A stretch of 64,000 nt of DNA, from positions 2,004-66,003 of the forward strand of contig JAPLLC010000106.1 in assembly GCA_026387775.1 (NCBI GenBank). Reading direction: 5' to 3'. How positions within the stretch are numbered: the first letter of the stretch is position 1; each line of letters begins with the position of its first letter. The notes under the pieces were generated by a model that saw only the letters and a program-made list of their open reading frames with translations, ran no database searches and was not told the DNA's origin. This DNA is from Candidatus Methylomirabilota bacterium. GTDB taxonomy: Bacteria; Methylomirabilota; Methylomirabilia; Methylomirabilales; 2-02-FULL-66-22. The translations under genes were made by a program, and so were the position numbers. Below, in pieces: positions 1-64,000 of the stretch.

Positions 1-1
1 T

Positions 2-2323
2 CTGGCAGTGCTGCAAAAGGTGGAGGAGAGTTTCCGGGCGCTCGGCACCGTAAAGGGCGGGGACGGGTTCCTGCAGACGCTGCAGGAGATCCGGACCTCC
101 CTGGACAACGACAGCAAGCTCGCGGGCGCACTCCAGAAGGCGGACAGGGTCCTGCTGCCGGGATTCGGCAACCTGGAAGGGGCCCGGGGGGCGACACCGG
201 CCGGTAAGACCGAAGGCGTCTCCGCATTCGCCGCCAAGAGCGCCTTAACGAACCTCAGTATCCCGGGGGATCAGCCGGGGGCTCTCGTGCCCCAGGCCTC
301 GGAGATGACCTGGCCGCTCGCCGTCCTGGGCGAGGCGGCGGTCGGGATCGGCCACATCAACCGACTGCCGGACCGGGACGGGATCAGCCGCTGGGAGCTC
401 CTGGTCCTGGAATACCGGAATCAGTTCTTTCCCCACTTCGCCCTGGCAGTGGCCGCCCGGGCCATGGGCGTGCCACGCGAGCGGACCCAGGTGGTCTTCG
501 GGGACGGGATCAACCTGGGGGCGACGCACATCCCGACCGACGGTCAGATGCGCCTCCTCATGAACTACTACGGGCCGCCCAAGACATTCCCGCACTATTC
601 GGCTTTCGACGTCCTGAACGACAAGATCGCGACCTCGGCCTTCCAGGGCAAGATCGTCCTGGTGGGGGCCACGGCCCCGGGGATCGGGGATACGGAGGCC
701 ACCCCCCTCGCACCCATCATGGCGGGGGTGGAGAAGCACGCGAACCTGATCGCCAACATCCAGACGGGGCAGTTCCTCACGCGGCCTTTCTGGGTCGAGC
801 TGTACGAGTTGCTGGCGATCCTCTGTCTTGGCCTGCTCACCGCCTTCCTCATGCCGCGGCTCGGGGCGGGCCTCGGCTCGGCGGTGGGAGCGGCCCTCTT
901 TGCCGGGGTGCTGATTGCGGGCTTCGTCGCCTTCGCCTGGGGGGGGATCTGGCTGCCGGTGGCGTACCCGGCCCTGCTCGTCCTCCTGAACTACCTCGCC
1001 ATCACCGCGCGCGGGTTCCTGAAGGTGGAGCGGGAGAAGGAGATCGTCGAGGAAGAGAGCGACGAGGCCAACAAGCTTCTCGGGCTGACGTTCCAGGGCA
1101 AGGGGATGCTGGACCTGGCCTGGGATAAGTTTTCCCGCATCCCCCTGGACGAGGAGATCAAGGGGGTCATCTACAACCTGGCCCTGGATTTCGAGCGCAA
1201 GCGCCAGCCGGCCAAGGCCCTCACCGTGTACGAGCGCATCGCCACGGCGGACAAGGACTTTCGCGATATTGCGGAGCGGATGAAGAAGGTGCAGGCGGCT
1301 GCGACGACCCCCACGCTGGGTCCGGTGCGCGGCGGGAAGCGCGGCGAGGGCACCGCCATCATGGAAGGGGTCGAGCGGCCGACCCTGGGCCGCTACGAGC
1401 TGGTCAAGGAGCTGGGCCGCGGGGCCATGGGGATCGTCTACCAGGGGCTGGACCCCAAGATCAACCGCACGGTGGCGATCAAGACCATCCACTTCGACGA
1501 TGTGGAAGAGGCCATGATCCCCCAGGTCAAGGAGCGCTTCTTTCGCGAGGCGCAGGCCGCCGGCGGCCTCAACCATCCGAACATCCTCACCATCTACGAC
1601 AGCGGCGAAGAGATGGACGTGGCGTGGATCGCCATGGAGTATCTCTCCGGCAAGGACCTCGAGGCCTACTGCAAGCCGGCAAACCTGCTGCCCTGGTCGA
1701 GGGTCCTGGAGATCTGCGCCAAGGTGGGGGACGCCCTGGACTACGCCCACAAACACGGGATCGTCCACCGGGACATCAAACCCGCCAACATCATGCTGCT
1801 GGAGAACGGCGAGGTGAAGGTGACCGACTTCGGGATCGCCCGGGTGGTCTCCTCCTCTCAGACCAAGACCGGGGTGGTGATGGGCTCGCCCAGCTACATG
1901 TCGCCCGAACAGGTGGCGGGCAAGAAGGTGGACGGGCGGTCCGACCTGTTCTCGCTGGGCGTGGTGCTGTACGAGATGCTGGCCGGGGAGCGCCCGTTCC
2001 GGGGCGAATCGATCGCGACCATCATGTTCCAGATCACGAGCAGCCCGCCGCCGCCCATGGCCGAGTTCGTTCCCAAGCTGCCCCCCATCTTCCAGAAGCT
2101 GGTCGAGAAGGCGCTGGCCAAGGACCCGGCCTCGCGATTCCAGGCGGGGGAGGAGTTCGCGAAGACGCTCCGCGCTTTGAAGGAGCGGTTGGACAAAGCG
2201 ATGGCCCAGACGGGGAAGGGCGGCGGGCCACGCGCGGGTGCTCCCGACACCGCGCCGGCGGGACCGTCGGCGGCGTCGGCCACGCAACGCTTTGAGGCGG
2301 TGGCGGGGTCGCCGGAGGAATAG
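2..2323 (+). CDS. CHASE2-type sensor Ser/Thr protein kinase (5' end outside window)
   Basis: Frame is open to the window edge. C-terminal Hanks kinase motifs are [25 protein letters not shown] and SPEQ. The N-terminal extracytoplasmic region plus hydrophobic TM block ([15 protein letters not shown]...) resembles CHASE2. Confidence 0.85.
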
Positions 2324-2331
2324 GAGACGTT

Positions 2332-3222
2332 ATGCGCTATGTGGCGGCGGCCAAGAGCGACGTGGGACGGAAGCGAAAGGGCAACGAGGACAGCTTCTGC
2401 CTGGCGCCCGACATCGGCCTCTATGTCGTGGCCGACGGCATGGGGGGGCACGCGGCGGGAGAGGTGGCCAGCCGCCTCGCCGTGGAGACTATCCGGGAGT
2501 GGATGGCGAAATACCTGGGCGGCGACGGGGCGGCCATCGTGGGGCCGGCGGCCGCCTCGGGCTCGCCGGAGGCCAGTTATCTCCTGAGCAGCATTCGCCT
2601 GGCGAACCGACTCATCTTCGATGCCGCGCAAGGCCGGCAGGACTACGCCGGCATGGGGACCACGTTGGTGGCGGTCCTGACCCAAGGGGACACGCTGATG
2701 CTGGCCCACGTGGGCGACAGTCGGATCTATCGCATCCGGGACGGACGGATCGCGCAGGTCTCCCGGGATCACTCCTTCGTGCAGGAGCAGGTGGAGCGGG
2801 GGATCATCTCGGCCGAGGAGGCGCAGGTCTCCCAGTACCGGCACATGATCACGCGCGCCCTGGGTCTGAAGGAGACGGTGGAGGTGGATCTCATCGAGGA
2901 GCCGGCCGTGGCGGGGGATGTCCTCCTGCTCTGCTCCGACGGGCTGTCGGACCTCCTGGAGGACGAAGAGATCCTGACCGCCGTCCAGGAGCATGCGGCC
3001 GACCTGGAGCAGGCCTGCCAGGCCTTGGTGGATCGCGCCAACCAGAAGGGGGGCGACGACAACGTCACTACCCTCCTGATTCGAGCCCAGGCGGGAGACG
3101 CGGGTCGTCGGTTGGCGAAAGGAGTGGCCGAGCGTCCGACGGCATCGGCCGGCGGGGCCGGTGGTCGAGCGGTGGGGCGCGGGGGCGTGCTGGGCTGGCT
3201 GAGGCGCGTGTTCCGCGGCTGA
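2332..3222 (+). CDS. PP2C-family Ser/Thr phosphatase
   Basis: Motifs GRKRKGNEDSF, ADGMGGHAAGEVAS, HVGDSR and CSDGL..., with GGDDNVT near the C-terminus. Lies 9 nt after the kinase stop. Confidence 0.9.
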   Translation: MRYVAAAKSDVGRKRKGNEDSFCLAPDIGLYVVADGMGGHAAGEVASRLAVETIREWMAKYLGGDGAAIVGPAAASGSPEASYLLSSIRLANRLIFDAAQGRQDYAGMGTTLVAVLTQGDTLMLAHVGDSRIYRIRDGRIAQVSRDHSFVQEQVERGIISAEEAQVSQYRHMITRALGLKETVEVDLIEEPAVAGDVLLLCSDGLSDLLEDEEILTAVQEHAADLEQACQALVDRANQKGGDDNVTTLLIRAQAGDAGRRLAKGVAERPTASAGGAGGRAVGRGGVLGWLRRVFRG

Positions 3223-3238
3223 GACGGGGAGAAGGGCT

Positions 3239-3529
3239 GTGAAGCTCGTGCTGAGTTTTCAGGGAGTGCAGATTCGGGAGTATGCGCTGGATCGGCCGAT
3301 CCTCAGCATCGGCCGGCACGACGAGAACGACATCGTGATCGACCACATGGGGGTTTCGGGTAAACACGCCCAGATCGCGCTGGAGGGGCAGTCGGTGATC
3401 CTGACGGATCTGAAGAGCACGAATGGGACCTTTGTGAACGGCCAGCGGGTGGAGCGGGTCGATCTCCGCCCCAACGATTGGATCTCGATCGGGAAGCACA
3501 TCCTGACGCTCAAGGCCGGTCCGCGCTGA
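3239..3529 (+). CDS. small FHA-domain protein
   Basis: GTG start. FHA signature is LSIGRHDENDIVIDHMGVSGKHAQI...STNGTFVNGQRV. Confidence 0.85.
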   Translation: MKLVLSFQGVQIREYALDRPILSIGRHDENDIVIDHMGVSGKHAQIALEGQSVILTDLKSTNGTFVNGQRVERVDLRPNDWISIGKHILTLKAGPR

Positions 3530-3673
3530 GGCGAAGTACCGGGCACGGCGAATCCTGCCGACCGGCGGGCACGGTGGGGTTGACCGGAGGTCGCAGCCAG
3601 GACGGCTCGCACGGGGTGGCATTCCGGACTCTGGTGTGACGGAGGCGGGTCCACCCGGATGTAAGGAGGCACG

Positions 3674-5353
3674 ATGCCGAGTCCCAGATTCCCCGCGACG
3701 GCAACGCTCATGGACGCCAGGCAGTGTCCGCTCGACAAGTTCGACGCCCTGTTCACGAAGATCACACAGGAGCGCCACATCGCGGATGGGTATTTCCTGC
3801 AAGCCCATCCCGACGAGGCGCGATTGCTGTTCGTCGTGAACGGATCGCCTTACGCCGCCGGACGCGTCGTCGGAGAGAAATGCACCTCCCTCGAGATCCA
3901 CGAGTTCTTTGTGGAATACGAACAGCACCCGGAGTCTCCGCTCTCCTTCTGTGTGGCGGACAAGCGGCTGCTCCTGGGTCTGATGGTCCTGTTCCACCAC
4001 CAGCCCGCCCTGACCTTCAGGACCAATCTCGTGGACATGCCGGAGATCCTGGAGGCGCTGGCGGAGCGAAAGGCCGACCAGGTCCTGGGTCTCCGGTCGG
4101 GGGATGGCTGGGCGGTGTCCATCTGCGCCAAAGGGAAGCCGGTGGCGAGCTTCTTCCCGCCGGGGGCGGGCGACGCCGCGAAGGCGGCGAACCCCGTCGA
4201 GCAGTTGATGGCCTACGCCGGGACCCACGCGGGCGGGTTGACGGTGGACGTGTACGAGGAGACTCGCGTCGGGCCGGCCGGCGACGCGACGCTGGCGACG
4301 CCGGAGACGCAGGGCCACCTGGCGGAGGTCTTCCTCCGCGTGGCCGCCAAGGTGCAGGAAGAGGAGGCCGAGGCGCCCCTGCTCCTGGAGATGGCGTCCG
4401 ACGAGCCCCTCACACTCGAGACGGCTCCCCCCGCGGCACCGCCGCCGGCCGCGGCTCCGGTCGTCGTTCCCGAGCCGGAGCCCCCGCCGATCGCGCTGGA
4501 AACCCCGTCGGAGGCCGCGAAGCCCTCGGTCGAGGCGATGACCCCGCGGACCCTGACCATCAAGACGCTGGGGTCGCCGACCCCGACCCCGCCGACCCCG
4601 TCGGCCGAGGCCCCCCCCGCGGCACCCCGGACGGCCTTCAAGGGGCCCATCCCGGAAGTCGTCCTGTATCTGGGAGACAAGGCGCTTGGGACGTTCTCGC
4701 TGGCGGGCGGCGAGCTGACGATCGGCCGCGTCTCCGGGAACGGCATCGTCATCGACAACGCGGGGGTCTCCCGCCGGCATGCGGTGATCCGGGTGAAAGA
4801 GGACAAGGTGTTCCTCGAGGATCTGGGGAGCGCCAACGGGACGTTTGTCCGGGGGCAGAAGATCGAGACCTGCGAGCTGCACGACGGGGACGAGATCGTG
4901 GTCGTGAAGCACCGGCTGCTGTACCGGATCCCCAAGGAGGCGGATGCCCCCCCGAAGGCCGAGCCCGCCGCGGACGCTGGACAGAAGACCATGTATATCG
5001 ACGCGGCGGCGATGGCCCAGGCCATGGGCGCCAAGCCCGGCCCCGCGCGAACCGAGACGGCCGCCGCCCTGCGCCCGCGCCTGATCCTTCCGGACCTGAA
5101 AAAGTTCGCGCTGGAAGAGGACGAGGTCACGCTGGGGAGCGCCGCGTCCTGTCAGATCCACCTCTCGGGTATGTTCGTGGGCAAAGAGCACGCCAAGATC
5201 GTGCGCACCAAGGAAGGGCACTTCAAGATCCAGCACCTCTCCGGGATGGCGGGCACCCGGGTCAACGGCGAGAAGATCACGGAGCACGTCTTGAAGCACG
5301 GGGACGAGATCGAGGTCGGCAAGCAGAAGCTGCTCTTCCGCCTGGAGCGCTGA
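3674..5353 (+). CDS. protein with unknown N-terminal domain, Pro/Ala-rich linker and two FHA domains
   Basis: AAGGAGG lies 7 nt upstream of the ATG. Two FHA signatures: TIGRVSGNGIVIDNAGVSRRHAVI...SANGTFVRGQK and TLGSAASCQIHLSGMFVGKEHAKI...GTRVNGEK. Confidence 0.85.
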   Translation: MPSPRFPATATLMDARQCPLDKFDALFTKITQERHIADGYFLQAHPDEARLLFVVNGSPYAAGRVVGEKCTSLEIHEFFVEYEQHPESPLSFCVADKRLLLGLMVLFHHQPALTFRTNLVDMPEILEALAERKADQVLGLRSGDGWAVSICAKGKPVASFFPPGAGDAAKAANPVEQLMAYAGTHAGGLTVDVYEETRVGPAGDATLATPETQGHLAEVFLRVAAKVQEEEAEAPLLLEMASDEPLTLETAPPAAPPPAAAPVVVPEPEPPPIALETPSEAAKPSVEAMTPRTLTIKTLGSPTPTPPTPSAEAPPAAPRTAFKGPIPEVVLYLGDKALGTFSLAGGELTIGRVSGNGIVIDNAGVSRRHAVIRVKEDKVFLEDLGSANGTFVRGQKIETCELHDGDEIVVVKHRLLYRIPKEADAPPKAEPAADAGQKTMYIDAAAMAQAMGAKPGPARTETAAALRPRLILPDLKKFALEEDEVTLGSAASCQIHLSGMFVGKEHAKIVRTKEGHFKIQHLSGMAGTRVNGEKITEHVLKHGDEIEVGKQKLLFRLER

Positions 5354-5376
5354 CGACGGATGTCGGGGCTCCAGGC

Positions 5377-5453
5377 AATTTCGAATTTCGAATTTCGAAT
5401 TTCGAATTCAAATTTCGAATTTCAAAATTGTAAATTGTAAATTGCAAATTCTG
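5377..5453. repeat. AT-rich tandem heptamer array (about 11 units: AATTTCG x4, degenerating to AATTGTA/AATTGCA)
   Basis: Read directly. Perfect 7-nt phase between the FHA gene stop (5353) and the comB start (5458). Strongly AT-rich compared with its surroundings. Confidence 0.85.
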
Positions 5454-5457
5454 GCCT

Positions 5458-6195
5458 ATGCACCTGGACGCTCTCTTCCTTCCCTGTGAGCTTCCCGCCC
5501 GCGCCCGGCCCGAGCAGGTGGCCGTGGTGATCGACGTGATTCGCGCCACCACCACCATCGTGACCGCGTTCCGACACGGGATCCGTTCCGTGCGGCCCGT
5601 GGCGAGCGCCGAGGAGGGGCGCAGCCTGCTGGCGGCGACCCCGGGGGCGCTCCTGGCCGGCGAGCGGGGCGGGCAGCGGATCGCCGGTTTCGATCTGGGT
5701 AACTCTCCGCGCGAATTCACGCGGGAGGCGGTGGCGGGCAGGGACCTCATCCTCTCCACGTCCAACGGGACGAAGACGCTGCGCGCCGTCGGCGAGGGCC
5801 GTCGGGTGGCCATCGCCGCCTTTCTCAACCGGGCCGCGGCGGCGGCCTGGCTCGCGTCCCGGCAAGAGGACAGCCTGATCGTCTGCTCGGGCTACGAGGG
5901 GATCTTCTCGCTGGAGGATGCGGTGTGCGCGGGGGCCGTCGTGGAGCGGGCATGCGCGCAGGAAACGCCGCCGGTACTCGGCGACGGTGCCCGGGCATGC
6001 CTCGCCCTCTGGGAGCGGTACGGGGCCGGCCTCCCCGCCCTCCTGAGGGGATCGGGCTGGGGCCGCCGCATCGAAAGCATCGGCCTGGGCCCCGATCTCG
6101 ACATCTGCGCCCGGCTCGACGCGACCAATGTCGTGCCGGTGATGGTCGGAGGACGGATCGCGCTGGAGGAACCCGGATCGAACCAGAAAGCCTGA
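5458..6195 (+). CDS. comB: 2-phosphosulfolactate phosphatase (ComB) family protein
   Basis: VVIDVIRATTTIVTAF...GFDLGNSP...STSNGT pattern is typical of the ComB family. Confidence 0.75.
   Translation: MHLDALFLPCELPARARPEQVAVVIDVIRATTTIVTAFRHGIRSVRPVASAEEGRSLLAATPGALLAGERGGQRIAGFDLGNSPREFTREAVAGRDLILSTSNGTKTLRAVGEGRRVAIAAFLNRAAAAAWLASRQEDSLIVCSGYEGIFSLEDAVCAGAVVERACAQETPPVLGDGARACLALWERYGAGLPALLRGSGWGRRIESIGLGPDLDICARLDATNVVPVMVGGRIALEEPGSNQKA
6178..6195. repeat. direct repeat copy 1 (comB 3' end, TCGAACCAGAAAGCCTGA)
   Basis: Matches 7112..7129 at 17 of 18 positions. Confidence 0.8.
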
Positions 6196-6233
6196 GACGA
6201 CCCCTCCTGATCAGTCCCCGCATCGCAATAGCG

Positions 6234-6440
6234 TCACGATTCCAAGCGGAGCATGTAGATCAGGTACGCTTGGACCTCCGCCGGGAAGAGCCCATCCGGC
6301 GCGCGGTGATAGTGTCGCGTCAAGCGGGCCACGGCCGTGAGGTAGCTCTCGCGCGTGCGCTCGGCCATTCCTCGAACCAGCATGTCGTTGTCCATCGCCG
6401 GCCGCGGTTTGTCGCGGTTGACGCACTTCCTAGGCAACAC
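6234..6440 (-). pseudogene. tyrosine recombinase/integrase remnant (N-terminal SAM-like domain only)
   Basis: MLVRGMAERTRESYLTAVARLTRHYHRAPDGLFPAEVQAYLIYM resembles the N-terminal core-binding domain of phage-type integrases. The ORF stops after about 60 aa and no catalytic domain follows. Confidence 0.55.
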
Positions 6441-6744
6441 TCAGCGTCTTGATGTTGGCTACGTCGTTCTTGATCGCCTGGGCCGCGTCCCACAGGTCGA
6501 TGGCGCGCTGGGCGTTGAGCCAGAACTCCGGCGAGTTGCCGAACAGCTTGGCGAGGCGCAGCGCCATCTCCGGACTCGCGGAGCGGCGCCCGCGCAGCAG
6601 CTCGTTGACCGACTGGCGCGACACACCGATCGCGCCGGCGAGTCCGGACACGGTCAGGCCATAGTCCGGCAGAAAGTCCTCGCGCAGCATCTCACCCGGA
6701 TGGGTGGGGCGGCGCTTCATGGGTCCCGTGTTGGCGAAACGCAT
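6430..6744 (-). CDS. higA: HigA-family antitoxin (XRE HTH)
   Basis: HPGEMLREDFL...GLTVSGLAGAIGVSRQSVNELLRGRR..SPEMALRLAKLFGNSPEFWLNAQ. GAGGTG RBS lies between the higB stop and the ATG at 6744. Confidence 0.8.
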   Translation of the reverse strand: MRFANTGPMKRRPTHPGEMLREDFLPDYGLTVSGLAGAIGVSRQSVNELLRGRRSASPEMALRLAKLFGNSPEFWLNAQRAIDLWDAAQAIKNDVANIKTLSVA

Positions 6745-6757
6745 CTCACACCTCGTC

Positions 6758-7039
6758 TCAGTGGTAGTCGCAGACCTGGACATCGTAGGCGTCTCCATCG
6801 ACGAACCGGAAGCAAATGCGCCACTGGTCGTTGATGGAGATCGAGCACTGACCTTTGCGGTCGCCTTCCAGTGCGTATAACCGGTTGCCAGGCGGAACCT
6901 TCAGGTCGTCAATCTGGGTCGCGAGGTCCACATACTCAAGCTTGCGGGCTGCGCGACCCGCGATATCCGATGGGAACCGATTGGCCCGACCAGTGTCGTA
7001 GAGGTCCTTTGCGCGCTTGTCCGCGAACGTCTTGATCAC
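6758..7039 (-). CDS. higB: HigB-family toxin (plasmid maintenance killer, RelE superfamily)
   Basis: (V)IKTFADKRAKDLYDTG...PPGNRLYALEGDRKGQCSISINDQWRICFRF. The start is uncertain (GTG 7039 or ATG 7069). Confidence 0.75.
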   Translation of the reverse strand: MIKTFADKRAKDLYDTGRANRFPSDIAGRAARKLEYVDLATQIDDLKVPPGNRLYALEGDRKGQCSISINDQWRICFRFVDGDAYDVQVCDYH

Positions 7040-7111
7040 GAGGAGGATGTAACGCGTCACGTGACACACGTCAAGAGGAATAAAGGTGTCCGGTAATTCT
7101 TCTTGCGCGGC

Positions 7112-7129
7112 TCGAACCCGAAAGCCTGA
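7112..7129. repeat. direct repeat copy 2 (TCGAACCCGAAAGCCTGA)
   Basis: Duplicate of the last 18 nt of comB including its TGA. Followed immediately by a family-1 repeat terminus. Confidence 0.8.
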
Positions 7130-7160
7130 CAGGCTGCTGAAGATGGCTCTCGGCGGACGC
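7130..7160 (+). repeat. truncated terminus of interspersed repeat family 1
   Basis: CAGGCTGCTGAAGA is identical to the left ends of the copies at 13720 and 22055. Similarity decays after about 25 nt. Confidence 0.4.
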
Positions 7161-7161
7161 C

Positions 7162-7473
7162 TCAGGCGGCTCGACGCCGACGTAGGGTCGAGAGCGGGGC
7201 GAGGCTGAGTCGCAGTCGGAAGGGGGCCAGGAGCCGGTTTAGCGTCTCTTGGGTGGGGTTGTGTTGCGGGCGGATCGCCCGCTGCACGTTCGAGCGGGGC
7301 ATCTCCACCTGGGTGGCATACTCCGTGATCCCGATCGCCCGGATGACCTTCCCGAGGGCCTGCTGAATGGTCAACCCCTCCTCGATGGCGGCGAGGAGAA
7401 AGGCGCGGGCAAACTTGGGGTTGCGCAGCCGCTCGGCCAGATCGATGTTCCAGTCTTCGCTACGCCGTGCCAT
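7162..7473 (-). CDS. addiction-module antidote protein (HigA-2-like HTH)
   Basis: MARRSEDWNIDLAERLRNPKFARAFLLAAIEEG...ITEYATQVEMPRSNVQRAI. Overlaps the toxin gene by 14 nt. Confidence 0.8.
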   Translation of the reverse strand: MARRSEDWNIDLAERLRNPKFARAFLLAAIEEGLTIQQALGKVIRAIGITEYATQVEMPRSNVQRAIRPQHNPTQETLNRLLAPFRLRLSLAPLSTLRRRRAA

Positions 7474-7792
7474 GCTGGGCCTCCAGATAGTCGCTCCAGT
7501 ACCGCTGCGCCCGACGGATGTCCCGGGATTGGGACGCCTTGGTCCCGCCGAGGAGTAGCAGGAGGGTCTTTCGCTGATGCGTTCCGAAGTAGAGACGGTA
7601 CCCGGAGCCGAAGGGGAGCCGGGCCTCCCACACACCTCCACCGACCGCCTTGTGGTCGCCGAGATTCCCCGCCTCGAACCGTGCAATGCGCGCGGCGATG
7701 CGGGCCTGTGCCGGAATGGGGAGGGTATTCAACCACTCTCCATAAGGCCGGTGGCCGTCGGGGGTGACGTACTGACGAACGGTCCAGGACAT
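7460..7792 (-). CDS. addiction-module killer protein (RelE/ParE superfamily, HigB-2-like)
   Basis: PYGEWLNTLPIPAQARIAARIARFEAGNLGDHKAVGGGVWEARLPFGSGYRLYF...LLLLLGGTKASQSRDIRRA matches the pattern of this family. Confidence 0.8.
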   Translation of the reverse strand: MSWTVRQYVTPDGHRPYGEWLNTLPIPAQARIAARIARFEAGNLGDHKAVGGGVWEARLPFGSGYRLYFGTHQRKTLLLLLGGTKASQSRDIRRAQRYWSDYLEAQHGTA

Positions 7793-7801
7793 CGCGCCGC
7801 T

Positions 7802-7829
7802 AATGTATCATAAATGGTCCGAATGTCAA
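7802..7829 (-). promoter_or_regulatory. sigma70-like promoter for the killer/antidote pair
   Basis: On the minus strand: TTGACA, 16 nt spacer, TACATT, then 9 nt to the ATG (near-leaderless). Confidence 0.35.
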
Positions 7830-7901
7830 CCAGGATGGGCGGGCTGAAAGGCATCCGGTGCCTTCTCTTGCGTTCTTTATACAGCAGTCAATAACTGGTT
7901 T

Positions 7902-8741
7902 TCACAGGTCCATGCCGGCGGTGGTCGGGCGGCGGAGGCCGATGACGGCTTTGATGCTGTCCTTCCACTTGATCTTCGGGTCGCGGCGGTAACGGGTGTA
8001 GAGGGCACGGATGGCATTGTCGGACTGAAGGGCCATGAGGGCCTCACCGCGCCGGCCGGCCTCGGCGTTCCGGGGACAGTTGAAGGGGAGAATCTGACGG
8101 AGGCGGTTGATCTTCCCGAGCCAGATTGAATCGGACACGAAGGGGCGAACGGCGGCAATCAGGGCGTCTGGGTCCCCGTCCAGCATGGGCTCCCCAGAAA
8201 CGCTGGTCTGAAACTCCATGGCGTAGGCGTACTGGAGACAGGCAAGCCGGGCCTTGAAGGACGGCGCGCCGGGTTCCCAGTAGGATAGGATGGCGTCTTG
8301 CGTCGAGCCGATGGAGAATCGGAACACGATCTGTGCGCGGTACTGGGCGAGTTCCTCGCACAGGCGTTTGGCGCACGAGAGGCGCGGTTTCGACACAATC
8401 AGGAGGTCGTTACCCGCGGCCAGCATGCGACCGAGGACCGCTAGGCACTCGTCGATGTTCTGGTCGGTGATGTCGTGGGCGGTCGGGAACATGATCCGGC
8501 CGGATCGCCGGGTGAAACCGCGGTCGAGGTCGTGCTGACGGAACTGGGGCCGTTTCCACGAGGCCGGGGTCGCCCGTTTGAAGCGGATCGCCATGGTCTT
8601 GGCGTAGCAGTACAGGCAGTCGTGCTCGCAACCGTCCTGGATGTTGACGTTGCTTGCCGCCCATTCCTGGGTGCCGGTCGCTAGCCGGACTGTCTGTATT
8701 GTGGCGGTATTCATAGGCACAGTATACGAACTCCTGTTCAC
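7902..8741 (-). CDS. three-Cys-motif radical SAM-type protein (TcmP partner; SplB/Gp37-Gp68-like)
   Basis: GCEHDCLYCYAK is a CxxxCxxC motif near the N-terminus. The GTG start overlaps the stop of the upstream gene (GTGA); an alternative ATG is at 8714. Confidence 0.7.
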   Translation of the reverse strand: MNRSSYTVPMNTATIQTVRLATGTQEWAASNVNIQDGCEHDCLYCYAKTMAIRFKRATPASWKRPQFRQHDLDRGFTRRSGRIMFPTAHDITDQNIDECLAVLGRMLAAGNDLLIVSKPRLSCAKRLCEELAQYRAQIVFRFSIGSTQDAILSYWEPGAPSFKARLACLQYAYAMEFQTSVSGEPMLDGDPDALIAAVRPFVSDSIWLGKINRLRQILPFNCPRNAEAGRRGEALMALQSDNAIRALYTRYRRDPKIKWKDSIKAVIGLRRPTTAGMDL

Positions 8742-9928
8742 TGCTGCAAGGGAAGCCTCGCCTGCGGGATAGTTCCAACGATAATCCGGACCTTGTTGTG
8801 GTCCATGGAAAGGGATGGGCGGCCGGTGGGCGTCTTGGCCGGATCCCTTGCCACCGAGAACATGGTGCCCTCCCTCTCCTTGATTGCCTTCTTGTACTCC
8901 CCGGTCGTGTGGGCGATTCCGTGTTTCCGAATGAGGCGAATCAATAGGTCGCGGAGGTCAATCGGCGCCTCGAGTTCGGCAATGACCTTGTCCTGGATCG
9001 TCGCACCCCGTAGGGCTTCCAGCTCCGTGGCGTCGAACAGATAGAGTTGCCCACCTCTCTCCTGGTCTAGAAGTTTGCGCCATGCGGCGTGCATCTCATC
9101 TGCCATGAGGAAGAGACCGTCATGGTAGTCCGTCGCGAACACGAGCCGATACTTCGGCAAGTGGCGCGACCGATCTTTGATCGGGATGTTGACCACGTAC
9201 GTGAAGTGGTTGCGCAGCCGGTCTGTGTAGCCGGCGATGAATTTTTCTTCGGCCTGGTGGAAATCGAGCGTTCCGGCCTGGAAGTCGGCAAGGATGGTCT
9301 GCCAGTAATCGCCGCCGGCGACCTCGTCCATTCTGGCGGATGTGTTCTTGCCGTCGGTCTCATAGTCGAGATCGTCGGCCCAGTCAGGAACGGCTCGGGC
9401 GAGTTTCAACAGGCGGCAGCCCTCCCGGAGGAAGCCCGTTGTGTTGAAGTTGATGAGCATCTCGAGGGACTGAAAGCCGACTTCCTTCAACCGGGCGAAG
9501 TGATCGAAGTCGAGACTCTTGACGCCGTAGGGGTCCACGTAGAAGAAGTAGCTGCGCCCACGGTCTAAGCGACTGGACAGGAACCAGTGAAGGCATTGTT
9601 CATATTCGCCTTCGATGACTTCGCAATTGGGGGCGCTGGCAAGGTTGGCTCGGAGTTCGGCAGCGTACTTCTGTTCAATGAAGATTGCTTTGGCATCCAG
9701 CGCCGGGGTGCGGGCGATAATGGCGGCGACATGCTTGGCGATGATGAGGGGGGAGCCAGGCTGGCCGTCGTCGAACCGGCCCTTGCCGGCGAAGCAGTCG
9801 GCTATTCGGGTTGGTCGGCCGGACGTGGTGATCTTGGCCAGGTATGGGCCAAGATAGTGGTCGAGGATCTGATCTTTGAGCTTCGACCAGTCCCGTTTCT
9901 CCTCGAAGAAGTTGCCTCTGACGGCCAT
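8738..9928 (-). CDS. tcmP: TcmP-like (three-Cys-motif partner) protein, methyltransferase-like fold
   Basis: N-terminus FFEEKRDWSKLKDQILDHYLGPYL...IADCFAGKG (SAM motif I-like) and FFYVDPYG (motif IV-like). AGGAGGG RBS lies before the ATG at 9928. Confidence 0.6.
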   Translation of the reverse strand: MAVRGNFFEEKRDWSKLKDQILDHYLGPYLAKITTSGRPTRIADCFAGKGRFDDGQPGSPLIIAKHVAAIIARTPALDAKAIFIEQKYAAELRANLASAPNCEVIEGEYEQCLHWFLSSRLDRGRSYFFYVDPYGVKSLDFDHFARLKEVGFQSLEMLINFNTTGFLREGCRLLKLARAVPDWADDLDYETDGKNTSARMDEVAGGDYWQTILADFQAGTLDFHQAEEKFIAGYTDRLRNHFTYVVNIPIKDRSRHLPKYRLVFATDYHDGLFLMADEMHAAWRKLLDQERGGQLYLFDATELEALRGATIQDKVIAELEAPIDLRDLLIRLIRKHGIAHTTGEYKKAIKEREGTMFSVARDPAKTPTGRPSLSMDHNKVRIIVGTIPQARLPLQQ

Positions 9929-9957
9929 GCCTGCCCTCCTATGGCAACTCGTCAGCG

Positions 9958-9991
9958 GTTGTAATAGGGGACGTTGTTGTAATAGGGGACG
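9958..9991. promoter_or_regulatory. perfect 15-bp tandem direct repeat (GTTGTAATAGGGGAC x2 plus GTTG), candidate operator/promoter element
   Basis: Read directly. Lies 30-63 nt upstream of the tcmP ATG. Each unit carries TATTAC on the coding strand. Confidence 0.6.
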
Positions 9992-10120
9992 TTGCATCCT
10001 ATGACTCCTGGCGCTTGGGACCGCCGGGCGGGTCCGCCGACGTCGTCGGGACGAGACGGACAGGCCGCAGCGAAAGAGGGTAGGGGGAATCGCGGACCGC
10101 GCGAGCAGCGGGCGGTCGGG

Positions 10121-10441
10121 TCAGGGGGCGGGGCGGAGGCGCACCTCGAGGACCAAACCCAGGGCGGCGGCATAGCGCGAGAGCACGCTCAGGGACGGCT
10201 GACGCCACGAAGACTCGAGGGGCTTTTCGAGCCGGGCAATCACCGGCTGGCTCACCCCCATGCGGTCAGCGATCGTCCTCTGGGCGAGCCGGCGCTTCTT
10301 CCGCTGCTCGACCAGCTCCAGCACCGTGCGAACGGCCAGGGCCCGCTCATCGTAGGCCGCGCGCTCCTCAACGGTCATGCCACTCCGGAGTTCGGCGAGG
10401 TGGGCCATCACGTCGCTCGCCGCCTGACGCTTTCCCTTCAT
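10121..10441 (-). CDS. XRE-family helix-turn-helix protein (controller or antitoxin-like)
   Basis: HTH segment is LAQRTIADRMGVSQPVIARLE. Same strand as, and upstream of, the tcmP/radical-SAM pair. Confidence 0.7.
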   Translation of the reverse strand: MKGKRQAASDVMAHLAELRSGMTVEERAAYDERALAVRTVLELVEQRKKRRLAQRTIADRMGVSQPVIARLEKPLESSWRQPSLSVLSRYAAALGLVLEVRLRPAP

Positions 10442-10676
10442 TTGATATAATCCGCTAGGGTCCGGACGCCACGGGCTGTGGTATAGTATCGCAGGTGCAT
10501 GAAGTGATCATAGCCGATAGGCTATCACAAGGCAAGCGAGATTCTCGGGGGCGGGGACCGATGTTTGCGTCGGCATGACTTGGGAAGAACGCAACGAACG
10601 CTGATTCCCGCCCTGGATGCGGGAATGGTGGAGAGCGATAACAAGTCGGGTGTCAGAACCGACAAGAGGAGAGACG

Positions 10677-11318
10677 ATGCCCAGTGAATCACAGTCCGTG
10701 CCGTTCGTCGCCATCAACGACTGCTTGCGGGAGGATTTCCTTTTCCGGGTGCTGCACCGGGTCCTCGAGTGTCTGCCCACGTCGTCCGCGCCCAACGGTG
10801 CAGCGCTCACGCGGGCGGTCGCGTCGGTTCCCGTTGGCGGGTTCCGGCAGTTCAATCGGGCCCCGCGGGGCCTCCAGACGCGGGCGGCGATGTCTCAGTT
10901 TCGCTCGTCCGGTGTCTTTGTGGGGCAGGCGCTCGATGTCTGGCTGGAAGCGAACCGGACTCTTGCCGTTGCCGTGGAGGAATTCCTGGCCAAGCACGAG
11001 AGCCCGCGGGAGCGGATCCAGGCCGAGGCAGGGCAGTTCCGCGATCGGTGGAGCCTGGATGAGGTGCTCCGGCTGGCGGACCTGTTCTGTGCGGAGCAGG
11101 GTGCGGCCGACCGCGATGACGTCGCCCTCCTGCTCTGCTGCCTCACGAGCCGCGCCCCGGTTCCGGTCGGCCTTCCTGTCGAGACGGCAGTGGAGGTCTC
11201 CTTACCCGATGCCGCCCCTGCACCTGCTCCGGCAGGGGAGGAGGCCAGGCAAGAGGGCAACGGCTCGCCGGCTCCTGAAGGCTCTAGAAACGACGGTAGA
11301 CGGAAGAAGAAGAAATAG
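10677..11318 (+). CDS. hypothetical protein with Ala/Pro-rich basic tail
   Basis: AAGAGGAGAG RBS lies before the ATG at 10677. No family recognised. Divergent from the XRE gene. Confidence 0.45.
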   Translation: MPSESQSVPFVAINDCLREDFLFRVLHRVLECLPTSSAPNGAALTRAVASVPVGGFRQFNRAPRGLQTRAAMSQFRSSGVFVGQALDVWLEANRTLAVAVEEFLAKHESPRERIQAEAGQFRDRWSLDEVLRLADLFCAEQGAADRDDVALLLCCLTSRAPVPVGLPVETAVEVSLPDAAPAPAPAGEEARQEGNGSPAPEGSRNDGRRKKKK

Positions 11319-12453
11319 AGGCCGTGAGGCGCGCCCAGATGGTTGTGATCGCGAGCCCGCCGAACTGGAGCGCGGCGCGTAGCGCTCCGCGGCGCTGGAC
11401 GGCGCGGGCGAACGCCCAGGTGACAATGGTGCCTGGAGGGGTCGTTTGCTCCAGGCGGGGGCGGGACTTGAGCATGATGGCGTCGGCTGGGCAGCCGATG
11501 GTGCATACGCCGCAGCCGATGCAGCGCGCCTCGGACACGGTGTAGCGGCCGTCCCGCTCGGTGATGGCATCCATGGGACACCGCCCGCCGGCGCAAGCGC
11601 CGCAGGCCGTGCAGCGCCCGGCCTCGATGGCGGACACCCAGTTGCTGCGCACGAGCAGGTGTGGAGCGCCGAACTCCTTGACGCCGCGCAGGAAGCCGCA
11701 ACAGCACGTGCAGCAGTTGCAGACGAACATCGACTCGCGCTGCACGTTGTAGGTGCAGTGCACCAGACCATCGCGCTCCGAGAGGTCCAGGACGGCCAGC
11801 GCCTCCTCCCGCGTGACGGTACGCCCGTAGTCCGTGACGGGTGTTCCCTCGTAGGCATTCTCCCGGGTAGAGAAAGCCATGCACGTTTCCAGGGGGTGGG
11901 AGCACGGCTTGCCGAGCTTCGCCTGCCCGGTGCGGCAGATACAGTCCATGAGCCGGAACGATCGGGCGCCGGCGAGCATCCCGCGCACGTCCTCGTACGG
12001 CAGGATCACCACCGCCGCGTCGATGCGCGCGCTGACCGGAATGACGCGGGCGAGGGCGGGCTTGGCGCCACCCACCGTGCCGGCGATGTGCGGGGCGTAC
12101 TCCTCCACGAGCGTCGCCAGCTCTGCGTCCATGCGGGGGAGCTGGAACTCGTAGATGCCGACGACGAACGGCGCCAGCCCGTAGACCGTCTCGCCGCGCA
12201 AACGGAACGACAGAATCTGCCCGCGCCGGACCATGCGGTCGAGGATTGATCGTAATTCCTCGGCCGGCCGGCCAAGCCGATGCGCAATGGTCTTCACGGG
12301 CTCCGGGATGGGGAGCAGGCGCACCGCCATGGCGGCCTCGTCCGGGGCGAAGATCTTTTCGAGGATGCGCAGCTCGACCCCGCTCTCCGTGCGGGGGAAG
12401 CCGTGGGGAAACTCATCAAGCTTCGCGGCGAGTTGCTCGTAGATCCTGTCCAT
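11284..12453 (-). CDS. 4Fe-4S dicluster domain protein with Cys-rich CNCCTCCCG motif
   Basis: CTACGACAGGRCP and CIGCGVCTIGCP ferredoxin motifs, plus DCICR and CNCCTCCC clusters. GGAG RBS lies before the ATG at 12453. Confidence 0.75.
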   Translation of the reverse strand: MDRIYEQLAAKLDEFPHGFPRTESGVELRILEKIFAPDEAAMAVRLLPIPEPVKTIAHRLGRPAEELRSILDRMVRRGQILSFRLRGETVYGLAPFVVGIYEFQLPRMDAELATLVEEYAPHIAGTVGGAKPALARVIPVSARIDAAVVILPYEDVRGMLAGARSFRLMDCICRTGQAKLGKPCSHPLETCMAFSTRENAYEGTPVTDYGRTVTREEALAVLDLSERDGLVHCTYNVQRESMFVCNCCTCCCGFLRGVKEFGAPHLLVRSNWVSAIEAGRCTACGACAGGRCPMDAITERDGRYTVSEARCIGCGVCTIGCPADAIMLKSRPRLEQTTPPGTIVTWAFARAVQRRGALRAALQFGGLAITTIWARLTASISSSSVYRRF

Positions 12454-12473
12454 CCGGGGTGCTCCGTGTCGCG

Positions 12474-13592
12474 TTAGGGGGTTAGGGCTTGGCGAGCGCG
12501 GCGCAGGGCGCCGGCGTAGGTTTCGGGGAGGTTGACGGGTCGGCCTTCCGGGGACCACCAGCGGGGGATCTCGGTGTAGATCCAGACGTATTCGTCGGCG
12601 ATTTCGAGGGCCTTGCGGACGCTCGTCTCGAATTCGTCGGGTGTATAGAAGTTCTTGCTCGGGTCAACGCCATCCCAGCCCCTGGCCTTCGAGTCGAAGT
12701 CCATCCAGAGCCCGAAACCCACCGAGACGAGGCGGCGATACTTGGCCGGGTCGGCGACGATGGGGAGCAGCGATTCCTTCACCGTCCGGTAGGCGGCGGC
12801 AAAGGCTGCTGTGTCCTTGTTGTGGAAGTAGGCGAGCTCGTAGCCGTCCACCAGGCGGGTGCGGCCGCTCGCCGCCTCCACCATGCCGTCCAGAAACGGG
12901 GCGAGCAAGCCGTACTCGCAGTCGGCCAGCGGCCTCTCGCCGCTCTTGGATTCCAGCCAGACCACGCTGTAGCCGAAGGTGAGGAAGATCGTCAGGTCCG
13001 GGTAGCCCTGTTGGAAGGCCTCCATCACCTCACGGCCGCGCCGGCGCGCCTGGGCGGCGTATGCGTCCCACGATCGAGCGCCGGCGTCGCGCTGTTTGCG
13101 GTAATCGAACAGCGGCGCCTTGTACTGTTCGAGGTCGAGCAGGATACCCGCGGCGTGTCCCTCGCGGGCGATCTGCGCGGCCAGCCGAGCGTTGCTTTGG
13201 ATTGCCGAGAAGTCATCGAACCAGTCCACGTCGCCGGGGACGGTGTTGAAGCGCAGGAAGTTGCGCGTGAAGCGGGTGAACCGAGTGGCCTTGAGGTCGG
13301 CAGAGGCCGGCTGGAGCTCGGCCTCGGTGAAGGCGCGCGCGCTCCAGGCTTCCCACAGGAACTGGCCGAGCGTACCGTCGGGCTTGGCATAGGTGACGTG
13401 AAAGACGCACCCGTCGAAGGGACTACGCTCCATCTGGGCGATGTGCCGCCGCATGAACGCCGTGTCCGGTTCGTCCCAGCCGAACTCGATCAGCAGCTTC
13501 GGCGAGACTCGTGCGCTCGGCTGGACGGTCGCGCAGCCGAACAGGGCGCAGCTTATGGCGAGACCAAACAGGAGCAGTGACCGGCGCGTCAT
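12474..13592 (-). CDS. lipoprotein of unknown function
   Basis: Lipobox signal peptide MTRRSLLLFGLAISCALFGC. No recognised catalytic motif. Confidence 0.6.
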   Translation of the reverse strand: MTRRSLLLFGLAISCALFGCATVQPSARVSPKLLIEFGWDEPDTAFMRRHIAQMERSPFDGCVFHVTYAKPDGTLGQFLWEAWSARAFTEAELQPASADLKATRFTRFTRNFLRFNTVPGDVDWFDDFSAIQSNARLAAQIAREGHAAGILLDLEQYKAPLFDYRKQRDAGARSWDAYAAQARRRGREVMEAFQQGYPDLTIFLTFGYSVVWLESKSGERPLADCEYGLLAPFLDGMVEAASGRTRLVDGYELAYFHNKDTAAFAAAYRTVKESLLPIVADPAKYRRLVSVGFGLWMDFDSKARGWDGVDPSKNFYTPDEFETSVRKALEIADEYVWIYTEIPRWWSPEGRPVNLPETYAGALRRARQALTP

Positions 13593-13719
13593 GGCTCTTT
13601 GCTCTCGATTGTCCGCAGCGTTCATGAAGAGTACGTGCCGCGCCCGGCGAGTTGCCTCCGGCCGTCGATGCCGAGGGTGCCGCGGGCCGGGGGCGCTGTC
13701 AAGGGGAAAGCTGGCGTGG

Positions 13720-13884
13720 CAGGCTGCTGAAGAAGGCCCATCTGCGGGGACCCAGCCTGCGGCTGGGTACCCCGCTTGCTCGGGCACTCGTTGCGGCGTA
13801 TCTGAAGTACGCCTCTCTCGGCCCCGGGTACCCATCCAGGGGATGGGTGCGCCGCCTTGCATCTGGACCTTCTTGAGCAGCCTG
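13720..13884 (+). repeat. interspersed repeat family 1, copy A (MITE/REP-like, about 26-nt imperfect terminal inverted repeats)
   Basis: Ends are CAGGCTGCTGAAGAAGGCCCATCTGC ... GCATCTGGACCTTCTTGAGCAGCCTG. Shares a core ..GCGGCGTA.CTGAAGTACGCC.. with the copies at 22055 and 29233. Confidence 0.75.
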
Positions 13885-14129
13885 AGGCAGCGGGCTATTC
13901 AGTAGCTTGTTAGGCTTAGCACGAGCTCTGCACGACTCGCGCTCTTCCGCGCGCCGCACCGGACGAGCGCGTCGAGTGTTTTGCGGAGCCGACCTGTTGT
14001 GGTAGGCTCCGACATCGAAAGGCGCGGAGACGGGGATGGGCTCCGTGCGACACGTTTCGATCGCCCGGGATGCTCGCGGCGCTCTCGTCACCCTTGATCA
14101 TTGCCGACACGCAGTGAAGGAGAATACAG

Positions 14130-15215
14130 ATGGGTGAGACACTTCCGGTCATCTTCGCGGCGGCAGGGACGTACGTGCAGGGCGCCGGAGCGCTGGCCGC
14201 CGTCGGACCGCACCTCGCGCGTCTCGGCAGGCGGGCCGTCGGCGTGGTGGATCCGATCGTGCGGGCGCAGGTCGAGCCCGCGCTCGCGGCCGGCTGCGCC
14301 TCCGAAGACATCGCCTGGCGGCCCGAGCCGTTCCCCGGGGAATGCACCGAGGCGGCGGTGGACCGGCTGGTGACGGCGGTGCGGCCGTGGAATCCGGAGA
14401 TGGTGATCGCGGCGGGGGGCGGGAAGGCGCTGGACACCGGCAAATTGCTGGCCGAGGCCCTCAGGCTGCCGTCGGTGATGATCCCGACGATCGCGTCCAC
14501 CGACGCGCCCACCAGCCGCGTGGCGGTCCTCTACACCGAAGAACACGCGCAGCTCCGTGTGGTGCGGCTCCGCGCGAATCCGGGCCTGGTCCTGGTGGAC
14601 ACGGCCATCATCGCCCGCGCGCCGATCCGCTTCCTGGTGGCGGGGATGGGCGACGCCGTGGCGACCTGGCCCGAGGCGCGGACCTGCGCGGCCGGCGCGG
14701 GGCGCACCCCGGTGGGGGGCCGCCCGTCCCGCGCGGCGCTGGCGCTGGCCGAGCTGTGCTACCGCACGGTTCTGGCGCACGGCCGGCAGGCGCGCGAGGA
14801 TGCGGCCGCGGGGCGGGTCGGCGAGGCAGTCGAGGCGATCGTGGAGGCCAACATCCTGCTGAGCGGTCTGGGCTTCGAGAGCGGCGGCCTGGCGGCGGCG
14901 CACAGCCTGTATGCCGGGCTCAGCGTCCTCCCGGCAGGTTCGGCATACCTCCACGGGGAGAAGGTGGCTTTCGGCGTGGTCGTGCAGGCCATCCTGGAGG
15001 GGTGGCCCGCCGCGGATCGAAAGGAGCTGCTGGAGTTCTACCATGACGTCGGGCTGCCCAGCACGCTCGGCGCGCTCGGTCTCGGCGCGTCGACGGCGGA
15101 CGACCTGCGGCGCGTTTCCGAGATCACCTGCCGCCCCGGATCGCACATGCATAATCTGCGAAGACCGCCCTCCATCGAGGAGCTGGTCGGCGTCCTGGAA
15201 AGCCTCCGGGGCTGA
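14130..15215 (+). CDS. glycerol dehydrogenase-like iron-containing alcohol dehydrogenase
   Basis: AAGGGKALDTGK, IPTIASTDAPTS and a conserved His-rich C-terminal half. GAAGGAG RBS. Confidence 0.75.
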   Translation: MGETLPVIFAAAGTYVQGAGALAAVGPHLARLGRRAVGVVDPIVRAQVEPALAAGCASEDIAWRPEPFPGECTEAAVDRLVTAVRPWNPEMVIAAGGGKALDTGKLLAEALRLPSVMIPTIASTDAPTSRVAVLYTEEHAQLRVVRLRANPGLVLVDTAIIARAPIRFLVAGMGDAVATWPEARTCAAGAGRTPVGGRPSRAALALAELCYRTVLAHGRQAREDAAAGRVGEAVEAIVEANILLSGLGFESGGLAAAHSLYAGLSVLPAGSAYLHGEKVAFGVVVQAILEGWPAADRKELLEFYHDVGLPSTLGALGLGASTADDLRRVSEITCRPGSHMHNLRRPPSIEELVGVLESLRG

Positions 15216-15301
15216 TCGCCGGGCTTGCTCGGGAGCGTCCTCGGTCGGCAAGAAGCATCGTGTCTTTGCACAGAGGGCAGAGGAGCTTGGTGGAGTCGGA
15301 A

Positions 15302-15721
15302 TCACCCGACGTGTGACCCGGGGACGGGAGCGACCAGGCGCAAGGAGGGGAAGTAGGCGCGGTAGCGGTGCGTGTCCCGCGTCAGCAGGGGGACGTCCAG
15401 CACTGCGGCGTGGGCACCGACGAAGAAATCCGGCAACACGCTTCGGCGCGTTCCGCCCCGGCGCCGATACTGCGTGTATGCTCTGGAGGCGAGAAAAAGC
15501 GCCGCGCGGGGGATGTCGTGAAATTCGAGGCCGACGGCCTCGATGGCTGCGTCCAGCTTCTCAATTGTGTCATAGGCCGGCGCCAGCTCGGCGTAGATGA
15601 CGGGATTGATGAGGATTGGCCCTCGTCGCGACCATTCGTCGAGTGCCGCTTGAGACCAGCGACTCCACTGCCGGTCCGCCGTTATGACATCGAGAAGAAC
15701 GTTGCTGTCGGCGAGGATCAC
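15302..15721 (-). CDS. vapC: PIN-domain toxin VapC
   Basis: MILADSNVLLDV... start with acidic PIN residues. 4-nt overlap with vapB. Confidence 0.85.
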   Translation of the reverse strand: MILADSNVLLDVITADRQWSRWSQAALDEWSRRGPILINPVIYAELAPAYDTIEKLDAAIEAVGLEFHDIPRAALFLASRAYTQYRRRGGTRRSVLPDFFVGAHAAVLDVPLLTRDTHRYRAYFPSLRLVAPVPGSHVG

Positions 15722-15993
15722 CTGAGACCCGGATCGCGAGCGTCCTCGTCGTAGCCGCGCAGCAGGCTCATCAATTGATCCGTGGTCATCCCCGCATGCG
15801 TCCCTGTGCCGCGAAGCCGGGCAAACCGACTTCGCCCGGATCTTCTGGGGTGAGCGGGCCCGGCGGGCCTCAGGATCACTTGCCCGTCCGGCGCGTAATC
15901 AAACGCGACCTGGCTGCCCGGAGCGAGTCCAAGGAAATCGCGGATCGGTTTGGGAATTGTCACCTGCCCTTTGGTTGTCATGGTGGTCGTCAT
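15718..15993 (-). CDS. vapB: AbrB/SpoVT-type antitoxin VapB
   Basis: TKGQVTIPKPIRDFLGLAPGSQVAF swapped-hairpin motif. GGAGG RBS lies before the ATG at 15993. Confidence 0.8.
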   Translation of the reverse strand: MTTTMTTKGQVTIPKPIRDFLGLAPGSQVAFDYAPDGQVILRPAGPAHPRRSGRSRFARLRGTGTHAGMTTDQLMSLLRGYDEDARDPGLR

Positions 15994-16008
15994 TTGCCTA
16001 TTCCTCCA

Positions 16009-16036
16009 GGTAATACTATGCGAGGTATGGTAATAC
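16009..16036. promoter_or_regulatory. 8-bp direct repeats GGTAATAC x2 (20-bp period) upstream of vapB, candidate operator
   Basis: Read directly at 16009..16016 and 16029..16036, just upstream of the vapB RBS. Confidence 0.3.
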
Positions 16037-16234
16037 AACGAGCCGATCCTGGCAACCGGAAACCGGCGACGCAGGGCGCGTGGGATTCTGATTCCCGTTT
16101 CGGCCCGCGCCTCGTCCTGAGATTCGTAGCGGGCGATGTTTTCCCTTGCCATGAGGCAGAGCTTGGGCTACTTGAATAGGCGAGAAAGGGCTGGCTCTCC
16201 TGACCGTCAACGCTTCATTTTGCTAGGAGGGAGT

Positions 16235-17230
16235 ATGAAAAAGCTCAGTGGGTTTACTCTTGTCACGCTTGCCGTCCTCATGACAGTCCTGCTGGTCTCG
16301 CCCGTGTCGGCCGCCAAGAAGGTCATCAAGCTGTCGCACAGCCACCAGGCCGACTTCGCCTCGGAGATCCACACCGCGGCCTGGATCTTCCAGAAGTGGA
16401 TCGACGACAATTCGGATACACTCGAAGTAAAAATCTATGCCGCGAATGCGCTGGGTGAAGAGCGCGCCGTGTACGAAGGGATGCAGCTAGGCTCGGGCGC
16501 GTCCGCCGTGATCAGCGGGACGGCGATCCTCAACAACTTTAGCAAGAAGACCGCCGTCCTGGACCTGCCGTTCATGTGGAAGAGCTACGACCACGCGCAC
16601 CACGTCCTGGATGGCAAGGTCGGGGAGGCGCTGGCCAAGGATCTGGATCAGAGCGGTTTCCAGGTCCTGGCCTGGATGGATAGCTGGGGCTTCCGGAACG
16701 TCGTCACGGCGAAGAAGGAAGTGAAGACACCGGCGGACGTCAAGGGGCTGAAGATCCGGACCATCCAAACCCCGACCTACGTCGCGGCCCTCAATGCCAT
16801 GGGGGCAAATGCCACCCCGATGGCATTCGGCGAGGTGTACACCGCGATGCAGACCGGCGTGCTCGACGGGCTCGAGCACGGCTCGGCCGTGATCAAGGCG
16901 CAGAAATTCTACGAGGTGTCGAAATACATCGCCTTGACCCAGCACCTGTTCGGGCCGCTGGTGTTCGCCTACTCGAAGAAGGAATGGGCCGGGCTCACCG
17001 ACAAGGAAAAGGCGGTCATCATGGATGGCGCCAAGATGGCCCGGGACGTCCAGCGCACCCTGGGTCCCCTGCGGGAGCAGGAGGCATTCGACTTCCTCAA
17101 GACGAAGGGGATGGTGATCCACAAGATCGACACCAGCGGCTTCCGCAAGGCCGCCGTCGCGACCCAGGACAAGTTTGCCAAGGAGGTCGGGGCTTCGGAC
17201 CCCCTCGAGATCATTCGGGCGACCAACTAG
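16235..17230 (+). CDS. TRAP transporter substrate-binding protein (DctP family), system 1
   Basis: Signal peptide MKKLSGFTLVTLAVLMTVLLVSPVSAAK. DctP-like sequence, followed by Q and M genes. Confidence 0.9.
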   Translation: MKKLSGFTLVTLAVLMTVLLVSPVSAAKKVIKLSHSHQADFASEIHTAAWIFQKWIDDNSDTLEVKIYAANALGEERAVYEGMQLGSGASAVISGTAILNNFSKKTAVLDLPFMWKSYDHAHHVLDGKVGEALAKDLDQSGFQVLAWMDSWGFRNVVTAKKEVKTPADVKGLKIRTIQTPTYVAALNAMGANATPMAFGEVYTAMQTGVLDGLEHGSAVIKAQKFYEVSKYIALTQHLFGPLVFAYSKKEWAGLTDKEKAVIMDGAKMARDVQRTLGPLREQEAFDFLKTKGMVIHKIDTSGFRKAAVATQDKFAKEVGASDPLEIIRATN

Positions 17231-17316
17231 GCGGTGCCGTTCTCTTCCGGGATGCGGCGGGGGGCGCGTTCTCCGATGCAAGAGATCCGTGTCGGTTTCT
17301 CAGGCAGGAGAGCGCT

Positions 17317-17817
17317 ATGCTCGACAAGGTCTTTGGGTGTGTGAACCGTGCATTCGAGATCCTCATCTTCGTCCTGTTCTTCCTCATCGTGATCGTGGGG
17401 GGCATGCAGGTCTTCAATCGCTTCGTCCTCAACCAATCCTTGAGCTGGAGCGAGGAGTTCATGGTCTACGCGCACATCTGGATGATCTTTCTGGCCATCC
17501 CGGTGGCTTATAACCGCGGCTCCCACATCGGCATGAACATCTTCGTCAAAGGATTGCCGCCGAGGGGGCAACTGATCCTGGCGCTGGCGGTAGACGGCAT
17601 GTGGGTCGTGCTGGCAGCGGCCATCGTGTTCTACGCGTCCGTGGTCATGGGTGTGGCGATCAACCAGAACAGCCCGGCCCTCGGCCTCCGGATGGATCGG
17701 GCCTACCTGAGCCTCGTGGTCGGAGGGACCTATCTGGGACTCCTGGCCCTGCGGAAAGCGACGGCCTCGGTCTGCCGGCTCCGCTCCGGTGAGATGGCGG
17801 GAGGTGCGACATGCTGA
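17317..17817 (+). CDS. TRAP small permease (DctQ), system 1
   Basis: Four hydrophobic helices. Overlaps the dctM start by 7 nt. Confidence 0.85.
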   Translation: MLDKVFGCVNRAFEILIFVLFFLIVIVGGMQVFNRFVLNQSLSWSEEFMVYAHIWMIFLAIPVAYNRGSHIGMNIFVKGLPPRGQLILALAVDGMWVVLAAAIVFYASVVMGVAINQNSPALGLRMDRAYLSLVVGGTYLGLLALRKATASVCRLRSGEMAGGATC

Positions 17818-19103
17818 TAGGTCTCTTCGTCGCGCTGCTCGTGCTCCTCTTCGGCGGGGCGCCGGTGCTCCTGGCCATCGGCATTGCCGGCCTTCTCGGC
17901 ATGTTTCTGAGCCCGGGGGTGGTCCTGGCGATCTTTCCACAGAAGATGTTTGCCATGCTCGACTCGTTCAGCCTCCTGGCCATGCCCTTCTTTATCTTGG
18001 CGGGAGAGCTGATGTCCCGGGGAGGGATCAGCAACAAGATGGTGGCGTTCTCCGAAACCGTGGTCGGACACTTGCGGGGCGGCCTCGGCCATGCCTCGGT
18101 CGTCGGCAGCATGATCTTCGCAGGCGTATCGGGCTCGTCGGTCGCCGACACCTCGGCCATCGGCTCCATCCTGATTCCAGCCATGAAGGATCGGGGCTAC
18201 CAGCCGGGATTCGCGGCCTCCATCCTGGCTGCCGCCGGAACCATCGGACCGATCATACCACCCAGTATGACCATGATCATCTATGGCTCGATGACCGGGA
18301 CATCCATCGGAGGACTTTTTCTGTCCGGGGTGATCCCGGGAATCATCATCGGGATCTTCCTGATGGCGACCATCTACATTCATTCCTTCTTCCCGCAGTT
18401 CCCCGCCCTCCGGGTCACGACGGGGAAGTTCGACTTCAAGAAGATGGTAAAGGCGTTGGGCCAGGTCTGGTCCGCGCTGCTCGCGCCCATCATCATCCTG
18501 GGGGGGATTCTGAGCGGCGTGTTCACGGCCACCGAGGCTGGCGTGGTGGCCTGCTGGTACGCCTTCATTGTCTCCTTCGTCGTCTACAAATCGCTGAAGC
18601 TCCGCGACCTGCCCAAGATCTTGGTGGACGCGGCCATCGTCACGACCACGGTGGTCGGGATCATCTCGGTCGCCGGGGCCTTCGGCTGGCTGCTGGCCTA
18701 TCTGGACTTCAACGTGATCGTGCTGGCTTTGCTCAAGAGCATCTCCAATGATCGAAACGTGATCCTGCTGGTCCTGCTCGGGGTCATTTTCATCATGGGG
18801 ATGTTCATCGAGTCGCTGGCGGTACTGATCATCTTGATCCCCGTGTGCATGTTCGTCACCAAGGCCTACGGGTTCGATCCGTTCCACTTCGGCCTGTTGA
18901 TGACGATCGCTACCCAGATCGGTGCGGTCACGCCGCCGGTGGCGGTCCTCCTCTTCGTGGCGACGAGCATCGCCGGATGCAAGTACGACGAGACGATCCG
19001 GTACTGCTACCCGTTCGTCGCCGCGCTGGTGGCCGTCATGCTTCTGGTGGCGTTTGTGCCCTGGACCGCGACCTATATCCCCCATCGCTTCCTGGGGCCT
19101 TAG
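17811..19103 (+). CDS. TRAP large permease (DctM), system 1
   Basis: 430 aa polytopic protein. Typical motifs are FILAGELMSRGGIS and IFAGVSGSSVADT. Confidence 0.9.
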   Translation: MLIGLFVALLVLLFGGAPVLLAIGIAGLLGMFLSPGVVLAIFPQKMFAMLDSFSLLAMPFFILAGELMSRGGISNKMVAFSETVVGHLRGGLGHASVVGSMIFAGVSGSSVADTSAIGSILIPAMKDRGYQPGFAASILAAAGTIGPIIPPSMTMIIYGSMTGTSIGGLFLSGVIPGIIIGIFLMATIYIHSFFPQFPALRVTTGKFDFKKMVKALGQVWSALLAPIIILGGILSGVFTATEAGVVACWYAFIVSFVVYKSLKLRDLPKILVDAAIVTTTVVGIISVAGAFGWLLAYLDFNVIVLALLKSISNDRNVILLVLLGVIFIMGMFIESLAVLIILIPVCMFVTKAYGFDPFHFGLLMTIATQIGAVTPPVAVLLFVATSIAGCKYDETIRYCYPFVAALVAVMLLVAFVPWTATYIPHRFLGP

Positions 19104-19207
19104 GAGCCGTTACGAAATAACTTGTCCACTCATTGGAATTTCGTTACGGCTCCTTATGCCGTTCCCGGAATTTCTCCGGTCAAGTTATTCTTTGACAACG
19201 GCTTAGC
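19103..19207 (+). repeat. interspersed repeat family 2, copy 1
   Basis: About 94% identical by eye to the reverse complement of 47027..47129. Internal inverted repeat GGAGCCGTTACGAAAT...ATTTCGTTACGGCTCC. Starts at the TAG stop of dctM. Confidence 0.8.
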
Positions 19208-19268
19208 GGGACGGGTTGCCGGGATAGCGGTCTCCTCCAATCTCCGATCTCAGAGGGAGAGTGTTGAC

Positions 19269-20108
19269 ATGCCAGACCTCATTCGTCAGTACGACAACAA
19301 GAACCAGCCGATCATCACGCCGGCGACGACGATTCTCTCCTCGACCTACTTCAATCTGGTTCGCCTGAAGAAGGGGGAGGAGCATGAGGCCATGATCGAA
19401 GGGTTCGAGACCCTGTACGCGGTCCTGTCCGGCAACGTGGAGATCGAGGTGAATGGCACGCCGTTCAAGGACGTGGGCCGGCGGCAGGATATCTGGTCGG
19501 GCAAGGCGGAATCCGTGTATGCCGGGGCCGGCGCCGTTGTCCGGGTGCGCGCCAATCAGGACGGCACGGAAGTGGCCGTGGCCGGCGGGGTCTGCGACAA
19601 GACGTTTCCCCCGTTCCGGGTGCTGCCCGAAGAGGTCGAGATGGTCGACGTCGGATCCATCGAGACGCGGTCGCACCGGCGGATCTTCCACCTCCTGGGC
19701 CAGAACGGCAACGGGCGGGCCAACAATCTCCTCATCAGCGAGCTGTATTGCGATCATGGCTGCTGGTCCGGATACCCGCCGCACAAGCACGACGAGGACC
19801 AGGGGGATGCGGAGACGGCCCACGAGGAGGTGTATCACTTTCGCTTCCGCCCCGAGACCGGCTTCGGCGCGCAGCTCGCCTTTCAGCCGGACGGTTCCTC
19901 GCGGTGCTTCATGACGCGGAACGGGGACACCTTCCTGCTGGACAAGGGATATCACCCGACGGTCACGTCGCCCGGCCACGAGGAGTACATCTTCACGATC
20001 CTGGTGGGGAAGACCCGGCGCGGCCTGGTCCAGAACTTCAAGGAAGAGCATCGGCATCTGATGCGCGGGATCCCCGGCATCCAGGACATGGTGAACAAGT
20101 TCAAGTAG
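19269..20108 (+). CDS. KduI/IolB-family isomerase (5-deoxy-glucuronate isomerase-like)
   Basis: GYPPHKHDEDQ...EEVYHFRF.PETGFGAQ...GYHPTVTSPGHEEY. The longer ORF from 19122 runs through the repeat, so the ATG at 19269 with a GAGGGAGAG RBS is preferred. Confidence 0.75.
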   Translation: MPDLIRQYDNKNQPIITPATTILSSTYFNLVRLKKGEEHEAMIEGFETLYAVLSGNVEIEVNGTPFKDVGRRQDIWSGKAESVYAGAGAVVRVRANQDGTEVAVAGGVCDKTFPPFRVLPEEVEMVDVGSIETRSHRRIFHLLGQNGNGRANNLLISELYCDHGCWSGYPPHKHDEDQGDAETAHEEVYHFRFRPETGFGAQLAFQPDGSSRCFMTRNGDTFLLDKGYHPTVTSPGHEEYIFTILVGKTRRGLVQNFKEEHRHLMRGIPGIQDMVNKFK

Positions 20109-20170
20109 GCGAGCCGGGATTCTTTGCGGCGCATCCGGCAACAACGCAGCGCCCGGGAGGATAGAAACCG

Positions 20171-20938
20171 ATGGGAAGCGAACTCTTCGAACTTACGGGC
20201 AAGGTTGCACTGATCACCGGCGCAACCCAGGGGATCGGGCTTGCCATCGCGCGCGGGCTGGGGCAAGCCGGGGCCCGGGTCGTCATCAATGCTCGCAACG
20301 CCGAGAAGCTGGAGCGGGCCGTGGCGACACTCGCGCGGGAGGGCTTGACTGTCTCCGGCTGTCGTTTCGATTTGGTCAACGGCGCCGAGGTTCGAGAGCG
20401 GGTCGCGGCGCTGGAGCAGGAAGTCGGCAGGATTGACATCCTGGTGAATAACGCGGGAATTCAGCGGCGCAGCCCCCTGGAGCAGTTTGACGAAAAGGTG
20501 TGGCGCGAGGTGCTGGACATCAACCTCACCGGGCTGTTCCTGGTGACGCAGCAGGTCGTCCAGGGGATGATCGCGCGGAAATCGGGCAAGATCATCAACA
20601 TCTGTTCGCTGATGTGCGAGGCGTCGCGTCCGACCGTGGGGGCCTACACCGCAGCCAAGGGTGGAGTGAAACAGCTCACCAAGTCCATGGCGGTGGAGTG
20701 GGCGAAGCACAACATCCAGTCGAACGGCATCGGCCCAGGGTACATCTTGACTGAAATGAATCGGCCGTTAATCGACGACCAGAAGTTCGACGCCTGGGTG
20801 CGCGCCCGCACCCCGGCCGGCCGTTGGGCGGATCCCACCGAGCTGGTCGGGACGGCCGTGTTCTTGGCCTCTCGGGCCTCCGATTTCGTCAACGGGCAGA
20901 TCATTTACGTGGACGGGGGCATCCTGGCTGCGTTGTGA
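20171..20938 (+). CDS. SDR oxidoreductase (gluconate 5-dehydrogenase / KduD-like)
   Basis: TGATQGIGLAIA, NNAG and YTAAKGG motifs. Confidence 0.8.
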   Translation: MGSELFELTGKVALITGATQGIGLAIARGLGQAGARVVINARNAEKLERAVATLAREGLTVSGCRFDLVNGAEVRERVAALEQEVGRIDILVNNAGIQRRSPLEQFDEKVWREVLDINLTGLFLVTQQVVQGMIARKSGKIINICSLMCEASRPTVGAYTAAKGGVKQLTKSMAVEWAKHNIQSNGIGPGYILTEMNRPLIDDQKFDAWVRARTPAGRWADPTELVGTAVFLASRASDFVNGQIIYVDGGILAAL

Positions 20939-21022
20939 TGGTGCCCGCTGGATTCTCGTGTCTGGAGTTGACGGTAGATGGCCAACGGCCGGCGGATCGC
21001 GGCCGTTACGCTGGGAGCTGCC

Positions 21023-22054
21023 ATGGACCGACTGCGCGTTCTCGTCCTGGGGCTGGGTTTCTTCGGAAAGCACTGGCTCAAAGAAATCGCGTCCTGCTCG
21101 GAGTGCGAGGTGGCGGGGGTCGTCGCCAAGCACCCGGACCTCCTCGCCTGGGCGGGAGAGGAGTTCAAGATCCCGGCGTCGAGGCGCTTCACCACGATCG
21201 CGGAAGGGCTGGAACGTGCGAGGGCCCACGCGGTGGTCGTCGCCCTGCCGGAGATGCTCCACAAGGAAGCGATCCTGGCCGCGCTCGGCCGGGGGCTGCA
21301 CGTGCTCACCGAGAAGCCCCTGGTCATGACCATGACAGAGGCGAGAGAGGTTGTCCGCGCCGCCCGGGGGGCGGAGGGGTCCACCCTGATGGTGGATCAG
21401 AATTACCGCTGGCGGCCGCAGACCCAAACGCTGCGCAAGGCGCTGCGCGACGGGCGGGTCGGGACGATCGCCTCGATCGGCTACGAGTTCCGGCAAGCCA
21501 TCACGCGGATGACCACGGATGGGTGGCGGGAGAAGATGGCGCATCCCTTCCTCCACGACATGGCCCCGCACCACATCGACCTGATGCGCGCCTGCACCGG
21601 TCTGGAGTGCCGGCAGGTCATGGCGGTCGGCGTCCGCCCCCCCTGGAGCTGGTACCAGGGCCTGCCCGGCGTGGATGTGATCCTCTCCTTCGAACAGGGG
21701 GTGAGCGTGGCCTACACCGGGACGATGGTGGGGCGCGGCCTCGGCACCCCGCAGGACGGGATCATCACGGTGATGGGAGAACAGGGGATGCTCAGGCTGG
21801 AGGCCGATTCGCAGGTACGCTGGTACGACGACAAGGGGGCGTCCGAGGTGATTCCTCCCGTCCCGTTGTCGTTCACCGACCAGGCCTATGCCCTGCGGGA
21901 ATTCCTGGCGGCCATCCGTGAGGGGCGGAAGCCGGAGACGCACCTGGAAGACAACGTCCGGACGCTGGCCATCGTCGAGGCGGCGATTATCTCGGTGGAA
22001 ACCGGGATGTCGGTCGCGGTCGCCCCGCTGGTGGCGGAGGTGCTCAAGGCCTAG
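21023..22054 (+). CDS. Gfo/Idh/MocA-family oxidoreductase
   Basis: LRVLVLGLGFFGKHW Rossmann N-terminus and EKPL motif. An alternative start is at 20978. Confidence 0.8.
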   Translation: MDRLRVLVLGLGFFGKHWLKEIASCSECEVAGVVAKHPDLLAWAGEEFKIPASRRFTTIAEGLERARAHAVVVALPEMLHKEAILAALGRGLHVLTEKPLVMTMTEAREVVRAARGAEGSTLMVDQNYRWRPQTQTLRKALRDGRVGTIASIGYEFRQAITRMTTDGWREKMAHPFLHDMAPHHIDLMRACTGLECRQVMAVGVRPPWSWYQGLPGVDVILSFEQGVSVAYTGTMVGRGLGTPQDGIITVMGEQGMLRLEADSQVRWYDDKGASEVIPPVPLSFTDQAYALREFLAAIREGRKPETHLEDNVRTLAIVEAAIISVETGMSVAVAPLVAEVLKA

Positions 22055-22178
22055 CAGGCTGCTGAAAAAGGCTCATCTGCTGCGTTGGCTTGCTTAGGCA
22101 CTCGTTGCGGCGTACCCCAGTACGCCTCACTCGGCCTGGCGCGCGCCGCCTTGCATCTGGACCTTTTTGAGCAGCCTG
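22055..22178 (+). repeat. interspersed repeat family 1, copy B (shortest)
   Basis: Begins the nucleotide after the TAG stop at 22052..22054. Has the same termini as copy A. Confidence 0.75.
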
Positions 22179-22243
22179 CCGATAAGTGAGTATTTCAGCA
22201 TCCTGCTAGTCGGTTTTCCATCTTGCATTGAAAAGGGGTTGCC

Positions 22244-23017
22244 ATGGATCTCGGGTTGAAGGAGCGGGTCGCCATCGTGACCGGCGGCAGCAAGGGGCTT
22301 GGCCGCGCAGAAGCCGAGGCGCTGGCGGCGGAAGGGGCGGCGGTGGTCGTGGCCACGGCCAAGAGCGTGGCCGAGGCGGAGCAAGTCGTCCGGGGGCTGC
22401 TGGATAAGGGATCTCGGGCCATCGCGGTGCAGGCGGATGTCACGCAGGCGGCGGACGTGCAGCGACTGGTGGACACCGCGCTGAAGACTTTTGGACGTCT
22501 GGACATCCTGGTGAACAACGCGGGAACGACGGGGCCGCAGTACAACAAGCCCCTGGTGGACATGCCGGAGGAGCTCTGGGACTTCATGCTGGGAAACCAC
22601 CTGAAGAGCGCCTTTCTGTGCATCAAGTACGCGGCCCCGCACATGGTCAAGCAGGGCTGGGGCCGGATCATCAACACGTCCTCCATCCACGGACGGGTCG
22701 GCGGGCGCGCCAGTCTGGGGCACTACGGCGCGGCCAAGGCCGGGGTGGTCGCCCTCACCATGACCGCGGCGCGGGAGCTGGGACCGAAGGGGATCACGGC
22801 AAACGTCATCTCACCGGGATTCATCGGGACGGACACCCTGCGCGGGATCTTGCCCGCCGCGACCATGGAAAAGCTCAAGCAACAGATTCCCCTGGGCCGG
22901 ATCGGGGAGCCGCCCGAGGTTGGGCGCGTGGTGGCGTTCCTCGCCTCCGAAGCTGCCTCGTATGTGAACGGCGCGATCCTGGACATCACGGGCGGACGGC
23001 TGGAGTTCTTCCTATAG
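22244..23017 (+). CDS. SDR oxidoreductase (FabG-like)
   Basis: TGGSKGLGRA, NNAG and YGAAKAG motifs. Confidence 0.85.
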   Translation: MDLGLKERVAIVTGGSKGLGRAEAEALAAEGAAVVVATAKSVAEAEQVVRGLLDKGSRAIAVQADVTQAADVQRLVDTALKTFGRLDILVNNAGTTGPQYNKPLVDMPEELWDFMLGNHLKSAFLCIKYAAPHMVKQGWGRIINTSSIHGRVGGRASLGHYGAAKAGVVALTMTAARELGPKGITANVISPGFIGTDTLRGILPAATMEKLKQQIPLGRIGEPPEVGRVVAFLASEAASYVNGAILDITGGRLEFFL

Positions 23018-23065
23018 GTCTCATATGACCTATCGGACCTATGGGACTCAGAACGGAGCAAGAGC

Positions 23066-24631
23066 GTGAGCGGAAAAGTCATCGGCGCGCGAGCGGCAAT
23101 CGACCTTATCAAATCGGGGGACACGCTAGCCATCCATGGGGCCGGCGGTGGAAACGTGGAGCCGGACCTCCTCATCAAGACGCTGACGGAGAAGTTCGCG
23201 GAGACTGGTCAGCCCCGCGATCTGACGGTGTTTCACGTCTCGGGGATCGGGGACTGGAAGGAGAGCGGTCTGAACCAGCTCACCGGCGACGGGCTGGTCA
23301 AGCGGGACATCGGCGGCCATTACGGGATGTCGCCCAAGTACGCCCAACTCATCCTGGACAACAAGATCGAGGCCTACTGCTGGCCACAGGGGGTCATGTC
23401 CCAGTGGCTGCGGGAGGTGGCCGCTCATCGGCCGGGCCTGGTCACGCATATCGGGCTCAAGACCTTCATCGATCCCCGGCTGGAGGGGGGCAAGCTCAAT
23501 GCCTGCACCACCAAGGAGTTGATCGAGGTGGTGACGCTGGCGGGCCGCGAGTGGCTCTTCTATCGGGCATTCCCCTTGAACGTCTGTTTCGTGCGAGGCA
23601 CCACCGCCGACGAGAAGGGCAATATCACCATGGAGCAGGAGCCGGCCTACCTGGAGGTTCTGCCCATGGCCATGGCCACCCGGAACTCGGGCGGGATCGT
23701 GATCTGTCAGGTGAAACGCCTGGCCCAGGCCGGGACGTTGCACCCGAAGCAGGTGAAGATCCCGCACACGATGGTGGATCACATCGTCGTCCACCCAGAA
23801 CAGCGGCAGAGCGTGGTGAGCGATTACAACCCGGCCTTCAGCGGCGAGGTCAGAGTGCCGGTGGGGTCCATCGCGCCCATGAAGCTGGATGAGCGAAAGG
23901 TGATCGCGCGCCGGGCGGCGCTGGAGATCGCGGATTTGCCTCGCGCCGTCCTGAACATGGGCGTCGGGATGCCGGACGGCGTGGCGCTGGTCGCGGCCGA
24001 GGAGGGAATCTCGGATCGGATCACCGCCACGATCGAGCAAGGGATCACCGGCGGCATCCCGGCGCCGGGCGTGATCTTCGGCATGTCCTCGAACCCCGAC
24101 GCGATCATTGACCAGGGGTATCAGTTCGACTTCTACGACGGAGGAGGCCTGGACTTCACGTTCCTCGGGATGGCAGAGGCGGACCAGCGCGGCAACGTGA
24201 ACGTCAGCAAGTTCCAGGGCCGAATGCCGGGCGTGGGCGGGTTCGTCAACATCTCCCAGGGCGCCAAAGCGGTCGTGTTCTGCGGAACGTTCACGGCCGG
24301 CGGGCTGGAGGTGAAGGTCGGGGGCGGTCGCCTGCAGATCATGAAGGAAGGCCGGTTCAAGAAGTTCGTCCCCCGGGTCGAGCAGATCACGTTCAGCGGT
24401 GAGCTGGCGGCGGAGTTGGGGCAACGGGTGCAGTTCATCACCGAGCGCGCGGTTCTCGTGATCACGAAAGGGGGCTTGATGATCACAGAGATTGCGCCGG
24501 GCGTGGATCTGGAGAAGGATGTCCTGGCCCAGATGGCATTTCACCCCAAGGTGGCTCCGGATCTCAAGACGATGGACGCACGGATCTTCGTGGAAGGCCT
24601 GATGGGGCTGAAAGGCGAAGCGAGGAGGTGA
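23066..24631 (+). CDS. acyl-CoA:acetate/3-ketoacid CoA-transferase (fused alpha-beta, YdiF-like)
   Basis: 521 aa, GTG start. Sequence is typical of family I CoA-transferase fusions (..GGFVNISQ..). Confidence 0.75.
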   Translation: MSGKVIGARAAIDLIKSGDTLAIHGAGGGNVEPDLLIKTLTEKFAETGQPRDLTVFHVSGIGDWKESGLNQLTGDGLVKRDIGGHYGMSPKYAQLILDNKIEAYCWPQGVMSQWLREVAAHRPGLVTHIGLKTFIDPRLEGGKLNACTTKELIEVVTLAGREWLFYRAFPLNVCFVRGTTADEKGNITMEQEPAYLEVLPMAMATRNSGGIVICQVKRLAQAGTLHPKQVKIPHTMVDHIVVHPEQRQSVVSDYNPAFSGEVRVPVGSIAPMKLDERKVIARRAALEIADLPRAVLNMGVGMPDGVALVAAEEGISDRITATIEQGITGGIPAPGVIFGMSSNPDAIIDQGYQFDFYDGGGLDFTFLGMAEADQRGNVNVSKFQGRMPGVGGFVNISQGAKAVVFCGTFTAGGLEVKVGGGRLQIMKEGRFKKFVPRVEQITFSGELAAELGQRVQFITERAVLVITKGGLMITEIAPGVDLEKDVLAQMAFHPKVAPDLKTMDARIFVEGLMGLKGEARR

Positions 24632-24712
24632 CCGGCGAAGAAAGAGTCCTGGTACGCTGCGTGCTGACGTATTGTCCGGCGACAACCGAGCGGTTCAAGA
24701 GGGGAGAGGGAC

Positions 24713-25723
24713 ATGCGCAAGGGAACATCGATCATCGTTGCTCTGCTGGTCGTCCTGGGATTGCTGGGGAGCGCCCACGCCGGAACCCTCTTGATGAAGG
24801 GCGCCCACTATTTCGATGATGATCACGCCTGGAACAAGGGCATGCTGAAGTTCCGGGACGTGATCAAGGCCAAGACCAACGACGCGCTCAGCCTGGAGAT
24901 TTATAACCGCGGCGTGCTGGGCTCGGAGAAGGACTACATCCAGAACATGATGCAGGGCGCCCTGGATGTAGCCACCTCGTCCACGGCCTCGGCCGGAGGA
25001 TTCGCCCGCGAGCTCACGTTCCTCGATCTTCTGTTTATCTGGAAGGACCAGCCCCACTGGCTTCGCGCCATGGATGGGGAGATCGGCCGCAAGATCGCCG
25101 AGGTCATCGAGAAGGGCACGGCCAAAGGCGGGAACCCCGGCCTGAAGATCCTGGGATACTGGGGCGGCAGCCAGCGCCACATCCTCAGCCGGAAGGCGAA
25201 CTACACCACGGTCGCCGAGTTGGCCGGCTTCAAGATCCGCGTCCAGGATAGCCCGACCCAGATCGAGATCTTCAAACTGCTGGGGGCCATCCCCGCGGTC
25301 GTGCCGTACCAGGAGACCTACAGCGCCATCCAGACGGGGGTGGTGGACGGCATGGAGAACGAGATGTCCACCTCGTTCCAGTCGAAGTTCTACGAGGTAG
25401 CCCCCTATTACTCGGAGACGGGGCACGTCATCACGGTGCGCCCCTTCTTCATGAGCGGCCAGACCTGGAAGAAGCTTACACCGGACCAGCAGAAGATCGT
25501 GCTCGAGGCGGCCAAGGAGGCGACGACGGTGGCCCGGTCGATCGAGTGGAAGCAGAACGACGAGGCCGTGGAGCAGATGAAGAATAAATTCGGGGTGAAG
25601 TTCGCCGCCTTCAAGGAAAAGCAGAAGATGATGGACATCACCCTCCCGGTCCGCCAGCGTGTGGCCAAGGAGGTTGGGATCAGCGAGATCTTCGAGATGA
25701 TCGAGCGCGAGGGGAAGAAGTAG
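24713..25723 (+). CDS. TRAP substrate-binding protein (DctP family), system 2
   Basis: Signal peptide MRKGTSIIVALLVVLGLLGSAHA. Followed by Q and M genes. Confidence 0.9.
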   Translation: MRKGTSIIVALLVVLGLLGSAHAGTLLMKGAHYFDDDHAWNKGMLKFRDVIKAKTNDALSLEIYNRGVLGSEKDYIQNMMQGALDVATSSTASAGGFARELTFLDLLFIWKDQPHWLRAMDGEIGRKIAEVIEKGTAKGGNPGLKILGYWGGSQRHILSRKANYTTVAELAGFKIRVQDSPTQIEIFKLLGAIPAVVPYQETYSAIQTGVVDGMENEMSTSFQSKFYEVAPYYSETGHVITVRPFFMSGQTWKKLTPDQQKIVLEAAKEATTVARSIEWKQNDEAVEQMKNKFGVKFAAFKEKQKMMDITLPVRQRVAKEVGISEIFEMIEREGKK

Positions 25724-25793
25724 CCATCGGACAACCCCGGCGACGGGAGCGCGTGCCAGGCGCGATCCCGTCGCTGTCTTTCAAGGGCGGCGC

Positions 25794-26276
25794 ATGAAAC
25801 GACTCGTGGAGCGGTTGGAGCGGATACAGACCTGGATCACCTTCGGATTCGTGGCGATCCTCGCGGTCTCCGTGTCGCTCCAGGTCTTCGTGCGGTACGT
25901 GCTGCAGAAACCTCTGTTCTTGTGGACCGAGGAACTGGCACGATTTATCCTGGTGTGGATGGTTTTCCTGGGGATCGGGGTGGGCGTGAAGAACGACGCC
26001 CACTTTGCCATGGACGTCCTCCCACCGCTCCTAGGAAAACGGTGGGGGGCGCTGCTCCGCATCTTCAACGATCTCTGCATGGGGTTGATCCTGATTCTGT
26101 TGATGCTGGCAGGTCTGCGATTCTCTTATTTCGGCCTGTTCCAGAACAGTCCGAACATGGAGATCCTGATGGCATGGGTCTTCGTCTCGATTCCCATCGG
26201 AGGGGTCCTGGCACTGGTCTACCTGTGCGAGCGGATTCAACAACGGTGGAGTGATTTCCGGGGGGTCGCCCAATGA
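25794..26276 (+). CDS. TRAP small permease (DctQ), system 2
   Basis: 160 aa with four TM helices. 4-nt overlap with dctM. Confidence 0.85.
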   Translation: MKRLVERLERIQTWITFGFVAILAVSVSLQVFVRYVLQKPLFLWTEELARFILVWMVFLGIGVGVKNDAHFAMDVLPPLLGKRWGALLRIFNDLCMGLILILLMLAGLRFSYFGLFQNSPNMEILMAWVFVSIPIGGVLALVYLCERIQQRWSDFRGVAQ

Positions 26277-27571
26277 GTCCGGTCGCGATCCTCTTCCTTA
26301 CTTTCTCCGTCCTGATCTGCACGGGGGCTCCCATCACCGTGGCGCTCGCCTTGTCCTCGCTGCTCGTGATGGTGCTGGACCCCAGCATCCCCATGTGGAT
26401 CGCCATCCAGCGGTCGTACAACGGCGTGGACAACTTCGTCCTGTTGGCGATCCCGTTCTTCATCCTCTCGGGCAGCATCATGAACGAGGGGGGAATCACG
26501 CAGCGCTTGATGAAGTTGGCCTTGGCGCTGGTAGGTCACATCAAGGGCGGCCTGGCCCACGTGACCATCGTGGTGGGGATGATCTTCGCCGGGATCTCCG
26601 GCTCCTCGACGGCCGAGGCGGCGGCCCTGAGCACGGTCTTCATCCCGCCGATGTGGGAACGCGGGTACCGCAAGAATTTCGCCGTGGCCATCACGGCCTG
26701 CGCCGCAAGCCTCGGGGTGATCATTCCCCCCAGCATCTTGGTGGTCGTGTACGCGGCCACGGCCAACATCTCGGTCGGCGCCCTGCTCATCGCCCAGGCC
26801 CTGCCCGGGGTGCTGATGGGGTTGTCGTTGATGGTCTTCTCCTACGGCATCTCGATCGTCTGCAACTATCCCCGCGAGTCGGAGCATTGGCTCGGCTTCC
26901 GCGCCCTCCTGGAAGGGGTGAAGGAGGCGATCCTGCCGGCCGGCGTCCCCATCATCATCATCGGCGGGATCACCATGGGGGTGTTCACGGCGACCGAGGC
27001 CGCCATCGTGGCCACGGTCTATGCCCTCTTCATCACCATGGTCGTGTATCGCTCGCTGTCGTTTGACAAGCTGGTCAAGGTGTTCGCCGATGCGGGACAC
27101 CTGACTGCCGTGATCCTGTTCTGTGTCGCGGCCGCCTCGATCTTCGGCTGGCTGCTGGCCTTCTACCGGGTCCCCGACACACTGACGAAGTGGTTCCTGC
27201 ACGTCAGCACCAGCCCGACGGTCTTCATCCTGCTGGTGATCGTGCTCTTCAGCATCCTGGGGACCTTCATGGATGCCATCCCGGCCATCATCGTCTTTAC
27301 CCCCATGCTGCTGCCCATCGCCAAGGCCCTGGGTGTCCACCCGGTACACATGGGGGCGATCGTGGTGATGACCATGGCCATGGGACTGCTCACGCTGCCG
27401 TACGGCCTCTGCGTCCTGATCGCCTGCGCGATCTCAAAGTTTCCGGTCTCGAAGGTTCTCGGCATCCTGTACTTCTTGATGATCCCCATCTTCATCATCA
27501 TCCTGGTCTGCGCGTTTTTCCCGTCCGTCGTCCTGATCGTTCCGCGGATTCTTGTCCCCAGGTGGGTGTAA
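26273..27571 (+). CDS. TRAP large permease (DctM), system 2
   Basis: 432 aa polytopic protein with FILSGSIMNEGGIT and IFAGISGSSTAE motifs. Confidence 0.9.
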   Translation: MSPVAILFLTFSVLICTGAPITVALALSSLLVMVLDPSIPMWIAIQRSYNGVDNFVLLAIPFFILSGSIMNEGGITQRLMKLALALVGHIKGGLAHVTIVVGMIFAGISGSSTAEAAALSTVFIPPMWERGYRKNFAVAITACAASLGVIIPPSILVVVYAATANISVGALLIAQALPGVLMGLSLMVFSYGISIVCNYPRESEHWLGFRALLEGVKEAILPAGVPIIIIGGITMGVFTATEAAIVATVYALFITMVVYRSLSFDKLVKVFADAGHLTAVILFCVAAASIFGWLLAFYRVPDTLTKWFLHVSTSPTVFILLVIVLFSILGTFMDAIPAIIVFTPMLLPIAKALGVHPVHMGAIVVMTMAMGLLTLPYGLCVLIACAISKFPVSKVLGILYFLMIPIFIIILVCAFFPSVVLIVPRILVPRWV

Positions 27572-27595
27572 GAGAAGTCGGAGGAGGAACAGAGC

Positions 27596-28294
27596 GTGGG
27601 TGCGCGCGAAACGGTTGATCGGGTCGTGACCGGCGGTGTCGTTGCCATTATCCGGCTCCCGTCGGCCGATGATCTCTTGCCGGCCGCGGAGGCCATCCGG
27701 GATGGCGGCGTGACCGCCATCGAATTCACGCTGACCACGCCGGGCGCCCTCCAGGCGCTGGGGTTGGCCAGGATAAAGCTCGGCCGTGGCATCCTGCTGG
27801 GCGTCGGCACGGTGCTCACCGCCGAGGCGGCGCGGGAGGCCATCCGGGGCGGGGCCGAGTTTCTGGTTGCGCCGAACTTCAACCCCGAGATGGTGCGGGC
27901 AGGTCGGGAGGCCGATGTCCCGGTGATCCCGGGGGCGCTGACCCCCACGGAGATCGTGCAGGCGTGGGAGGCGGGGGCGAGCATGGTGAAGCTGTTTCCA
28001 GCGAATGTGGTGGGACCCCGCTACGTCAAGGATCTTCAGGGACCGCTGCCCCACATCCCGCTCCTCCCGACGGGGGGCGTGTCGCTCGACAGCATCGCCG
28101 CCTTCATCCGGGCGGGCGCGGCCGCCGTCGGCGTAGGGGGCGAGATCGTGTCGGCCGAGCTGCTGGCCCGCCGGGCCTTCCCCGAGATCACCGCCCGCGC
28201 CCGCGCGTTCGTCGAAGCCGTGAAGGATGCCCGCGAGCGGCCAGTGCCGTCAGCGCCCCCGATTAAGCCGATCGAAGGGCCAGATACGCGATAA
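27596..28294 (+). CDS. eda: KDPG / 4-hydroxy-2-oxoglutarate aldolase (Eda family)
   Basis: VAIIRL...GVTAIEFTLTTPGA...VGTVLT...VKLFPA pattern. GGAGGAGG RBS and GTG start. Confidence 0.8.
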   Translation: MGARETVDRVVTGGVVAIIRLPSADDLLPAAEAIRDGGVTAIEFTLTTPGALQALGLARIKLGRGILLGVGTVLTAEAAREAIRGGAEFLVAPNFNPEMVRAGREADVPVIPGALTPTEIVQAWEAGASMVKLFPANVVGPRYVKDLQGPLPHIPLLPTGGVSLDSIAAFIRAGAAAVGVGGEIVSAELLARRAFPEITARARAFVEAVKDARERPVPSAPPIKPIEGPDTR

Positions 28295-28369
28295 TGACCA
28301 ATGGCCAATGACGAATGACCAATGGCGGTTCTCCAATTGGACATTGGGATTTGGTCATGGGTCATTTGG
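28293..28369. repeat. heptamer repeat hairpin (AATGRCS x5, then inverted GGTCAT-type units)
   Basis: Read directly. Starts inside the eda TAA stop. The forward and inverted halves can pair. Confidence 0.75.
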
Positions 28370-28382
28370 GGAGGATGCCTCG

Positions 28383-29132
28383 ATGAGTTCTTTGCGTGGG
28401 TTCATCGTGGGCGGGCTCGCCTGCGCCCTGCTACTCGCTCTCCCCCCCGGGGCCCCGGCGGCGGAGTCGCCGGAGACGGCCCGCCGGCAGGAGATCGAGA
28501 CGGTCGTCCGAGAGTATCTCCGGGCGCATCCCGAAGTGGTTGCGGAGGCGCTCCAGGAGATGGAGCGGCGCGAGCAAGAGGCCCAGCGGAAGCGGGCGGC
28601 CGAGGCGGTCCACGCCCATCTGGCCGAGCTGACGCAGGACCCCGGCAGCCCCGTCGGGGGGAACCCGCAGGGCGCGGTGACGATCGTGGAGTTCTTCGAC
28701 TACCAGTGCGGCTACTGCAAGGGCGAGGCGATCGAACTCAAGAAGCTCCTCCAGGCGGACCCGGACATCCGCCTTGTGTACAAGGATCTGCCGATCCTCG
28801 GCCCGGTCTCGACCTTCGCTGCGCGGGTAGCCTTGGCCGCCCGGCAGCAGGGAAAATACGAAGCCCTCCACGCCGCTCTGATGGCGGCGAGCGAGCGGCT
28901 GACCGAGCAGGGAGTTCTCCAGATCGCCGCCCAGGTCGGTCTCGACGCCGCCCGGATCGAGAAGGACATGGCAGACCCGGCCGTGGCGGAGACCCTGGCG
29001 CGAGGCCTCCGACTTGCGGAAGCGCTGGGCATCCGGGGCACGCCGGCCCTGATCGTCGGGATGGAGTTCGTCCCCGGGGCGGCGGACCTCGACGCCCTGA
29101 AGAGGCTCGTGGCGCAGGCGCGAAAGAAGTGA
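28383..29132 (+). CDS. DsbA-family thiol:disulfide oxidoreductase
   Basis: Signal peptide and FFDYQCGYCKG CxxC motif. Confidence 0.8.
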   Translation: MSSLRGFIVGGLACALLLALPPGAPAAESPETARRQEIETVVREYLRAHPEVVAEALQEMERREQEAQRKRAAEAVHAHLAELTQDPGSPVGGNPQGAVTIVEFFDYQCGYCKGEAIELKKLLQADPDIRLVYKDLPILGPVSTFAARVALAARQQGKYEALHAALMAASERLTEQGVLQIAAQVGLDAARIEKDMADPAVAETLARGLRLAEALGIRGTPALIVGMEFVPGAADLDALKRLVAQARKK

Positions 29133-29232
29133 TTCCGGCGACCCGCCCTTGATTTCCTACGAGAAGAGAGTCCAGTCAAACCGGGCGGCCTGACGACGAG
29201 GATACGCCCGACGCCCACCGCCACAGTGCCAG

Positions 29233-29375
29233 CAGGCTGCTCAAAAAGGTTCAGATGCAAGGCGGCTCGCGATGGGCGGGGTACCCACCGCAGGTGGGTC
29301 CAGGCGTACTTCAGGTACGCCGCAGCGAGCGCCCAAGCGTGCCAACGCAGCAGATGGGCCTTTTTCAGCAGCCTG
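29233..29375 (-). repeat. interspersed repeat family 1, copy C (inverted orientation)
   Basis: Its reverse complement aligns with copies A and B. It ends the nucleotide before the TGA (29376..29378 on the minus strand) of the CoA-transferase gene. Confidence 0.75.
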
Positions 29376-30635
29376 TCAGATCGCGCCGGAGGATTTGAGG
29401 GCGGCGATCTGGTCCGGGGAATAGCCCAGGAGGTCTTGTAGGACGACCTCGTTGGCCGCGCCCATGGGGAGGCCGGGGAAGCGGACCCGGCCGGGGGTCG
29501 CGGACATGCGGATGGAGGCCTGGGGGAGCGGGATGGTCTTCCCTGAAGCGGGATCGACGAGGGGGATGATGCTCCCCCGCGCCTGGTACTGCGGATCGCG
29601 CGCGATGTCCTCCATGTTGTAGACGGGGCCGATGGTCACGCCCGCCTTCTCGCACGCGTCCAGCACCTCGCAAAGCGGTCGCGCCAGGATCCAATCGCCG
29701 ATGAGGCGGTTCAGGAGATCCCGGCTTGCCTGTTGGATCCGCTCCTGGTAGTTCCGGAAGCCGGGCGCGGTCTTGAGCTCCGGGTGCTCCAGGAGGTCCA
29801 TGAGCCGCTCGAAGGGAGCCTGCGAGCTGGCCGAGAGGGCCACCCACTTCCCGTCCTGGGTCTGGTAGCTGTTCCGCGGACACGTAAAGTGGGTTTCGTT
29901 TCCGCAGGGCTGGGGAACGGCGCCCGAGAGGGCATAGGTCAGGAAGTCGGCCCCCATGAAGCCGAAGAGGGGTTCGTAGAGGGACAGGTCCAGCTCCTGC
30001 CCGCCGCGCTCGCCGCGCTTCTGGTCGCGCAGTGCGATCATCACGCCCAGCGCGAGGTGGGTGCCGGCGATCATGTCAGCCAGGGCCAGCGGTGGGTTGG
30101 TGGGCGGGCCGCCCGGGTGGGCGTTCATGTGAGTGAATCCGCTCATGGCTTCGGCCAGGGTGCCGAAGCCGGGTTTGGAGGCGGAGGGCCCAGTCTGGCC
30201 GTATCCCGAGATCCGGCCGATGATGAGACCCGGATTGAGTTCCAAGAGCTTGGGGGCGGGAAAGCCCAGCCGGTCGAGCGTCCCGGGGCGCATGTTCTCG
30301 ATCAGGACGTCTGACTGGGCCACGAGCTGGGCGAGGATCCGCTGCCCCTGGGGATGCTTGAGATTCAGCGTGATGGGGAGCTTATTCCGCGAGGCGAGGA
30401 GCCAGAAAGGTTGATGCCGCTCCTCGATCACCGCCCAGTAGCGGATGGCGTCGGGAGCGTTCGGAGGCTCGACCTTGAGGACCTCTGCGCCGTAGTCGCC
30501 GAGGATCGTGGCGGCGAACGGAGCGGCCACGACCGAGCCGAGGTCAAGAATCCGGATGTCGCGGAGCGGGAGCCGTGACTGCGCCGCCTCGCTCCGTCGG
30601 TCCCGGACGAAATCCGTCAGATCTGTTTCCGCCAT
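29376..30635 (-). CDS. family III CoA-transferase (CaiB/BaiF)
   Basis: IRILDLGSVVAAPFAATILGDYGAEVLKVEPP N-terminal signature. AAGGAG RBS lies before the ATG at 30635. Confidence 0.85.
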   Translation of the reverse strand: MAETDLTDFVRDRRSEAAQSRLPLRDIRILDLGSVVAAPFAATILGDYGAEVLKVEPPNAPDAIRYWAVIEERHQPFWLLASRNKLPITLNLKHPQGQRILAQLVAQSDVLIENMRPGTLDRLGFPAPKLLELNPGLIIGRISGYGQTGPSASKPGFGTLAEAMSGFTHMNAHPGGPPTNPPLALADMIAGTHLALGVMIALRDQKRGERGGQELDLSLYEPLFGFMGADFLTYALSGAVPQPCGNETHFTCPRNSYQTQDGKWVALSASSQAPFERLMDLLEHPELKTAPGFRNYQERIQQASRDLLNRLIGDWILARPLCEVLDACEKAGVTIGPVYNMEDIARDPQYQARGSIIPLVDPASGKTIPLPQASIRMSATPGRVRFPGLPMGAANEVVLQDLLGYSPDQIAALKSSGAI

Positions 30636-30660
30636 GAGCGCTCCTTGACCCTCTACGCCT

Positions 30661-31578
30661 TCAACCCGATCGAGCACACGCATCCGCCTTCCGCTTTTCG
30701 ACCGCGGCCATGGCCTCAGCGTACTCCAGGACCCGTCTCGCCCGCACATAGACCGGAGTGTCCACCATCGCGCCGCCGACGCTCACCGATGCCGTGCCGC
30801 GTCGCAGCCCCTCCTCGAAGGCCTCCGCAGCCTTGCGGGCGTATTCGACCTTCTCCGGCGGCGGCGAGAAGACCTGGTGCAGGATGGCGACCTGGTCCGG
30901 GTGGATGCAGGAGGCCCCCACGCACCCGAGATCCCGGGCCCCGGCTGCGGCCCGCTCGAAGGCTGGGAGGTTCCGGAACTCTCCGATACTTCCCAAGAGC
31001 CCCATGGGAGCGACTCCTGCCGCCTTGCAGACGATCACGACCTTCGAAAGGGGGTAGCGCAGCTCCGCCCCGTCCGCGGAGGGCCCGACCCCGATTTCCA
31101 GGCAGTAGTCCTCCGGGCCCAGGGCGATGGTGCGGCCCCTCGGGCTCGCGGCGGCGATGGCCCTCAGATTCAGCAAGCCGCGGGGGCTTTCGATGAGCAG
31201 CGCTAGCTCGATCCGCCCGGGGGCAAGGCCTCGGCTGCGCTCCAGGTTCGCGATCTGCGCCGCCAGCTCCTCGACCTCCTCGGCCGACTCAGTTTTCGGG
31301 AAACAGATACCATCCAGGCCGGGGTAAATCGACGCGTCCAGATCCTCGGCGAGGGTGGCGGGGTCGCGGTTGACCCGCACGAAGATCTCGGCGCCGCCGC
31401 GGGCGACAAGGGGGAGGGAGGCACGGACCAGCCGGCGGGCGGCGTCCTTCTCTTTCAGCGGGACCGCGTCCTCCAGGTCCAGCATGATCGCGTCTGCGCC
31501 GCGCAGATGCGCCTTCTCGACGAACCGCGGGATATTCACCGGCAGGATGAGCGTGGACCGCCTGACCAGAAGACTCAT
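30661..31578 (-). CDS. HpcH/HpaI aldolase / citrate lyase beta (CitE)-like acyl-CoA lyase
   Basis: RSTLILPVN.PRFVEKA...GADAIMLDLEDAV motif. Confidence 0.85.
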   Translation of the reverse strand: MSLLVRRSTLILPVNIPRFVEKAHLRGADAIMLDLEDAVPLKEKDAARRLVRASLPLVARGGAEIFVRVNRDPATLAEDLDASIYPGLDGICFPKTESAEEVEELAAQIANLERSRGLAPGRIELALLIESPRGLLNLRAIAAASPRGRTIALGPEDYCLEIGVGPSADGAELRYPLSKVVIVCKAAGVAPMGLLGSIGEFRNLPAFERAAAGARDLGCVGASCIHPDQVAILHQVFSPPPEKVEYARKAAEAFEEGLRRGTASVSVGGAMVDTPVYVRARRVLEYAEAMAAVEKRKADACARSG

Positions 31579-32081
31579 CTGTTCGCCCCCCGGACCCGAT
31601 TCCAGCTACACTGATTACCAAGAGGATAGTGTGGGAAAGCGAAGAGACGCTACCCGTGAGGATGGAGGGAAGTCAAGAGAAAACGCGACGGCCTCGGGCG
31701 CTGTGGCCACAGGAACACTTCTTTCTCCCGGCTCGAGCGCGTAGCGCGAAGACAGCTTGCGACTGGGCGAACTCCCCCCGTTCAGCCCATCGTCTTCCCC
31801 ATGTTCTCCTTGACACACCTACTGCCCGATGGTAGTTTCCGCCCCGTCCGGGATCCGCTGTCTCCTTCCCAACGGTTCAGCCGGTTCCTGGTTCTCCTAT
31901 CCCATCCACCGCAGATCGAGCCGAGACCCGGCCTGCGGGTGTCTGTCGGGTGAGCGATATGAGCGCATTCCCCTCGAATTCCCATCTGCCTTCCGATCCA
32001 TCAGAGTCCAACCACCGTTTCGTATGCCCGCGTTTTTGCTCATGCTCAAGTGATGTCCGAGGCACTTCAAGGGAGGGGGCT

Positions 32082-33095
32082 ATGTGGATGAAAAGTAAGG
32101 GATGGTTGGTCGCCTGGACACTCCTACTTGTCGCGGTCTGGTGTTCACCCGTCGCAGCGCAGACGGTCTTGAAGTTGGGAACGCAGTATTCCGTCAAGTC
32201 TCCCGCCGTGCAGGCCATGCAGAAATTCGCCGACTACGTCAAAGAGAAGACCGATGGGAAATATGTCGTGCGGATTTTTCCAGACGGGCAACTGGGTCCG
32301 GACCGGGAAATGCAGCAGGCGCTGAAAATGGGGACTCTGGACCTGCTGCACGCCACCAACAACGCCCCCACCCTGATGAAGGAAGGGAGAAACTTTGAGG
32401 CCACGGCCGCTCCCTACGTCTTCCGCACTCAGGAAGAATATCGAAAGTTTCTCCAGACTCCCATCCATCACGAAATGGCGGCCGCGCTGGAACCGGGCGG
32501 GAGCTATCTGGTGGGCTATGCGGGCGACCGGCCCGCACGCGCGTTGACCACCACCAACACCCCGGTCCGGGTGCCGGCGGACATGAAGGGGATGAAGATC
32601 CGGGTGCCGGGGATGAAAGCCATCATGGCCTTCTTCCAGGAAGTCGGGGCCAATCCCACCCCCATGCCGCTTACCGAGCTGTTCACTGCGCTCAAGACCG
32701 GAGTGGTGGTGGGGCAGGACAACGGGATCGATCAGGTCGAGGCCTCCGGCTTCTACGAGGTGCAAAAGTATTACATGAAGCTGGATCACGCCAGGGGCGT
32801 GTACATGCTTTATGCCGGCACGGCGAAATGGAAGAACTGGCCCGAGAGCTTGAAGAAGGTCCTGATCGATGGATGCAAGATGGCCGCCGACTTGGAAAAC
32901 CAGCTTCTGGCCGAATACGAGAAAGTCGCCTACAAGAGCTTGCAGCAGAACGGCATGACGATCCTCGATGTGGACCAGCGCTCCTTCGAGGAAATCGGGA
33001 AGAGGGTCTGGAAGAAGTTTGACGGCGACCTCTGGGAGAAAGGATATATGGACCGGGTGCAGGCCACGCTGGAGCAAATCAGGAAAACTCAATAA
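32082..33095 (+). CDS. TRAP substrate-binding protein (DctP family), system 3
   Basis: Signal peptide MWMKSKGWLVAWTLLLVAVWCSPVAAQ. GGGAGGGGG RBS. Confidence 0.9.
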   Translation: MWMKSKGWLVAWTLLLVAVWCSPVAAQTVLKLGTQYSVKSPAVQAMQKFADYVKEKTDGKYVVRIFPDGQLGPDREMQQALKMGTLDLLHATNNAPTLMKEGRNFEATAAPYVFRTQEEYRKFLQTPIHHEMAAALEPGGSYLVGYAGDRPARALTTTNTPVRVPADMKGMKIRVPGMKAIMAFFQEVGANPTPMPLTELFTALKTGVVVGQDNGIDQVEASGFYEVQKYYMKLDHARGVYMLYAGTAKWKNWPESLKKVLIDGCKMAADLENQLLAEYEKVAYKSLQQNGMTILDVDQRSFEEIGKRVWKKFDGDLWEKGYMDRVQATLEQIRKTQ

Positions 33096-33116
33096 CCCTT
33101 CAGGGGAGAGGCTTCC

Positions 33117-33596
33117 GTGACGTTCTGGAAGATCATGGATTGGGTCGTAGACTCTCTGGCGGCCGCGTGTCTCTTGGTCATGTCTTCCGTCTTGGCCCTG
33201 GAGGTCGTTTTTCGCTATGTCCTGAATCGGCCGTTGTCCTGGACCCTTGAAGTCTCGCTCTTCTGCTTCATCTGGCTGGTCTGGCTGGGCGCCATCGGGT
33301 CCATGCGCGAGGAGCGGCAGATCCGCATCGACTTCGCGGAGACGTACTCTCCAAATCAGGTCAAGAGGATCCTCCTGCCCGTGAACACGATCCTTTCGAT
33401 GGTGTTCCTGCTGTTTGTCATCTACTACGGTGTCCTGGTGACGGAATCCCAGATGAGCGCGGTATACGACATCCTGCCGTTCTCCCGGGCAATTCTCTAT
33501 GCCTCGGCTCCGGTCGGCGGGAGTCTGATGTTCCTGACCCTGGCGAGAGTCCTGGTTCGCCAGATTCGCCGATATTCCCCCGGCCAGAAGGCCTGA
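33117..33596 (+). CDS. TRAP small permease (DctQ), system 3
   Basis: 159 aa, four TM helices, GTG start. Confidence 0.8.
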   Translation: MTFWKIMDWVVDSLAAACLLVMSSVLALEVVFRYVLNRPLSWTLEVSLFCFIWLVWLGAIGSMREERQIRIDFAETYSPNQVKRILLPVNTILSMVFLLFVIYYGVLVTESQMSAVYDILPFSRAILYASAPVGGSLMFLTLARVLVRQIRRYSPGQKA

Positions 33597-33613
33597 GAGA
33601 AGGAAGCCGCCGC

Positions 33614-34897
33614 ATGGACTTGCTCATCCTTTTCGGAGGCCTGATGGTGCTGATGCTTCAAGGCGTTCCGATCAGCTTTTCCATGGGGATCTCCGGGGTA
33701 TTCTTCCTCCTGGTCACCGGCCAATCCGAGCTCTTGATCATGATTCCCAACCGCATGGTGATGGCCCTGGACAGTTATGGATTGATGGCCATCCCGTTCT
33801 TCTATCTCGCCGGATCCTTGATGTTGATCGGAGGACTCACGCTGCGGTTGGTGGCGTTCTCCCGGGCGATGATCGGCCATGTGACCGGGGGGCTCTCTCT
33901 GGTGAACGTCATCGCCAGCATGGTTTTTGCCGGGGTGTCGGGGTCCTGTGTCGCGGACGCCTCCGCCATCGGCAGTGTCCTCATCCCGGCCATGAAGAAG
34001 GACCGATATCCGGCGGATTTCTCGGCCGCCGTCACCGCATCGGCGGCAACATGCGGCCACATCATACCTCCCAGCATCCCCATGGTGTTGATCGGTGTCA
34101 TGCAGGAGCTGCCGATCGGAAAACTCTTTCTGGCCGGGGCGATCCCCGGCATCCTGCTGGGGTTTTCCCTCATGGGGACGGCCTATATCATCAGCCGCCG
34201 GCGAGACTATCCAAGAGAGGAGCGGCGCTCCACTCTTCGGGAGATGGGCCGCGCCTTCCTGGATGGATTCCTGACCTTGCTCATGCCGGGTATTGTGGTG
34301 GGAGGCATCGTCTTCGGCGTGGTCACCATCACGGAGACGGGTGTCCTGGCCTGTGTCTATGCCCTGATCCTCGGGTTCATCTATCGGGAGATAAGCCTTG
34401 AGAAGTTCTTGGCCATGGCCAAAGAGACGGCCAGGGGAGTCTCAAACCTTCTGATGATCTTGTCTGCCGCCGGCTTCTTCGGCTATGTGGTCATGAACAC
34501 AGGAGTCGGCGACCAACTCGTTGCGTTGATTCTCTCCATCAGCACCAACAAGTGGATGGTCCTCAGCATGCTGGTGGTCTTCCTCTTGATCATCGGCTGC
34601 GGGCTGGACGTGCTGGCGATTATCTTTATCTTCGTTCCCGTCTTGTACCCTCTCACCCACAAGGTAGGAATTGACCCGTATCACTTCTCGGCGGTTTTTG
34701 TCCTCTCCCTGGGAATTGCCCTCCTGACTCCCCCCGTGGGGGTCTTGCTCTATCTGGCTTCAGACATGGCCGAAGCGCCTTTGATCGGCGTGATCAAAGA
34801 ACTGGTTCCATTCCTCCTGGTGGAGATTGCCGTCATGCTGCTGGTGACGTATGTTCCCATCCTGTCTACCTGGCTTCCCGGTCTCATGTCGAAGTAG
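33614..34897 (+). CDS. TRAP large permease (DctM), system 3
   Basis: 427 aa polytopic protein with FYLAGSLM and VFAGVSGSCVADA motifs. Confidence 0.9.
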   Translation: MDLLILFGGLMVLMLQGVPISFSMGISGVFFLLVTGQSELLIMIPNRMVMALDSYGLMAIPFFYLAGSLMLIGGLTLRLVAFSRAMIGHVTGGLSLVNVIASMVFAGVSGSCVADASAIGSVLIPAMKKDRYPADFSAAVTASAATCGHIIPPSIPMVLIGVMQELPIGKLFLAGAIPGILLGFSLMGTAYIISRRRDYPREERRSTLREMGRAFLDGFLTLLMPGIVVGGIVFGVVTITETGVLACVYALILGFIYREISLEKFLAMAKETARGVSNLLMILSAAGFFGYVVMNTGVGDQLVALILSISTNKWMVLSMLVVFLLIIGCGLDVLAIIFIFVPVLYPLTHKVGIDPYHFSAVFVLSLGIALLTPPVGVLLYLASDMAEAPLIGVIKELVPFLLVEIAVMLLVTYVPILSTWLPGLMSK

Positions 34898-35113
34898 AGC
34901 CCGGGAAGCTGTCACGCAGTCTGTCTCCAACGCTTCGGCCGCTGGACTTCCACTCCGGCCTCTCCCTGGCCATCAAGATCCTTTCGAGTATTCTCGGTCC
35001 CTCGCGCGACCCGGAAGAGGGCACTTCCCGGTTGACACGACGCAAGCCCTTCGATAGGCTGCCGCACGAGCCTGCGTGCGTCTGTCCGGTGTTCCCGGGA
35101 GTGTCGCTCCGCC

Positions 35114-36151
35114 ATGCCCCCTCCCACGCAGATTCGACCTATGAGCAGAGACAATCAACAGGAAGAGCAGCGGGTGGACTACCGGATCGTCGCAACGCTC
35201 GGGCCGAGCAGTGATACCGAAACGACATGGGGGGCCATGCTCGCGGCCGGAGTGACTGCGTTCCGTCTGAACACCTCGCACCTGTCCTTGCCGGAGCTGT
35301 GTGCGTGGATCGACCGGCTCGGCGCCGTCCTCTCGGCGCGGGATCCGCGGCCGCCGCTGATCCTGGACCTGCAGGGCAGCAAGTGGCGTCTGGGCCGGTT
35401 CCCCGCCTGCGAGCTCACCTGCGGACAGCGGGTGGCGCTGGTGTGTGCGGCGTCGGCCGACGGCCCGCACGTGTTGCCGGTTCCGCACCCGGACTTCTTC
35501 CGAGCCGCTTCCGTGTCCAGCGGCGAGATCGTGCTCAACGATGCCAAGATTCGTCTTGTGCTCGAATCGCAGGACGCGGACGCGCTATCCGCTCGCGTGA
35601 CCCAGGGCGGGGCGATCAGCCCTCGGAAGGGGATCACATACACCGCTTCCACGTACCGCCAGGAGTCGTTGAGCGAGACGGATCGACTGATCCTGCTCCA
35701 GACGCGGAGTCTCGCGGGTATCCGCTACGCCCTGTCGTACGTCAAGGATGGCGCCGAGATGGCCGCCTATCGGGTGCAGATCGGGGCGTCGGCTTCCCTG
35801 ATCGCCAAGCTTGAGCGGCAGTCCGCGGTGGACGAGGCGGCGCAGATCGCGGCGGCCGCGGATGAGCTGTGGCTGTGCCGGGGGGACCTCGGCGCCGAGC
35901 TGGGGGCAAAGGCGATGGCCGCCGCCGCCTACCGGTTCTCGGACCGCGTGCGTGGCATGCCGGTGCCGGTGCTCCTGGCGGGGCAGATCTTCGAACACAT
36001 GGTCGAGCATCCCACCCCCACCCGGTCGGAAGTGTGCATGCTGTACGAGGCGTTGATGAGGGGCTATGGCGGGGTTGTGCTGTCGGACGAGACGGCCATC
36101 GGCCGCGACCCCGTCGAGAGCTGCAAGATTGCGGCCCTATTCCGAACCTGA
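35114..36151 (+). CDS. pyruvate kinase-like barrel protein (short, no C-terminal regulatory domain)
   Basis: IVATLGPSS...AGVTAFRLNTSH resembles the pyruvate kinase N-terminus, and VVLSDETAIG resembles its active-site region. An alternative start is at 35141. Confidence 0.55.
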   Translation: MPPPTQIRPMSRDNQQEEQRVDYRIVATLGPSSDTETTWGAMLAAGVTAFRLNTSHLSLPELCAWIDRLGAVLSARDPRPPLILDLQGSKWRLGRFPACELTCGQRVALVCAASADGPHVLPVPHPDFFRAASVSSGEIVLNDAKIRLVLESQDADALSARVTQGGAISPRKGITYTASTYRQESLSETDRLILLQTRSLAGIRYALSYVKDGAEMAAYRVQIGASASLIAKLERQSAVDEAAQIAAAADELWLCRGDLGAELGAKAMAAAAYRFSDRVRGMPVPVLLAGQIFEHMVEHPTPTRSEVCMLYEALMRGYGGVVLSDETAIGRDPVESCKIAALFRT

Positions 36152-36230
36152 GCGCGCCCGCGAGATACCGGGCGGCGCGTTCCCCGGCGGCAAACCCCGG
36201 GGGAGAAACCAAAGACAAGGAGACCGCGAG

Positions 36231-37064
36231 ATGGCAAGCAGCAAGACATTTGTGGGGAAAGTAGCCTTCGTGACCGGGTCTTCCCGGGGTATCGGCCGGG
36301 TCATCGCGACCCACTGCGCGAACCTCGGGGCCTCGGTAGCCATTCAGGGAACGACCGCCACCTCGGCCCGGGCTTTCGGCGAGGCGGATTCCCTCGAGGC
36401 GGTCGCCAAGGCGATTGCGGCGGAATCCGGGAGCAAGGTTCTTCCCTTCCACGGAAACCTCGCCGACCCGGAGGTGGTTCGGGGAATGGTGCAAGCGATC
36501 CGGGCGGCCTTCGGCCGGATCGATATCCTGGTCAACTGCGCCGGGGGCGACATCGGAGCAGCCGGGACGGGGGCGCCCATGGCGGGCAGGCCCACGCGGA
36601 ATGACCCAGTCTTCACCTCCTACGATGACCTCCGGTCGGTGCTCGACCGCAACCTGATGACCTGCCTCTTGGTCTGCCGGGAGGTGGTCCCAGAGATGAT
36701 CGAGCGTCGGAGCGGCCGGATCATCAACATCGGGAGTATATCGGGTCTCGTCGGCCTGACTCAGGGGGCCATCTACGCCACGGCCAAGGCGGCGGTGCAC
36801 GAGTACACCCGGTGCCTGGGAGTCATGCTCAGGCCTCACAATGTGACGGCCAACGCCATCGCGCCCGGGGACATCCTCACCCCCCGTTTCGCGGCCAGTC
36901 GTCCCATCGAGGACGCGATGACGGTCGAGGAGGGCACGCTGGAGCGCTACGGCCGGCCGATCGAGGTCGCCAGGATGGTCGCTTTCCTCGCCTCCGAGGA
37001 CGCGAGCTACATCACGGGTCAGGTGATCCGGGTCGACGGAGGCAGGCAGTGCTTCGCGGGCTGA
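36231..37064 (+). CDS. SDR oxidoreductase
   Basis: TGSSRGIGRVIA, NCAGG and YATAKAA motifs. AAGGAG RBS. Confidence 0.85.
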   Translation: MASSKTFVGKVAFVTGSSRGIGRVIATHCANLGASVAIQGTTATSARAFGEADSLEAVAKAIAAESGSKVLPFHGNLADPEVVRGMVQAIRAAFGRIDILVNCAGGDIGAAGTGAPMAGRPTRNDPVFTSYDDLRSVLDRNLMTCLLVCREVVPEMIERRSGRIINIGSISGLVGLTQGAIYATAKAAVHEYTRCLGVMLRPHNVTANAIAPGDILTPRFAASRPIEDAMTVEEGTLERYGRPIEVARMVAFLASEDASYITGQVIRVDGGRQCFAG

Positions 37065-37130
37065 AACGGAACGGGGTATAGCAGGACACGCGGCAAGATC
37101 GATGGGCGCGAGCGGGAGGGATTCTGCGGA

Positions 37131-37769
37131 TCAAAACGCGACGAAGCCGCGCGGACGGACCTCGATCTCCGGGATGACGGTCAGCGGCCCGCGGGTCGCC
37201 GCAAACACGATGACTTCGGCGATCTCCTCCGGCGGCAGGAGCGTGCGGCGGTCTTCGCCGGGGTTGTTGGTGGTCCGCATCAGGGTGTCGACCGGCCCGG
37301 GGCACACGCAGCACACGCCGATCCCGTCCGGCTTCACTTCGAGCTGGAGGCACTGGGAAAAGCCGATCACACCGAATTTGGCGGCCGCATAAGCGCCCCG
37401 GCGAAGGGAGCCCCGCTTGCCCGCCCCCGAGACCACGTTGACGATCCTGCCGCTTCCCTGGCGCTTCATCGTCGGCAGCACGGCCTTGCAGCACAGGAAG
37501 GTTCCGACCAGGTTGACGTCGAGGGCGAGGCGCAGCTCCTCGACCGAGAGGTCGGCGATGGGGCACTGCTTGGAATAGCCGGCGTTGTTGACCAGCACGT
37601 CGATGCGGCCGTACTCCGCGATCGTGCGTTCGATCATGGCCGCCACCTGCGCCTCGCTGGTGACATCGCAGGCAATTGCGAGCACCCCCCCCGCTCCGCC
37701 GGCGCGGCGCTGCCGGACCTCGGCCGCGGCGGACTCGATCTCGCTTACCGAGCGCGCGGCCAGCACCAC
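37131..37769 (-). pseudogene. SDR oxidoreductase lacking the N-terminal TGxxxGxG NAD(P)-binding segment
   Basis: NNAG and YAAAKFG motifs are present. The frame upstream reads ..LLALADEGASVVLAARS with no start codon, and the homologous N-terminus is replaced by the hairpin element at 37800..37873. Confidence 0.5.
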
Positions 37770-37799
37770 CGAAGCTCCCTCATCGGCCAGCGCGAGTAA

Positions 37800-37873
37800 A
37801 ATGAGAAACTGACAACTGGCAACCGGCCAATGACGCAGTCCGCTGACCGGTTTCTCATTGTCCGTTGTCCGCC
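37800..37873. repeat. hairpin/heptamer repeat element downstream of ilvN
   Basis: Perfect 10-bp inverted repeat AATGAGAAAC (37800..37809) / GTTTCTCATT (37850..37859). YGRCAAC-type heptamers inside, and GTTGTCC x2 after. Confidence 0.7.
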
Positions 37874-37897
37874 TTGAATTGCCCTAGGCCTTCAGCC

Positions 37898-38431
37898 TCA
37901 CTCCGCCAGGTATTTGCGGTCGGGGGGGGAACCGGGGCGTTGGTTGAGGACCTTGGCGCCGCGGCCCATGAAGACCGCGCCGGTGCGGGCCTGCTCCTTG
38001 ATGCCGAAGGGGCGGAGCACCTCGAGGAATTTGTCCAGCTTGTCCGGCTCCCCCGTCGCCTCCAGCATCAGGGTGGTCGAGGAGACATCCACGATACGCG
38101 CCTTGAACAGGTCGGCGAGGCTGACCACCTCCTGCCGTGTCTTGGCGCTCACCCCCACCTTGACCAGGAGCATCTCGTAGGCGAGCTGGTCCTTATCGGC
38201 GGTCACGTCCACCACCTTGACGGCGCCGATTTGCTTGCGAAACTGCTTGGCCACCTGATCCAGGGCCGTGCTCGGGCCATCCACGACGATGGTGATCCGG
38301 GTGAGCCCCGGCAGCTCGGAGGCGCCGGCGGTGAAGCTCTGCACGTTGTAGCCGCGCCGGGCGAAGAGGTTCCCCATCCGGGCCAGCATGCCGGGCTCGT
38401 CCTGCACCAGCGCCACCAAGACGTGCCTCAT
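37898..38431 (-). CDS. ilvN: acetolactate synthase small (regulatory) subunit
   Basis: MRHVLVALVQDEPGMLARMGNLFARRGYN..S ACT-domain signature. ATGA overlap with ilvB. Confidence 0.9.
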   Translation of the reverse strand: MRHVLVALVQDEPGMLARMGNLFARRGYNVQSFTAGASELPGLTRITIVVDGPSTALDQVAKQFRKQIGAVKVVDVTADKDQLAYEMLLVKVGVSAKTRQEVVSLADLFKARIVDVSSTTLMLEATGEPDKLDKFLEVLRPFGIKEQARTGAVFMGRGAKVLNQRPGSPPDRKYLAE

Positions 38432-40113
38432 TCCTGAGTCCTCCCCCGCGGATCTTCTACGAAGTCGGTGTTGCTGGTCCCCGGCTGGACCATGGGGTAG
38501 ACGTTCTCGCCCTGTTCCACCTTGCAGTCCAGCAGGAACGGACCCTTCGCCTGCTTGGCGGCGGCGAAGGCGGCGTCCAGCTCGTCCGTGGCGCTGACGC
38601 GCCGCGCCGGGATGCCGTAGCTTCCCGCCAGTTGGACGAAGTCCGGGCCGCTGATCGGCGTGCCGATGTAGCGGGCCCCGTGGAAGAGCTCCTGCCACTG
38701 CCGGACCATGCCCAGATAGCCGTTATCCATGATCACGATCTTGATGGGGAGCCGCTCCTGGGCGACGGTGGCCAGCTCCTGCAGGTTCATCTGGAAGCTG
38801 CCGTCGCCGACGACGACCCAGACCGGCTCCGTGGGGTGGCCGACCTGCACGCCCAGGGCGGCCGGCAGCGAGTACCCCATGGTGCCGAGGCCACCGGAGG
38901 TGAAGAAGCTGTTGAGGCGACGGAAGCGGTAGTGCTGGGCCACCCACATCTGATGCTGGCCGACGTCGCTGACGACGAGGCCCTCCCCATCCGTGGCCCG
39001 CTGGAGCGCCCGGACGACCTCCTGGGGGGGAAGGAGTCCCTGGGCGTGGATCTCCAGGGGATGTTGGGTGCGCCAGGCCTCGACCTGGGCCAGCCAGTCT
39101 TGGTGGTCGAGATCGGGGAGCGCTTCGGTCAGCGCCTCCAGGACGCATCGGACGTCGCCCACCATGGGCAGGGCCGCGGGGACGCGCTTGCCGATCTCGG
39201 CGGGATCGATGTCCACGTGGAGCAGCTTCGCCTGGGGGGCGAAGTGCTTCAGGCTCCCGGTGAACCGATCGTCCATGCGCATGCCCAGGGCGATGAGCAG
39301 GTCGGCGTTCTGCACGGCCAGGTTGGCCCAGGCGACGCCATGCATTCCCGCCATGCCGAGACAGAGCGGATGGTCCGCCGAAAGCGCGCTCAGGCCGAGA
39401 AGTGTGCTAATCACCGGGGCGCTGATGCGCTCGGCAAAGCGGCGAAGCTCTTCCCAGGCTTTGGCGATGTGCACGCCATGGCCGGCCAGCACCACGGGAT
39501 GCTTCGCATCCGCGATCAGCTGCGCGGCGCGCTGGATCTGGTACGGCGCAGAGCGCACGACCGGGCGGTAGCCCGGGCGCGAGATCCGGTCCGGGTAATG
39601 GAATTCGCAGGGCCCGGTGAGGATGTCCTTGGGGATGTCGACCAGCACCGGGCCCGGCCGACCGGTCCGGGCCAGGAAGAAGGCCTCGCGCAAGGTTCTC
39701 GCCAGATCCTGACTCTGTCGGACCAGATAGTTGTGCTTGGTGATGGGCAGGGTGATGCCGGTGATGTTGATCTCTTGGAAGGCGTCGGTGCCGATGACCG
39801 AGTCGGCGACCTGCGCCGTGATGGCGACCATGGGGACGGAGTCCAGCATCGCCGTGGCGATTCCGGTGACCAGGTTCGTGGCCCCCGGACCGGAGGTGGC
39901 GGCGCAAACCCCCACTTTGCCCGTGGCGCGCGCAAAGCCATCCGCCGCGTGGGCGGCAGCCTGCTCGTGCCGGACGAGGACAAAGTGGATCTGCGGGTAC
40001 TTGGAGAGCGCGTCGAAGAGCGGCAGGGCGGCACCGCCCGGATAGGCCCAGACGACGTCAACCCCCTCGCGGATCAGGCATTCCCAGACGACTTCGGCAC
40101 CGGTATATTGCAT
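38428..40113 (-). CDS. ilvB: acetolactate synthase large subunit (ThDP-dependent)
   Basis: GAEVVWECLIREGVD..., ATSGPGATNLVTG and GLGTMGYSLPAALG motifs. Confidence 0.9.
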   Translation of the reverse strand: MQYTGAEVVWECLIREGVDVVWAYPGGAALPLFDALSKYPQIHFVLVRHEQAAAHAADGFARATGKVGVCAATSGPGATNLVTGIATAMLDSVPMVAITAQVADSVIGTDAFQEINITGITLPITKHNYLVRQSQDLARTLREAFFLARTGRPGPVLVDIPKDILTGPCEFHYPDRISRPGYRPVVRSAPYQIQRAAQLIADAKHPVVLAGHGVHIAKAWEELRRFAERISAPVISTLLGLSALSADHPLCLGMAGMHGVAWANLAVQNADLLIALGMRMDDRFTGSLKHFAPQAKLLHVDIDPAEIGKRVPAALPMVGDVRCVLEALTEALPDLDHQDWLAQVEAWRTQHPLEIHAQGLLPPQEVVRALQRATDGEGLVVSDVGQHQMWVAQHYRFRRLNSFFTSGGLGTMGYSLPAALGVQVGHPTEPVWVVVGDGSFQMNLQELATVAQERLPIKIVIMDNGYLGMVRQWQELFHGARYIGTPISGPDFVQLAGSYGIPARRVSATDELDAAFAAAKQAKGPFLLDCKVEQGENVYPMVQPGTSNTDFVEDPRGRTQE

Positions 40114-40220
40114 GATCGGGCGCTACCCCCCCCTCACTGAACTCGGTCACGGTGAAGGGGACCATACCAGCGGTAGCCGGGCGGGTCAAGGCGATTTCGG
40201 TCGCGAGCGCGAGGGAGCGA

Positions 40221-41018
40221 TCAGTTCGAGGCGCGTTCCCCGCGCTCGCGCAGGTACTGATCCACGATCCGCCGGGTCCGTTCCAGCGCCTCCAGCGCAT
40301 GAAGCTCGAGCACCCAGAAGTCGCAGCCCCGCTCGGTGAGGGCGTCGAGCGCGGGCGCAAGGTCTGCCAGAGTGTCGGGGGCGAAATGGGTGTCGTTCCG
40401 CTCGATCAGGTAGAGGTGAGCGGAGAGAATCCGGGTGGGAACGGCGCGCAGGAAATCCACCACCGTCCCCCGCCCCTCCATGACCCACGGGCAGCCGGCG
40501 GCGTGGCCGAGGTCGAAGGTCACCGGGGCGCCCGTCTGGCGGAGGAGGGCGGCAAAGCTGCCCGGGTCGCTGGACGGCCCGCCTCGGAGGTTCTCCACGG
40601 TGAGGGGGACGCCGCGGCGCAGGGCGTGCTCCATCAGGGTCGTCAGGTTCCGGGCCAGCGTCTCGTGGCAGAGCTCTTCGGGGTCGGGGCTGAAGGTGCC
40701 CACGTGGATGTTCACGTGATGGGCGCCGAGGTCAGCCGCCGCGTCCAGATAATCCTGCAAGATGCGGCAGGCCGCCCCCGCGTGTTCCGGGTCGCGGTGC
40801 CCGATCTCCAGATCGGTGTAGGGCGCGTGGACGGAGCAGCGGGGCGCCGCCGTCCGCAGCCGTTCCAGTAGTTGCCGCCGCCGGCCCTCCGGCTTCATCA
40901 GCCGCCAGCCGTCCAGTCCCCACTCGACCCCCTCGTATCCGTGCGCGACGCGATAGTCCCCGATGCGCGCGGTGTTCTTCCCGAAGAGGGTGTGACAAAA
41001 GAGCAGTCGCGGTGTCAT
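40221..41018 (-). CDS. sugar phosphate isomerase/epimerase (xylose isomerase-like TIM barrel)
   Basis: General pattern of the AP endonuclease 2 / TIM barrel family (..HAPY.DL...VNIHVG..). Confidence 0.65.
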   Translation of the reverse strand: MTPRLLFCHTLFGKNTARIGDYRVAHGYEGVEWGLDGWRLMKPEGRRRQLLERLRTAAPRCSVHAPYTDLEIGHRDPEHAGAACRILQDYLDAAADLGAHHVNIHVGTFSPDPEELCHETLARNLTTLMEHALRRGVPLTVENLRGGPSSDPGSFAALLRQTGAPVTFDLGHAAGCPWVMEGRGTVVDFLRAVPTRILSAHLYLIERNDTHFAPDTLADLAPALDALTERGCDFWVLELHALEALERTRRIVDQYLRERGERASN

Positions 41019-41086
41019 GGAGAGCCTTTCTCGAAGAAGAACGGAACGCGGTGGTGGGTGCGCCTTGCGTTCCGCCGGGGCGGGGG

Positions 41087-42088
41087 TCAGCCCTGCCGAA
41101 CGCCGGCAGAGAGCGGAGGGCGGGCGTTCGAGGGTTGGGTGTGTTCGAGGATGACGGGGCGGACGACTTCCAGCGCGGCGAGGAACTCGGCGTAGAAGTT
41201 CTTGGAGGCGAAGCCGAAGCGGGGACCGTTGTAGCGGGCGATGATCTCTTCGATCGCGCTGCTCCCCACGGCGGCCCGGGCCGTCAGGATTCCCTCCCTC
41301 CCGTGGTTATAGGCGATGATGGCGAGGGGCCAGGACCCCAGGGCCTCGTAGTTGTGGCGCAAGAGGTGCGCGGCGGCTTCGGTGGCCCGGATGGGGTCGC
41401 GGCGGTCGTCGCGCTTGCGCGTGATGGTCAGGTACTGCTTCCCGGTGGACCGGATGAACTGCCAGAGGCCTACGGCCCCGGCCTTGGAGTAGGCCTGTGG
41501 GTCGTAGCTCGACTCGACCATGGGTAGGGCTGCCAGCTCCATGGGGAGCTTGTGCTCCCGCAGGATGGCAAGGATGCGGGGCAGGAGTTTCCGGGCGCGC
41601 CGCAACCCCTCGTCCACCTTCTGTCGGAGCCCCTGCTGGACCCGGATGTTGTCCGCGGCGCGCAGCAGGACGTCCGGCGGGCAGGGGCATCCCCACGCCT
41701 GCGAGACGGACTCGGCCTCGGGGCCGAGCTCTTCCGGCGGGACGCCGCCGGCAAGCTTCGTGAGAAGGTCCTGGTGTTTCGCCCGCAGACGCTGGATCTC
41801 GGACCGGGCCAATTCGGCGGCGCGGCACTGGTTCGTGGTGTCGCCGACACGCACGACGCCGTAGATCACGCCGAGGTTGTTCCGATCGTGGAGGACGAAG
41901 TCGCCGACCCCGTATTCGGTGTAGATCTGCTTCCAGAAATCGACGTTGGGCTCCAGAAGGGGCGGCTTGGGGAAGTGGGGGTTCTTTGGGTCGACGCCGT
42001 CGGCGGCGCGGGCGAGTTGGATGGAGGAGAACAGCGTGCTGGCGATCAGGATCGCCGCCAATATCAAGCGGCCGCCAAAGCCTGGCAT
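41087..42088 (-). CDS. lytic transglycosylase (SLT domain)
   Basis: Signal peptide. The motif ALPMVESSYDPQAYSKAGAVGLWQF contains the catalytic Glu. Confidence 0.8.
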   Translation of the reverse strand: MPGFGGRLILAAILIASTLFSSIQLARAADGVDPKNPHFPKPPLLEPNVDFWKQIYTEYGVGDFVLHDRNNLGVIYGVVRVGDTTNQCRAAELARSEIQRLRAKHQDLLTKLAGGVPPEELGPEAESVSQAWGCPCPPDVLLRAADNIRVQQGLRQKVDEGLRRARKLLPRILAILREHKLPMELAALPMVESSYDPQAYSKAGAVGLWQFIRSTGKQYLTITRKRDDRRDPIRATEAAAHLLRHNYEALGSWPLAIIAYNHGREGILTARAAVGSSAIEEIIARYNGPRFGFASKNFYAEFLAALEVVRPVILEHTQPSNARPPLSAGVRQG

Positions 42089-42253
42089 TCAACCTCCGTC
42101 ACGTTTTTAGCCGACGTTCGAGTCCCCTGCCCCTCTATGTAGCAGACGGCGCCGTGCAGGGCAAGACATTTTCGGCGAGACGGTTGGCCTCTGTCCGCTT
42201 TCCCGAGTCAGATTCCCTCAATTTCGCGCCGTCCCCTCGCATCGCTCCCACCC

Positions 42254-42281
42254 TTGACACTCCTTCCTGGAGTGGTATTGT
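42254..42281 (+). promoter_or_regulatory. sigma70-like promoter upstream of the DUF1016 gene
   Basis: TTGACA (42254..42259), 16 nt spacer, TATTGT (42276..42281). Confidence 0.35.
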
Positions 42282-42314
42282 CTGGCAACCCTACCGGATG
42301 GATAACGTGTAGCC

Positions 42315-43484
42315 ATGAAATACGCACAGCTCCTCAAGGCGATCGACGCTACCAGCCAGCACCTGGTGGGCCGCGCGGCCGCGGCCGTGAACCAGGCGCT
42401 GGTCATCCGCAATTGGCTGATCGGTGCCTACATTGTGGAGTTCGAGCAGCATGGTGAGGACCGGGCCAGATACGGCACCCGCCTCTTGCCGCGGCTTGCC
42501 GAAGATCTGAAGAAGCGCGACCGCAAGGGGTTTGGCGTCTCCATGCTTGAGCTCATGCGGCGGTTCTATCAAGTGTACCCGCAGCTTGCCGCCAAGATTC
42601 CGCAACCACTGGTTACGGAATTCGCCCCTCGGGCAGGAAACGGATTTCTCACGGATTCCGTAACCACCGGTCACGGAATCGCCGCCGCGAGGATCTCTCC
42701 GTCGACAAAGCCAAGAAAGGCTGCCGCACCACTGGCCTCGCCCGATATGATTCTGCAATTCCAGTGGTCTCACCTGCTGCAGCTCACCCGAATTGAAGAC
42801 CCACTGAAGCGAGCCTTCTACGAGAATGAGTGCCTCAAGGGCAACTGGTCGAAACGCCAGCTCCAGCGGCAGATCGGCTCGCTCCTCTTTGAGCGCACAG
42901 GCCTGTCCAAGAACAAGGCCGCCGTGCTCCACCGGGCGCAGAGTCAGGGGACTCCGGCCGACGTCGCCGATCTCCTTCGAGATCCCTACGTGCTCGAATT
43001 CACCGGGCTAGCCGAGCGCCCGGAATACAGCGAGAGTGAGCTTGAGGCGGCCCTGCTCGACCACCTCCAGCAGTTCCTCCTGGAGCTCGGCACCGGTTTC
43101 TGCTTCGAGGCGCGTCAGAAGCGTATCAGCGTCGGGAACGAACACGATTACATCGACTTGGTCTTTTACCATCGACGGTTGCGCTGCCATGTCCTCGTCG
43201 AGCTGAAGACGCGTCCGTTCAACCACGGGGATGCCGGCCAGATGAACTTCTACCTGAACTGGTGGAAGAAGTTCGGCACGGATGAGGGCGACCAGTTGCC
43301 TGTGGGTATCCTGCTCTGCACCGACCAGGACCGCACCAAGGTCGAGTTCGCGACGGCCGGCATGGACAACAAGCTGTTCGTCTCGCGCTATCTGGTGGCG
43401 CTGCCGTCGCCGGAACAGTTGCAGGAATTCATCGAGCGTGACCGCGAAGAGATCGAAGCGAAGATGACGAAGGGCCGCACCTAG
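42315..43484 (+). CDS. DUF1016/YhcG-family PD-(D/E)XK nuclease-like protein
   Basis: N-terminus ...AVNQALVIRNWLIGAYIVEFEQ.G.DRA.YG and C-terminal ...DLVFYHRRLRCHVLVELK are typical of YhcG-like proteins. Confidence 0.75.
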   Translation: MKYAQLLKAIDATSQHLVGRAAAAVNQALVIRNWLIGAYIVEFEQHGEDRARYGTRLLPRLAEDLKKRDRKGFGVSMLELMRRFYQVYPQLAAKIPQPLVTEFAPRAGNGFLTDSVTTGHGIAAARISPSTKPRKAAAPLASPDMILQFQWSHLLQLTRIEDPLKRAFYENECLKGNWSKRQLQRQIGSLLFERTGLSKNKAAVLHRAQSQGTPADVADLLRDPYVLEFTGLAERPEYSESELEAALLDHLQQFLLELGTGFCFEARQKRISVGNEHDYIDLVFYHRRLRCHVLVELKTRPFNHGDAGQMNFYLNWWKKFGTDEGDQLPVGILLCTDQDRTKVEFATAGMDNKLFVSRYLVALPSPEQLQEFIERDREEIEAKMTKGRT

Positions 43485-43496
43485 GGAGACACATCC

Positions 43497-44510
43497 ATGC
43501 GAGCAGCGGTCTTCAAGGAGAAAGGCATCCTGAAAGTCGAGGACGTCGCCGACCCGATCGTCGGCCCGAGGGATGTGCTTCTCAAGGTCACCCACTGCGC
43601 CATCTGCGGCTCGGACCTCCACCGCTACAGCCACGGGATGCTGCGGCCGGGGGCGATCCTCGGGCACGAGTACTCCGGGATAGTCGCAGAGAAGGGCGCA
43701 GAAGTGGACGCCTTCCAGATCGGAGAGCGGGTCGTGCGCTCGGGCGGAAAGATCAACCCGTGGCATGATGTGCCTCCGTACCCTCCACGGTTCAGCGCCA
43801 AGGAGCGGGGTTTCCTGGCGACGACGCGGCCCGGCGCCTATGCGGAGTATTTCGTCACGGATGCCGACCTGCTCATGCGAATCCCTGACTCCGTCACCAA
43901 TCTGGAAGCCGCGCTCGTCGAGCCGTTGTGCGTCAGCTTGCATGCGATGCGGCTGTCCCGTCTTCGGTTGGGAGATCAAGCCCTCATCATCGGGGCGGGA
44001 CCTATCGGGCTCCTGGCTCAACAGTGTGCGGCCTTATCCGGGGCGTCGCAGGTCTTTGTCTCCGAGGTGAATGCGGCCAGGAGAGCGGTCGCGCTGGCGT
44101 TGGGCGCCAAGGGGGTTTTCGATCCGACCACGTCCCCCCTGGTGGAGGAGATCCTTCGGCGGACAGGCATCGGGGTGGACGTGGCGTTCGAGTGCGCCGG
44201 TGCCCGCTCCACCTTCCACGAGGCCACCCAGGCGGTTCGCGGCGGGGGACAGGTCGTGGTTGTGTCGCTGAGCTGGGAACCGGTCTACTGTCTCCCCGTG
44301 GACTGGGTGGCTAGAGAGGTGGAGATCAAGGCGGTCTATGGGAGCCGAGCTGGCGAGTGGCCCATGGCGATGGCGCTGCTGGAACACCGGAAGGTCCAGG
44401 TGCAGCCCATGATCTCCAAGCTGGTCCCCCTGGATGACATCCAGGCGGCATTCCAGGAGCTGCTGAAGCCCGACACCGACTGGGTGCAGGCAGTCGTCGC
44501 GTTCGAGTGA
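43497..44510 (+). CDS. zinc-dependent medium-chain alcohol dehydrogenase
   Basis: CAICGSDLH, GHEYSG and GAGPIGL motifs. Confidence 0.85.
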   Translation: MRAAVFKEKGILKVEDVADPIVGPRDVLLKVTHCAICGSDLHRYSHGMLRPGAILGHEYSGIVAEKGAEVDAFQIGERVVRSGGKINPWHDVPPYPPRFSAKERGFLATTRPGAYAEYFVTDADLLMRIPDSVTNLEAALVEPLCVSLHAMRLSRLRLGDQALIIGAGPIGLLAQQCAALSGASQVFVSEVNAARRAVALALGAKGVFDPTTSPLVEEILRRTGIGVDVAFECAGARSTFHEATQAVRGGGQVVVVSLSWEPVYCLPVDWVAREVEIKAVYGSRAGEWPMAMALLEHRKVQVQPMISKLVPLDDIQAAFQELLKPDTDWVQAVVAFE

Positions 44511-44562
44511 ATCCCTTTCCGGTTTCTCGTCGATCCGTCCATGCTGCCTGGAGGTGAGTATC

Positions 44563-46227
44563 ATGCCCATGATGAGCACAGGCCGTTTCTTCGCCGACAC
44601 ACTGCAAGGGTACGGCGTCACCCACGTCTTCATCGTGCCGGCCATCTTTCAGCAGGCCATGGCTGCGATGGAGGAGACGGCCATCACGCGGGTCACGACG
44701 CACCACGAGATGGCGGCCGCCTACATGGCCGACGGCTACGCAAGGACTGCTCGCAAGCCGGGGATCTGCATGGGGCAGGCGGTGGGGGCTGGAAATCTGG
44801 CGGCGGGCCTCCGGGATGCGTATCAAGCCTGCTCGCCGGTGATCGCGATCAGTGGGGGGCCGCAACCCGACGCGCGCTACCGGTACTTCTATCAGATCGT
44901 GGAAGACTTTCCGATGTTTACACCGGTCACGAAACTGAACGCCATGGTGCAGCGACCCGACCGGCTCCCGGACCTCTTGCGGCAAGCGTTCCGGACCGCC
45001 ACGACAGGGACGCCCGGGCCGGTGCACCTGGAGTTGCCGGGGCGACTCGGTGAGCAGGTACAGGGCGACGGGGATTTCGCGGTTCTCGTGGAGGAGCAGT
45101 TCACTCGCTTTCCGGCTCATCGCCCGGCGTCGGATCCACTGGCGGTGGAGAGAGCTGTGGCGCTGCTCGCAGTGGCCGAGCGCCCCGTGATCGTGGCAGG
45201 CGGAGGGATCACCGCCTCGGATGCGCGGGCGGAGCTGGTGGAGCTCGCGGAGAAACTCTCCATCCCGGTGGCCGTCACGATGAACGGCAAGGAGAACATC
45301 GCGGACGACCACCCGCTTTCCCTGGGGAACGTGGGGACGTACGGACGCCGCGCCGCGAACCAGATCGTGGCGGAGGCGGATCTTGTCTTCTTCGCCGGGA
45401 GTCGAGCCGGGGGACTCACCACCAACAACTGGAAACTCCCGCCGCCGGGGACCCGGACGATTCAGCTCGACATCAATGGGGAGGAGCTTGGGAGGACCTA
45501 TCCCGCCGCAGTCGGGCTGCTGGGTGATGCCAGGCGGACCCTGCGGCAGATGATCGATGCCGCACCGCGATCCCTGCCCAGGGCAGCCTGGGTGCAGCAT
45601 GCGCAAGAGGCGCTACAGGTGTGGCGAGACGGTATTGCGCACGAACGGATCTCCGATGCGGTGCCGATCCGGCCGGAGCGAATCTGCAAGGAGATCTCCG
45701 AGTTTCTGCCGGCGGAGGCCATCCTGGTGGCGGACACCGGTCACGCGGCCATCTGGACCGGGACAATGGTCGGTCTTACCAGGCCCGGGCAACGCTACAT
45801 CCGCTGCGCCGGTACGCTCGGGTGGGGATTCCCGGCGGCCCTGGGCGCCAAGTGCGCGGCGCCTGACCGACCGGTCCTGTGTTTCACCGGGGACGGGGGG
45901 CTGTGTTACCACCTGGCGGAGCTGGAGACGGCGGCGCGCGCCGGGATCAACGCCGTGATTCTGGTGAACAACAACGGGGCGCTGCAGCAGGTGAAGAAGG
46001 GGATCGACACCGCCTACGGCGGGAAGCAGTGGGGGCGCTCGAAGGAGATGTGGGTCTTCAAGCCGGGGACCAACTATGCGCGGGTGGCGGAGGATCTGGG
46101 GTGTCTGGGGATCCGGGTCGAGACGCCGGGCGAAATCCAGGGGGCGCTGGAGAAGGCCTTCGCCGCGGGCCGGCCGGCCCTGATCGACGTGGTCACGGAC
46201 ATCGAGGCTGCTCCCGCCTGGGGGTAG
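44563..46227 (+). CDS. thiamine diphosphate-dependent enzyme (acetolactate synthase-like)
   Basis: ThDP-binding motif GTLGWGFPAALGAK...GDGG...NNN. GGAGGTGAG RBS lies before the ATG at 44563. Confidence 0.8.
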   Translation: MPMMSTGRFFADTLQGYGVTHVFIVPAIFQQAMAAMEETAITRVTTHHEMAAAYMADGYARTARKPGICMGQAVGAGNLAAGLRDAYQACSPVIAISGGPQPDARYRYFYQIVEDFPMFTPVTKLNAMVQRPDRLPDLLRQAFRTATTGTPGPVHLELPGRLGEQVQGDGDFAVLVEEQFTRFPAHRPASDPLAVERAVALLAVAERPVIVAGGGITASDARAELVELAEKLSIPVAVTMNGKENIADDHPLSLGNVGTYGRRAANQIVAEADLVFFAGSRAGGLTTNNWKLPPPGTRTIQLDINGEELGRTYPAAVGLLGDARRTLRQMIDAAPRSLPRAAWVQHAQEALQVWRDGIAHERISDAVPIRPERICKEISEFLPAEAILVADTGHAAIWTGTMVGLTRPGQRYIRCAGTLGWGFPAALGAKCAAPDRPVLCFTGDGGLCYHLAELETAARAGINAVILVNNNGALQQVKKGIDTAYGGKQWGRSKEMWVFKPGTNYARVAEDLGCLGIRVETPGEIQGALEKAFAAGRPALIDVVTDIEAAPAWG

Positions 46228-46353
46228 AGCAACGTTGAGCAAGCGCGGCTCGGCTTCCCGTCACCGTGCCTCGACACGCGCCCCTGGATGCGCTTCCGCT
46301 TCCGTTCCGTTTCCCATCTCCGGTCCCGCGCATCTCCCCCAGCCTCGGGACCC

Positions 46354-46467
46354 TCAGTCTTTCTCTTCTTCCTTCCTATCCTTCCGCATCATCCACCAAC
46401 ACCACCAGACCAGACCCACTATCATTATCGACATGATCCCCAATCCCAACCACGGACCTTCCATCAT
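46354..46467 (-). CDS. candidate 37-aa membrane peptide (MMEGPWLGLGIMSIMIVGLVWWCWWMMRKDRKEEEKD)
   Basis: My own translation. GGAAGGAAGG RBS lies 6 nt upstream. One TM helix plus a charged tail. GGTCCCG...CGGGACC hairpin lies after the stop. Too short for the ORF track. Confidence 0.3.
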   Translation of the reverse strand: MMEGPWLGLGIMSIMIVGLVWWCWWMMRKDRKEEEKD

Positions 46468-46545
46468 GGCTCGCCTTCCTTCCCGGTGAGTAGAGTTTGC
46501 GCGTTGGGAAGATGCGTCGGATGACTGCGGCTGTGATGGTGCGTG

Positions 46546-47025
46546 CTATGCGGGGTCGGCGGAGAGGGGACCGGTCTTGGCAAGCGCTCGCTGGAGATTC
46601 ACCCTGGGGAGCATCCGACGTTGCCGGACACCTATGGGGATCGTGCCTAGCGAGAGGCCGTGACGCTCAGTCGTGGAACTTCGGGACAGAGAAAGAGAGA
46701 GGAATCCGATCGAATCGGGGGTGAAAGGGTCTGCGCGGAAGAAGCGGTCGGCCTCGACTTGAAGCGCCTCGGCCATGAGGATGCCGTCGGCAGGCCGGCT
46801 GATCATCTGCGAGCCATCCACATCCAGGATGTCGAAGATGAGGTAGGCGCCAAATATCAGCAGGGCGGAGACGATCACACCCCACCATACCCACGATCGC
46901 CGCCGTTGTGCCGTGCCGAGCCGCACCGCTCTACTCCTGGGCCAGAGGCTTCGCGTAGCGAGGGACTTGTAGCACAGCCACTTCGGCGCTGTCAATTGGC
47001 GGGCGTCCCTCGGTAGATCCGGCAT
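46546..47025 (-). CDS. hypothetical single-TM protein
   Basis: The only long ORF in this stretch, with TM segment WVWWGVIVSALLIFGAYLIF. Start uncertain and no homology recognised. Confidence 0.3.
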   Translation of the reverse strand: MPDLPRDARQLTAPKWLCYKSLATRSLWPRSRAVRLGTAQRRRSWVWWGVIVSALLIFGAYLIFDILDVDGSQMISRPADGILMAEALQVEADRFFRADPFTPDSIGFLSLSLSRSSTTERHGLSLGTIPIGVRQRRMLPRVNLQRALAKTGPLSADPA

Positions 47026-47026
47026 G

Positions 47027-47129
47027 CTAAGCCGTTGTCAAAGAATAACTTGACCGGGAAATTCCGGAAACGGCATAAGGAGCCGTAACGAAATTCCAAT
47101 AAATGGACAAGTAATTTCGTAACGGCTCC
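47027..47129 (-). repeat. interspersed repeat family 2, copy 2
   Basis: Reverse complement matches 19103..19207. Abuts the TAG stop of kdpE. Confidence 0.8.
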
Positions 47130-47878
47130 TAATCCGCGGCCAAGCGGTATCCCACGCCGGCTTCGGTCAGCAGATATTTGGGGCGCGTCGGGTCGGCCTC
47201 GAGCTTGCGACGGAGCAGCGCCATGTAGACGCGGAGATAATGGGCCTGGTCGGCGTAGGGCGGGCCCCACACCTCGGTCAGGAGCTGGCGTTGCGTAAGA
47301 ATCTTCCCGGCGTGTTTCGCCAGCATGGCAAGCAGCCGGTACTCGATGGGGGTCAGGTGGATCTCGGTTCCCGCCATCATCACCCGCCGATGCGCGAGGT
47401 CGACGTGAAGCTCCCCCACCGTGATGGGTGAACCGTCTTCCCGTTCATCTGGACGGGACGCGTGCCGCAGGGCGACCCGCATCCGTGCCAGCAGTTCTCC
47501 GATGCCGAACGGTTTGCTGACATAATCGTCGGCGCCGGCATCCAGGGCAGCGATCTTGTCACTCTCCTGCCCGCGTGCCGAGAGGATAACGATCGGCACC
47601 GCGGTCCATTCGCGCAGGCGCCGGATCACCTCGAGCCCGTCGAAATCGGGGAGCCCGAGATCGAGAATGACGATGTCGGGCTTCCGTGTCTCGGCTTCCC
47701 GCAGTCCCTCGGCCCCAGTTGCTGCCTCGAACAAGCGATAGCCGTGGTTGGGCAGCGTCGTCCGCAGGAAACGTCGGATCTGCGGATCGTCTTCGACGAG
47801 GATGACGACCGATCCGCCACCGGAGACGGCGGGGATCGCCGTCCCCGACGCCGGAGGGCTGAGAGTCGGCTCAGACAT
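47129..47878 (-). CDS. kdpE: OmpR-family response regulator KdpE
   Basis: Receiver motifs DLGLPDFDG and KPF, plus a winged-helix C-terminus LTPIEYRLL...GVGYRL. Overlaps kdpD by 8 nt. Confidence 0.9.
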   Translation of the reverse strand: MSEPTLSPPASGTAIPAVSGGGSVVILVEDDPQIRRFLRTTLPNHGYRLFEAATGAEGLREAETRKPDIVILDLGLPDFDGLEVIRRLREWTAVPIVILSARGQESDKIAALDAGADDYVSKPFGIGELLARMRVALRHASRPDEREDGSPITVGELHVDLAHRRVMMAGTEIHLTPIEYRLLAMLAKHAGKILTQRQLLTEVWGPPYADQAHYLRVYMALLRRKLEADPTRPKYLLTEAGVGYRLAAD

Positions 47879-50483
47879 CTTCGGGCACCTCTGGCGGCCG
47901 TTCCGTGGCCGGCAATGTGAAGCGGAACACCGCGCCCCCCTCCGGGCGATTCCAGGCCCAGATCTTCCCGCCGTGGGCCTCGAGGATGGCCCGACAGATC
48001 GCCAGCCCTAGCCCGACACCCCGGATGGTCGCATCGTGGCCCCGGTAGAATTTCTCGAACACCCGCTGTTCGTCGCCGGCCGCGACCCCCGGTCCCCGAT
48101 CGGCCACCTCGACGCGCACGATGCCGTTCTGCCGGGCGGCAGAGATCTCGATCGGGCTTCCCGGTGGGGTATACTTGACGGCATTCTCGATCAGGTTGAC
48201 GAGGACTTGTTCGATCATCACCGCGTCAAGCTGGACGAGGGGGGGGTCGGCGGGCAGCTCGACGGCGACCGGCCGGCCTTGCAGCCGCTTTTCCATGTGG
48301 CCGAGGGCCGTGCCGACCACCTCTTCCAACAAATGCCACTCTTTCTTGACCGTGACCGGGCCGGACTCAAGCCGCATCATGTCCAGCAGGTTGTTGACGA
48401 GGCGGTTCAATCGCTCCACCTCGTCGTAGACGGACTGCAGGAGTCCCCGCCGCGTGGTCCGGTCGAGCTGGTCCTCATCCTCCAGCACGCTGCTCAGGGT
48501 TCCCGTGATGGAGGCGAGGGGCGTGCGGAGATCGTGGGACACGGAGCTGAGCAGGGAGCTGCGCAACTGTTCGGTCTCCGCCTTGACGTGAGCCTGCTGG
48601 GCCTCCTCGGCCAGCTGGGCTCGCTCGAAGGCGAGGGCGGCCTGGTTCGCGAAGGCTTCCAGGAGGTGGAGCTGCTCGGGGGCCTCCAGGGCGTGAGGCT
48701 CCGCCGGCCGGATCCCCAGGACCCCGAGGGTTCCCCGGGATGCAGTCAACGGCAAGAAGAGTGCCGTCGCGCCCGGGAGCGTCCCCGTCCCCGGCCCCGC
48801 CATCTGGCCGTGCTCGTACACCCACTGGCTTGCGCCAAGGTCCGTGGTGTCCCGGTCGAACTGCGCCGAAAGGCCGATCTGCTGGGTGAGCTGCCGCGTC
48901 GCATCGGGCAGCAGGACCACCGCCTGGCAGCGAAAGACATCCGCGAGGTGCCGCACGGCGGTCTCCAAGACGGTGCGGACGCCTCGGCTTCCCGCCAGCT
49001 CCCGACTCATGGCGTAGAGGGCCGCCGTGCGTCGCTCCATCACGCCGAAGGTGACGAAGTACTGCGTATCCGACACAGAGAACGTGTAGTAGGGCGGGAC
49101 GAAGAAGAAATCGAACGCCGCGACGCTCAGGATCGAGGCCAAGATGGAGGGGCCCAGCCCGATGCGCGTCGCGACCACCACGACGCCGAGAAGGTACGCC
49201 ATGATGAGATTGGAGAGCTCGAAGTAGGGAAACATCAACCAGGCGAGGCCCGTACAGAGGCCGAACACGAGACTCGCCAGCCCGTACCCCGCCCAGTCGG
49301 CTCCCCGCTCCCGGAGGCGCGCACGCGGCACCGGTCGGGGGTATCCCTCCCCGCTGATGACATGGATGTCGATCTCGCCGCTGCCCCGGATGAGGGCGTC
49401 GGCGATCGAGCCGAACAGGAGACGCCGCCAGAGCGGCCGAAGCGGCTTTCCGATCACGATCTTGGTGACATTGCGCGTGCGGGCGAAGGCCAGGAGTTCC
49501 TCGCTGATCGATTGACCGGTGAGCGTGACCGTCTCGGCGCCGAGCTGTTCCGCCAGTCGCAGGGTGTCCGCCAGCCGGCTTCGATCTTCGGGGGACAGGC
49601 GCACCTGCCCCGGCGTCTCGACGTAGGCGACGATCCACTCGGCGCGCAGTGCCGTAGCCATGCGCTTGGCGGCGCGGACCACCCGCGGCGACTGAGGACT
49701 CGAACTGATGGAGATCAGCAGTCGCTCGGCCACGGGCCAAGTCGTGCCGATGGCATGGTCCCGCATGTAGCCCCGCATGGAGATGTCCACGCGGTCGGCG
49801 GTGCGGCGAAGGGCCAGCTCCCGCAGCGCGATCAGATTCCCTTTGCGAAAGAAGTTCCGGATCGCCTCTTGGGCGTTCTCGGGGACGTAAACCTTCCCAT
49901 CCTTGAGCCGCTCCAGGAGCTCGTCGGGAGGGAGGTCCACCAACGCAACCTCGTCCGCCTCATCGAGAATGGCATCGGGGACGGTCTCGCGGACCACGAC
50001 CCCCGTGATCTTGGCGACCACATCGGTGAGACTCTCGATGTGCTGGATGTTGAGCGTGGTGTAAACGTCGATGCCGGAGTTGAGGATCTCTGTGACGTCC
50101 TGCCAGCGCTTGGGGTGACGCACGCTGGGAGCGTTGGTGTGGGCCAATTCGTCCACGAGGAGGATCGCGGGCCGACGCGCGAGGGCCCCGTCCAGGTCGA
50201 ACTCCTTGAGAGCAGTGCCGCGGTACTCCACGCGGCGGGGCGAGAGAATCTCGAGTCCCTGCAGAAGGGCCTCGGTTTCGGCCCGTCCGTGGGTTTCCGC
50301 CCACCCGACGGCGACGTCCAAGCCTTCGGAGCGCCGTTCGTGGGCCGCCTGGAGCATGGCATAGGTCTTCCCCACGCCCGCCGCGGCGCCGAGGAAGATC
50401 TTGAGCTTGCCGCGCGCCCGGCGAGTCTCCTCGGCCTGCACGTGGACCAGGAGGGCGTCCGGGTCGGGACGATGCTCGCTCAT
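47871..50483 (-). CDS. kdpD: sensor histidine kinase KdpD (apparent in-frame loss of TM4)
   Basis: N-terminal KdpD domain with Walker A GAAAGVGKT, a Usp-like region, TM block, H-box SHDLRTPL and G-boxes. Confidence 0.9.
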   Translation of the reverse strand: MSEHRPDPDALLVHVQAEETRRARGKLKIFLGAAAGVGKTYAMLQAAHERRSEGLDVAVGWAETHGRAETEALLQGLEILSPRRVEYRGTALKEFDLDGALARRPAILLVDELAHTNAPSVRHPKRWQDVTEILNSGIDVYTTLNIQHIESLTDVVAKITGVVVRETVPDAILDEADEVALVDLPPDELLERLKDGKVYVPENAQEAIRNFFRKGNLIALRELALRRTADRVDISMRGYMRDHAIGTTWPVAERLLISISSSPQSPRVVRAAKRMATALRAEWIVAYVETPGQVRLSPEDRSRLADTLRLAEQLGAETVTLTGQSISEELLAFARTRNVTKIVIGKPLRPLWRRLLFGSIADALIRGSGEIDIHVISGEGYPRPVPRARLRERGADWAGYGLASLVFGLCTGLAWLMFPYFELSNLIMAYLLGVVVVATRIGLGPSILASILSVAAFDFFFVPPYYTFSVSDTQYFVTFGVMERRTAALYAMSRELAGSRGVRTVLETAVRHLADVFRCQAVVLLPDATRQLTQQIGLSAQFDRDTTDLGASQWVYEHGQMAGPGTGTLPGATALFLPLTASRGTLGVLGIRPAEPHALEAPEQLHLLEAFANQAALAFERAQLAEEAQQAHVKAETEQLRSSLLSSVSHDLRTPLASITGTLSSVLEDEDQLDRTTRRGLLQSVYDEVERLNRLVNNLLDMMRLESGPVTVKKEWHLLEEVVGTALGHMEKRLQGRPVAVELPADPPLVQLDAVMIEQVLVNLIENAVKYTPPGSPIEISAARQNGIVRVEVADRGPGVAAGDEQRVFEKFYRGHDATIRGVGLGLAICRAILEAHGGKIWAWNRPEGGAVFRFTLPATERPPEVPEDV

Positions 50484-50519
50484 GCAATGATCTCCTGCGC
50501 GGCCTCGATCCGCCGCCGA

Positions 50520-51092
50520 CTACTTCGCCTGGTCAAGGGCAAGATTGAGCTGGAGCACGTTCACCCTGGGCTCGCCGAGAATCCCGAACTGCCGGCCCAC
50601 AGTATACTGCTCCACCAGGCTGCGTACCGCCTCTTCGGTGAGGCCGCGGGTTTTCGCGACCCGGCGCACCTGGTAGAGAGCCGCGGCCGGGCTGATCTGC
50701 GGGTCGAGGCCGCTGCCCGATGTGGTCACGAGATCCACCGGGACAGGCGTCGCGTTGCCTGGATCCGCGGCCCGGAGGGCCTCGATACGGCCCTGGACCT
50801 GCTTCTGGAGGTCCGGGTTGGTGGGGCCGAGATTAGAGCCCGAGGACGATCCAGCGTTATTCGGAAACGGCGTCGTCGCCGATGGCCGCCCCCAGAAGTA
50901 CTTGGGATCGTCGAAGGGCTGTCCGATGAGGCTCGACCCCACGGCCTTGCCGTCCTTCATGATCAGGCTGCCGTTCGCCTGGCCGGGGAAGAGGAGTTGG
51001 GCGATACCGGTCACCGCCAGGGGATAGAGTAACCCCGTGAGGACCGTCAGCGCAATCAGGGAAACGAGGGCCGGCCGAAGATGGGTGCCCAT
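50520..51092 (-). CDS. kdpC: K+-transporting ATPase subunit C
   Basis: LLYPL..TGIAQ..FP.QANGSLI and GSGLDP motifs. Confidence 0.9.
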
Positions 51093-51103
51093 GGCAGTTC
51101 TCC

Positions 51104-53176
51104 TTACACCAGTCGCAGCGCGACTAGAAGCATGTCGATGGCCTTGATGCCGACGAAGGGGATGATGATCCCGCCGACACCGTACAGCAGGAGATAGCGG
51201 CGGAGCATCGCTGCCGCTCCGAGGGGCCGGTACTTCACGCCGCGAAGCGCCAGCGGGACGAGCGCGATGATGATCAGCGCGTTGAAGATCACGGCGGACA
51301 TGATCGCGCTCTCGGGGGTGGCCAGGCGCATGATGTCCAGCGCCTTGAGTGCCGGATAGGTGGTGGCGAACGCCGCCGGGATGATGGCGAAGTATTTGGC
51401 GACGTCGTTCGAGATGCTGAACGTCGTCAGCGCACCTCGGGTCATCAGGAGCTGCTTGCCGACCTCGACCACCTCCATCAGCTTGGTTGGGTTGGAATCG
51501 AGGTCCACCATGTTGCCGGCTTCCTTGGCGGCCTGGGTGCCGGTGTTCATCGCCACGGCCACGTCCGCTTGCGCCAGCGCCGGGGCGTCGTTGGTGCCGT
51601 CCCCGGTCATGGCGACGAGCCGGCCTTCGGCCTGGATGTCGCGGATCAGCTTGAGCTTCGCCTCAGGGGTGGCCTGGGCCAGGAAGTCGTCCACGCCGGC
51701 CTCGGCGGCGATGGCAGCGGCGGTCAAGGGGTTATCCCCGGTGATCATGATGGTCTTGATACCCATCCGGCGCAGCTCGCCAAACCGCTCCTTGATGCCG
51801 CCCTTGACGATGTCTTTGAGTTGAATGACCCCGAGGGTCTTCGCGCCCTCCGCAACGACCAGGGGGGTCGCGCCGTCCTTCGCGATGCGGTCCACCGTCG
51901 TCCGGACCTCCGGGGGGACGACGCCGCCCAAGCCCTTCACGTACGCCTCGATGGCATCGGCGGCGCCCTTCCGGATCTCGCGGCCGTTCAGGTTGACTCC
52001 ACTCATCCGGGTCTGGGCCGTGAATGGCACGAAGGTAGCGCCCATGGCGCGGAGGTCCCGTTCCCGGAGGCCGTACTTCTCCTTGGCAAGTACGACGATG
52101 CTGCGGCCTTCCGGCGTCTCATCTGGAAGGGAGGACATCTGCGCCGCATCGGCCAGGTCTTTCTCCGCCACGCCGGGTGCGGGGAAAAACGCGGTGGCCT
52201 GCCGATTTCCCAGCGTGATGGTGCCGGTCTTATCCAGCAACAGGACGTCCACATCCCCGGCGGCCTCGACCGCCCGGCCAGACATCGCGATCACGTTGGC
52301 CTGGATCATCCGGTCCATGCCGGCGATCCCGATGGCCGAGAGCAGGCCCCCGATGGTGGTCGGGATCAGGCAGACCAGGAGGGCGACGAGGACCGTGACC
52401 GTGATCGGCGTCCCCTGGCCCGCCGCCTTGACGCTGTAGAGCGAGTAGGGCAAGAGCGTCGCGCAGGCCAGCAGGAACACGATGGTCAACCCTGCCAAGA
52501 GCACATCGAGGGCGATCTCATTGGGCGTTTTTTGACGCTTGGCGCCTTCGACGAGCGCGATCATGCGATCCAGGAAGGCCTCGCCCGGATTGGCCGTCAC
52601 CTTCACGATCAGCCAATCGGAGAGCACCTGTGTCCCCCCTGTGACCGAGCTGCGGTCGCCGCCGCTCTCGCGAATCACCGGGGCGCTCTCGCCCGTGATG
52701 GCGCTCTCGTTCACCGAGGCGATTCCCTCGATTACTTCGCCGTCGGCGGGAATGAAATCCCCGGCCTCGACGAGCACGACATCATCCTTGCGTAACGTCG
52801 TCCCGGCCACCATCGTGAATGCCGCCCCACGCTCGGCTCTTGGGAGGCGTTTGGCCTGGATGTCCCGACGCGCCTTCCGGAGCGAGGCCGCCTGGGCCTT
52901 GCCCCGGCCTTCCGCCATGGCCTCGGCGAAGTTGGCGAAAAGGACCGTGAACCAGAGCCATACCGACACGGCCAGGATGAAACCGGCCGGCGCTTCACCC
53001 TTGCCCACCAGGGCATGGAAGAAGAGCAGTGTCGTGAGAATCGATCCTACGTACACCACGAACATGACCGGATTGCGGATCTGACGTTGAGGCGTCAGCT
53101 TGCGGACCGAGTCGATCACCGCCTGCCCGACGATTGGCGCGTCGAACAGGGGGCGGGCCTTCGCTTGCGTTGTCAT
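51104..53176 (-). CDS. kdpB: K+-transporting P-type ATPase subunit B
   Basis: DKTGTIT phosphorylation site, TGDN and GDGTNDAP motifs. Confidence 0.95.
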
Positions 53177-53188
53177 GGGACTCTCACC

Positions 53189-54997
53189 TCACTTCATGGC
53201 GAGCATCTGGAGATGCTCGACGATGGGACCAAGCGCCAGCGCCGGGAAGAACGTGAGCGCCCCGACGAGGATCACGACGCCGATCAGCAGCGCTACAAAC
53301 AAGGGGGTGTGCGTGGGGAGTGTGCCCACGCTGGCCGGGACGATCTTCTTCCGCGCCAGGGATCCGGCGATTGCCAGGGTCGGGACAGCGAGCCAGTAGC
53401 GGGCCAAGAGCATTGCCAGACCGCCGGTCAGGTTGACGAACGGGATGTTGGCGTTGTAGCCCGCGAAGGCGCTGCCGTTATTGTTGCCCATAGAGGAGTA
53501 AGCGTACAGGATTTCGCTGAATCCGTGCGCCCCCGGATTCGCGAGCGAAGCCAGGGCGGACGGCGTCATGACCGCGACAGCGGTGCCGATCAATACCACC
53601 GCGGGGGGGATCAGGATGACGAGCGCGGCCATCTTCATCTCGTACGCCTCGATCTTCTTGCCCAAGTACTCTGGTGTCCGGCCGACCATCAACCCAGCGA
53701 CAAAGACCGCGATGATGGCGAACACCAACATCCCGTACAGCCCCGACCCCACGCCGCCGTAGATCACCTCACCGAGCTGGATCATCCACATGGGGACCAA
53801 GCCCCCAAGCGGGGTGAAGGAATCGTGCATCGAGTTGACCGAACCGTTCGAGGCAGCGGTCGTCGCGGTCGCCCACAGGGCCGAGTTGGCGATGCCGAAG
53901 CGTACCTCCTTGCCCTCCATATTGCCGCCGGACTGCAGGCCGGACGCCTGCTGGTCGATTCCCAGCTTGGCCAGGACGGGATTCCCGGCCTGCTCGGATA
54001 CGGCACACACGGCGAGGAGGGCCACGAAGACGACCGTCATGGCCGCCAGGATAACCCAGCCCTGGCGGGTGTCGCCGACCATAACGCCAAAGGTATAACA
54101 GAGGGCGGCGGAGATCACGAGGATGGACAGCACCTCCAGGAAGTTCGAGAGGGGTGTCGGGTTCTCGAACGGGTGAGCCGAGTTGACGTTGAAGAATCCT
54201 CCCCCGTTGGTCCCGAGCTGCTTGATGGCCACTTGCGACGCCGCAGGCCCGACCGCCAGCACCTGTTCCGTCAGCGTTGACTTCTTGGTCTTGGGCTGGC
54301 CCTTATCGTCGAGCACGGGTTTTCCGTCCGGGTCCATGACGGGTTCGTCGTAGCCGGTCTGCTGGACCACGTTGACCTTCGCATAGGTGCCAAAAGTCTG
54401 GACGACGCCCTGAGAGACCAGCGCGACCGCCAGGGCCAGCGAGAGCGGCAGCAAGATGTAGAGCGTGCTCCGGGTGAGATCCACCCAAAAGTTGCCGATG
54501 GTCTGCGCCGATCGGCGCGCCAAGCCACGAATTAGCGCAATCAGCGTTGCCATCCCGGCGGCAGCCGACACGAAGTTCTGGACTGTCAGTCCGACCATCT
54601 GCGTGAGGTAGCTCATGGTGGTCTCGCCGCCGTACCCCTGCCAGTTCGTGTTGGTCGCAAAACTCACGGCTGTATTGAACGAGGAATCCGGCGATACGGG
54701 GCCGAGCCCCTGGGGATTCAGGGGCAGGACGTGCTGGAGCCGCTGCAGCCCGTACACAACCAGGAATCCGGCGAGGTTGAATACGAGCATGGCGATGGCG
54801 TACGTCTGCCAGTCCATCTCTTCATCGGCCCGAACCCCGGACAGCCGATAGATGAGACGCTCCAGCGGGCCGAGAACCCGGGCGAGGCCGATCGGTCTGT
54901 TATCGTAGACGCGGGCCATGTAGGCGCCCAGCGGCTTGGCGAGAGCGATCAACACAACAACATAGATCGCGAGTTGAAGGAATCCATTCGCGGTCAT
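53189..54997 (-). CDS. kdpA: K+-transporting ATPase subunit A
   Basis: 602 aa polytopic protein with typical KdpA N-terminus ...[26 protein letters not shown]. Confidence 0.95.
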
Positions 54998-55086
54998 GAG
55001 AAGACCTCCGGTTTGAGCAGCGCGATCACCAGGTAGATCAGCAACCCAACTGCGACAATGCCTCCGAGGACGTAAAGTGCGGACAT
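54994..55086 (-). CDS. kdpF: K+-transporting ATPase subunit F (30 aa)
   Basis: My own translation: [30 protein letters not shown]. KdpF-like ...YLxxALLxPExF ending. ATGA overlap with kdpA. Confidence 0.75.
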
Positions 55087-55096
55087 CGCCACCCTC

Positions 55097-55180
55097 CTAG
55101 ACGCGCTCGCAGAGCTTCACGAGCAGCCATGTCAAGCCGAAGAACACCAGGGTCAAAACCACGTAGATAACGTCCGCCAT
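55097..55180 (-). CDS. candidate 27-aa hydrophobic peptide upstream of kdpF (MADVIYVVLTLVFFGLTWLLVKLCERV)
   Basis: My own translation. GGAGGTG RBS lies 4 nt upstream of the ATG, and the stop lies 10 nt before kdpF. Confidence 0.3.
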   Translation of the reverse strand: MADVIYVVLTLVFFGLTWLLVKLCERV

Positions 55181-55214
55181 CACGCACCTCCTTGCGGGTT
55201 CTCTCCTGCGACCA

Positions 55215-55243
55215 AACATAGGACGCCCGCCCACGTGGGTCAA
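55215..55243 (-). promoter_or_regulatory. sigma70-like promoter of the kdp operon
   Basis: On the minus strand: TTGACC, 17 nt spacer, TATGTT, about 35 nt upstream of the first small ORF. Confidence 0.35.
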
Positions 55244-55270
55244 ATCAAGAGGCGGTCAAAAGAAGGGCCA

Positions 55271-55290
55271 GAAGTGTCAAGAAGTATCAA
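55271..55290. promoter_or_regulatory. 10-bp tandem direct repeat (minus strand TTGATACTTC TTGACACTTC), candidate KdpE box
   Basis: Read directly. Lies upstream of the putative -35, with the helical-turn periodicity typical of OmpR-family sites. Confidence 0.35.
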
Positions 55291-55364
55291 GATCTAAGGG
55301 GCAGGACAGCCCGATCGCACGGCCTTTGCCCGCTCCCAGGGCATTCCCGTCCCTCGCTTTCGGC

Positions 55365-55392
55365 TTGACAGCAGGGTCGGCGGTGGTAGTGT
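55365..55392 (+). promoter_or_regulatory. sigma70-like promoter for the histidine kinase gene
   Basis: TTGACA (55365..55370), 16 nt spacer, TAGTGT (55387..55392). Confidence 0.3.
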
Positions 55393-55476
55393 CTTGCCGC
55401 AAGTACGCCTCCCGTTTCTCAGGCGGGGGAGGCCGCACGCGGCCCTCGGGCCGCATCGCCGTGTCGGAATAGATCC

Positions 55477-57244
55477 ATGAATATCCGCACGAAGCTCCTC
55501 ATCGGGTATCTCGTCTTCACGGCAACCCTGGTCATCCTCGGGGGTTGGAGCGCGTGGCATCTCCGCGAAATGGGCGGGGTGTCTCGAAACATCATCGCGA
55601 ACAACTATGACTCGGTCATCGCCGCTCAGGACATGCGGGACAGCCTGGAACGCCAGAACTCCGCAGCCCTCTTCGCCCTCCTTGGCCATCGCGAGCAGGC
55701 CCTCAAGAGGCTGAGCGAGTACCGCACACGCTTCGATGCGACCTTCCAGGGCGCGGCGAACAACATCACGGAGCCGGGCGAGGGCGATATCATCGAGGCA
55801 ATCCGCCGCCACCGAGATGCATACTATCAGCAGGTGGACGCATTTCTGGCGGAGATCAAAGCAAGCCGTAATATCCCCTCGATGGGTGCGGGCACGTCCG
55901 GGGCGGAGACTCCCGGGGGGAGCGAATCCTTCATCCGGCTGGAACCGTTGATCAATCAGCTCCGCACCGATTGTGACAACCTGCTGCAGATCAACCAGCG
56001 GGCGATGGTCGCCAAGTCCGAGGCGGCGGCAGGCGTGGCCCAGCGGTGGTTTGTCGCGACCCTCCTCATCGCGGGGTCGCTCGTGGTCGCGGGGCTCATT
56101 TTCGCATTTTTCCTCGCCAACCGGATCGTCGGTAGGGTTCAACAGGATGGCGGAGCGCATCCGACAACTCCGCCGCTCGGACCTCGGCAAACTTGTGATT
56201 GCTCAACAGACGACGGAAGCCGCGATCGACTCGCTGTATGATCCGGTGATCGTCACGGATGACCAAGGAGGGGTGACCAAACTCAATCCTGCCGCCGAAG
56301 AGATTTTCGGATCTGAAAGGGAGAATGCGGGCAAACATATTGAAGAGATCGCCCGGGACAGCCGGATCGCCGTGGCGGTCTCCGAGGCGCTGAGCTCGCA
56401 ACGCCCGGTCGCCGGCGAAGGCGCCGCCTCGGTGTTGCCCCTCGACGTGGACGGCGCGGAGCGGGCGTTCCGGCTCCGTACGACGCCGATGCGCGACGAC
56501 GAAGGCCGCCTTCTCGGTGCGGTCACGCTGCTGGAGGACATCACGCACTTGCGCGAGATCGACCGTGTCAAGTCCGAGTTCATCGCCACGGCCTCGCATG
56601 AGCTGCGCACTCCGCTGACGAGCGTCCAGATGAGCGTGCTTCTCCTCCTGGAAGGCGCGGTGGGCGTCCTGACGGACAAGCAGCGGACCGTCTTGCAGGC
56701 CTGCCGCGAGGACTGCGAGCGTCTGGAGAAGTTGATGCGCGACCTCCTCGATCTCTCCAGAATCGAAGCGGGCGAGAGCGCGCCGAATTGCCTGGCCGTT
56801 CGCATCGGTGATCTCGTTCACGCCGCGACCGGCCCGCTTCGTGGTCGAGCGGAGGCGAAGCGGATCGCCGTGGCGGAGGATATTCCTGCGGACATCCCGC
56901 CGGTGCTGGCGGATCGGCCCCAGATCGAGCGGGTCATCACGAATCTGGTGACGAACGCCCTGCGGTATACCGACGCAGGGGGATCGATTCGAATTCAGGT
57001 GGCGCAGCGCGAAGGGCACGTCGCCGTCTCCGTGAAAGATTCGGGCCGCGGTATCCCCCCCGAGTATCTTCCGCACATCTTTGACAAGTTCGCCCAGGTC
57101 CCGGGCGCCCCATCCGGAGGCGCCGGGCTGGGTCTCGCCATCTCCAAGCGAATCGTGGAGGCGCACGGCGGACAGATCGTCGTGAAATCACTCGTTGGGC
57201 ATGGGACCACGTTCACATTCACTCTGCGAGCGGCCCAATCATAG
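55477..57244 (+). pseudogene. membrane sensor histidine kinase (helical sensor, TM, HAMP, PAS, HisKA, HATPase) split by a +1 frameshift near 56131..56140
   Basis: ORF 55477..56241 ends inside the HAMP helix (FLANRIVGRV...). ORF 55973..57244, in the +1 frame, continues ...GFNRMAERIRQLRRSDL, a PAS domain, H-box SHELRTPL, and N/G boxes. Confidence 0.7.
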
Positions 57245-57280
57245 CTGGCTCCAAAGCCGGCAGACACGCGAGGGTAGGGT

Positions 57281-58051
57281 ATGGCAAAGCGTATTCTCAT
57301 CATCGATGACGAAGATCACATCCGGCAAGTTATGCGCATGACGCTGGAGGCGTCGAACTATGAGGCCGGCGAGGCGGCGGATGGTCCTCAGGGGCTCGAG
57401 ACGTTTGGCGACGGCTCGGGGTGGGATGCGGTGTTGCTTGACCAGAAGATGCCCGGGATGGATGGCCTGGAGACGCTACGACACCTGAGGGAGCGAAATC
57501 CGGGCGCGCGGGTCATCATGGTCACGGCCTACGCATCGATCGAACTCGCCGTCGATGCCATGAGACTGGGTGCCACCGATTTCGTGCGCAAGCCCATGAC
57601 GCCAGAAATCCTGCGCAATGCCGTGATCGCCGCGCTGGCGAAGCCGGGCCCCACCTCTCCCCCGGCCGGTGAGCCCAAAGGAGGGGCGGTTGAACTCGGG
57701 CCGGTCGTCAGCAGGCTGACCTTGAACGGCTTTCGCCTCTGGCCCATTGCCTGCGCGACGGACGAGTCCCATGGCCTACACCGGCGCCGGTTCATGGTCC
57801 GGCATCCCGAGGGGAGAGAACAGGAGGTTCTGGTCGAGATTGAGCCCGAGGCCGTGGATTCCATCGAGCGCGCGGCCCACCGTCGTCTCCCCGTCGGGAG
57901 CGCCTTCTGGACGGCGCTGGCCGAACGCCTCCTCAATTCGGTCCTGTGGAACGAAGGGAAGGTCCCTGCCGGCGGCAAGCTGACGATTGATGGCGGCAGA
58001 ATCGACCGCGAGGCCGTCCAATTGGCCGCGGGGTGGGATCGCGAGGCTTAA
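57281..58051 (+). CDS. response regulator with receiver domain and uncharacterised C-terminal domain
   Basis: Receiver motifs ILIIDDE, LLDQKMPGMDG and KP. The roughly 120-aa C-terminus has no recognised output domain. Confidence 0.85.
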   Translation: MAKRILIIDDEDHIRQVMRMTLEASNYEAGEAADGPQGLETFGDGSGWDAVLLDQKMPGMDGLETLRHLRERNPGARVIMVTAYASIELAVDAMRLGATDFVRKPMTPEILRNAVIAALAKPGPTSPPAGEPKGGAVELGPVVSRLTLNGFRLWPIACATDESHGLHRRRFMVRHPEGREQEVLVEIEPEAVDSIERAAHRRLPVGSAFWTALAERLLNSVLWNEGKVPAGGKLTIDGGRIDREAVQLAAGWDREA

Positions 58052-58201
58052 ACCGAGATTCCCGCGCAATCGTCTCGCGACAAGAGATCGCGTTCAGCAG
58101 ACGCGCCCCCGGCCTGGTGCGCCTCCCGCCAATCATTTCGAAGCTCTCAAAATCTGCCGGTGACCATCAGTCAACGCATGAGGCTCGACTGCGGAGGCGA
58201 A

Positions 58202-58224
58202 GCCCCGGGGCAAGCGGCCGGGGC
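58202..58224. terminator. GC hairpin between convergent genes
   Basis: GCCCCGG, 9 nt loop, CCGGGGC, immediately after the kimA-1 stop. No clear U-tract. Confidence 0.3.
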
Positions 58225-60042
58225 TCAGTCGCCGAGGTGATAGGGCACGCTGATGCTGATCTTGCCAGGCCTAAAGAGGAGGGATGCCTTGATCAAGAAG
58301 GCGGTCTGGTTGTGCAGGAAGTGCTCCCACCAGTGGGATGGGATGAATTCCGGCAACACCACGGTCAGGTATCGCCCATCGCCTTGACGTTCCATCCGGT
58401 CAATGTACTCGAGCAGGGGTCGGACAATCGAGCGATAGGGCGATTCCAGGACCACCAACGGGATGTCCGGCTCCCATTCGGCCCAGCGCAGACGGAGCTT
58501 CGTCGTCTGCGTGGGGTCGAGGTCCACGGTCAGGGCGGTGACGTTCGGCGAGATGGACCTGGCGTACTCTAGGGCCTCGATCGTGCCCTTGTGGAGGCCG
58601 GCGACCAGAACCACCACAGGGTTCTTGCCGATCCGCGGGCGATGCGCCCCTTCGAGCGTGAGCTGTCGGGCCACCTCCTCGTAGTGCCGCCTGATCCGGA
58701 GCAGCCCCAAGACCATGATGGGGATCAGTACGATGACGATCCAGGCACCCAGGGCGAACTTGGACACCGCGATGACGATGGTTACGATCCCCGTCGTCAC
58801 CGCCCCGAGAGCGTTCAGGAAAATGTGGTGCGGCTTGGGGCGCTCATTCTTGAGCTTGAGCCAATGGCGGACCATGCCCGCCTGGGACAGCGTGAAGGAC
58901 AGGAACACACCGATGGCGTAAAGCGGGATGAGGGCGTGTACGTCGCCCTTGAAGGCCACGAGCAGAAGAATGGACAGGGCCGACAGGATCAGGACGCCGT
59001 TGCTGAACACCAGTCGATCGCCCCGGTTGGCCAACTGGCGCGGCATGAAGCCGTCCCGGGCCATGATGGAGGAGAGGCGAGGGAAGTCCGCAAAGGACGT
59101 ATTCGCCGCCACCAAGAGGATCAGCATGGTGGCGAACTGGATGTTGTAGTAAAGCAGGTTCTGTCCGAAGATGTTGCGGGCCAGGATCGAGGCGACCGTC
59201 TCCGCCTCTTGGGGCACCACGTTGTAAGTGTGGGCCAGGTATGTGATGCCCAGGGAGGTGCTGGCCAGGATCGCCGCCATCCAGATCATCACGGTGCCGG
59301 CGTTGCGGGGTTCCGGGGGGCGGAACGCGGGAATGCCGTTGCTGACCGCGTCGGTTCCGGTGAGTGTGGCGCAGCCGCCCGAGAAGGCGCGCATGATCAG
59401 GAAGATGTTGAGGGCGTGCGTTGCCCTGATCTCTTCCGCGGGGAGGGGCTGGACGGTCCCGGTGACCACCCGATAAAACCCCATCAGGATCAACAGGACC
59501 ACACTGCCGATAAACCAATATGTCGGGACAGCAAACAGCCGTCCGGACTCGCGCAAGCCTCGCAGATTCGCGATGGCGATCCCGATCACGGCCAGCACAC
59601 AGATGGTCACGTGCCACGGGAGGAGAACCGGGAAGGCCGAGGTGAGGGCCGCGATGCCCGAGGCGACGCTCACGGAGACGGTGAGGACGTAGTCGGTGAG
59701 AAGTGACGCGCCGGCCACGAGGCCGGGGAGCGTCCCCAGGTTGTCGCTGGCCACGATGTAGGAGCCGCCGCCGGAGGGATAGGCATGGATCGTCTGCCAG
59801 TAGGAGCTGGCCACGATCGCCACCAAGGCGGAAATGCCGATTCCAATGGGGATGGACCACCACAGGGCGGCCGTGCCGGCGGTCATCAGCGCCAGCAGCA
59901 CCTCTTCCGGGCCGTAGGCCACCGAGGAGACGGCGTCTGACGAGAAGACCGCCAACCCGGTGATCTTTCCGAGCCGCTCGTGCTTCTCGGCGGAGCTGGC
60001 CAGCGGCTGGCCCAAGATGATACGCTTCAGAGAGTTCGGCAT
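58225..60042 (-). CDS. kimA: KimA-family K+/H+ symporter (APC superfamily with C-terminal cytoplasmic domain), paralogue 1
   Basis: N-terminus LKRIILGQPL.S....HERLGKITGLAVFSSDAVSSVAYGPEE...YPSGGGSYIV and C-terminal ...LPEF....WWEHFLHNQTAFLIK...VPYHL closely parallel B. subtilis KimA as I recall it. GGAGGTG RBS. Confidence 0.75.
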   Translation of the reverse strand: MPNSLKRIILGQPLASSAEKHERLGKITGLAVFSSDAVSSVAYGPEEVLLALMTAGTAALWWSIPIGIGISALVAIVASSYWQTIHAYPSGGGSYIVASDNLGTLPGLVAGASLLTDYVLTVSVSVASGIAALTSAFPVLLPWHVTICVLAVIGIAIANLRGLRESGRLFAVPTYWFIGSVVLLILMGFYRVVTGTVQPLPAEEIRATHALNIFLIMRAFSGGCATLTGTDAVSNGIPAFRPPEPRNAGTVMIWMAAILASTSLGITYLAHTYNVVPQEAETVASILARNIFGQNLLYYNIQFATMLILLVAANTSFADFPRLSSIMARDGFMPRQLANRGDRLVFSNGVLILSALSILLLVAFKGDVHALIPLYAIGVFLSFTLSQAGMVRHWLKLKNERPKPHHIFLNALGAVTTGIVTIVIAVSKFALGAWIVIVLIPIMVLGLLRIRRHYEEVARQLTLEGAHRPRIGKNPVVVLVAGLHKGTIEALEYARSISPNVTALTVDLDPTQTTKLRLRWAEWEPDIPLVVLESPYRSIVRPLLEYIDRMERQGDGRYLTVVLPEFIPSHWWEHFLHNQTAFLIKASLLFRPGKISISVPYHLGD

Positions 60043-60129
60043 GACACCTCCACCAGGGGGTTGCGCGGACCCTTGTCCGATCGGGCAGATGATAGGCCCG
60101 AGGTCAGACTCGCGCAAGCTCTTCAGAAT

Positions 60130-61941
60130 CTATTGATTGAGATGATACGGGATGCTGATCGCCACCTTACCGCGCCGGAAGAGGAGCGCGGTCTTGAGGA
60201 GCAGGGCCGTCTGGTTGTGGAGCAGGTGCTGCCACCACTTGGCCGGCAGAAACTCGGGCAGGATGATGGTCATGTAGTCGCCGTCGCGCTGCTTCTCCAT
60301 CTGGTCGACGTAGTGAAGGACAGGTTGGAGGACGGAGCGATAGGGGGAATCCAGGACGATGAGCGGGACCTCGGGGAACCATTCCTGCCATTGCCGTTGC
60401 AGGCGCGAGGTGGCAGTGGGATCCAGGTCCACCGTGATAGCGGTGACGTTTGGCGAGATGGCCTTGGCGTACGTGAGAGCGATGACGACCCCTCGGTGGA
60501 GGCCGCCCACCAGGACGACGACCGGATGCCGGCCGAGCTTCGGGGGCGAGAAGCCCTGCACCGTGAGTTGCCCGCGCAGGGACTCGTAATGGCGGCGGAC
60601 GGCGAGGAACATCGAGACGAGCGTGGGAATGACGATAACGACGATCCAGGCCCCGTGCACGAACTTGGTGACCGTGATGACGCCGACGACAACGGCCGTG
60701 ACCAGCGCCCCGAACAGGTTGACCGCGGCCCGGACGTGCCACCCGGCGCCCCGCTCGCGCCACCAGTGACACACCATCCCCGCCTGGGACAAGGTGAAGG
60801 CGCTGAACACGCCGATCGCGTAGAGGGGAATGAGGGCGTGGGTGTCCCCCTGGAACACGACGAGCAGCAGGCACGAGATGGTGGCGCAGATGACGATGCC
60901 GTTGCTGAAGACCAGCCGGTCGCCGAGATTGGCGAACTGCCGGGGCAAGAAGCGATCCTTCGCCATGATCGAGGCCAGCATCGGGAAGCCGGCGAAGCTG
61001 GTGTTAACGGCCAGGAGCAGGATGACCGCAGTAGCCGCCTGGATCATGTAGTAGATCCAGCCCCGGCCGAAGATCTCGGTTCCGAGCAGCGACATCACCG
61101 TCTCCTCGGCCCGGGGCACGATGCGGTAGAAGTTCGCCAGGTAGGTGACGCCGATCACCGACGTCGCGAGGATCGTGGCCATCCAGATCAGCGTAATGCC
61201 CGCGTTCCGGGACTCCGGCGGCCGGAAGAACTGCACGCCGTTGGCGACGGCCTCGGTGCCGGTTAGGGCGGCACAGCCGCCCGAGAAGGCGCGAAGTATC
61301 AGGAAGATCGTCAACGGCTCTTCGACCGGGACGGCGGGCGGCGTGGGGGGGACCGCCCCGGTGGCCAGCCGGTAGAATCCCCCGGCCATCAGCAGCCAGA
61401 GGCACGCGACGAACCAGTAGGTGGGCACCGCGAAGATGCGCCCGGTCTCTCGGATTCCGCGGAGGTTCGCGGCCATGATGAGCACCACGCAGCTCACGCA
61501 GATCGCCACGCGGTGGGGGTAGAGTTCCGGAAAGGCCGAGGTGATGGCCGCGACCCCCGAGGCCGTGCTGACAGAGACGGTGAGGATGTAATCCACGAGG
61601 AGTGCCGCCCCCGCGACGAGGCCCGGAACGGCGCCCAGGTTGTCGCTGGCGACGACGTAGGCGCCCCCCCCCGACGGGTAGGCGTGGATCGTCTGCCAGT
61701 AGGAGGTGGCGACGGTGGCAGCCAGGACGGCGATCGCGAGCCCGATGTAGGGCCCGCGTTGGAGTGCCGCGACGCCGCCCAGGACGAGGACGAGCAGGAT
61801 CTCCTCTGGGGCGTAGGCGACGGAGGACATCAGGTCGGAGGCGAAGATCGCGAGAGCGGGAATCTTGGCCAACCGCTCGTGCTTCGCCTGGGCGGTCGAC
61901 ATGGGGCTTCCGACGAGGAGGCGCTTCAGGGCCGTGATCAT
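60130..61941 (-). CDS. kimA: KimA-family K+/H+ symporter, paralogue 2
   Basis: Same architecture as paralogue 1 and roughly two-thirds identical to it by eye. Starts 9 nt after the trkA stop. Confidence 0.75.
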   Translation of the reverse strand: MITALKRLLVGSPMSTAQAKHERLAKIPALAIFASDLMSSVAYAPEEILLVLVLGGVAALQRGPYIGLAIAVLAATVATSYWQTIHAYPSGGGAYVVASDNLGAVPGLVAGAALLVDYILTVSVSTASGVAAITSAFPELYPHRVAICVSCVVLIMAANLRGIRETGRIFAVPTYWFVACLWLLMAGGFYRLATGAVPPTPPAVPVEEPLTIFLILRAFSGGCAALTGTEAVANGVQFFRPPESRNAGITLIWMATILATSVIGVTYLANFYRIVPRAEETVMSLLGTEIFGRGWIYYMIQAATAVILLLAVNTSFAGFPMLASIMAKDRFLPRQFANLGDRLVFSNGIVICATISCLLLVVFQGDTHALIPLYAIGVFSAFTLSQAGMVCHWWRERGAGWHVRAAVNLFGALVTAVVVGVITVTKFVHGAWIVVIVIPTLVSMFLAVRRHYESLRGQLTVQGFSPPKLGRHPVVVLVGGLHRGVVIALTYAKAISPNVTAITVDLDPTATSRLQRQWQEWFPEVPLIVLDSPYRSVLQPVLHYVDQMEKQRDGDYMTIILPEFLPAKWWQHLLHNQTALLLKTALLFRRGKVAISIPYHLNQ

Positions 61942-61950
61942 GACAAGGGC

Positions 61951-62616
61951 CTATGCGGGTCCGACCAGGGTGTTCTTGAGGGCCTGCTCTGCGGCCACGG
62001 TGCTGATGGCCAGGATCTCGTCGCCCGACTCGAGCCGGGTGTCGCCGCGCGGGACAAGCAGCTTGCCGCCGCGAATCACGCTGGCGATGACGGTGTCCGC
62101 CGGCAGGTTGAGATCGCGGATCGCCTTGTCTCGGCAAGGAGAGGTCTCGGGGAGGCACAGCTCTACCAGCGCGGCTTCTCCTCGGTTGAGCTTGAGGAGC
62201 GTGACCAGTTCGCCAAGGCCGATCTCCTCTTCGATGACCTTGGCGGTGAGGTGCACCTGGCTGATGGCGACGTCCACCCCCCACGCCTTGGTATACAGCC
62301 ATTGATTGCGCGGATTGTTCACGCGTGCGATCACCCGGCGGACGTGAAAGTGGTGCTTCGCCATCCGGCAGACAACCAAGTTGTCCTCATCAGAATGCAG
62401 GACCGCCACGACGAGGTCCGCTTTCGCCGCACCAATCTGTTCAAGGATCTGCGGACTGCAGCCATCTCCACAGATAACCTCCCCTTCGATCTCCTGGCGC
62501 AGCTTGGCGACCACATCGGGTCGGCGGTCCACCACCTTCACCTGATACCCCTGGGACTGCAAGTCCTGGGCAAGGTACGAACCTCCCCGGCCGCCGCCAA
62601 CGATCACTGCAAACAT
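61951..62616 (-). CDS. trkA: TrkA/KtrA-family RCK protein (RCK_N + RCK_C)
   Basis: VIVGGGRGGSYLAQDL Rossmann motif, 221 aa. AAGGAG RBS. Confidence 0.85.
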   Translation of the reverse strand: MFAVIVGGGRGGSYLAQDLQSQGYQVKVVDRRPDVVAKLRQEIEGEVICGDGCSPQILEQIGAAKADLVVAVLHSDEDNLVVCRMAKHHFHVRRVIARVNNPRNQWLYTKAWGVDVAISQVHLTAKVIEEEIGLGELVTLLKLNRGEAALVELCLPETSPCRDKAIRDLNLPADTVIASVIRGGKLLVPRGDTRLESGDEILAISTVAAEQALKNTLVGPA

Positions 62617-62632
62617 GAGACACTCCTTGCCG

Positions 62633-63280
62633 TCAATGAGCGATCAGTTTTTCCAGCTTCGGGATCGCGGCCGCCATGGCAGTGACGTGCAGGACGTCGC
62701 CGGACTCCACTCTGGTATCGGGCGACGGGATCGATGCCTGACCCCGCCGAACCAGCGCTGCGACTACAACCTCTCCGGGGTTCGCGAACTCCTTGATCAT
62801 CCGCCCGTTCAGCCCCTTTGGCACCTCGATGGTCGCCGATTCGACCTCACCGCTTCCCAGAGCGGCGACGGCGGTCATGAGGGGGTTGGTGATCATGGTC
62901 TTCATGGTATTCGCGGCCCAGAGGGTCGGGGTGACCGTCGGGATGCCTTCGCGGCGATAGATCTCGGCCGCTTGCGAATTATAGATCCGTGCAACCACGT
63001 GGGGGACCCGAAAGGTCTCCTTGGCGGTCACGGCGGCTACGATGTTGGCGTTATCGCTGTCGGTCGTGGCCGCGAAGGCCGCGGCGGTCTCGATGTCCGC
63101 CTTCTGCAGGATCTCGCGGTCAAAACCTACCCCGGTGAGCATCCGTCCGGTGAACTCCCGGGAAAGCCGTCCGAAGGAGAGCGGGCTCTTGTCGATGACG
63201 ACGACGTCGTGCCGTTCTGCCGACAGGGCGCTGGCCAGGTGGGACCCGACCCGGCCGCAACCGACGATGATGACTCGCAT
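62633..63280 (-). CDS. trkA: TrkA/KtrA-family RCK protein (RCK_N + RCK_C)
   Basis: MRVIIVGCGRVGSHLA Rossmann motif. AGGAGG RBS lies 5 nt before the ATG at 63280. Confidence 0.85.
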   Translation of the reverse strand: MRVIIVGCGRVGSHLASALSAERHDVVVIDKSPLSFGRLSREFTGRMLTGVGFDREILQKADIETAAAFAATTDSDNANIVAAVTAKETFRVPHVVARIYNSQAAEIYRREGIPTVTPTLWAANTMKTMITNPLMTAVAALGSGEVESATIEVPKGLNGRMIKEFANPGEVVVAALVRRGQASIPSPDTRVESGDVLHVTAMAAAIPKLEKLIAH

Positions 63281-63373
63281 GGGGACCTCCTGCGCCGCCA
63301 TTTCGGCAAGACCGATGGCGACGAAACCCTCGGAGCCGCAGCCTCTCCGCGGCTCAAAAAAAACCGGCGACGA

Positions 63374-63402
63374 ATGCTACGACCGAGCCCCTCCAGTGTC
63401 AA
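63374..63402 (-). promoter_or_regulatory. sigma70-like promoter of the trkA-trkA-kimA-kimA operon
   Basis: On the minus strand: TTGACA, 17 nt spacer, TAGCAT. A roughly 90-nt leader follows, with two hairpins. Confidence 0.45.
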
Positions 63403-63467
63403 GGGGGGAAAAGCGACCGTCTGGAATGGCCTACCTTGTCACACCCGGAGACGGGCGATCGCGCCCC

Positions 63468-63998
63468 TCACGGGGTGGCGGGAGGAACGGTGTCGGCGGG
63501 AGGCGGAGGCGCGGGGGCCGGAGGGGGGAAGATGGACTCCCGCACCACGCGGTGAAATTCGGCCAGCCCGGCCGCGTATCGAACCACGAGGGCGAGGGCG
63601 ATGCCCAGCCCGACCACCGGGGTGCCGACGATGAAGGCCAGGGAAAAGAGATGCCACCCCTGCATGCGAACGATCTTGATGACGAACCAGACGAGGAAGA
63701 TGCCGAGGACGATCGCCAGGTTTCCGGCCGTCTTGGCCGGCGTGAGCAGCGTCGCCCAGGCGTGCCGGTAGAGCAGGTACCGCTCGGTCAGCCGGTCGGG
63801 CGGGAGGACAATCTCGAGCATCCAGGAGAGCGGGGAGCGACGCACGCGCTCCTGTGGGTGAATCCGGGGAATTCGCAGCCACTTTTCGCCCACCACCTCG
63901 CGCAGCGAGTCGATGATCATGCCGACCGGGAAGGCCATCAGCACGGCCGCGACCACGAAGTACGGGAAGAGTCCCTCGCCGCTCAAGATCTCCTGCAT
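63468..63998 (-). CDS. hypothetical membrane protein with Pro-rich C-terminus
   Basis: Three or four hydrophobic segments. No family recognised. Confidence 0.45.
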   Translation of the reverse strand: MQEILSGEGLFPYFVVAAVLMAFPVGMIIDSLREVVGEKWLRIPRIHPQERVRRSPLSWMLEIVLPPDRLTERYLLYRHAWATLLTPAKTAGNLAIVLGIFLVWFVIKIVRMQGWHLFSLAFIVGTPVVGLGIALALVVRYAAGLAEFHRVVRESIFPPPAPAPPPPADTVPPATP

Positions 63999-64000
63999 GA

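What the first reader, a model, noticed from the sequence alone, without database searches (positions are those of the whole stretch)
7902..10441. XRE + TcmP-like methyltransferase-fold protein + three-Cys radical-SAM partner: candidate uncharacterised nucleic-acid modification or defence cassette
Seen in the sequence:
- Three co-directional minus-strand genes.
- The last two are translationally coupled (GTGA overlap at 8738..8741).
- The downstream protein has a canonical CxxxCxxC cluster (GCEHDCLYCYAK) right after an N-terminal ..QEWAASNVN.. segment.
- The upstream 396-aa protein has FFEEKRDWSKLKDQILDHYL.., IADCFAGKG (SAM motif I-like) and VDPYG (DPPY-like motif IV).
- The cassette lies between two TA pairs, near an integrase remnant, in DNA that looks lower in GC than its flanks.

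Established, from memory: the 'three-Cys-motif partner protein TcmP' family is defined only by its conserved pairing with a three-Cys radical-SAM/Gp37-Gp68-like protein. I know of no biochemical function for it. TA-rich islands are typical homes of defence systems.

Inference: a two-enzyme DNA or RNA hypermodification, or an anti-phage module, with the XRE protein acting as a C-protein-like controller.
Basis: partly seen in the sequence, partly recalled or inferred. Interest (0 to 1): 0.75.

Follow-up and report, generated by a model that had tools for sequence, protein, structure and literature searches.

The report
TcmP methyltransferase-like protein plus radical-SAM partner
A mobile two-gene pair of unknown function, a methyltransferase-like protein (TcmP) and a radical-SAM enzyme, sits here in a small toxin-antitoxin island; the same pair is often wired into restriction-modification operons elsewhere, so it probably modifies DNA, and the neighbouring XRE gene is not part of it.

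Summary
The genes and motifs are real. The 396-aa protein is a clear TcmP (TIGR04474, 95.5 bits against a cut-off of 53). The protein downstream is a CxxxCxxC radical-SAM enzyme of the spore-photoproduct-lyase/DUF5131 clan.

The pair is the conserved unit. In 40 of 40 informative related loci, from many phyla, TcmP has a three-Cys partner next to it, and in 38 the partner lies directly downstream. Partners fall into three classes: CX3CX2C as here, CX3CX3C, and DUF5131.

The TcmP model resembles the nucleic-acid amine methyltransferases RlmJ, Trm1 and RsmD. Its D-x-F-A-G-x-G, E and D-P-Y-G motifs are invariant. The immediate neighbours most often shared across loci are restriction-modification genes, including type III operons arranged Mod-TcmP-rSAM-Res.

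Three points need correcting:
- The XRE protein is absent from all 57 related loci and looks like an orphan RelE/ParE-type antitoxin beside a 20-codon toxin stub. It is not a conserved controller.
- Both intact TA pairs lie on one side of the pair.
- The radical-SAM start is more likely GTG 8720 or ATG 8714, behind an AGGAG, than the GTGA overlap.

I found no experimental work on this pair. PADLOC lists related TcmP+DUF5131 pairs only as candidates (PDC-M30, PDC-M41). Verdict: a new member of a known but uncharacterised kind, most likely a DNA-modification module acting in restriction conflicts.

The parts
8738..9928 (-). tcmP: 396-aa three-Cys-motif partner protein. It has an RlmJ/Trm1/RsmD-like class I methyltransferase fold with a C-terminal three-helix plus beta-hairpin (winged-helix-like) module.
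   Evidence: TIGR04474 at 95.5 bits against a cut-off of 53. The ATG-GCC-GT start is conserved in 5 relatives. AF2 model has pLDDT 81.6. Top Foldseek PDB hits are Trm1, RlmJ and RsmD/YhhF. D44-x-F46-A47-G48-x-G50, E85 and D132-P-Y-G135 are invariant in 50 sequences.
7902..8720 (-). Radical-SAM partner, 272 aa from GTG 8720 (alternative starts: ATG 8714 giving 270 aa, GTG 8741 giving 279 aa). It has a CX3CX2C cluster motif (GCEHDCLYC) and belongs to the SPL/COG1533-like clan.
   Evidence: Pfam Radical_SAM 27.3 bits and DUF5131 17.7 bits, both below threshold. A PDB profile search gives spore photoproduct lyase at E 1.7e-3. Foldseek top hits are SkfB, LipA and SPL. 1192 homologues, several named 'DNA repair photolyase' by JGI. 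hhalign against the CX3CX3C partners gives 98.8% probability, and against DUF5131 gives 59.8% over the N-terminus only.
8731..8735 (-). AGGAG Shine-Dalgarno-like element between the tcmP stop (8738-8740) and the radical-SAM start.
   Evidence: Read directly from the sequence. It explains the 'NRS' conservation in the longer gene calls.
9958..9994 (.). Perfect 18-bp tandem duplication (2.1 copies), 30 nt upstream of the tcmP start. Role unknown; possibly an operator or a recent duplication.
   Evidence: TRF score 74 with 100% matches. Not present upstream of tcmP in the 5 closest relatives.
10121..10441 (-). XRE/HTH_3 protein, 106 aa. It is a neighbour and not a conserved part of the module, and most likely an orphan RelE/ParE-type antitoxin.
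   Evidence: HTH_3 at 5.8e-7 and HTH_37 at 9.8e-5. Y4mF/HipB-family antitoxin is the best NCBIfam match. The best full-length plasmid relatives adjoin RelE/ParE toxins. No homologue in 57 related loci.
10438..10500 (-). 20-codon stub ORF (MHLRYYTTARGVRTLADYIK*) that overlaps the XRE start by ATGA. Probably the remnant of the cognate toxin gene.
   Evidence: Translation. The resemblance to the N-terminus of the RelE/Gp49-type toxin at 7460-7792 is judged by eye. A promoter-like site lies at 10535-10507.

Best explanation
The functional unit is two genes, not three.

Shown:
- TcmP is a SAM-dependent enzyme with the fold and catalytic-loop layout of methyltransferases that methylate exocyclic amino groups of flipped-out nucleic-acid bases (RlmJ, Trm1, RsmD).
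- Its partner is a [4Fe-4S]/SAM radical enzyme from the same superfamily branch as spore photoproduct lyase and DUF5131.
- The pair is inherited together, moves horizontally, and is repeatedly wired into restriction-modification operons.

Inferred:
- TcmP carries a C-terminal winged-helix-like module that would suit nucleic-acid binding (secondary-structure order only).
- The two enzymes act in sequence on the same base in DNA. TcmP would bind the site, flip the base and probably N-methylate it. The radical enzyme would then use a 5'-deoxyadenosyl radical to convert that base or a neighbouring one.
- The product would be a DNA mark that serves in restriction or anti-restriction conflicts, either as an accessory to an R-M system or as self-protection for the mobile element carrying it.

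In this window the pair is a stand-alone copy inside a small, lower-GC island of addiction modules. The XRE gene upstream is a leftover antitoxin. At most it co-transcribes with the pair by accident of position.
For: - Family identity: TIGR04474 at 95.5 bits against a cut-off of 53.
- Pair conservation: 40 of 40 non-redundant loci with a full-length TcmP and at least 800 bp downstream have a three-Cys partner. In 38 it lies immediately downstream on the same strand.
- Partner classes are related. hhalign of A2 against A6 gives 98.8% probability. A2 against DUF5131 gives E 8.8e-5 over the cluster-binding N-terminus. RadicalSAM.org places DUF5131 and SPL in one megacluster (PMC9477430).
- TcmP fold: Foldseek against Trm1 gives 5e-6 and against RlmJ 1e-5, with RsmD/YhhF also listed.
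- TcmP motifs: motif I, the motif II glutamate and the D-P-[YF]-G after beta-4 are invariant, including in Streptomyces-plasmid and Gordonia-phage members. The role of motif IV in amine methyltransferases is described in PMC5291279.
- Partner fold: radical-SAM barrel, with SPL among the best hits.
- Genomic surroundings: among 138 immediate neighbours, the most frequent Pfam families are ResIII, Eco57I, MmeI_Mtase, N6_N4_Mtase and N6_Mtase.
- Specific R-M arrangements: type III Mod-TcmP-rSAM-Res in L023, L041 and L045, and Mod-Res-TcmP-rSAM in L007. Type I genes adjoin in L001 and L014. A PLD/SNF2 protein plus an Eco57I-like methyltransferase adjoin in L006, L036 and L039. MmeI adjoins in L051 and GmrSD in L024.
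- Mobile elements: the pair sits between the integrase and the immunity repressor of Gordonia phage Jablanski and on Streptomyces plasmids.
- PADLOC candidates PDC-M30 and PDC-M41 are TcmP-like plus DUF5131 pairs.
- Dispensability: the gene is patchily distributed, and copies are disrupted or frameshifted in L031, L035, L042 and L048.
Against: - No biochemical or genetic data exist for any member.
- The closest solved structures to TcmP are RNA enzymes, not DNA enzymes, and TM-scores are low (0.33-0.35 on the query).
- Profile comparison with RlmJ is not significant.
- The winged-helix reading rests on secondary-structure order only.
- About three quarters of the loci have no R-M gene within two genes.
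- The window copy has no nuclease or methyltransferase neighbour, so any dependence on R-M cannot be obligatory.
- DUF5131 occurs in 176 phage records but this TcmP type in only 3, so the radical enzyme can work without TcmP.
- The N-terminal 52 residues of the partner, which hold the cluster loop, are modelled poorly.
- No background rate of R-M neighbours was computed. The claimed enrichment is my estimate.
Confidence: 0.5

Rival explanations
1. A self-contained anti-phage defence system of the PDC-M30/M41 type. It would kill or arrest the infected cell, or damage phage nucleic acid, rather than mark host DNA. For example, the radical enzyme could attack phage DNA or RNA that TcmP recognises, or could make a toxic nucleotide as viperins do.
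For: PADLOC lists TcmP-like plus DUF5131 pairs as defence candidates, and the B models score 350-377 bits on DUF5131 partners. The pair lies in the lysogeny region of a temperate Gordonia phage, next to Hna in S. meliloti (PMC12445080), next to a NACHT protein on a Streptomyces plasmid, and among TA modules here.
Against: The PADLOC candidates are untested as far as I could find. No nuclease, membrane or other obvious killing domain is present in the pair. The match to the pVip model is negligible at E 0.04. The invariant methyltransferase catalytic loop argues for a transferase rather than a sensor.
Confidence: 0.2
2. A DNA-damage repair module. The SPL-like radical enzyme would reverse a base lesion or adduct, with TcmP acting as the lesion-binding or base-flipping subunit.
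For: The closest solved sequence relative of the partner is spore photoproduct lyase, and JGI names homologues 'DNA repair photolyase'. lexA lies directly upstream in four Nitrospirota loci. The SPL-like PA0069 is reported as an SOS gene in P. aeruginosa (bioRxiv 10.1101/2022.03.14.484287). One neighbour carries a DNA-alkylation-repair-like HEAT domain.
Against: The match to SPL is local and weak at 20.6 bits. The lexA linkage is confined to one lineage. The patchy distribution, the mobile-element carriage and the copies embedded in R-M operons are unusual for a repair enzyme. The strictly conserved SAM and D-P-Y-G motifs of TcmP suggest catalysis rather than mere binding.
Confidence: 0.1
3. 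An accessory RNA-modification pair acting on rRNA or tRNA, analogous to RlmJ or Trm1 plus a radical-SAM RNA modifier.
For: All top structural matches of TcmP are RNA methyltransferases: Trm1, RlmJ and RsmD. Two M. abscessus prophage records label the DUF5131 gene 'RNA methyltransferase'.
Against: Distribution is sporadic and horizontal, pseudogenes are frequent, and the neighbours are R-M genes and mobile elements rather than translation genes. The prophage label is an unverified annotation.
Confidence: 0.12
4. A three-gene cassette in which the XRE protein is a dedicated C-protein-like controller of the pair.
For: The XRE gene is co-directional and 192 nt upstream of tcmP. No terminator-like site and no sigma-70-like promoter was found between them, so read-through from the XRE promoter is possible in this locus.
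Against: No XRE homologue occurs in any of 57 related loci. The family matches and the neighbours of its relatives point to RelE/ParE antitoxins. A toxin stub overlaps its start. The regions upstream of tcmP are not conserved among close relatives.
Confidence: 0.05

Closest known systems
TcmP / three-Cys-motif partner pairs (NCBIfam TIGR04474, paired with DUF5131 'phage Gp37/Gp68' PF07505); PADLOC candidates PDC-M30 and PDC-M41
   Same: TcmP scores well above the curated cut-off. The layout is the same two genes, with the three-Cys protein directly downstream. The mobile and defence-island surroundings are the same. Function is unknown in all of them.
   Different: The partner here is a canonical CX3CX2C radical-SAM protein of the SPL-like type, not DUF5131 (CX6CX2C). 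It reaches neither the Pfam DUF5131 threshold nor a meaningful PADLOC B-model score. The PADLOC A models cover only the N-terminal third of this TcmP subfamily.
RlmJ (23S rRNA m6A2030 methyltransferase, PF04378), Trm1 and RsmD
   Same: Class I fold. The motif I sequence D-x-x-A-G-x-G-R-[YF] is shared. A P-G-S-P-L-I segment opens the next helix. An acidic motif II is present. A D-P-x aromatic loop follows beta-4. These are the best Foldseek hits.
   Different: There is no significant sequence-profile relationship. TcmP adds a helical insert (about residues 163-240) and a C-terminal 90-residue module. It is always paired with a radical-SAM enzyme and is carried by mobile elements. Its substrate is unknown. 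That Trm1 has a D-P-F-G loop is from memory.
Spore photoproduct lyase (SplB) and SPL-like COG1533 proteins (PA0069, Rv2578c, TIGR04470 'radical SAM mobile pair protein B')
   Same: Radical-SAM barrel. A shared RFS(I)-x-S...(W/F)EPG(A/T)(P/S)SF..RL segment. SPL acts on flipped-out DNA bases.
   Different: Only a local match at 20.6 bits. The protein is shorter (270 aa against 340). Whether it has the SPL catalytic cysteine and tyrosines was not tested. SPL works alone, without a methyltransferase-like partner.
Multi-enzyme DNA base hypermodification systems (phage Mu Mom; 7-deazaguanine Dpd, which uses the radical-SAM enzyme QueE; phage thymidine hypermodification with radical-SAM steps)
   Same: A working analogy only. 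These are mobile, sporadic enzyme sets that alter DNA bases and act in restriction conflicts. Some include a radical-SAM step.
   Different: No homology was shown to any component of those systems, and no modified base has been shown for TcmP pairs. This comparison rests on general knowledge, not on a test made here.

Membership tests
TcmP (NCBIfam TIGR04474) | HMM score above the curated cut-off | tested here: met
   95.5 bits against a cut-off of 53, covering profile positions 1-260 of 263.
TcmP (NCBIfam TIGR04474) | Adjacent gene encodes a three-Cys-motif protein | tested here: met
   In the window, GCEHDCLYC is encoded directly downstream. A partner is present in 40 of 40 informative related loci.
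DUF5131 / phage Gp37-Gp68 (PF07505), for the partner | Pfam score at or above the gathering threshold over the whole domain | tested here: not met
   17.7 bits against 28.9, N-terminal 72 residues only. hhalign against DUF5131 partners gives 59.8% probability over 83 columns.
Radical SAM superfamily (PF04055) | CX3CX2C cluster motif and a partial TIM-barrel fold | tested here: met
   C29-x3-C33-x2-C36 is invariant in 29 homologues. Foldseek hits are SkfB, LipA, SPL and others. The window protein scores 27.3 against 29.5 in Pfam, marginally below threshold, but many close homologues carry a precomputed PF04055 hit.
Spore photoproduct lyase (SplB) | Full-length similarity and the SPL catalytic residues | tested here: inconclusive
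   Only a local match at E 1.7e-3 over 47 residues plus the cluster loop. Catalytic residues were not mapped.
PADLOC PDC-M30 / PDC-M41 candidate systems | Both genes match the A and B models | tested here: not met
   A models: 38.1 bits, partial, residues 32-169. B models: 16.5 and 15.5 bits. By contrast, DUF5131 partners score 350-377 bits on the B models. The window pair is related to these candidates but is not a member by these models.
RlmJ family (PF04378) | Significant sequence-profile similarity to RlmJ | tested here: not met
   No Pfam hit. hhalign gives about 1% probability, aligning motif I only. hmmsearch scores 1-5 bits. Fold similarity and the short shared motifs remain.
Amino-group (N6-A / N4-C / N2-G) class I methyltransferases | Motif I glycine-rich loop, an acidic residue after beta-2, and a (D/N)-P-x-aromatic loop after beta-4 | tested here: met
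   D44-C-F-A-G-K-G50 follows beta-1 (40-44). E85 follows beta-2 (79-84). D132-P-Y-G follows beta-4 (126-131). Methyl-transfer activity itself is not testable with these tools.
C-protein (controller) of a modification or R-M cassette, for the XRE protein | The regulator gene is conserved upstream of the enzymes it controls | tested here: not met
   jackhmmer found no XRE homologue in 57 related loci. Upstream regions are not conserved.
Type II toxin-antitoxin antitoxin (RelE/ParE partner, HTH_3/HTH_37 type), for the XRE protein | HTH antitoxin family match, with relatives encoded beside a RelE/ParE toxin | tested here: met
   Best NCBIfam match is the Y4mF/HipB-family antitoxin, below its cut-off. 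HTH_37 at 9.8e-5. Six of the best full-length plasmid relatives adjoin RelE/ParE toxin genes.
Type II toxin-antitoxin antitoxin (RelE/ParE partner, HTH_3/HTH_37 type), for the XRE protein | An intact cognate toxin gene next to it | tested here: not met
   Only a 20-codon stub ORF precedes it, at 10438-10500.

The most novel reading that the evidence does not exclude
TcmP and its radical-SAM partner together write a DNA base modification that has not yet been described. In this reading an exocyclic amine is methylated and then reworked by radical chemistry at specific sites. R-M systems of types I, IIG and III would have repeatedly recruited the pair as a second layer of self-marking, and phages and plasmids would use it to escape restriction.
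Probability: 0.2. Interest if true: 0.85.

Novelty: new member of a known kind. Interest (0 to 1): 0.5.

Why it matters
TcmP pairs are a sizeable family: about 3600 clusters at 50% identity match at E <= 1e-3. They are spread across many bacterial phyla, at least one archaeal MAG contig, plasmids and a few phages, and no function is known.

Two things make the problem directly testable. First, TcmP has an intact amine-methyltransferase catalytic core, and its partner sits in the DNA-acting SPL/DUF5131 branch of radical-SAM enzymes. Second, the pair is repeatedly built into type I, IIG and III restriction-modification operons. Together these point to one experiment: nucleoside mass spectrometry and modification-aware sequencing of DNA from cells expressing the pair.

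A positive result would add a new DNA modification chemistry and a new accessory layer of restriction-modification. A negative result would redirect attention to RNA or to abortive defence.

For this window specifically, the result is more modest. It holds an ordinary member of the family in a decaying addiction-module island.

Tried and rejected
- XRE as controller: rejected.
- GTGA translational coupling: downgraded after comparing homologue N-termini and finding the AGGAG.
- Literature: searches for TcmP, three-Cys-motif partner, TIGR04474, DUF5131, PF07505, COG4422, PDC-M30/M41, Gp37Gp68, SPL-like families and radical-SAM defence systems found only passing mentions. Ophion, a radical-SAM + PHP + PRTase system, is unrelated.
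- Sequence search of PDB with the TcmP profile: nothing meaningful. With a DUF5131 partner: nothing.
- BFVD fold search of TcmP: only generic class I methyltransferases.
- RlmJ homology by hhalign and hmmsearch: not significant. The RlmJ homologue set returned was too uniform (83% identity or more) to build a useful profile.
- tRNA genes as an integration site: none in 1-24 kb.
- The second lower-GC stretch at 15.5-20 kb holds TRAP-transporter and KduI/KduD sugar-acid genes, not defence genes.
- The ORF at 10677-11318 (+) next to the XRE gene has no family match.
- Metabolic radical-SAM pathway: no confident homology to any.


Full report
**What is there**

On the minus strand there are three ORFs:
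- 10121-10441, 106 aa, the XRE-type protein.
- 8738-9928, 396 aa. The longer 419-aa ORF reaching 9997 is unlikely. ATG 9928 has a GGAGGG 5 nt upstream, and the ATG-GCC-GT start is the only conserved feature in an alignment with the five closest relatives.
- 7902-8741, the radical-SAM protein.

GTGA is at 8741-8738. However, homologues of the third protein are mostly 269-272 aa and start at the equivalent of ATG 8714 or GTG 8720. An AGGAG at 8735-8731 lies 10 nt before GTG 8720. It also accounts for the apparent amino-acid conservation of the longer N-terminus. The two genes are therefore tightly linked, but coupling through the GTGA overlap is not the best reading.

G+C dips to 0.59-0.60 across the pair, against 0.65-0.73 around it.

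**The surroundings in the window**

Downstream of the pair lie:
- a RelE/ParE-type toxin (TIGR02683, 95 bits) with its HI1420-type antidote, at 7162-7792;
- a HigB/HigA pair at 6430-7069;
- a 68-aa integrase N-terminal fragment at 6234-6440.

Both intact TA pairs are thus on one side of the pair.

The XRE protein's best family matches are TA antitoxins and HTH_37. Its best full-length relatives on plasmids sit against RelE/ParE toxin genes. It is preceded by a 20-codon ORF, MHLRYYTTARGVRTLADYIK, that overlaps its start by ATGA and looks like the N-terminus of such a toxin. A jackhmmer search found no XRE homologue in any of 57 related loci. I conclude it is an orphan antitoxin of a decayed third TA module and not a controller of the pair. 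Read-through from its promoter-like site (10535-10507) into tcmP cannot be excluded, because no terminator-like or promoter-like site separates them.

**Family identity**

The 396-aa protein is TcmP: TIGR04474 at 95.5 bits against a cut-off of 53. It has no Pfam domain.

The partner is just under the Pfam Radical_SAM threshold (27.3 against 29.5) and far under DUF5131 (17.7 against 28.9). It has weak NCBIfam matches to SPL-like families: Rv2578c, PA0069 and 'radical SAM mobile pair protein B'. A profile of 29 homologues finds spore photoproduct lyase as the only solved relative (E 1.7e-3, local). JGI calls several homologues 'DNA repair photolyase'.

PADLOC models PDC-M30A and PDC-M41A match TcmP weakly and partially. 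PDC-M30B and PDC-M41B are in effect DUF5131 models: they score 350-377 bits on DUF5131 partners but 16 bits on the window protein.

**Conservation of the pair**

A scan of one genome per species returned 54 loci from a wide range of groups. These include Lentisphaerota, Verrucomicrobiota (including Akkermansia), Nitrospirota, Desulfobacterota, Bacillota, Spirochaetota and Planctomycetota. Candidate phyla and an archaeal MAG contig are also represented.

Of the 40 non-redundant loci with a full-length TcmP and at least 800 bp of downstream sequence, 38 have a three-Cys protein immediately downstream on the same strand. The other two have one adjacent in another arrangement.

The partners fall into three classes:

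| Class | Motif example | Loci |
|---|---|---|
| CX3CX2C | GCEHDCxYC, the window type | 3 |
| CX3CX3C | GCSHGCLYPC | 22 |
| DUF5131 | GCxKxSxGCxNC | 15 |

The first two classes are clearly homologous (hhalign 98.8%). DUF5131 aligns only over the cluster-binding N-terminus (59.8%, E 8.8e-5). RadicalSAM.org places DUF5131 and SPL in the same megacluster (PMC9477430).

No other neighbour is conserved. The family comprises about 3600 clusters at 50% identity at E <= 1e-3.

**What the proteins look like**

The AF2 model of TcmP (pLDDT 81.6) is a seven-stranded class I methyltransferase core. It has a helical insert at about residues 163-240 and a confident C-terminal module of three helices and a beta-hairpin.

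Foldseek against the PDB puts Trm1 first (5e-6). A block of RlmJ entries follows (1e-5 to 7e-5), and RsmD/YhhF also appears. All three methylate exocyclic amines of flipped-out bases. TM-scores are modest, at 0.33-0.35 on the query.

The residues that matter are invariant in 50 sequences, including distant Streptomyces-plasmid and Gordonia-phage members:
- D44-x-[FY]-A-G-x-G50 after beta-1;
- E85 after beta-2;
- D132-P-[YF]-G135 after beta-4.

In amine methyltransferases the motif IV loop after beta-4 carries the catalytic residues, and its aromatic residue stacks on the flipped base (PMC5291279).

By eye, TcmP shares with E. coli RlmJ the strings D-x-x-A-G-x-G-R-[YF] and P-G-S-P-L-I. Profile-based tests of that relationship were not significant, so I treat RlmJ as a structural analogue or very distant relative, not as a family assignment.

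The partner model (pLDDT 70; the first 52 residues are poor) is a radical-SAM barrel. Its best hits are SkfB, lipoyl synthase and SPL.

**Genomic company**

Among 138 immediate neighbours (two on each side) from about 50 loci, the most frequent Pfam families are ResIII (7), Eco57I (5), MmeI_Mtase (4), N6_N4_Mtase (4) and N6_Mtase (3). PLDc_2, DpnI and GmrSD also occur.

The arrangements are telling:
- Three Nitrospirota loci read type III Mod - TcmP - rSAM - Res, with overlapping gene ends.
- An Akkermansia locus reads Mod - Res - TcmP - rSAM.
- Type I hsdR and hsdM/S genes adjoin the pair in L001 and L014.
- A PLD/SNF2 protein and an Eco57I-like methyltransferase precede TcmP-DUF5131 in two PVC-group loci (L036, L039). 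In a third (L006) the PLD/SNF2-type protein directly precedes TcmP at a contig end, so no partner is visible.
- MmeI (L051) and GmrSD (L024) adjoin in others.

At least 13 of about 52 loci have such a gene within two genes. I estimate this is well above background, but I did not compute a background rate.

The pair also lies in several other mobile or defence settings:
- between the integrase and the immunity repressor of temperate Gordonia phage Jablanski, where gp43 is TcmP-like and gp42 is DUF5131 at 341 bits;
- on Streptomyces plasmids, once beside a NACHT protein;
- next to the Hna defence gene in S. meliloti (PMC12445080).

Four loci carry disrupted or frameshifted TcmP genes. In four Nitrospirota loci lexA is directly upstream. 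The SPL-like PA0069 is reported as an SOS gene, which keeps a repair role alive as a rival.

DUF5131 occurs in 176 phage records, but this TcmP type in only 3.

**Mechanism**

Shown:
- Two SAM-using enzymes are inherited as a unit.
- One has an intact amine-methyltransferase core.
- The other has a radical-SAM cluster motif and barrel, from the clan that contains the DNA-acting SPL.
- The pair has mobile, patchy distribution and recurs inside R-M operons.

Inferred:
- The substrate is DNA.
- TcmP binds and flips a base and probably N-methylates it.
- The radical enzyme then transforms that base or an adjacent one.
- The product serves as a mark in restriction or anti-restriction conflicts.

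I put this at about 0.5.

**Novelty and verdict**

The TcmP and three-Cys pairing is already defined computationally in NCBIfam. Related pairs are listed as untested candidates in PADLOC. I found no experimental paper.

The window holds a new member of that known, uncharacterised kind, with the less common canonical CX3CX2C partner. Its three-gene model, its 'between two TA pairs' description and its translational-coupling detail do not.

Interest is moderate. The locus itself is ordinary for the family, but the family is a well-posed open problem with a clear decisive experiment.

Noticed in passing
window 9958-9994: Perfect 18-bp tandem duplication (GTTGTAATAGGGGACGTT, 2.1 copies), 30 nt upstream of the tcmP start codon. 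It is absent upstream of tcmP in the five closest relatives. It could be an operator or a recent slippage event.
   Followed up: partly
window 10438-10500 (-): 20-codon ORF, MHLRYYTTARGVRTLADYIK*, that overlaps the XRE start by ATGA. It resembles the N-terminus of the RelE/Gp49-type toxin at 7460-7792, so it is probably the stub of a lost toxin gene.
   Followed up: partly
window 6174-6195 and 7108-7129: 22-nt direct repeat (91% identical). It brackets the integrase fragment and the HigB/HigA pair. The first copy is the 3' end of the 2-phosphosulfolactate phosphatase gene (5458-6195). It may be an att-site scar from an integrated element.
   Followed up: no
window 5377-5451: AT-rich block of overlapping AATTTCG/AATTGTA-type short repeats. 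It lies in the gap between the FHA-domain-like ORF (3674-5353) and the phosphatase gene, in otherwise 65-70% G+C DNA.
   Followed up: no
L023, L041, L045 (Nitrospirota); L007 (Akkermansia): The TcmP-rSAM pair sits inside type III restriction-modification operons, arranged Mod-TcmP-rSAM-Res with overlapping gene ends, or Mod-Res-TcmP-rSAM in Akkermansia.
   Followed up: partly
L008, L034, L035, L042 (Nitrospirota): lexA (LexA_DNA_bind + Peptidase_S24) lies directly upstream of tcmP on the same strand. In L035 tcmP is split by an insertion of about 2.6 kb. In L031, L042 and L048 tcmP is in two frames.
   Followed up: no
L058 (Gordonia phage Jablanski, MT521999.1) 3983-5852: gp43, annotated 'methyltransferase', is TcmP-like. 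The convergent gp42 is DUF5131. They lie between the integrase and the immunity repressor, beside a RelE/RelB pair, which is the region where temperate actinophages carry lysogen-expressed genes.
   Followed up: partly
window 15500-20200: A second stretch of lower G+C (0.59-0.62). It carries a DctP-type TRAP-transporter solute-binding gene plus KduI and a short-chain dehydrogenase (sugar-acid use). It is not defence-related.
   Followed up: yes
window 10677-11318 (+): ORF of about 213 aa, divergent from the XRE gene, with no Pfam match and a lysine-rich C-terminal tail. It is unclear whether it is a real gene.
   Followed up: partly
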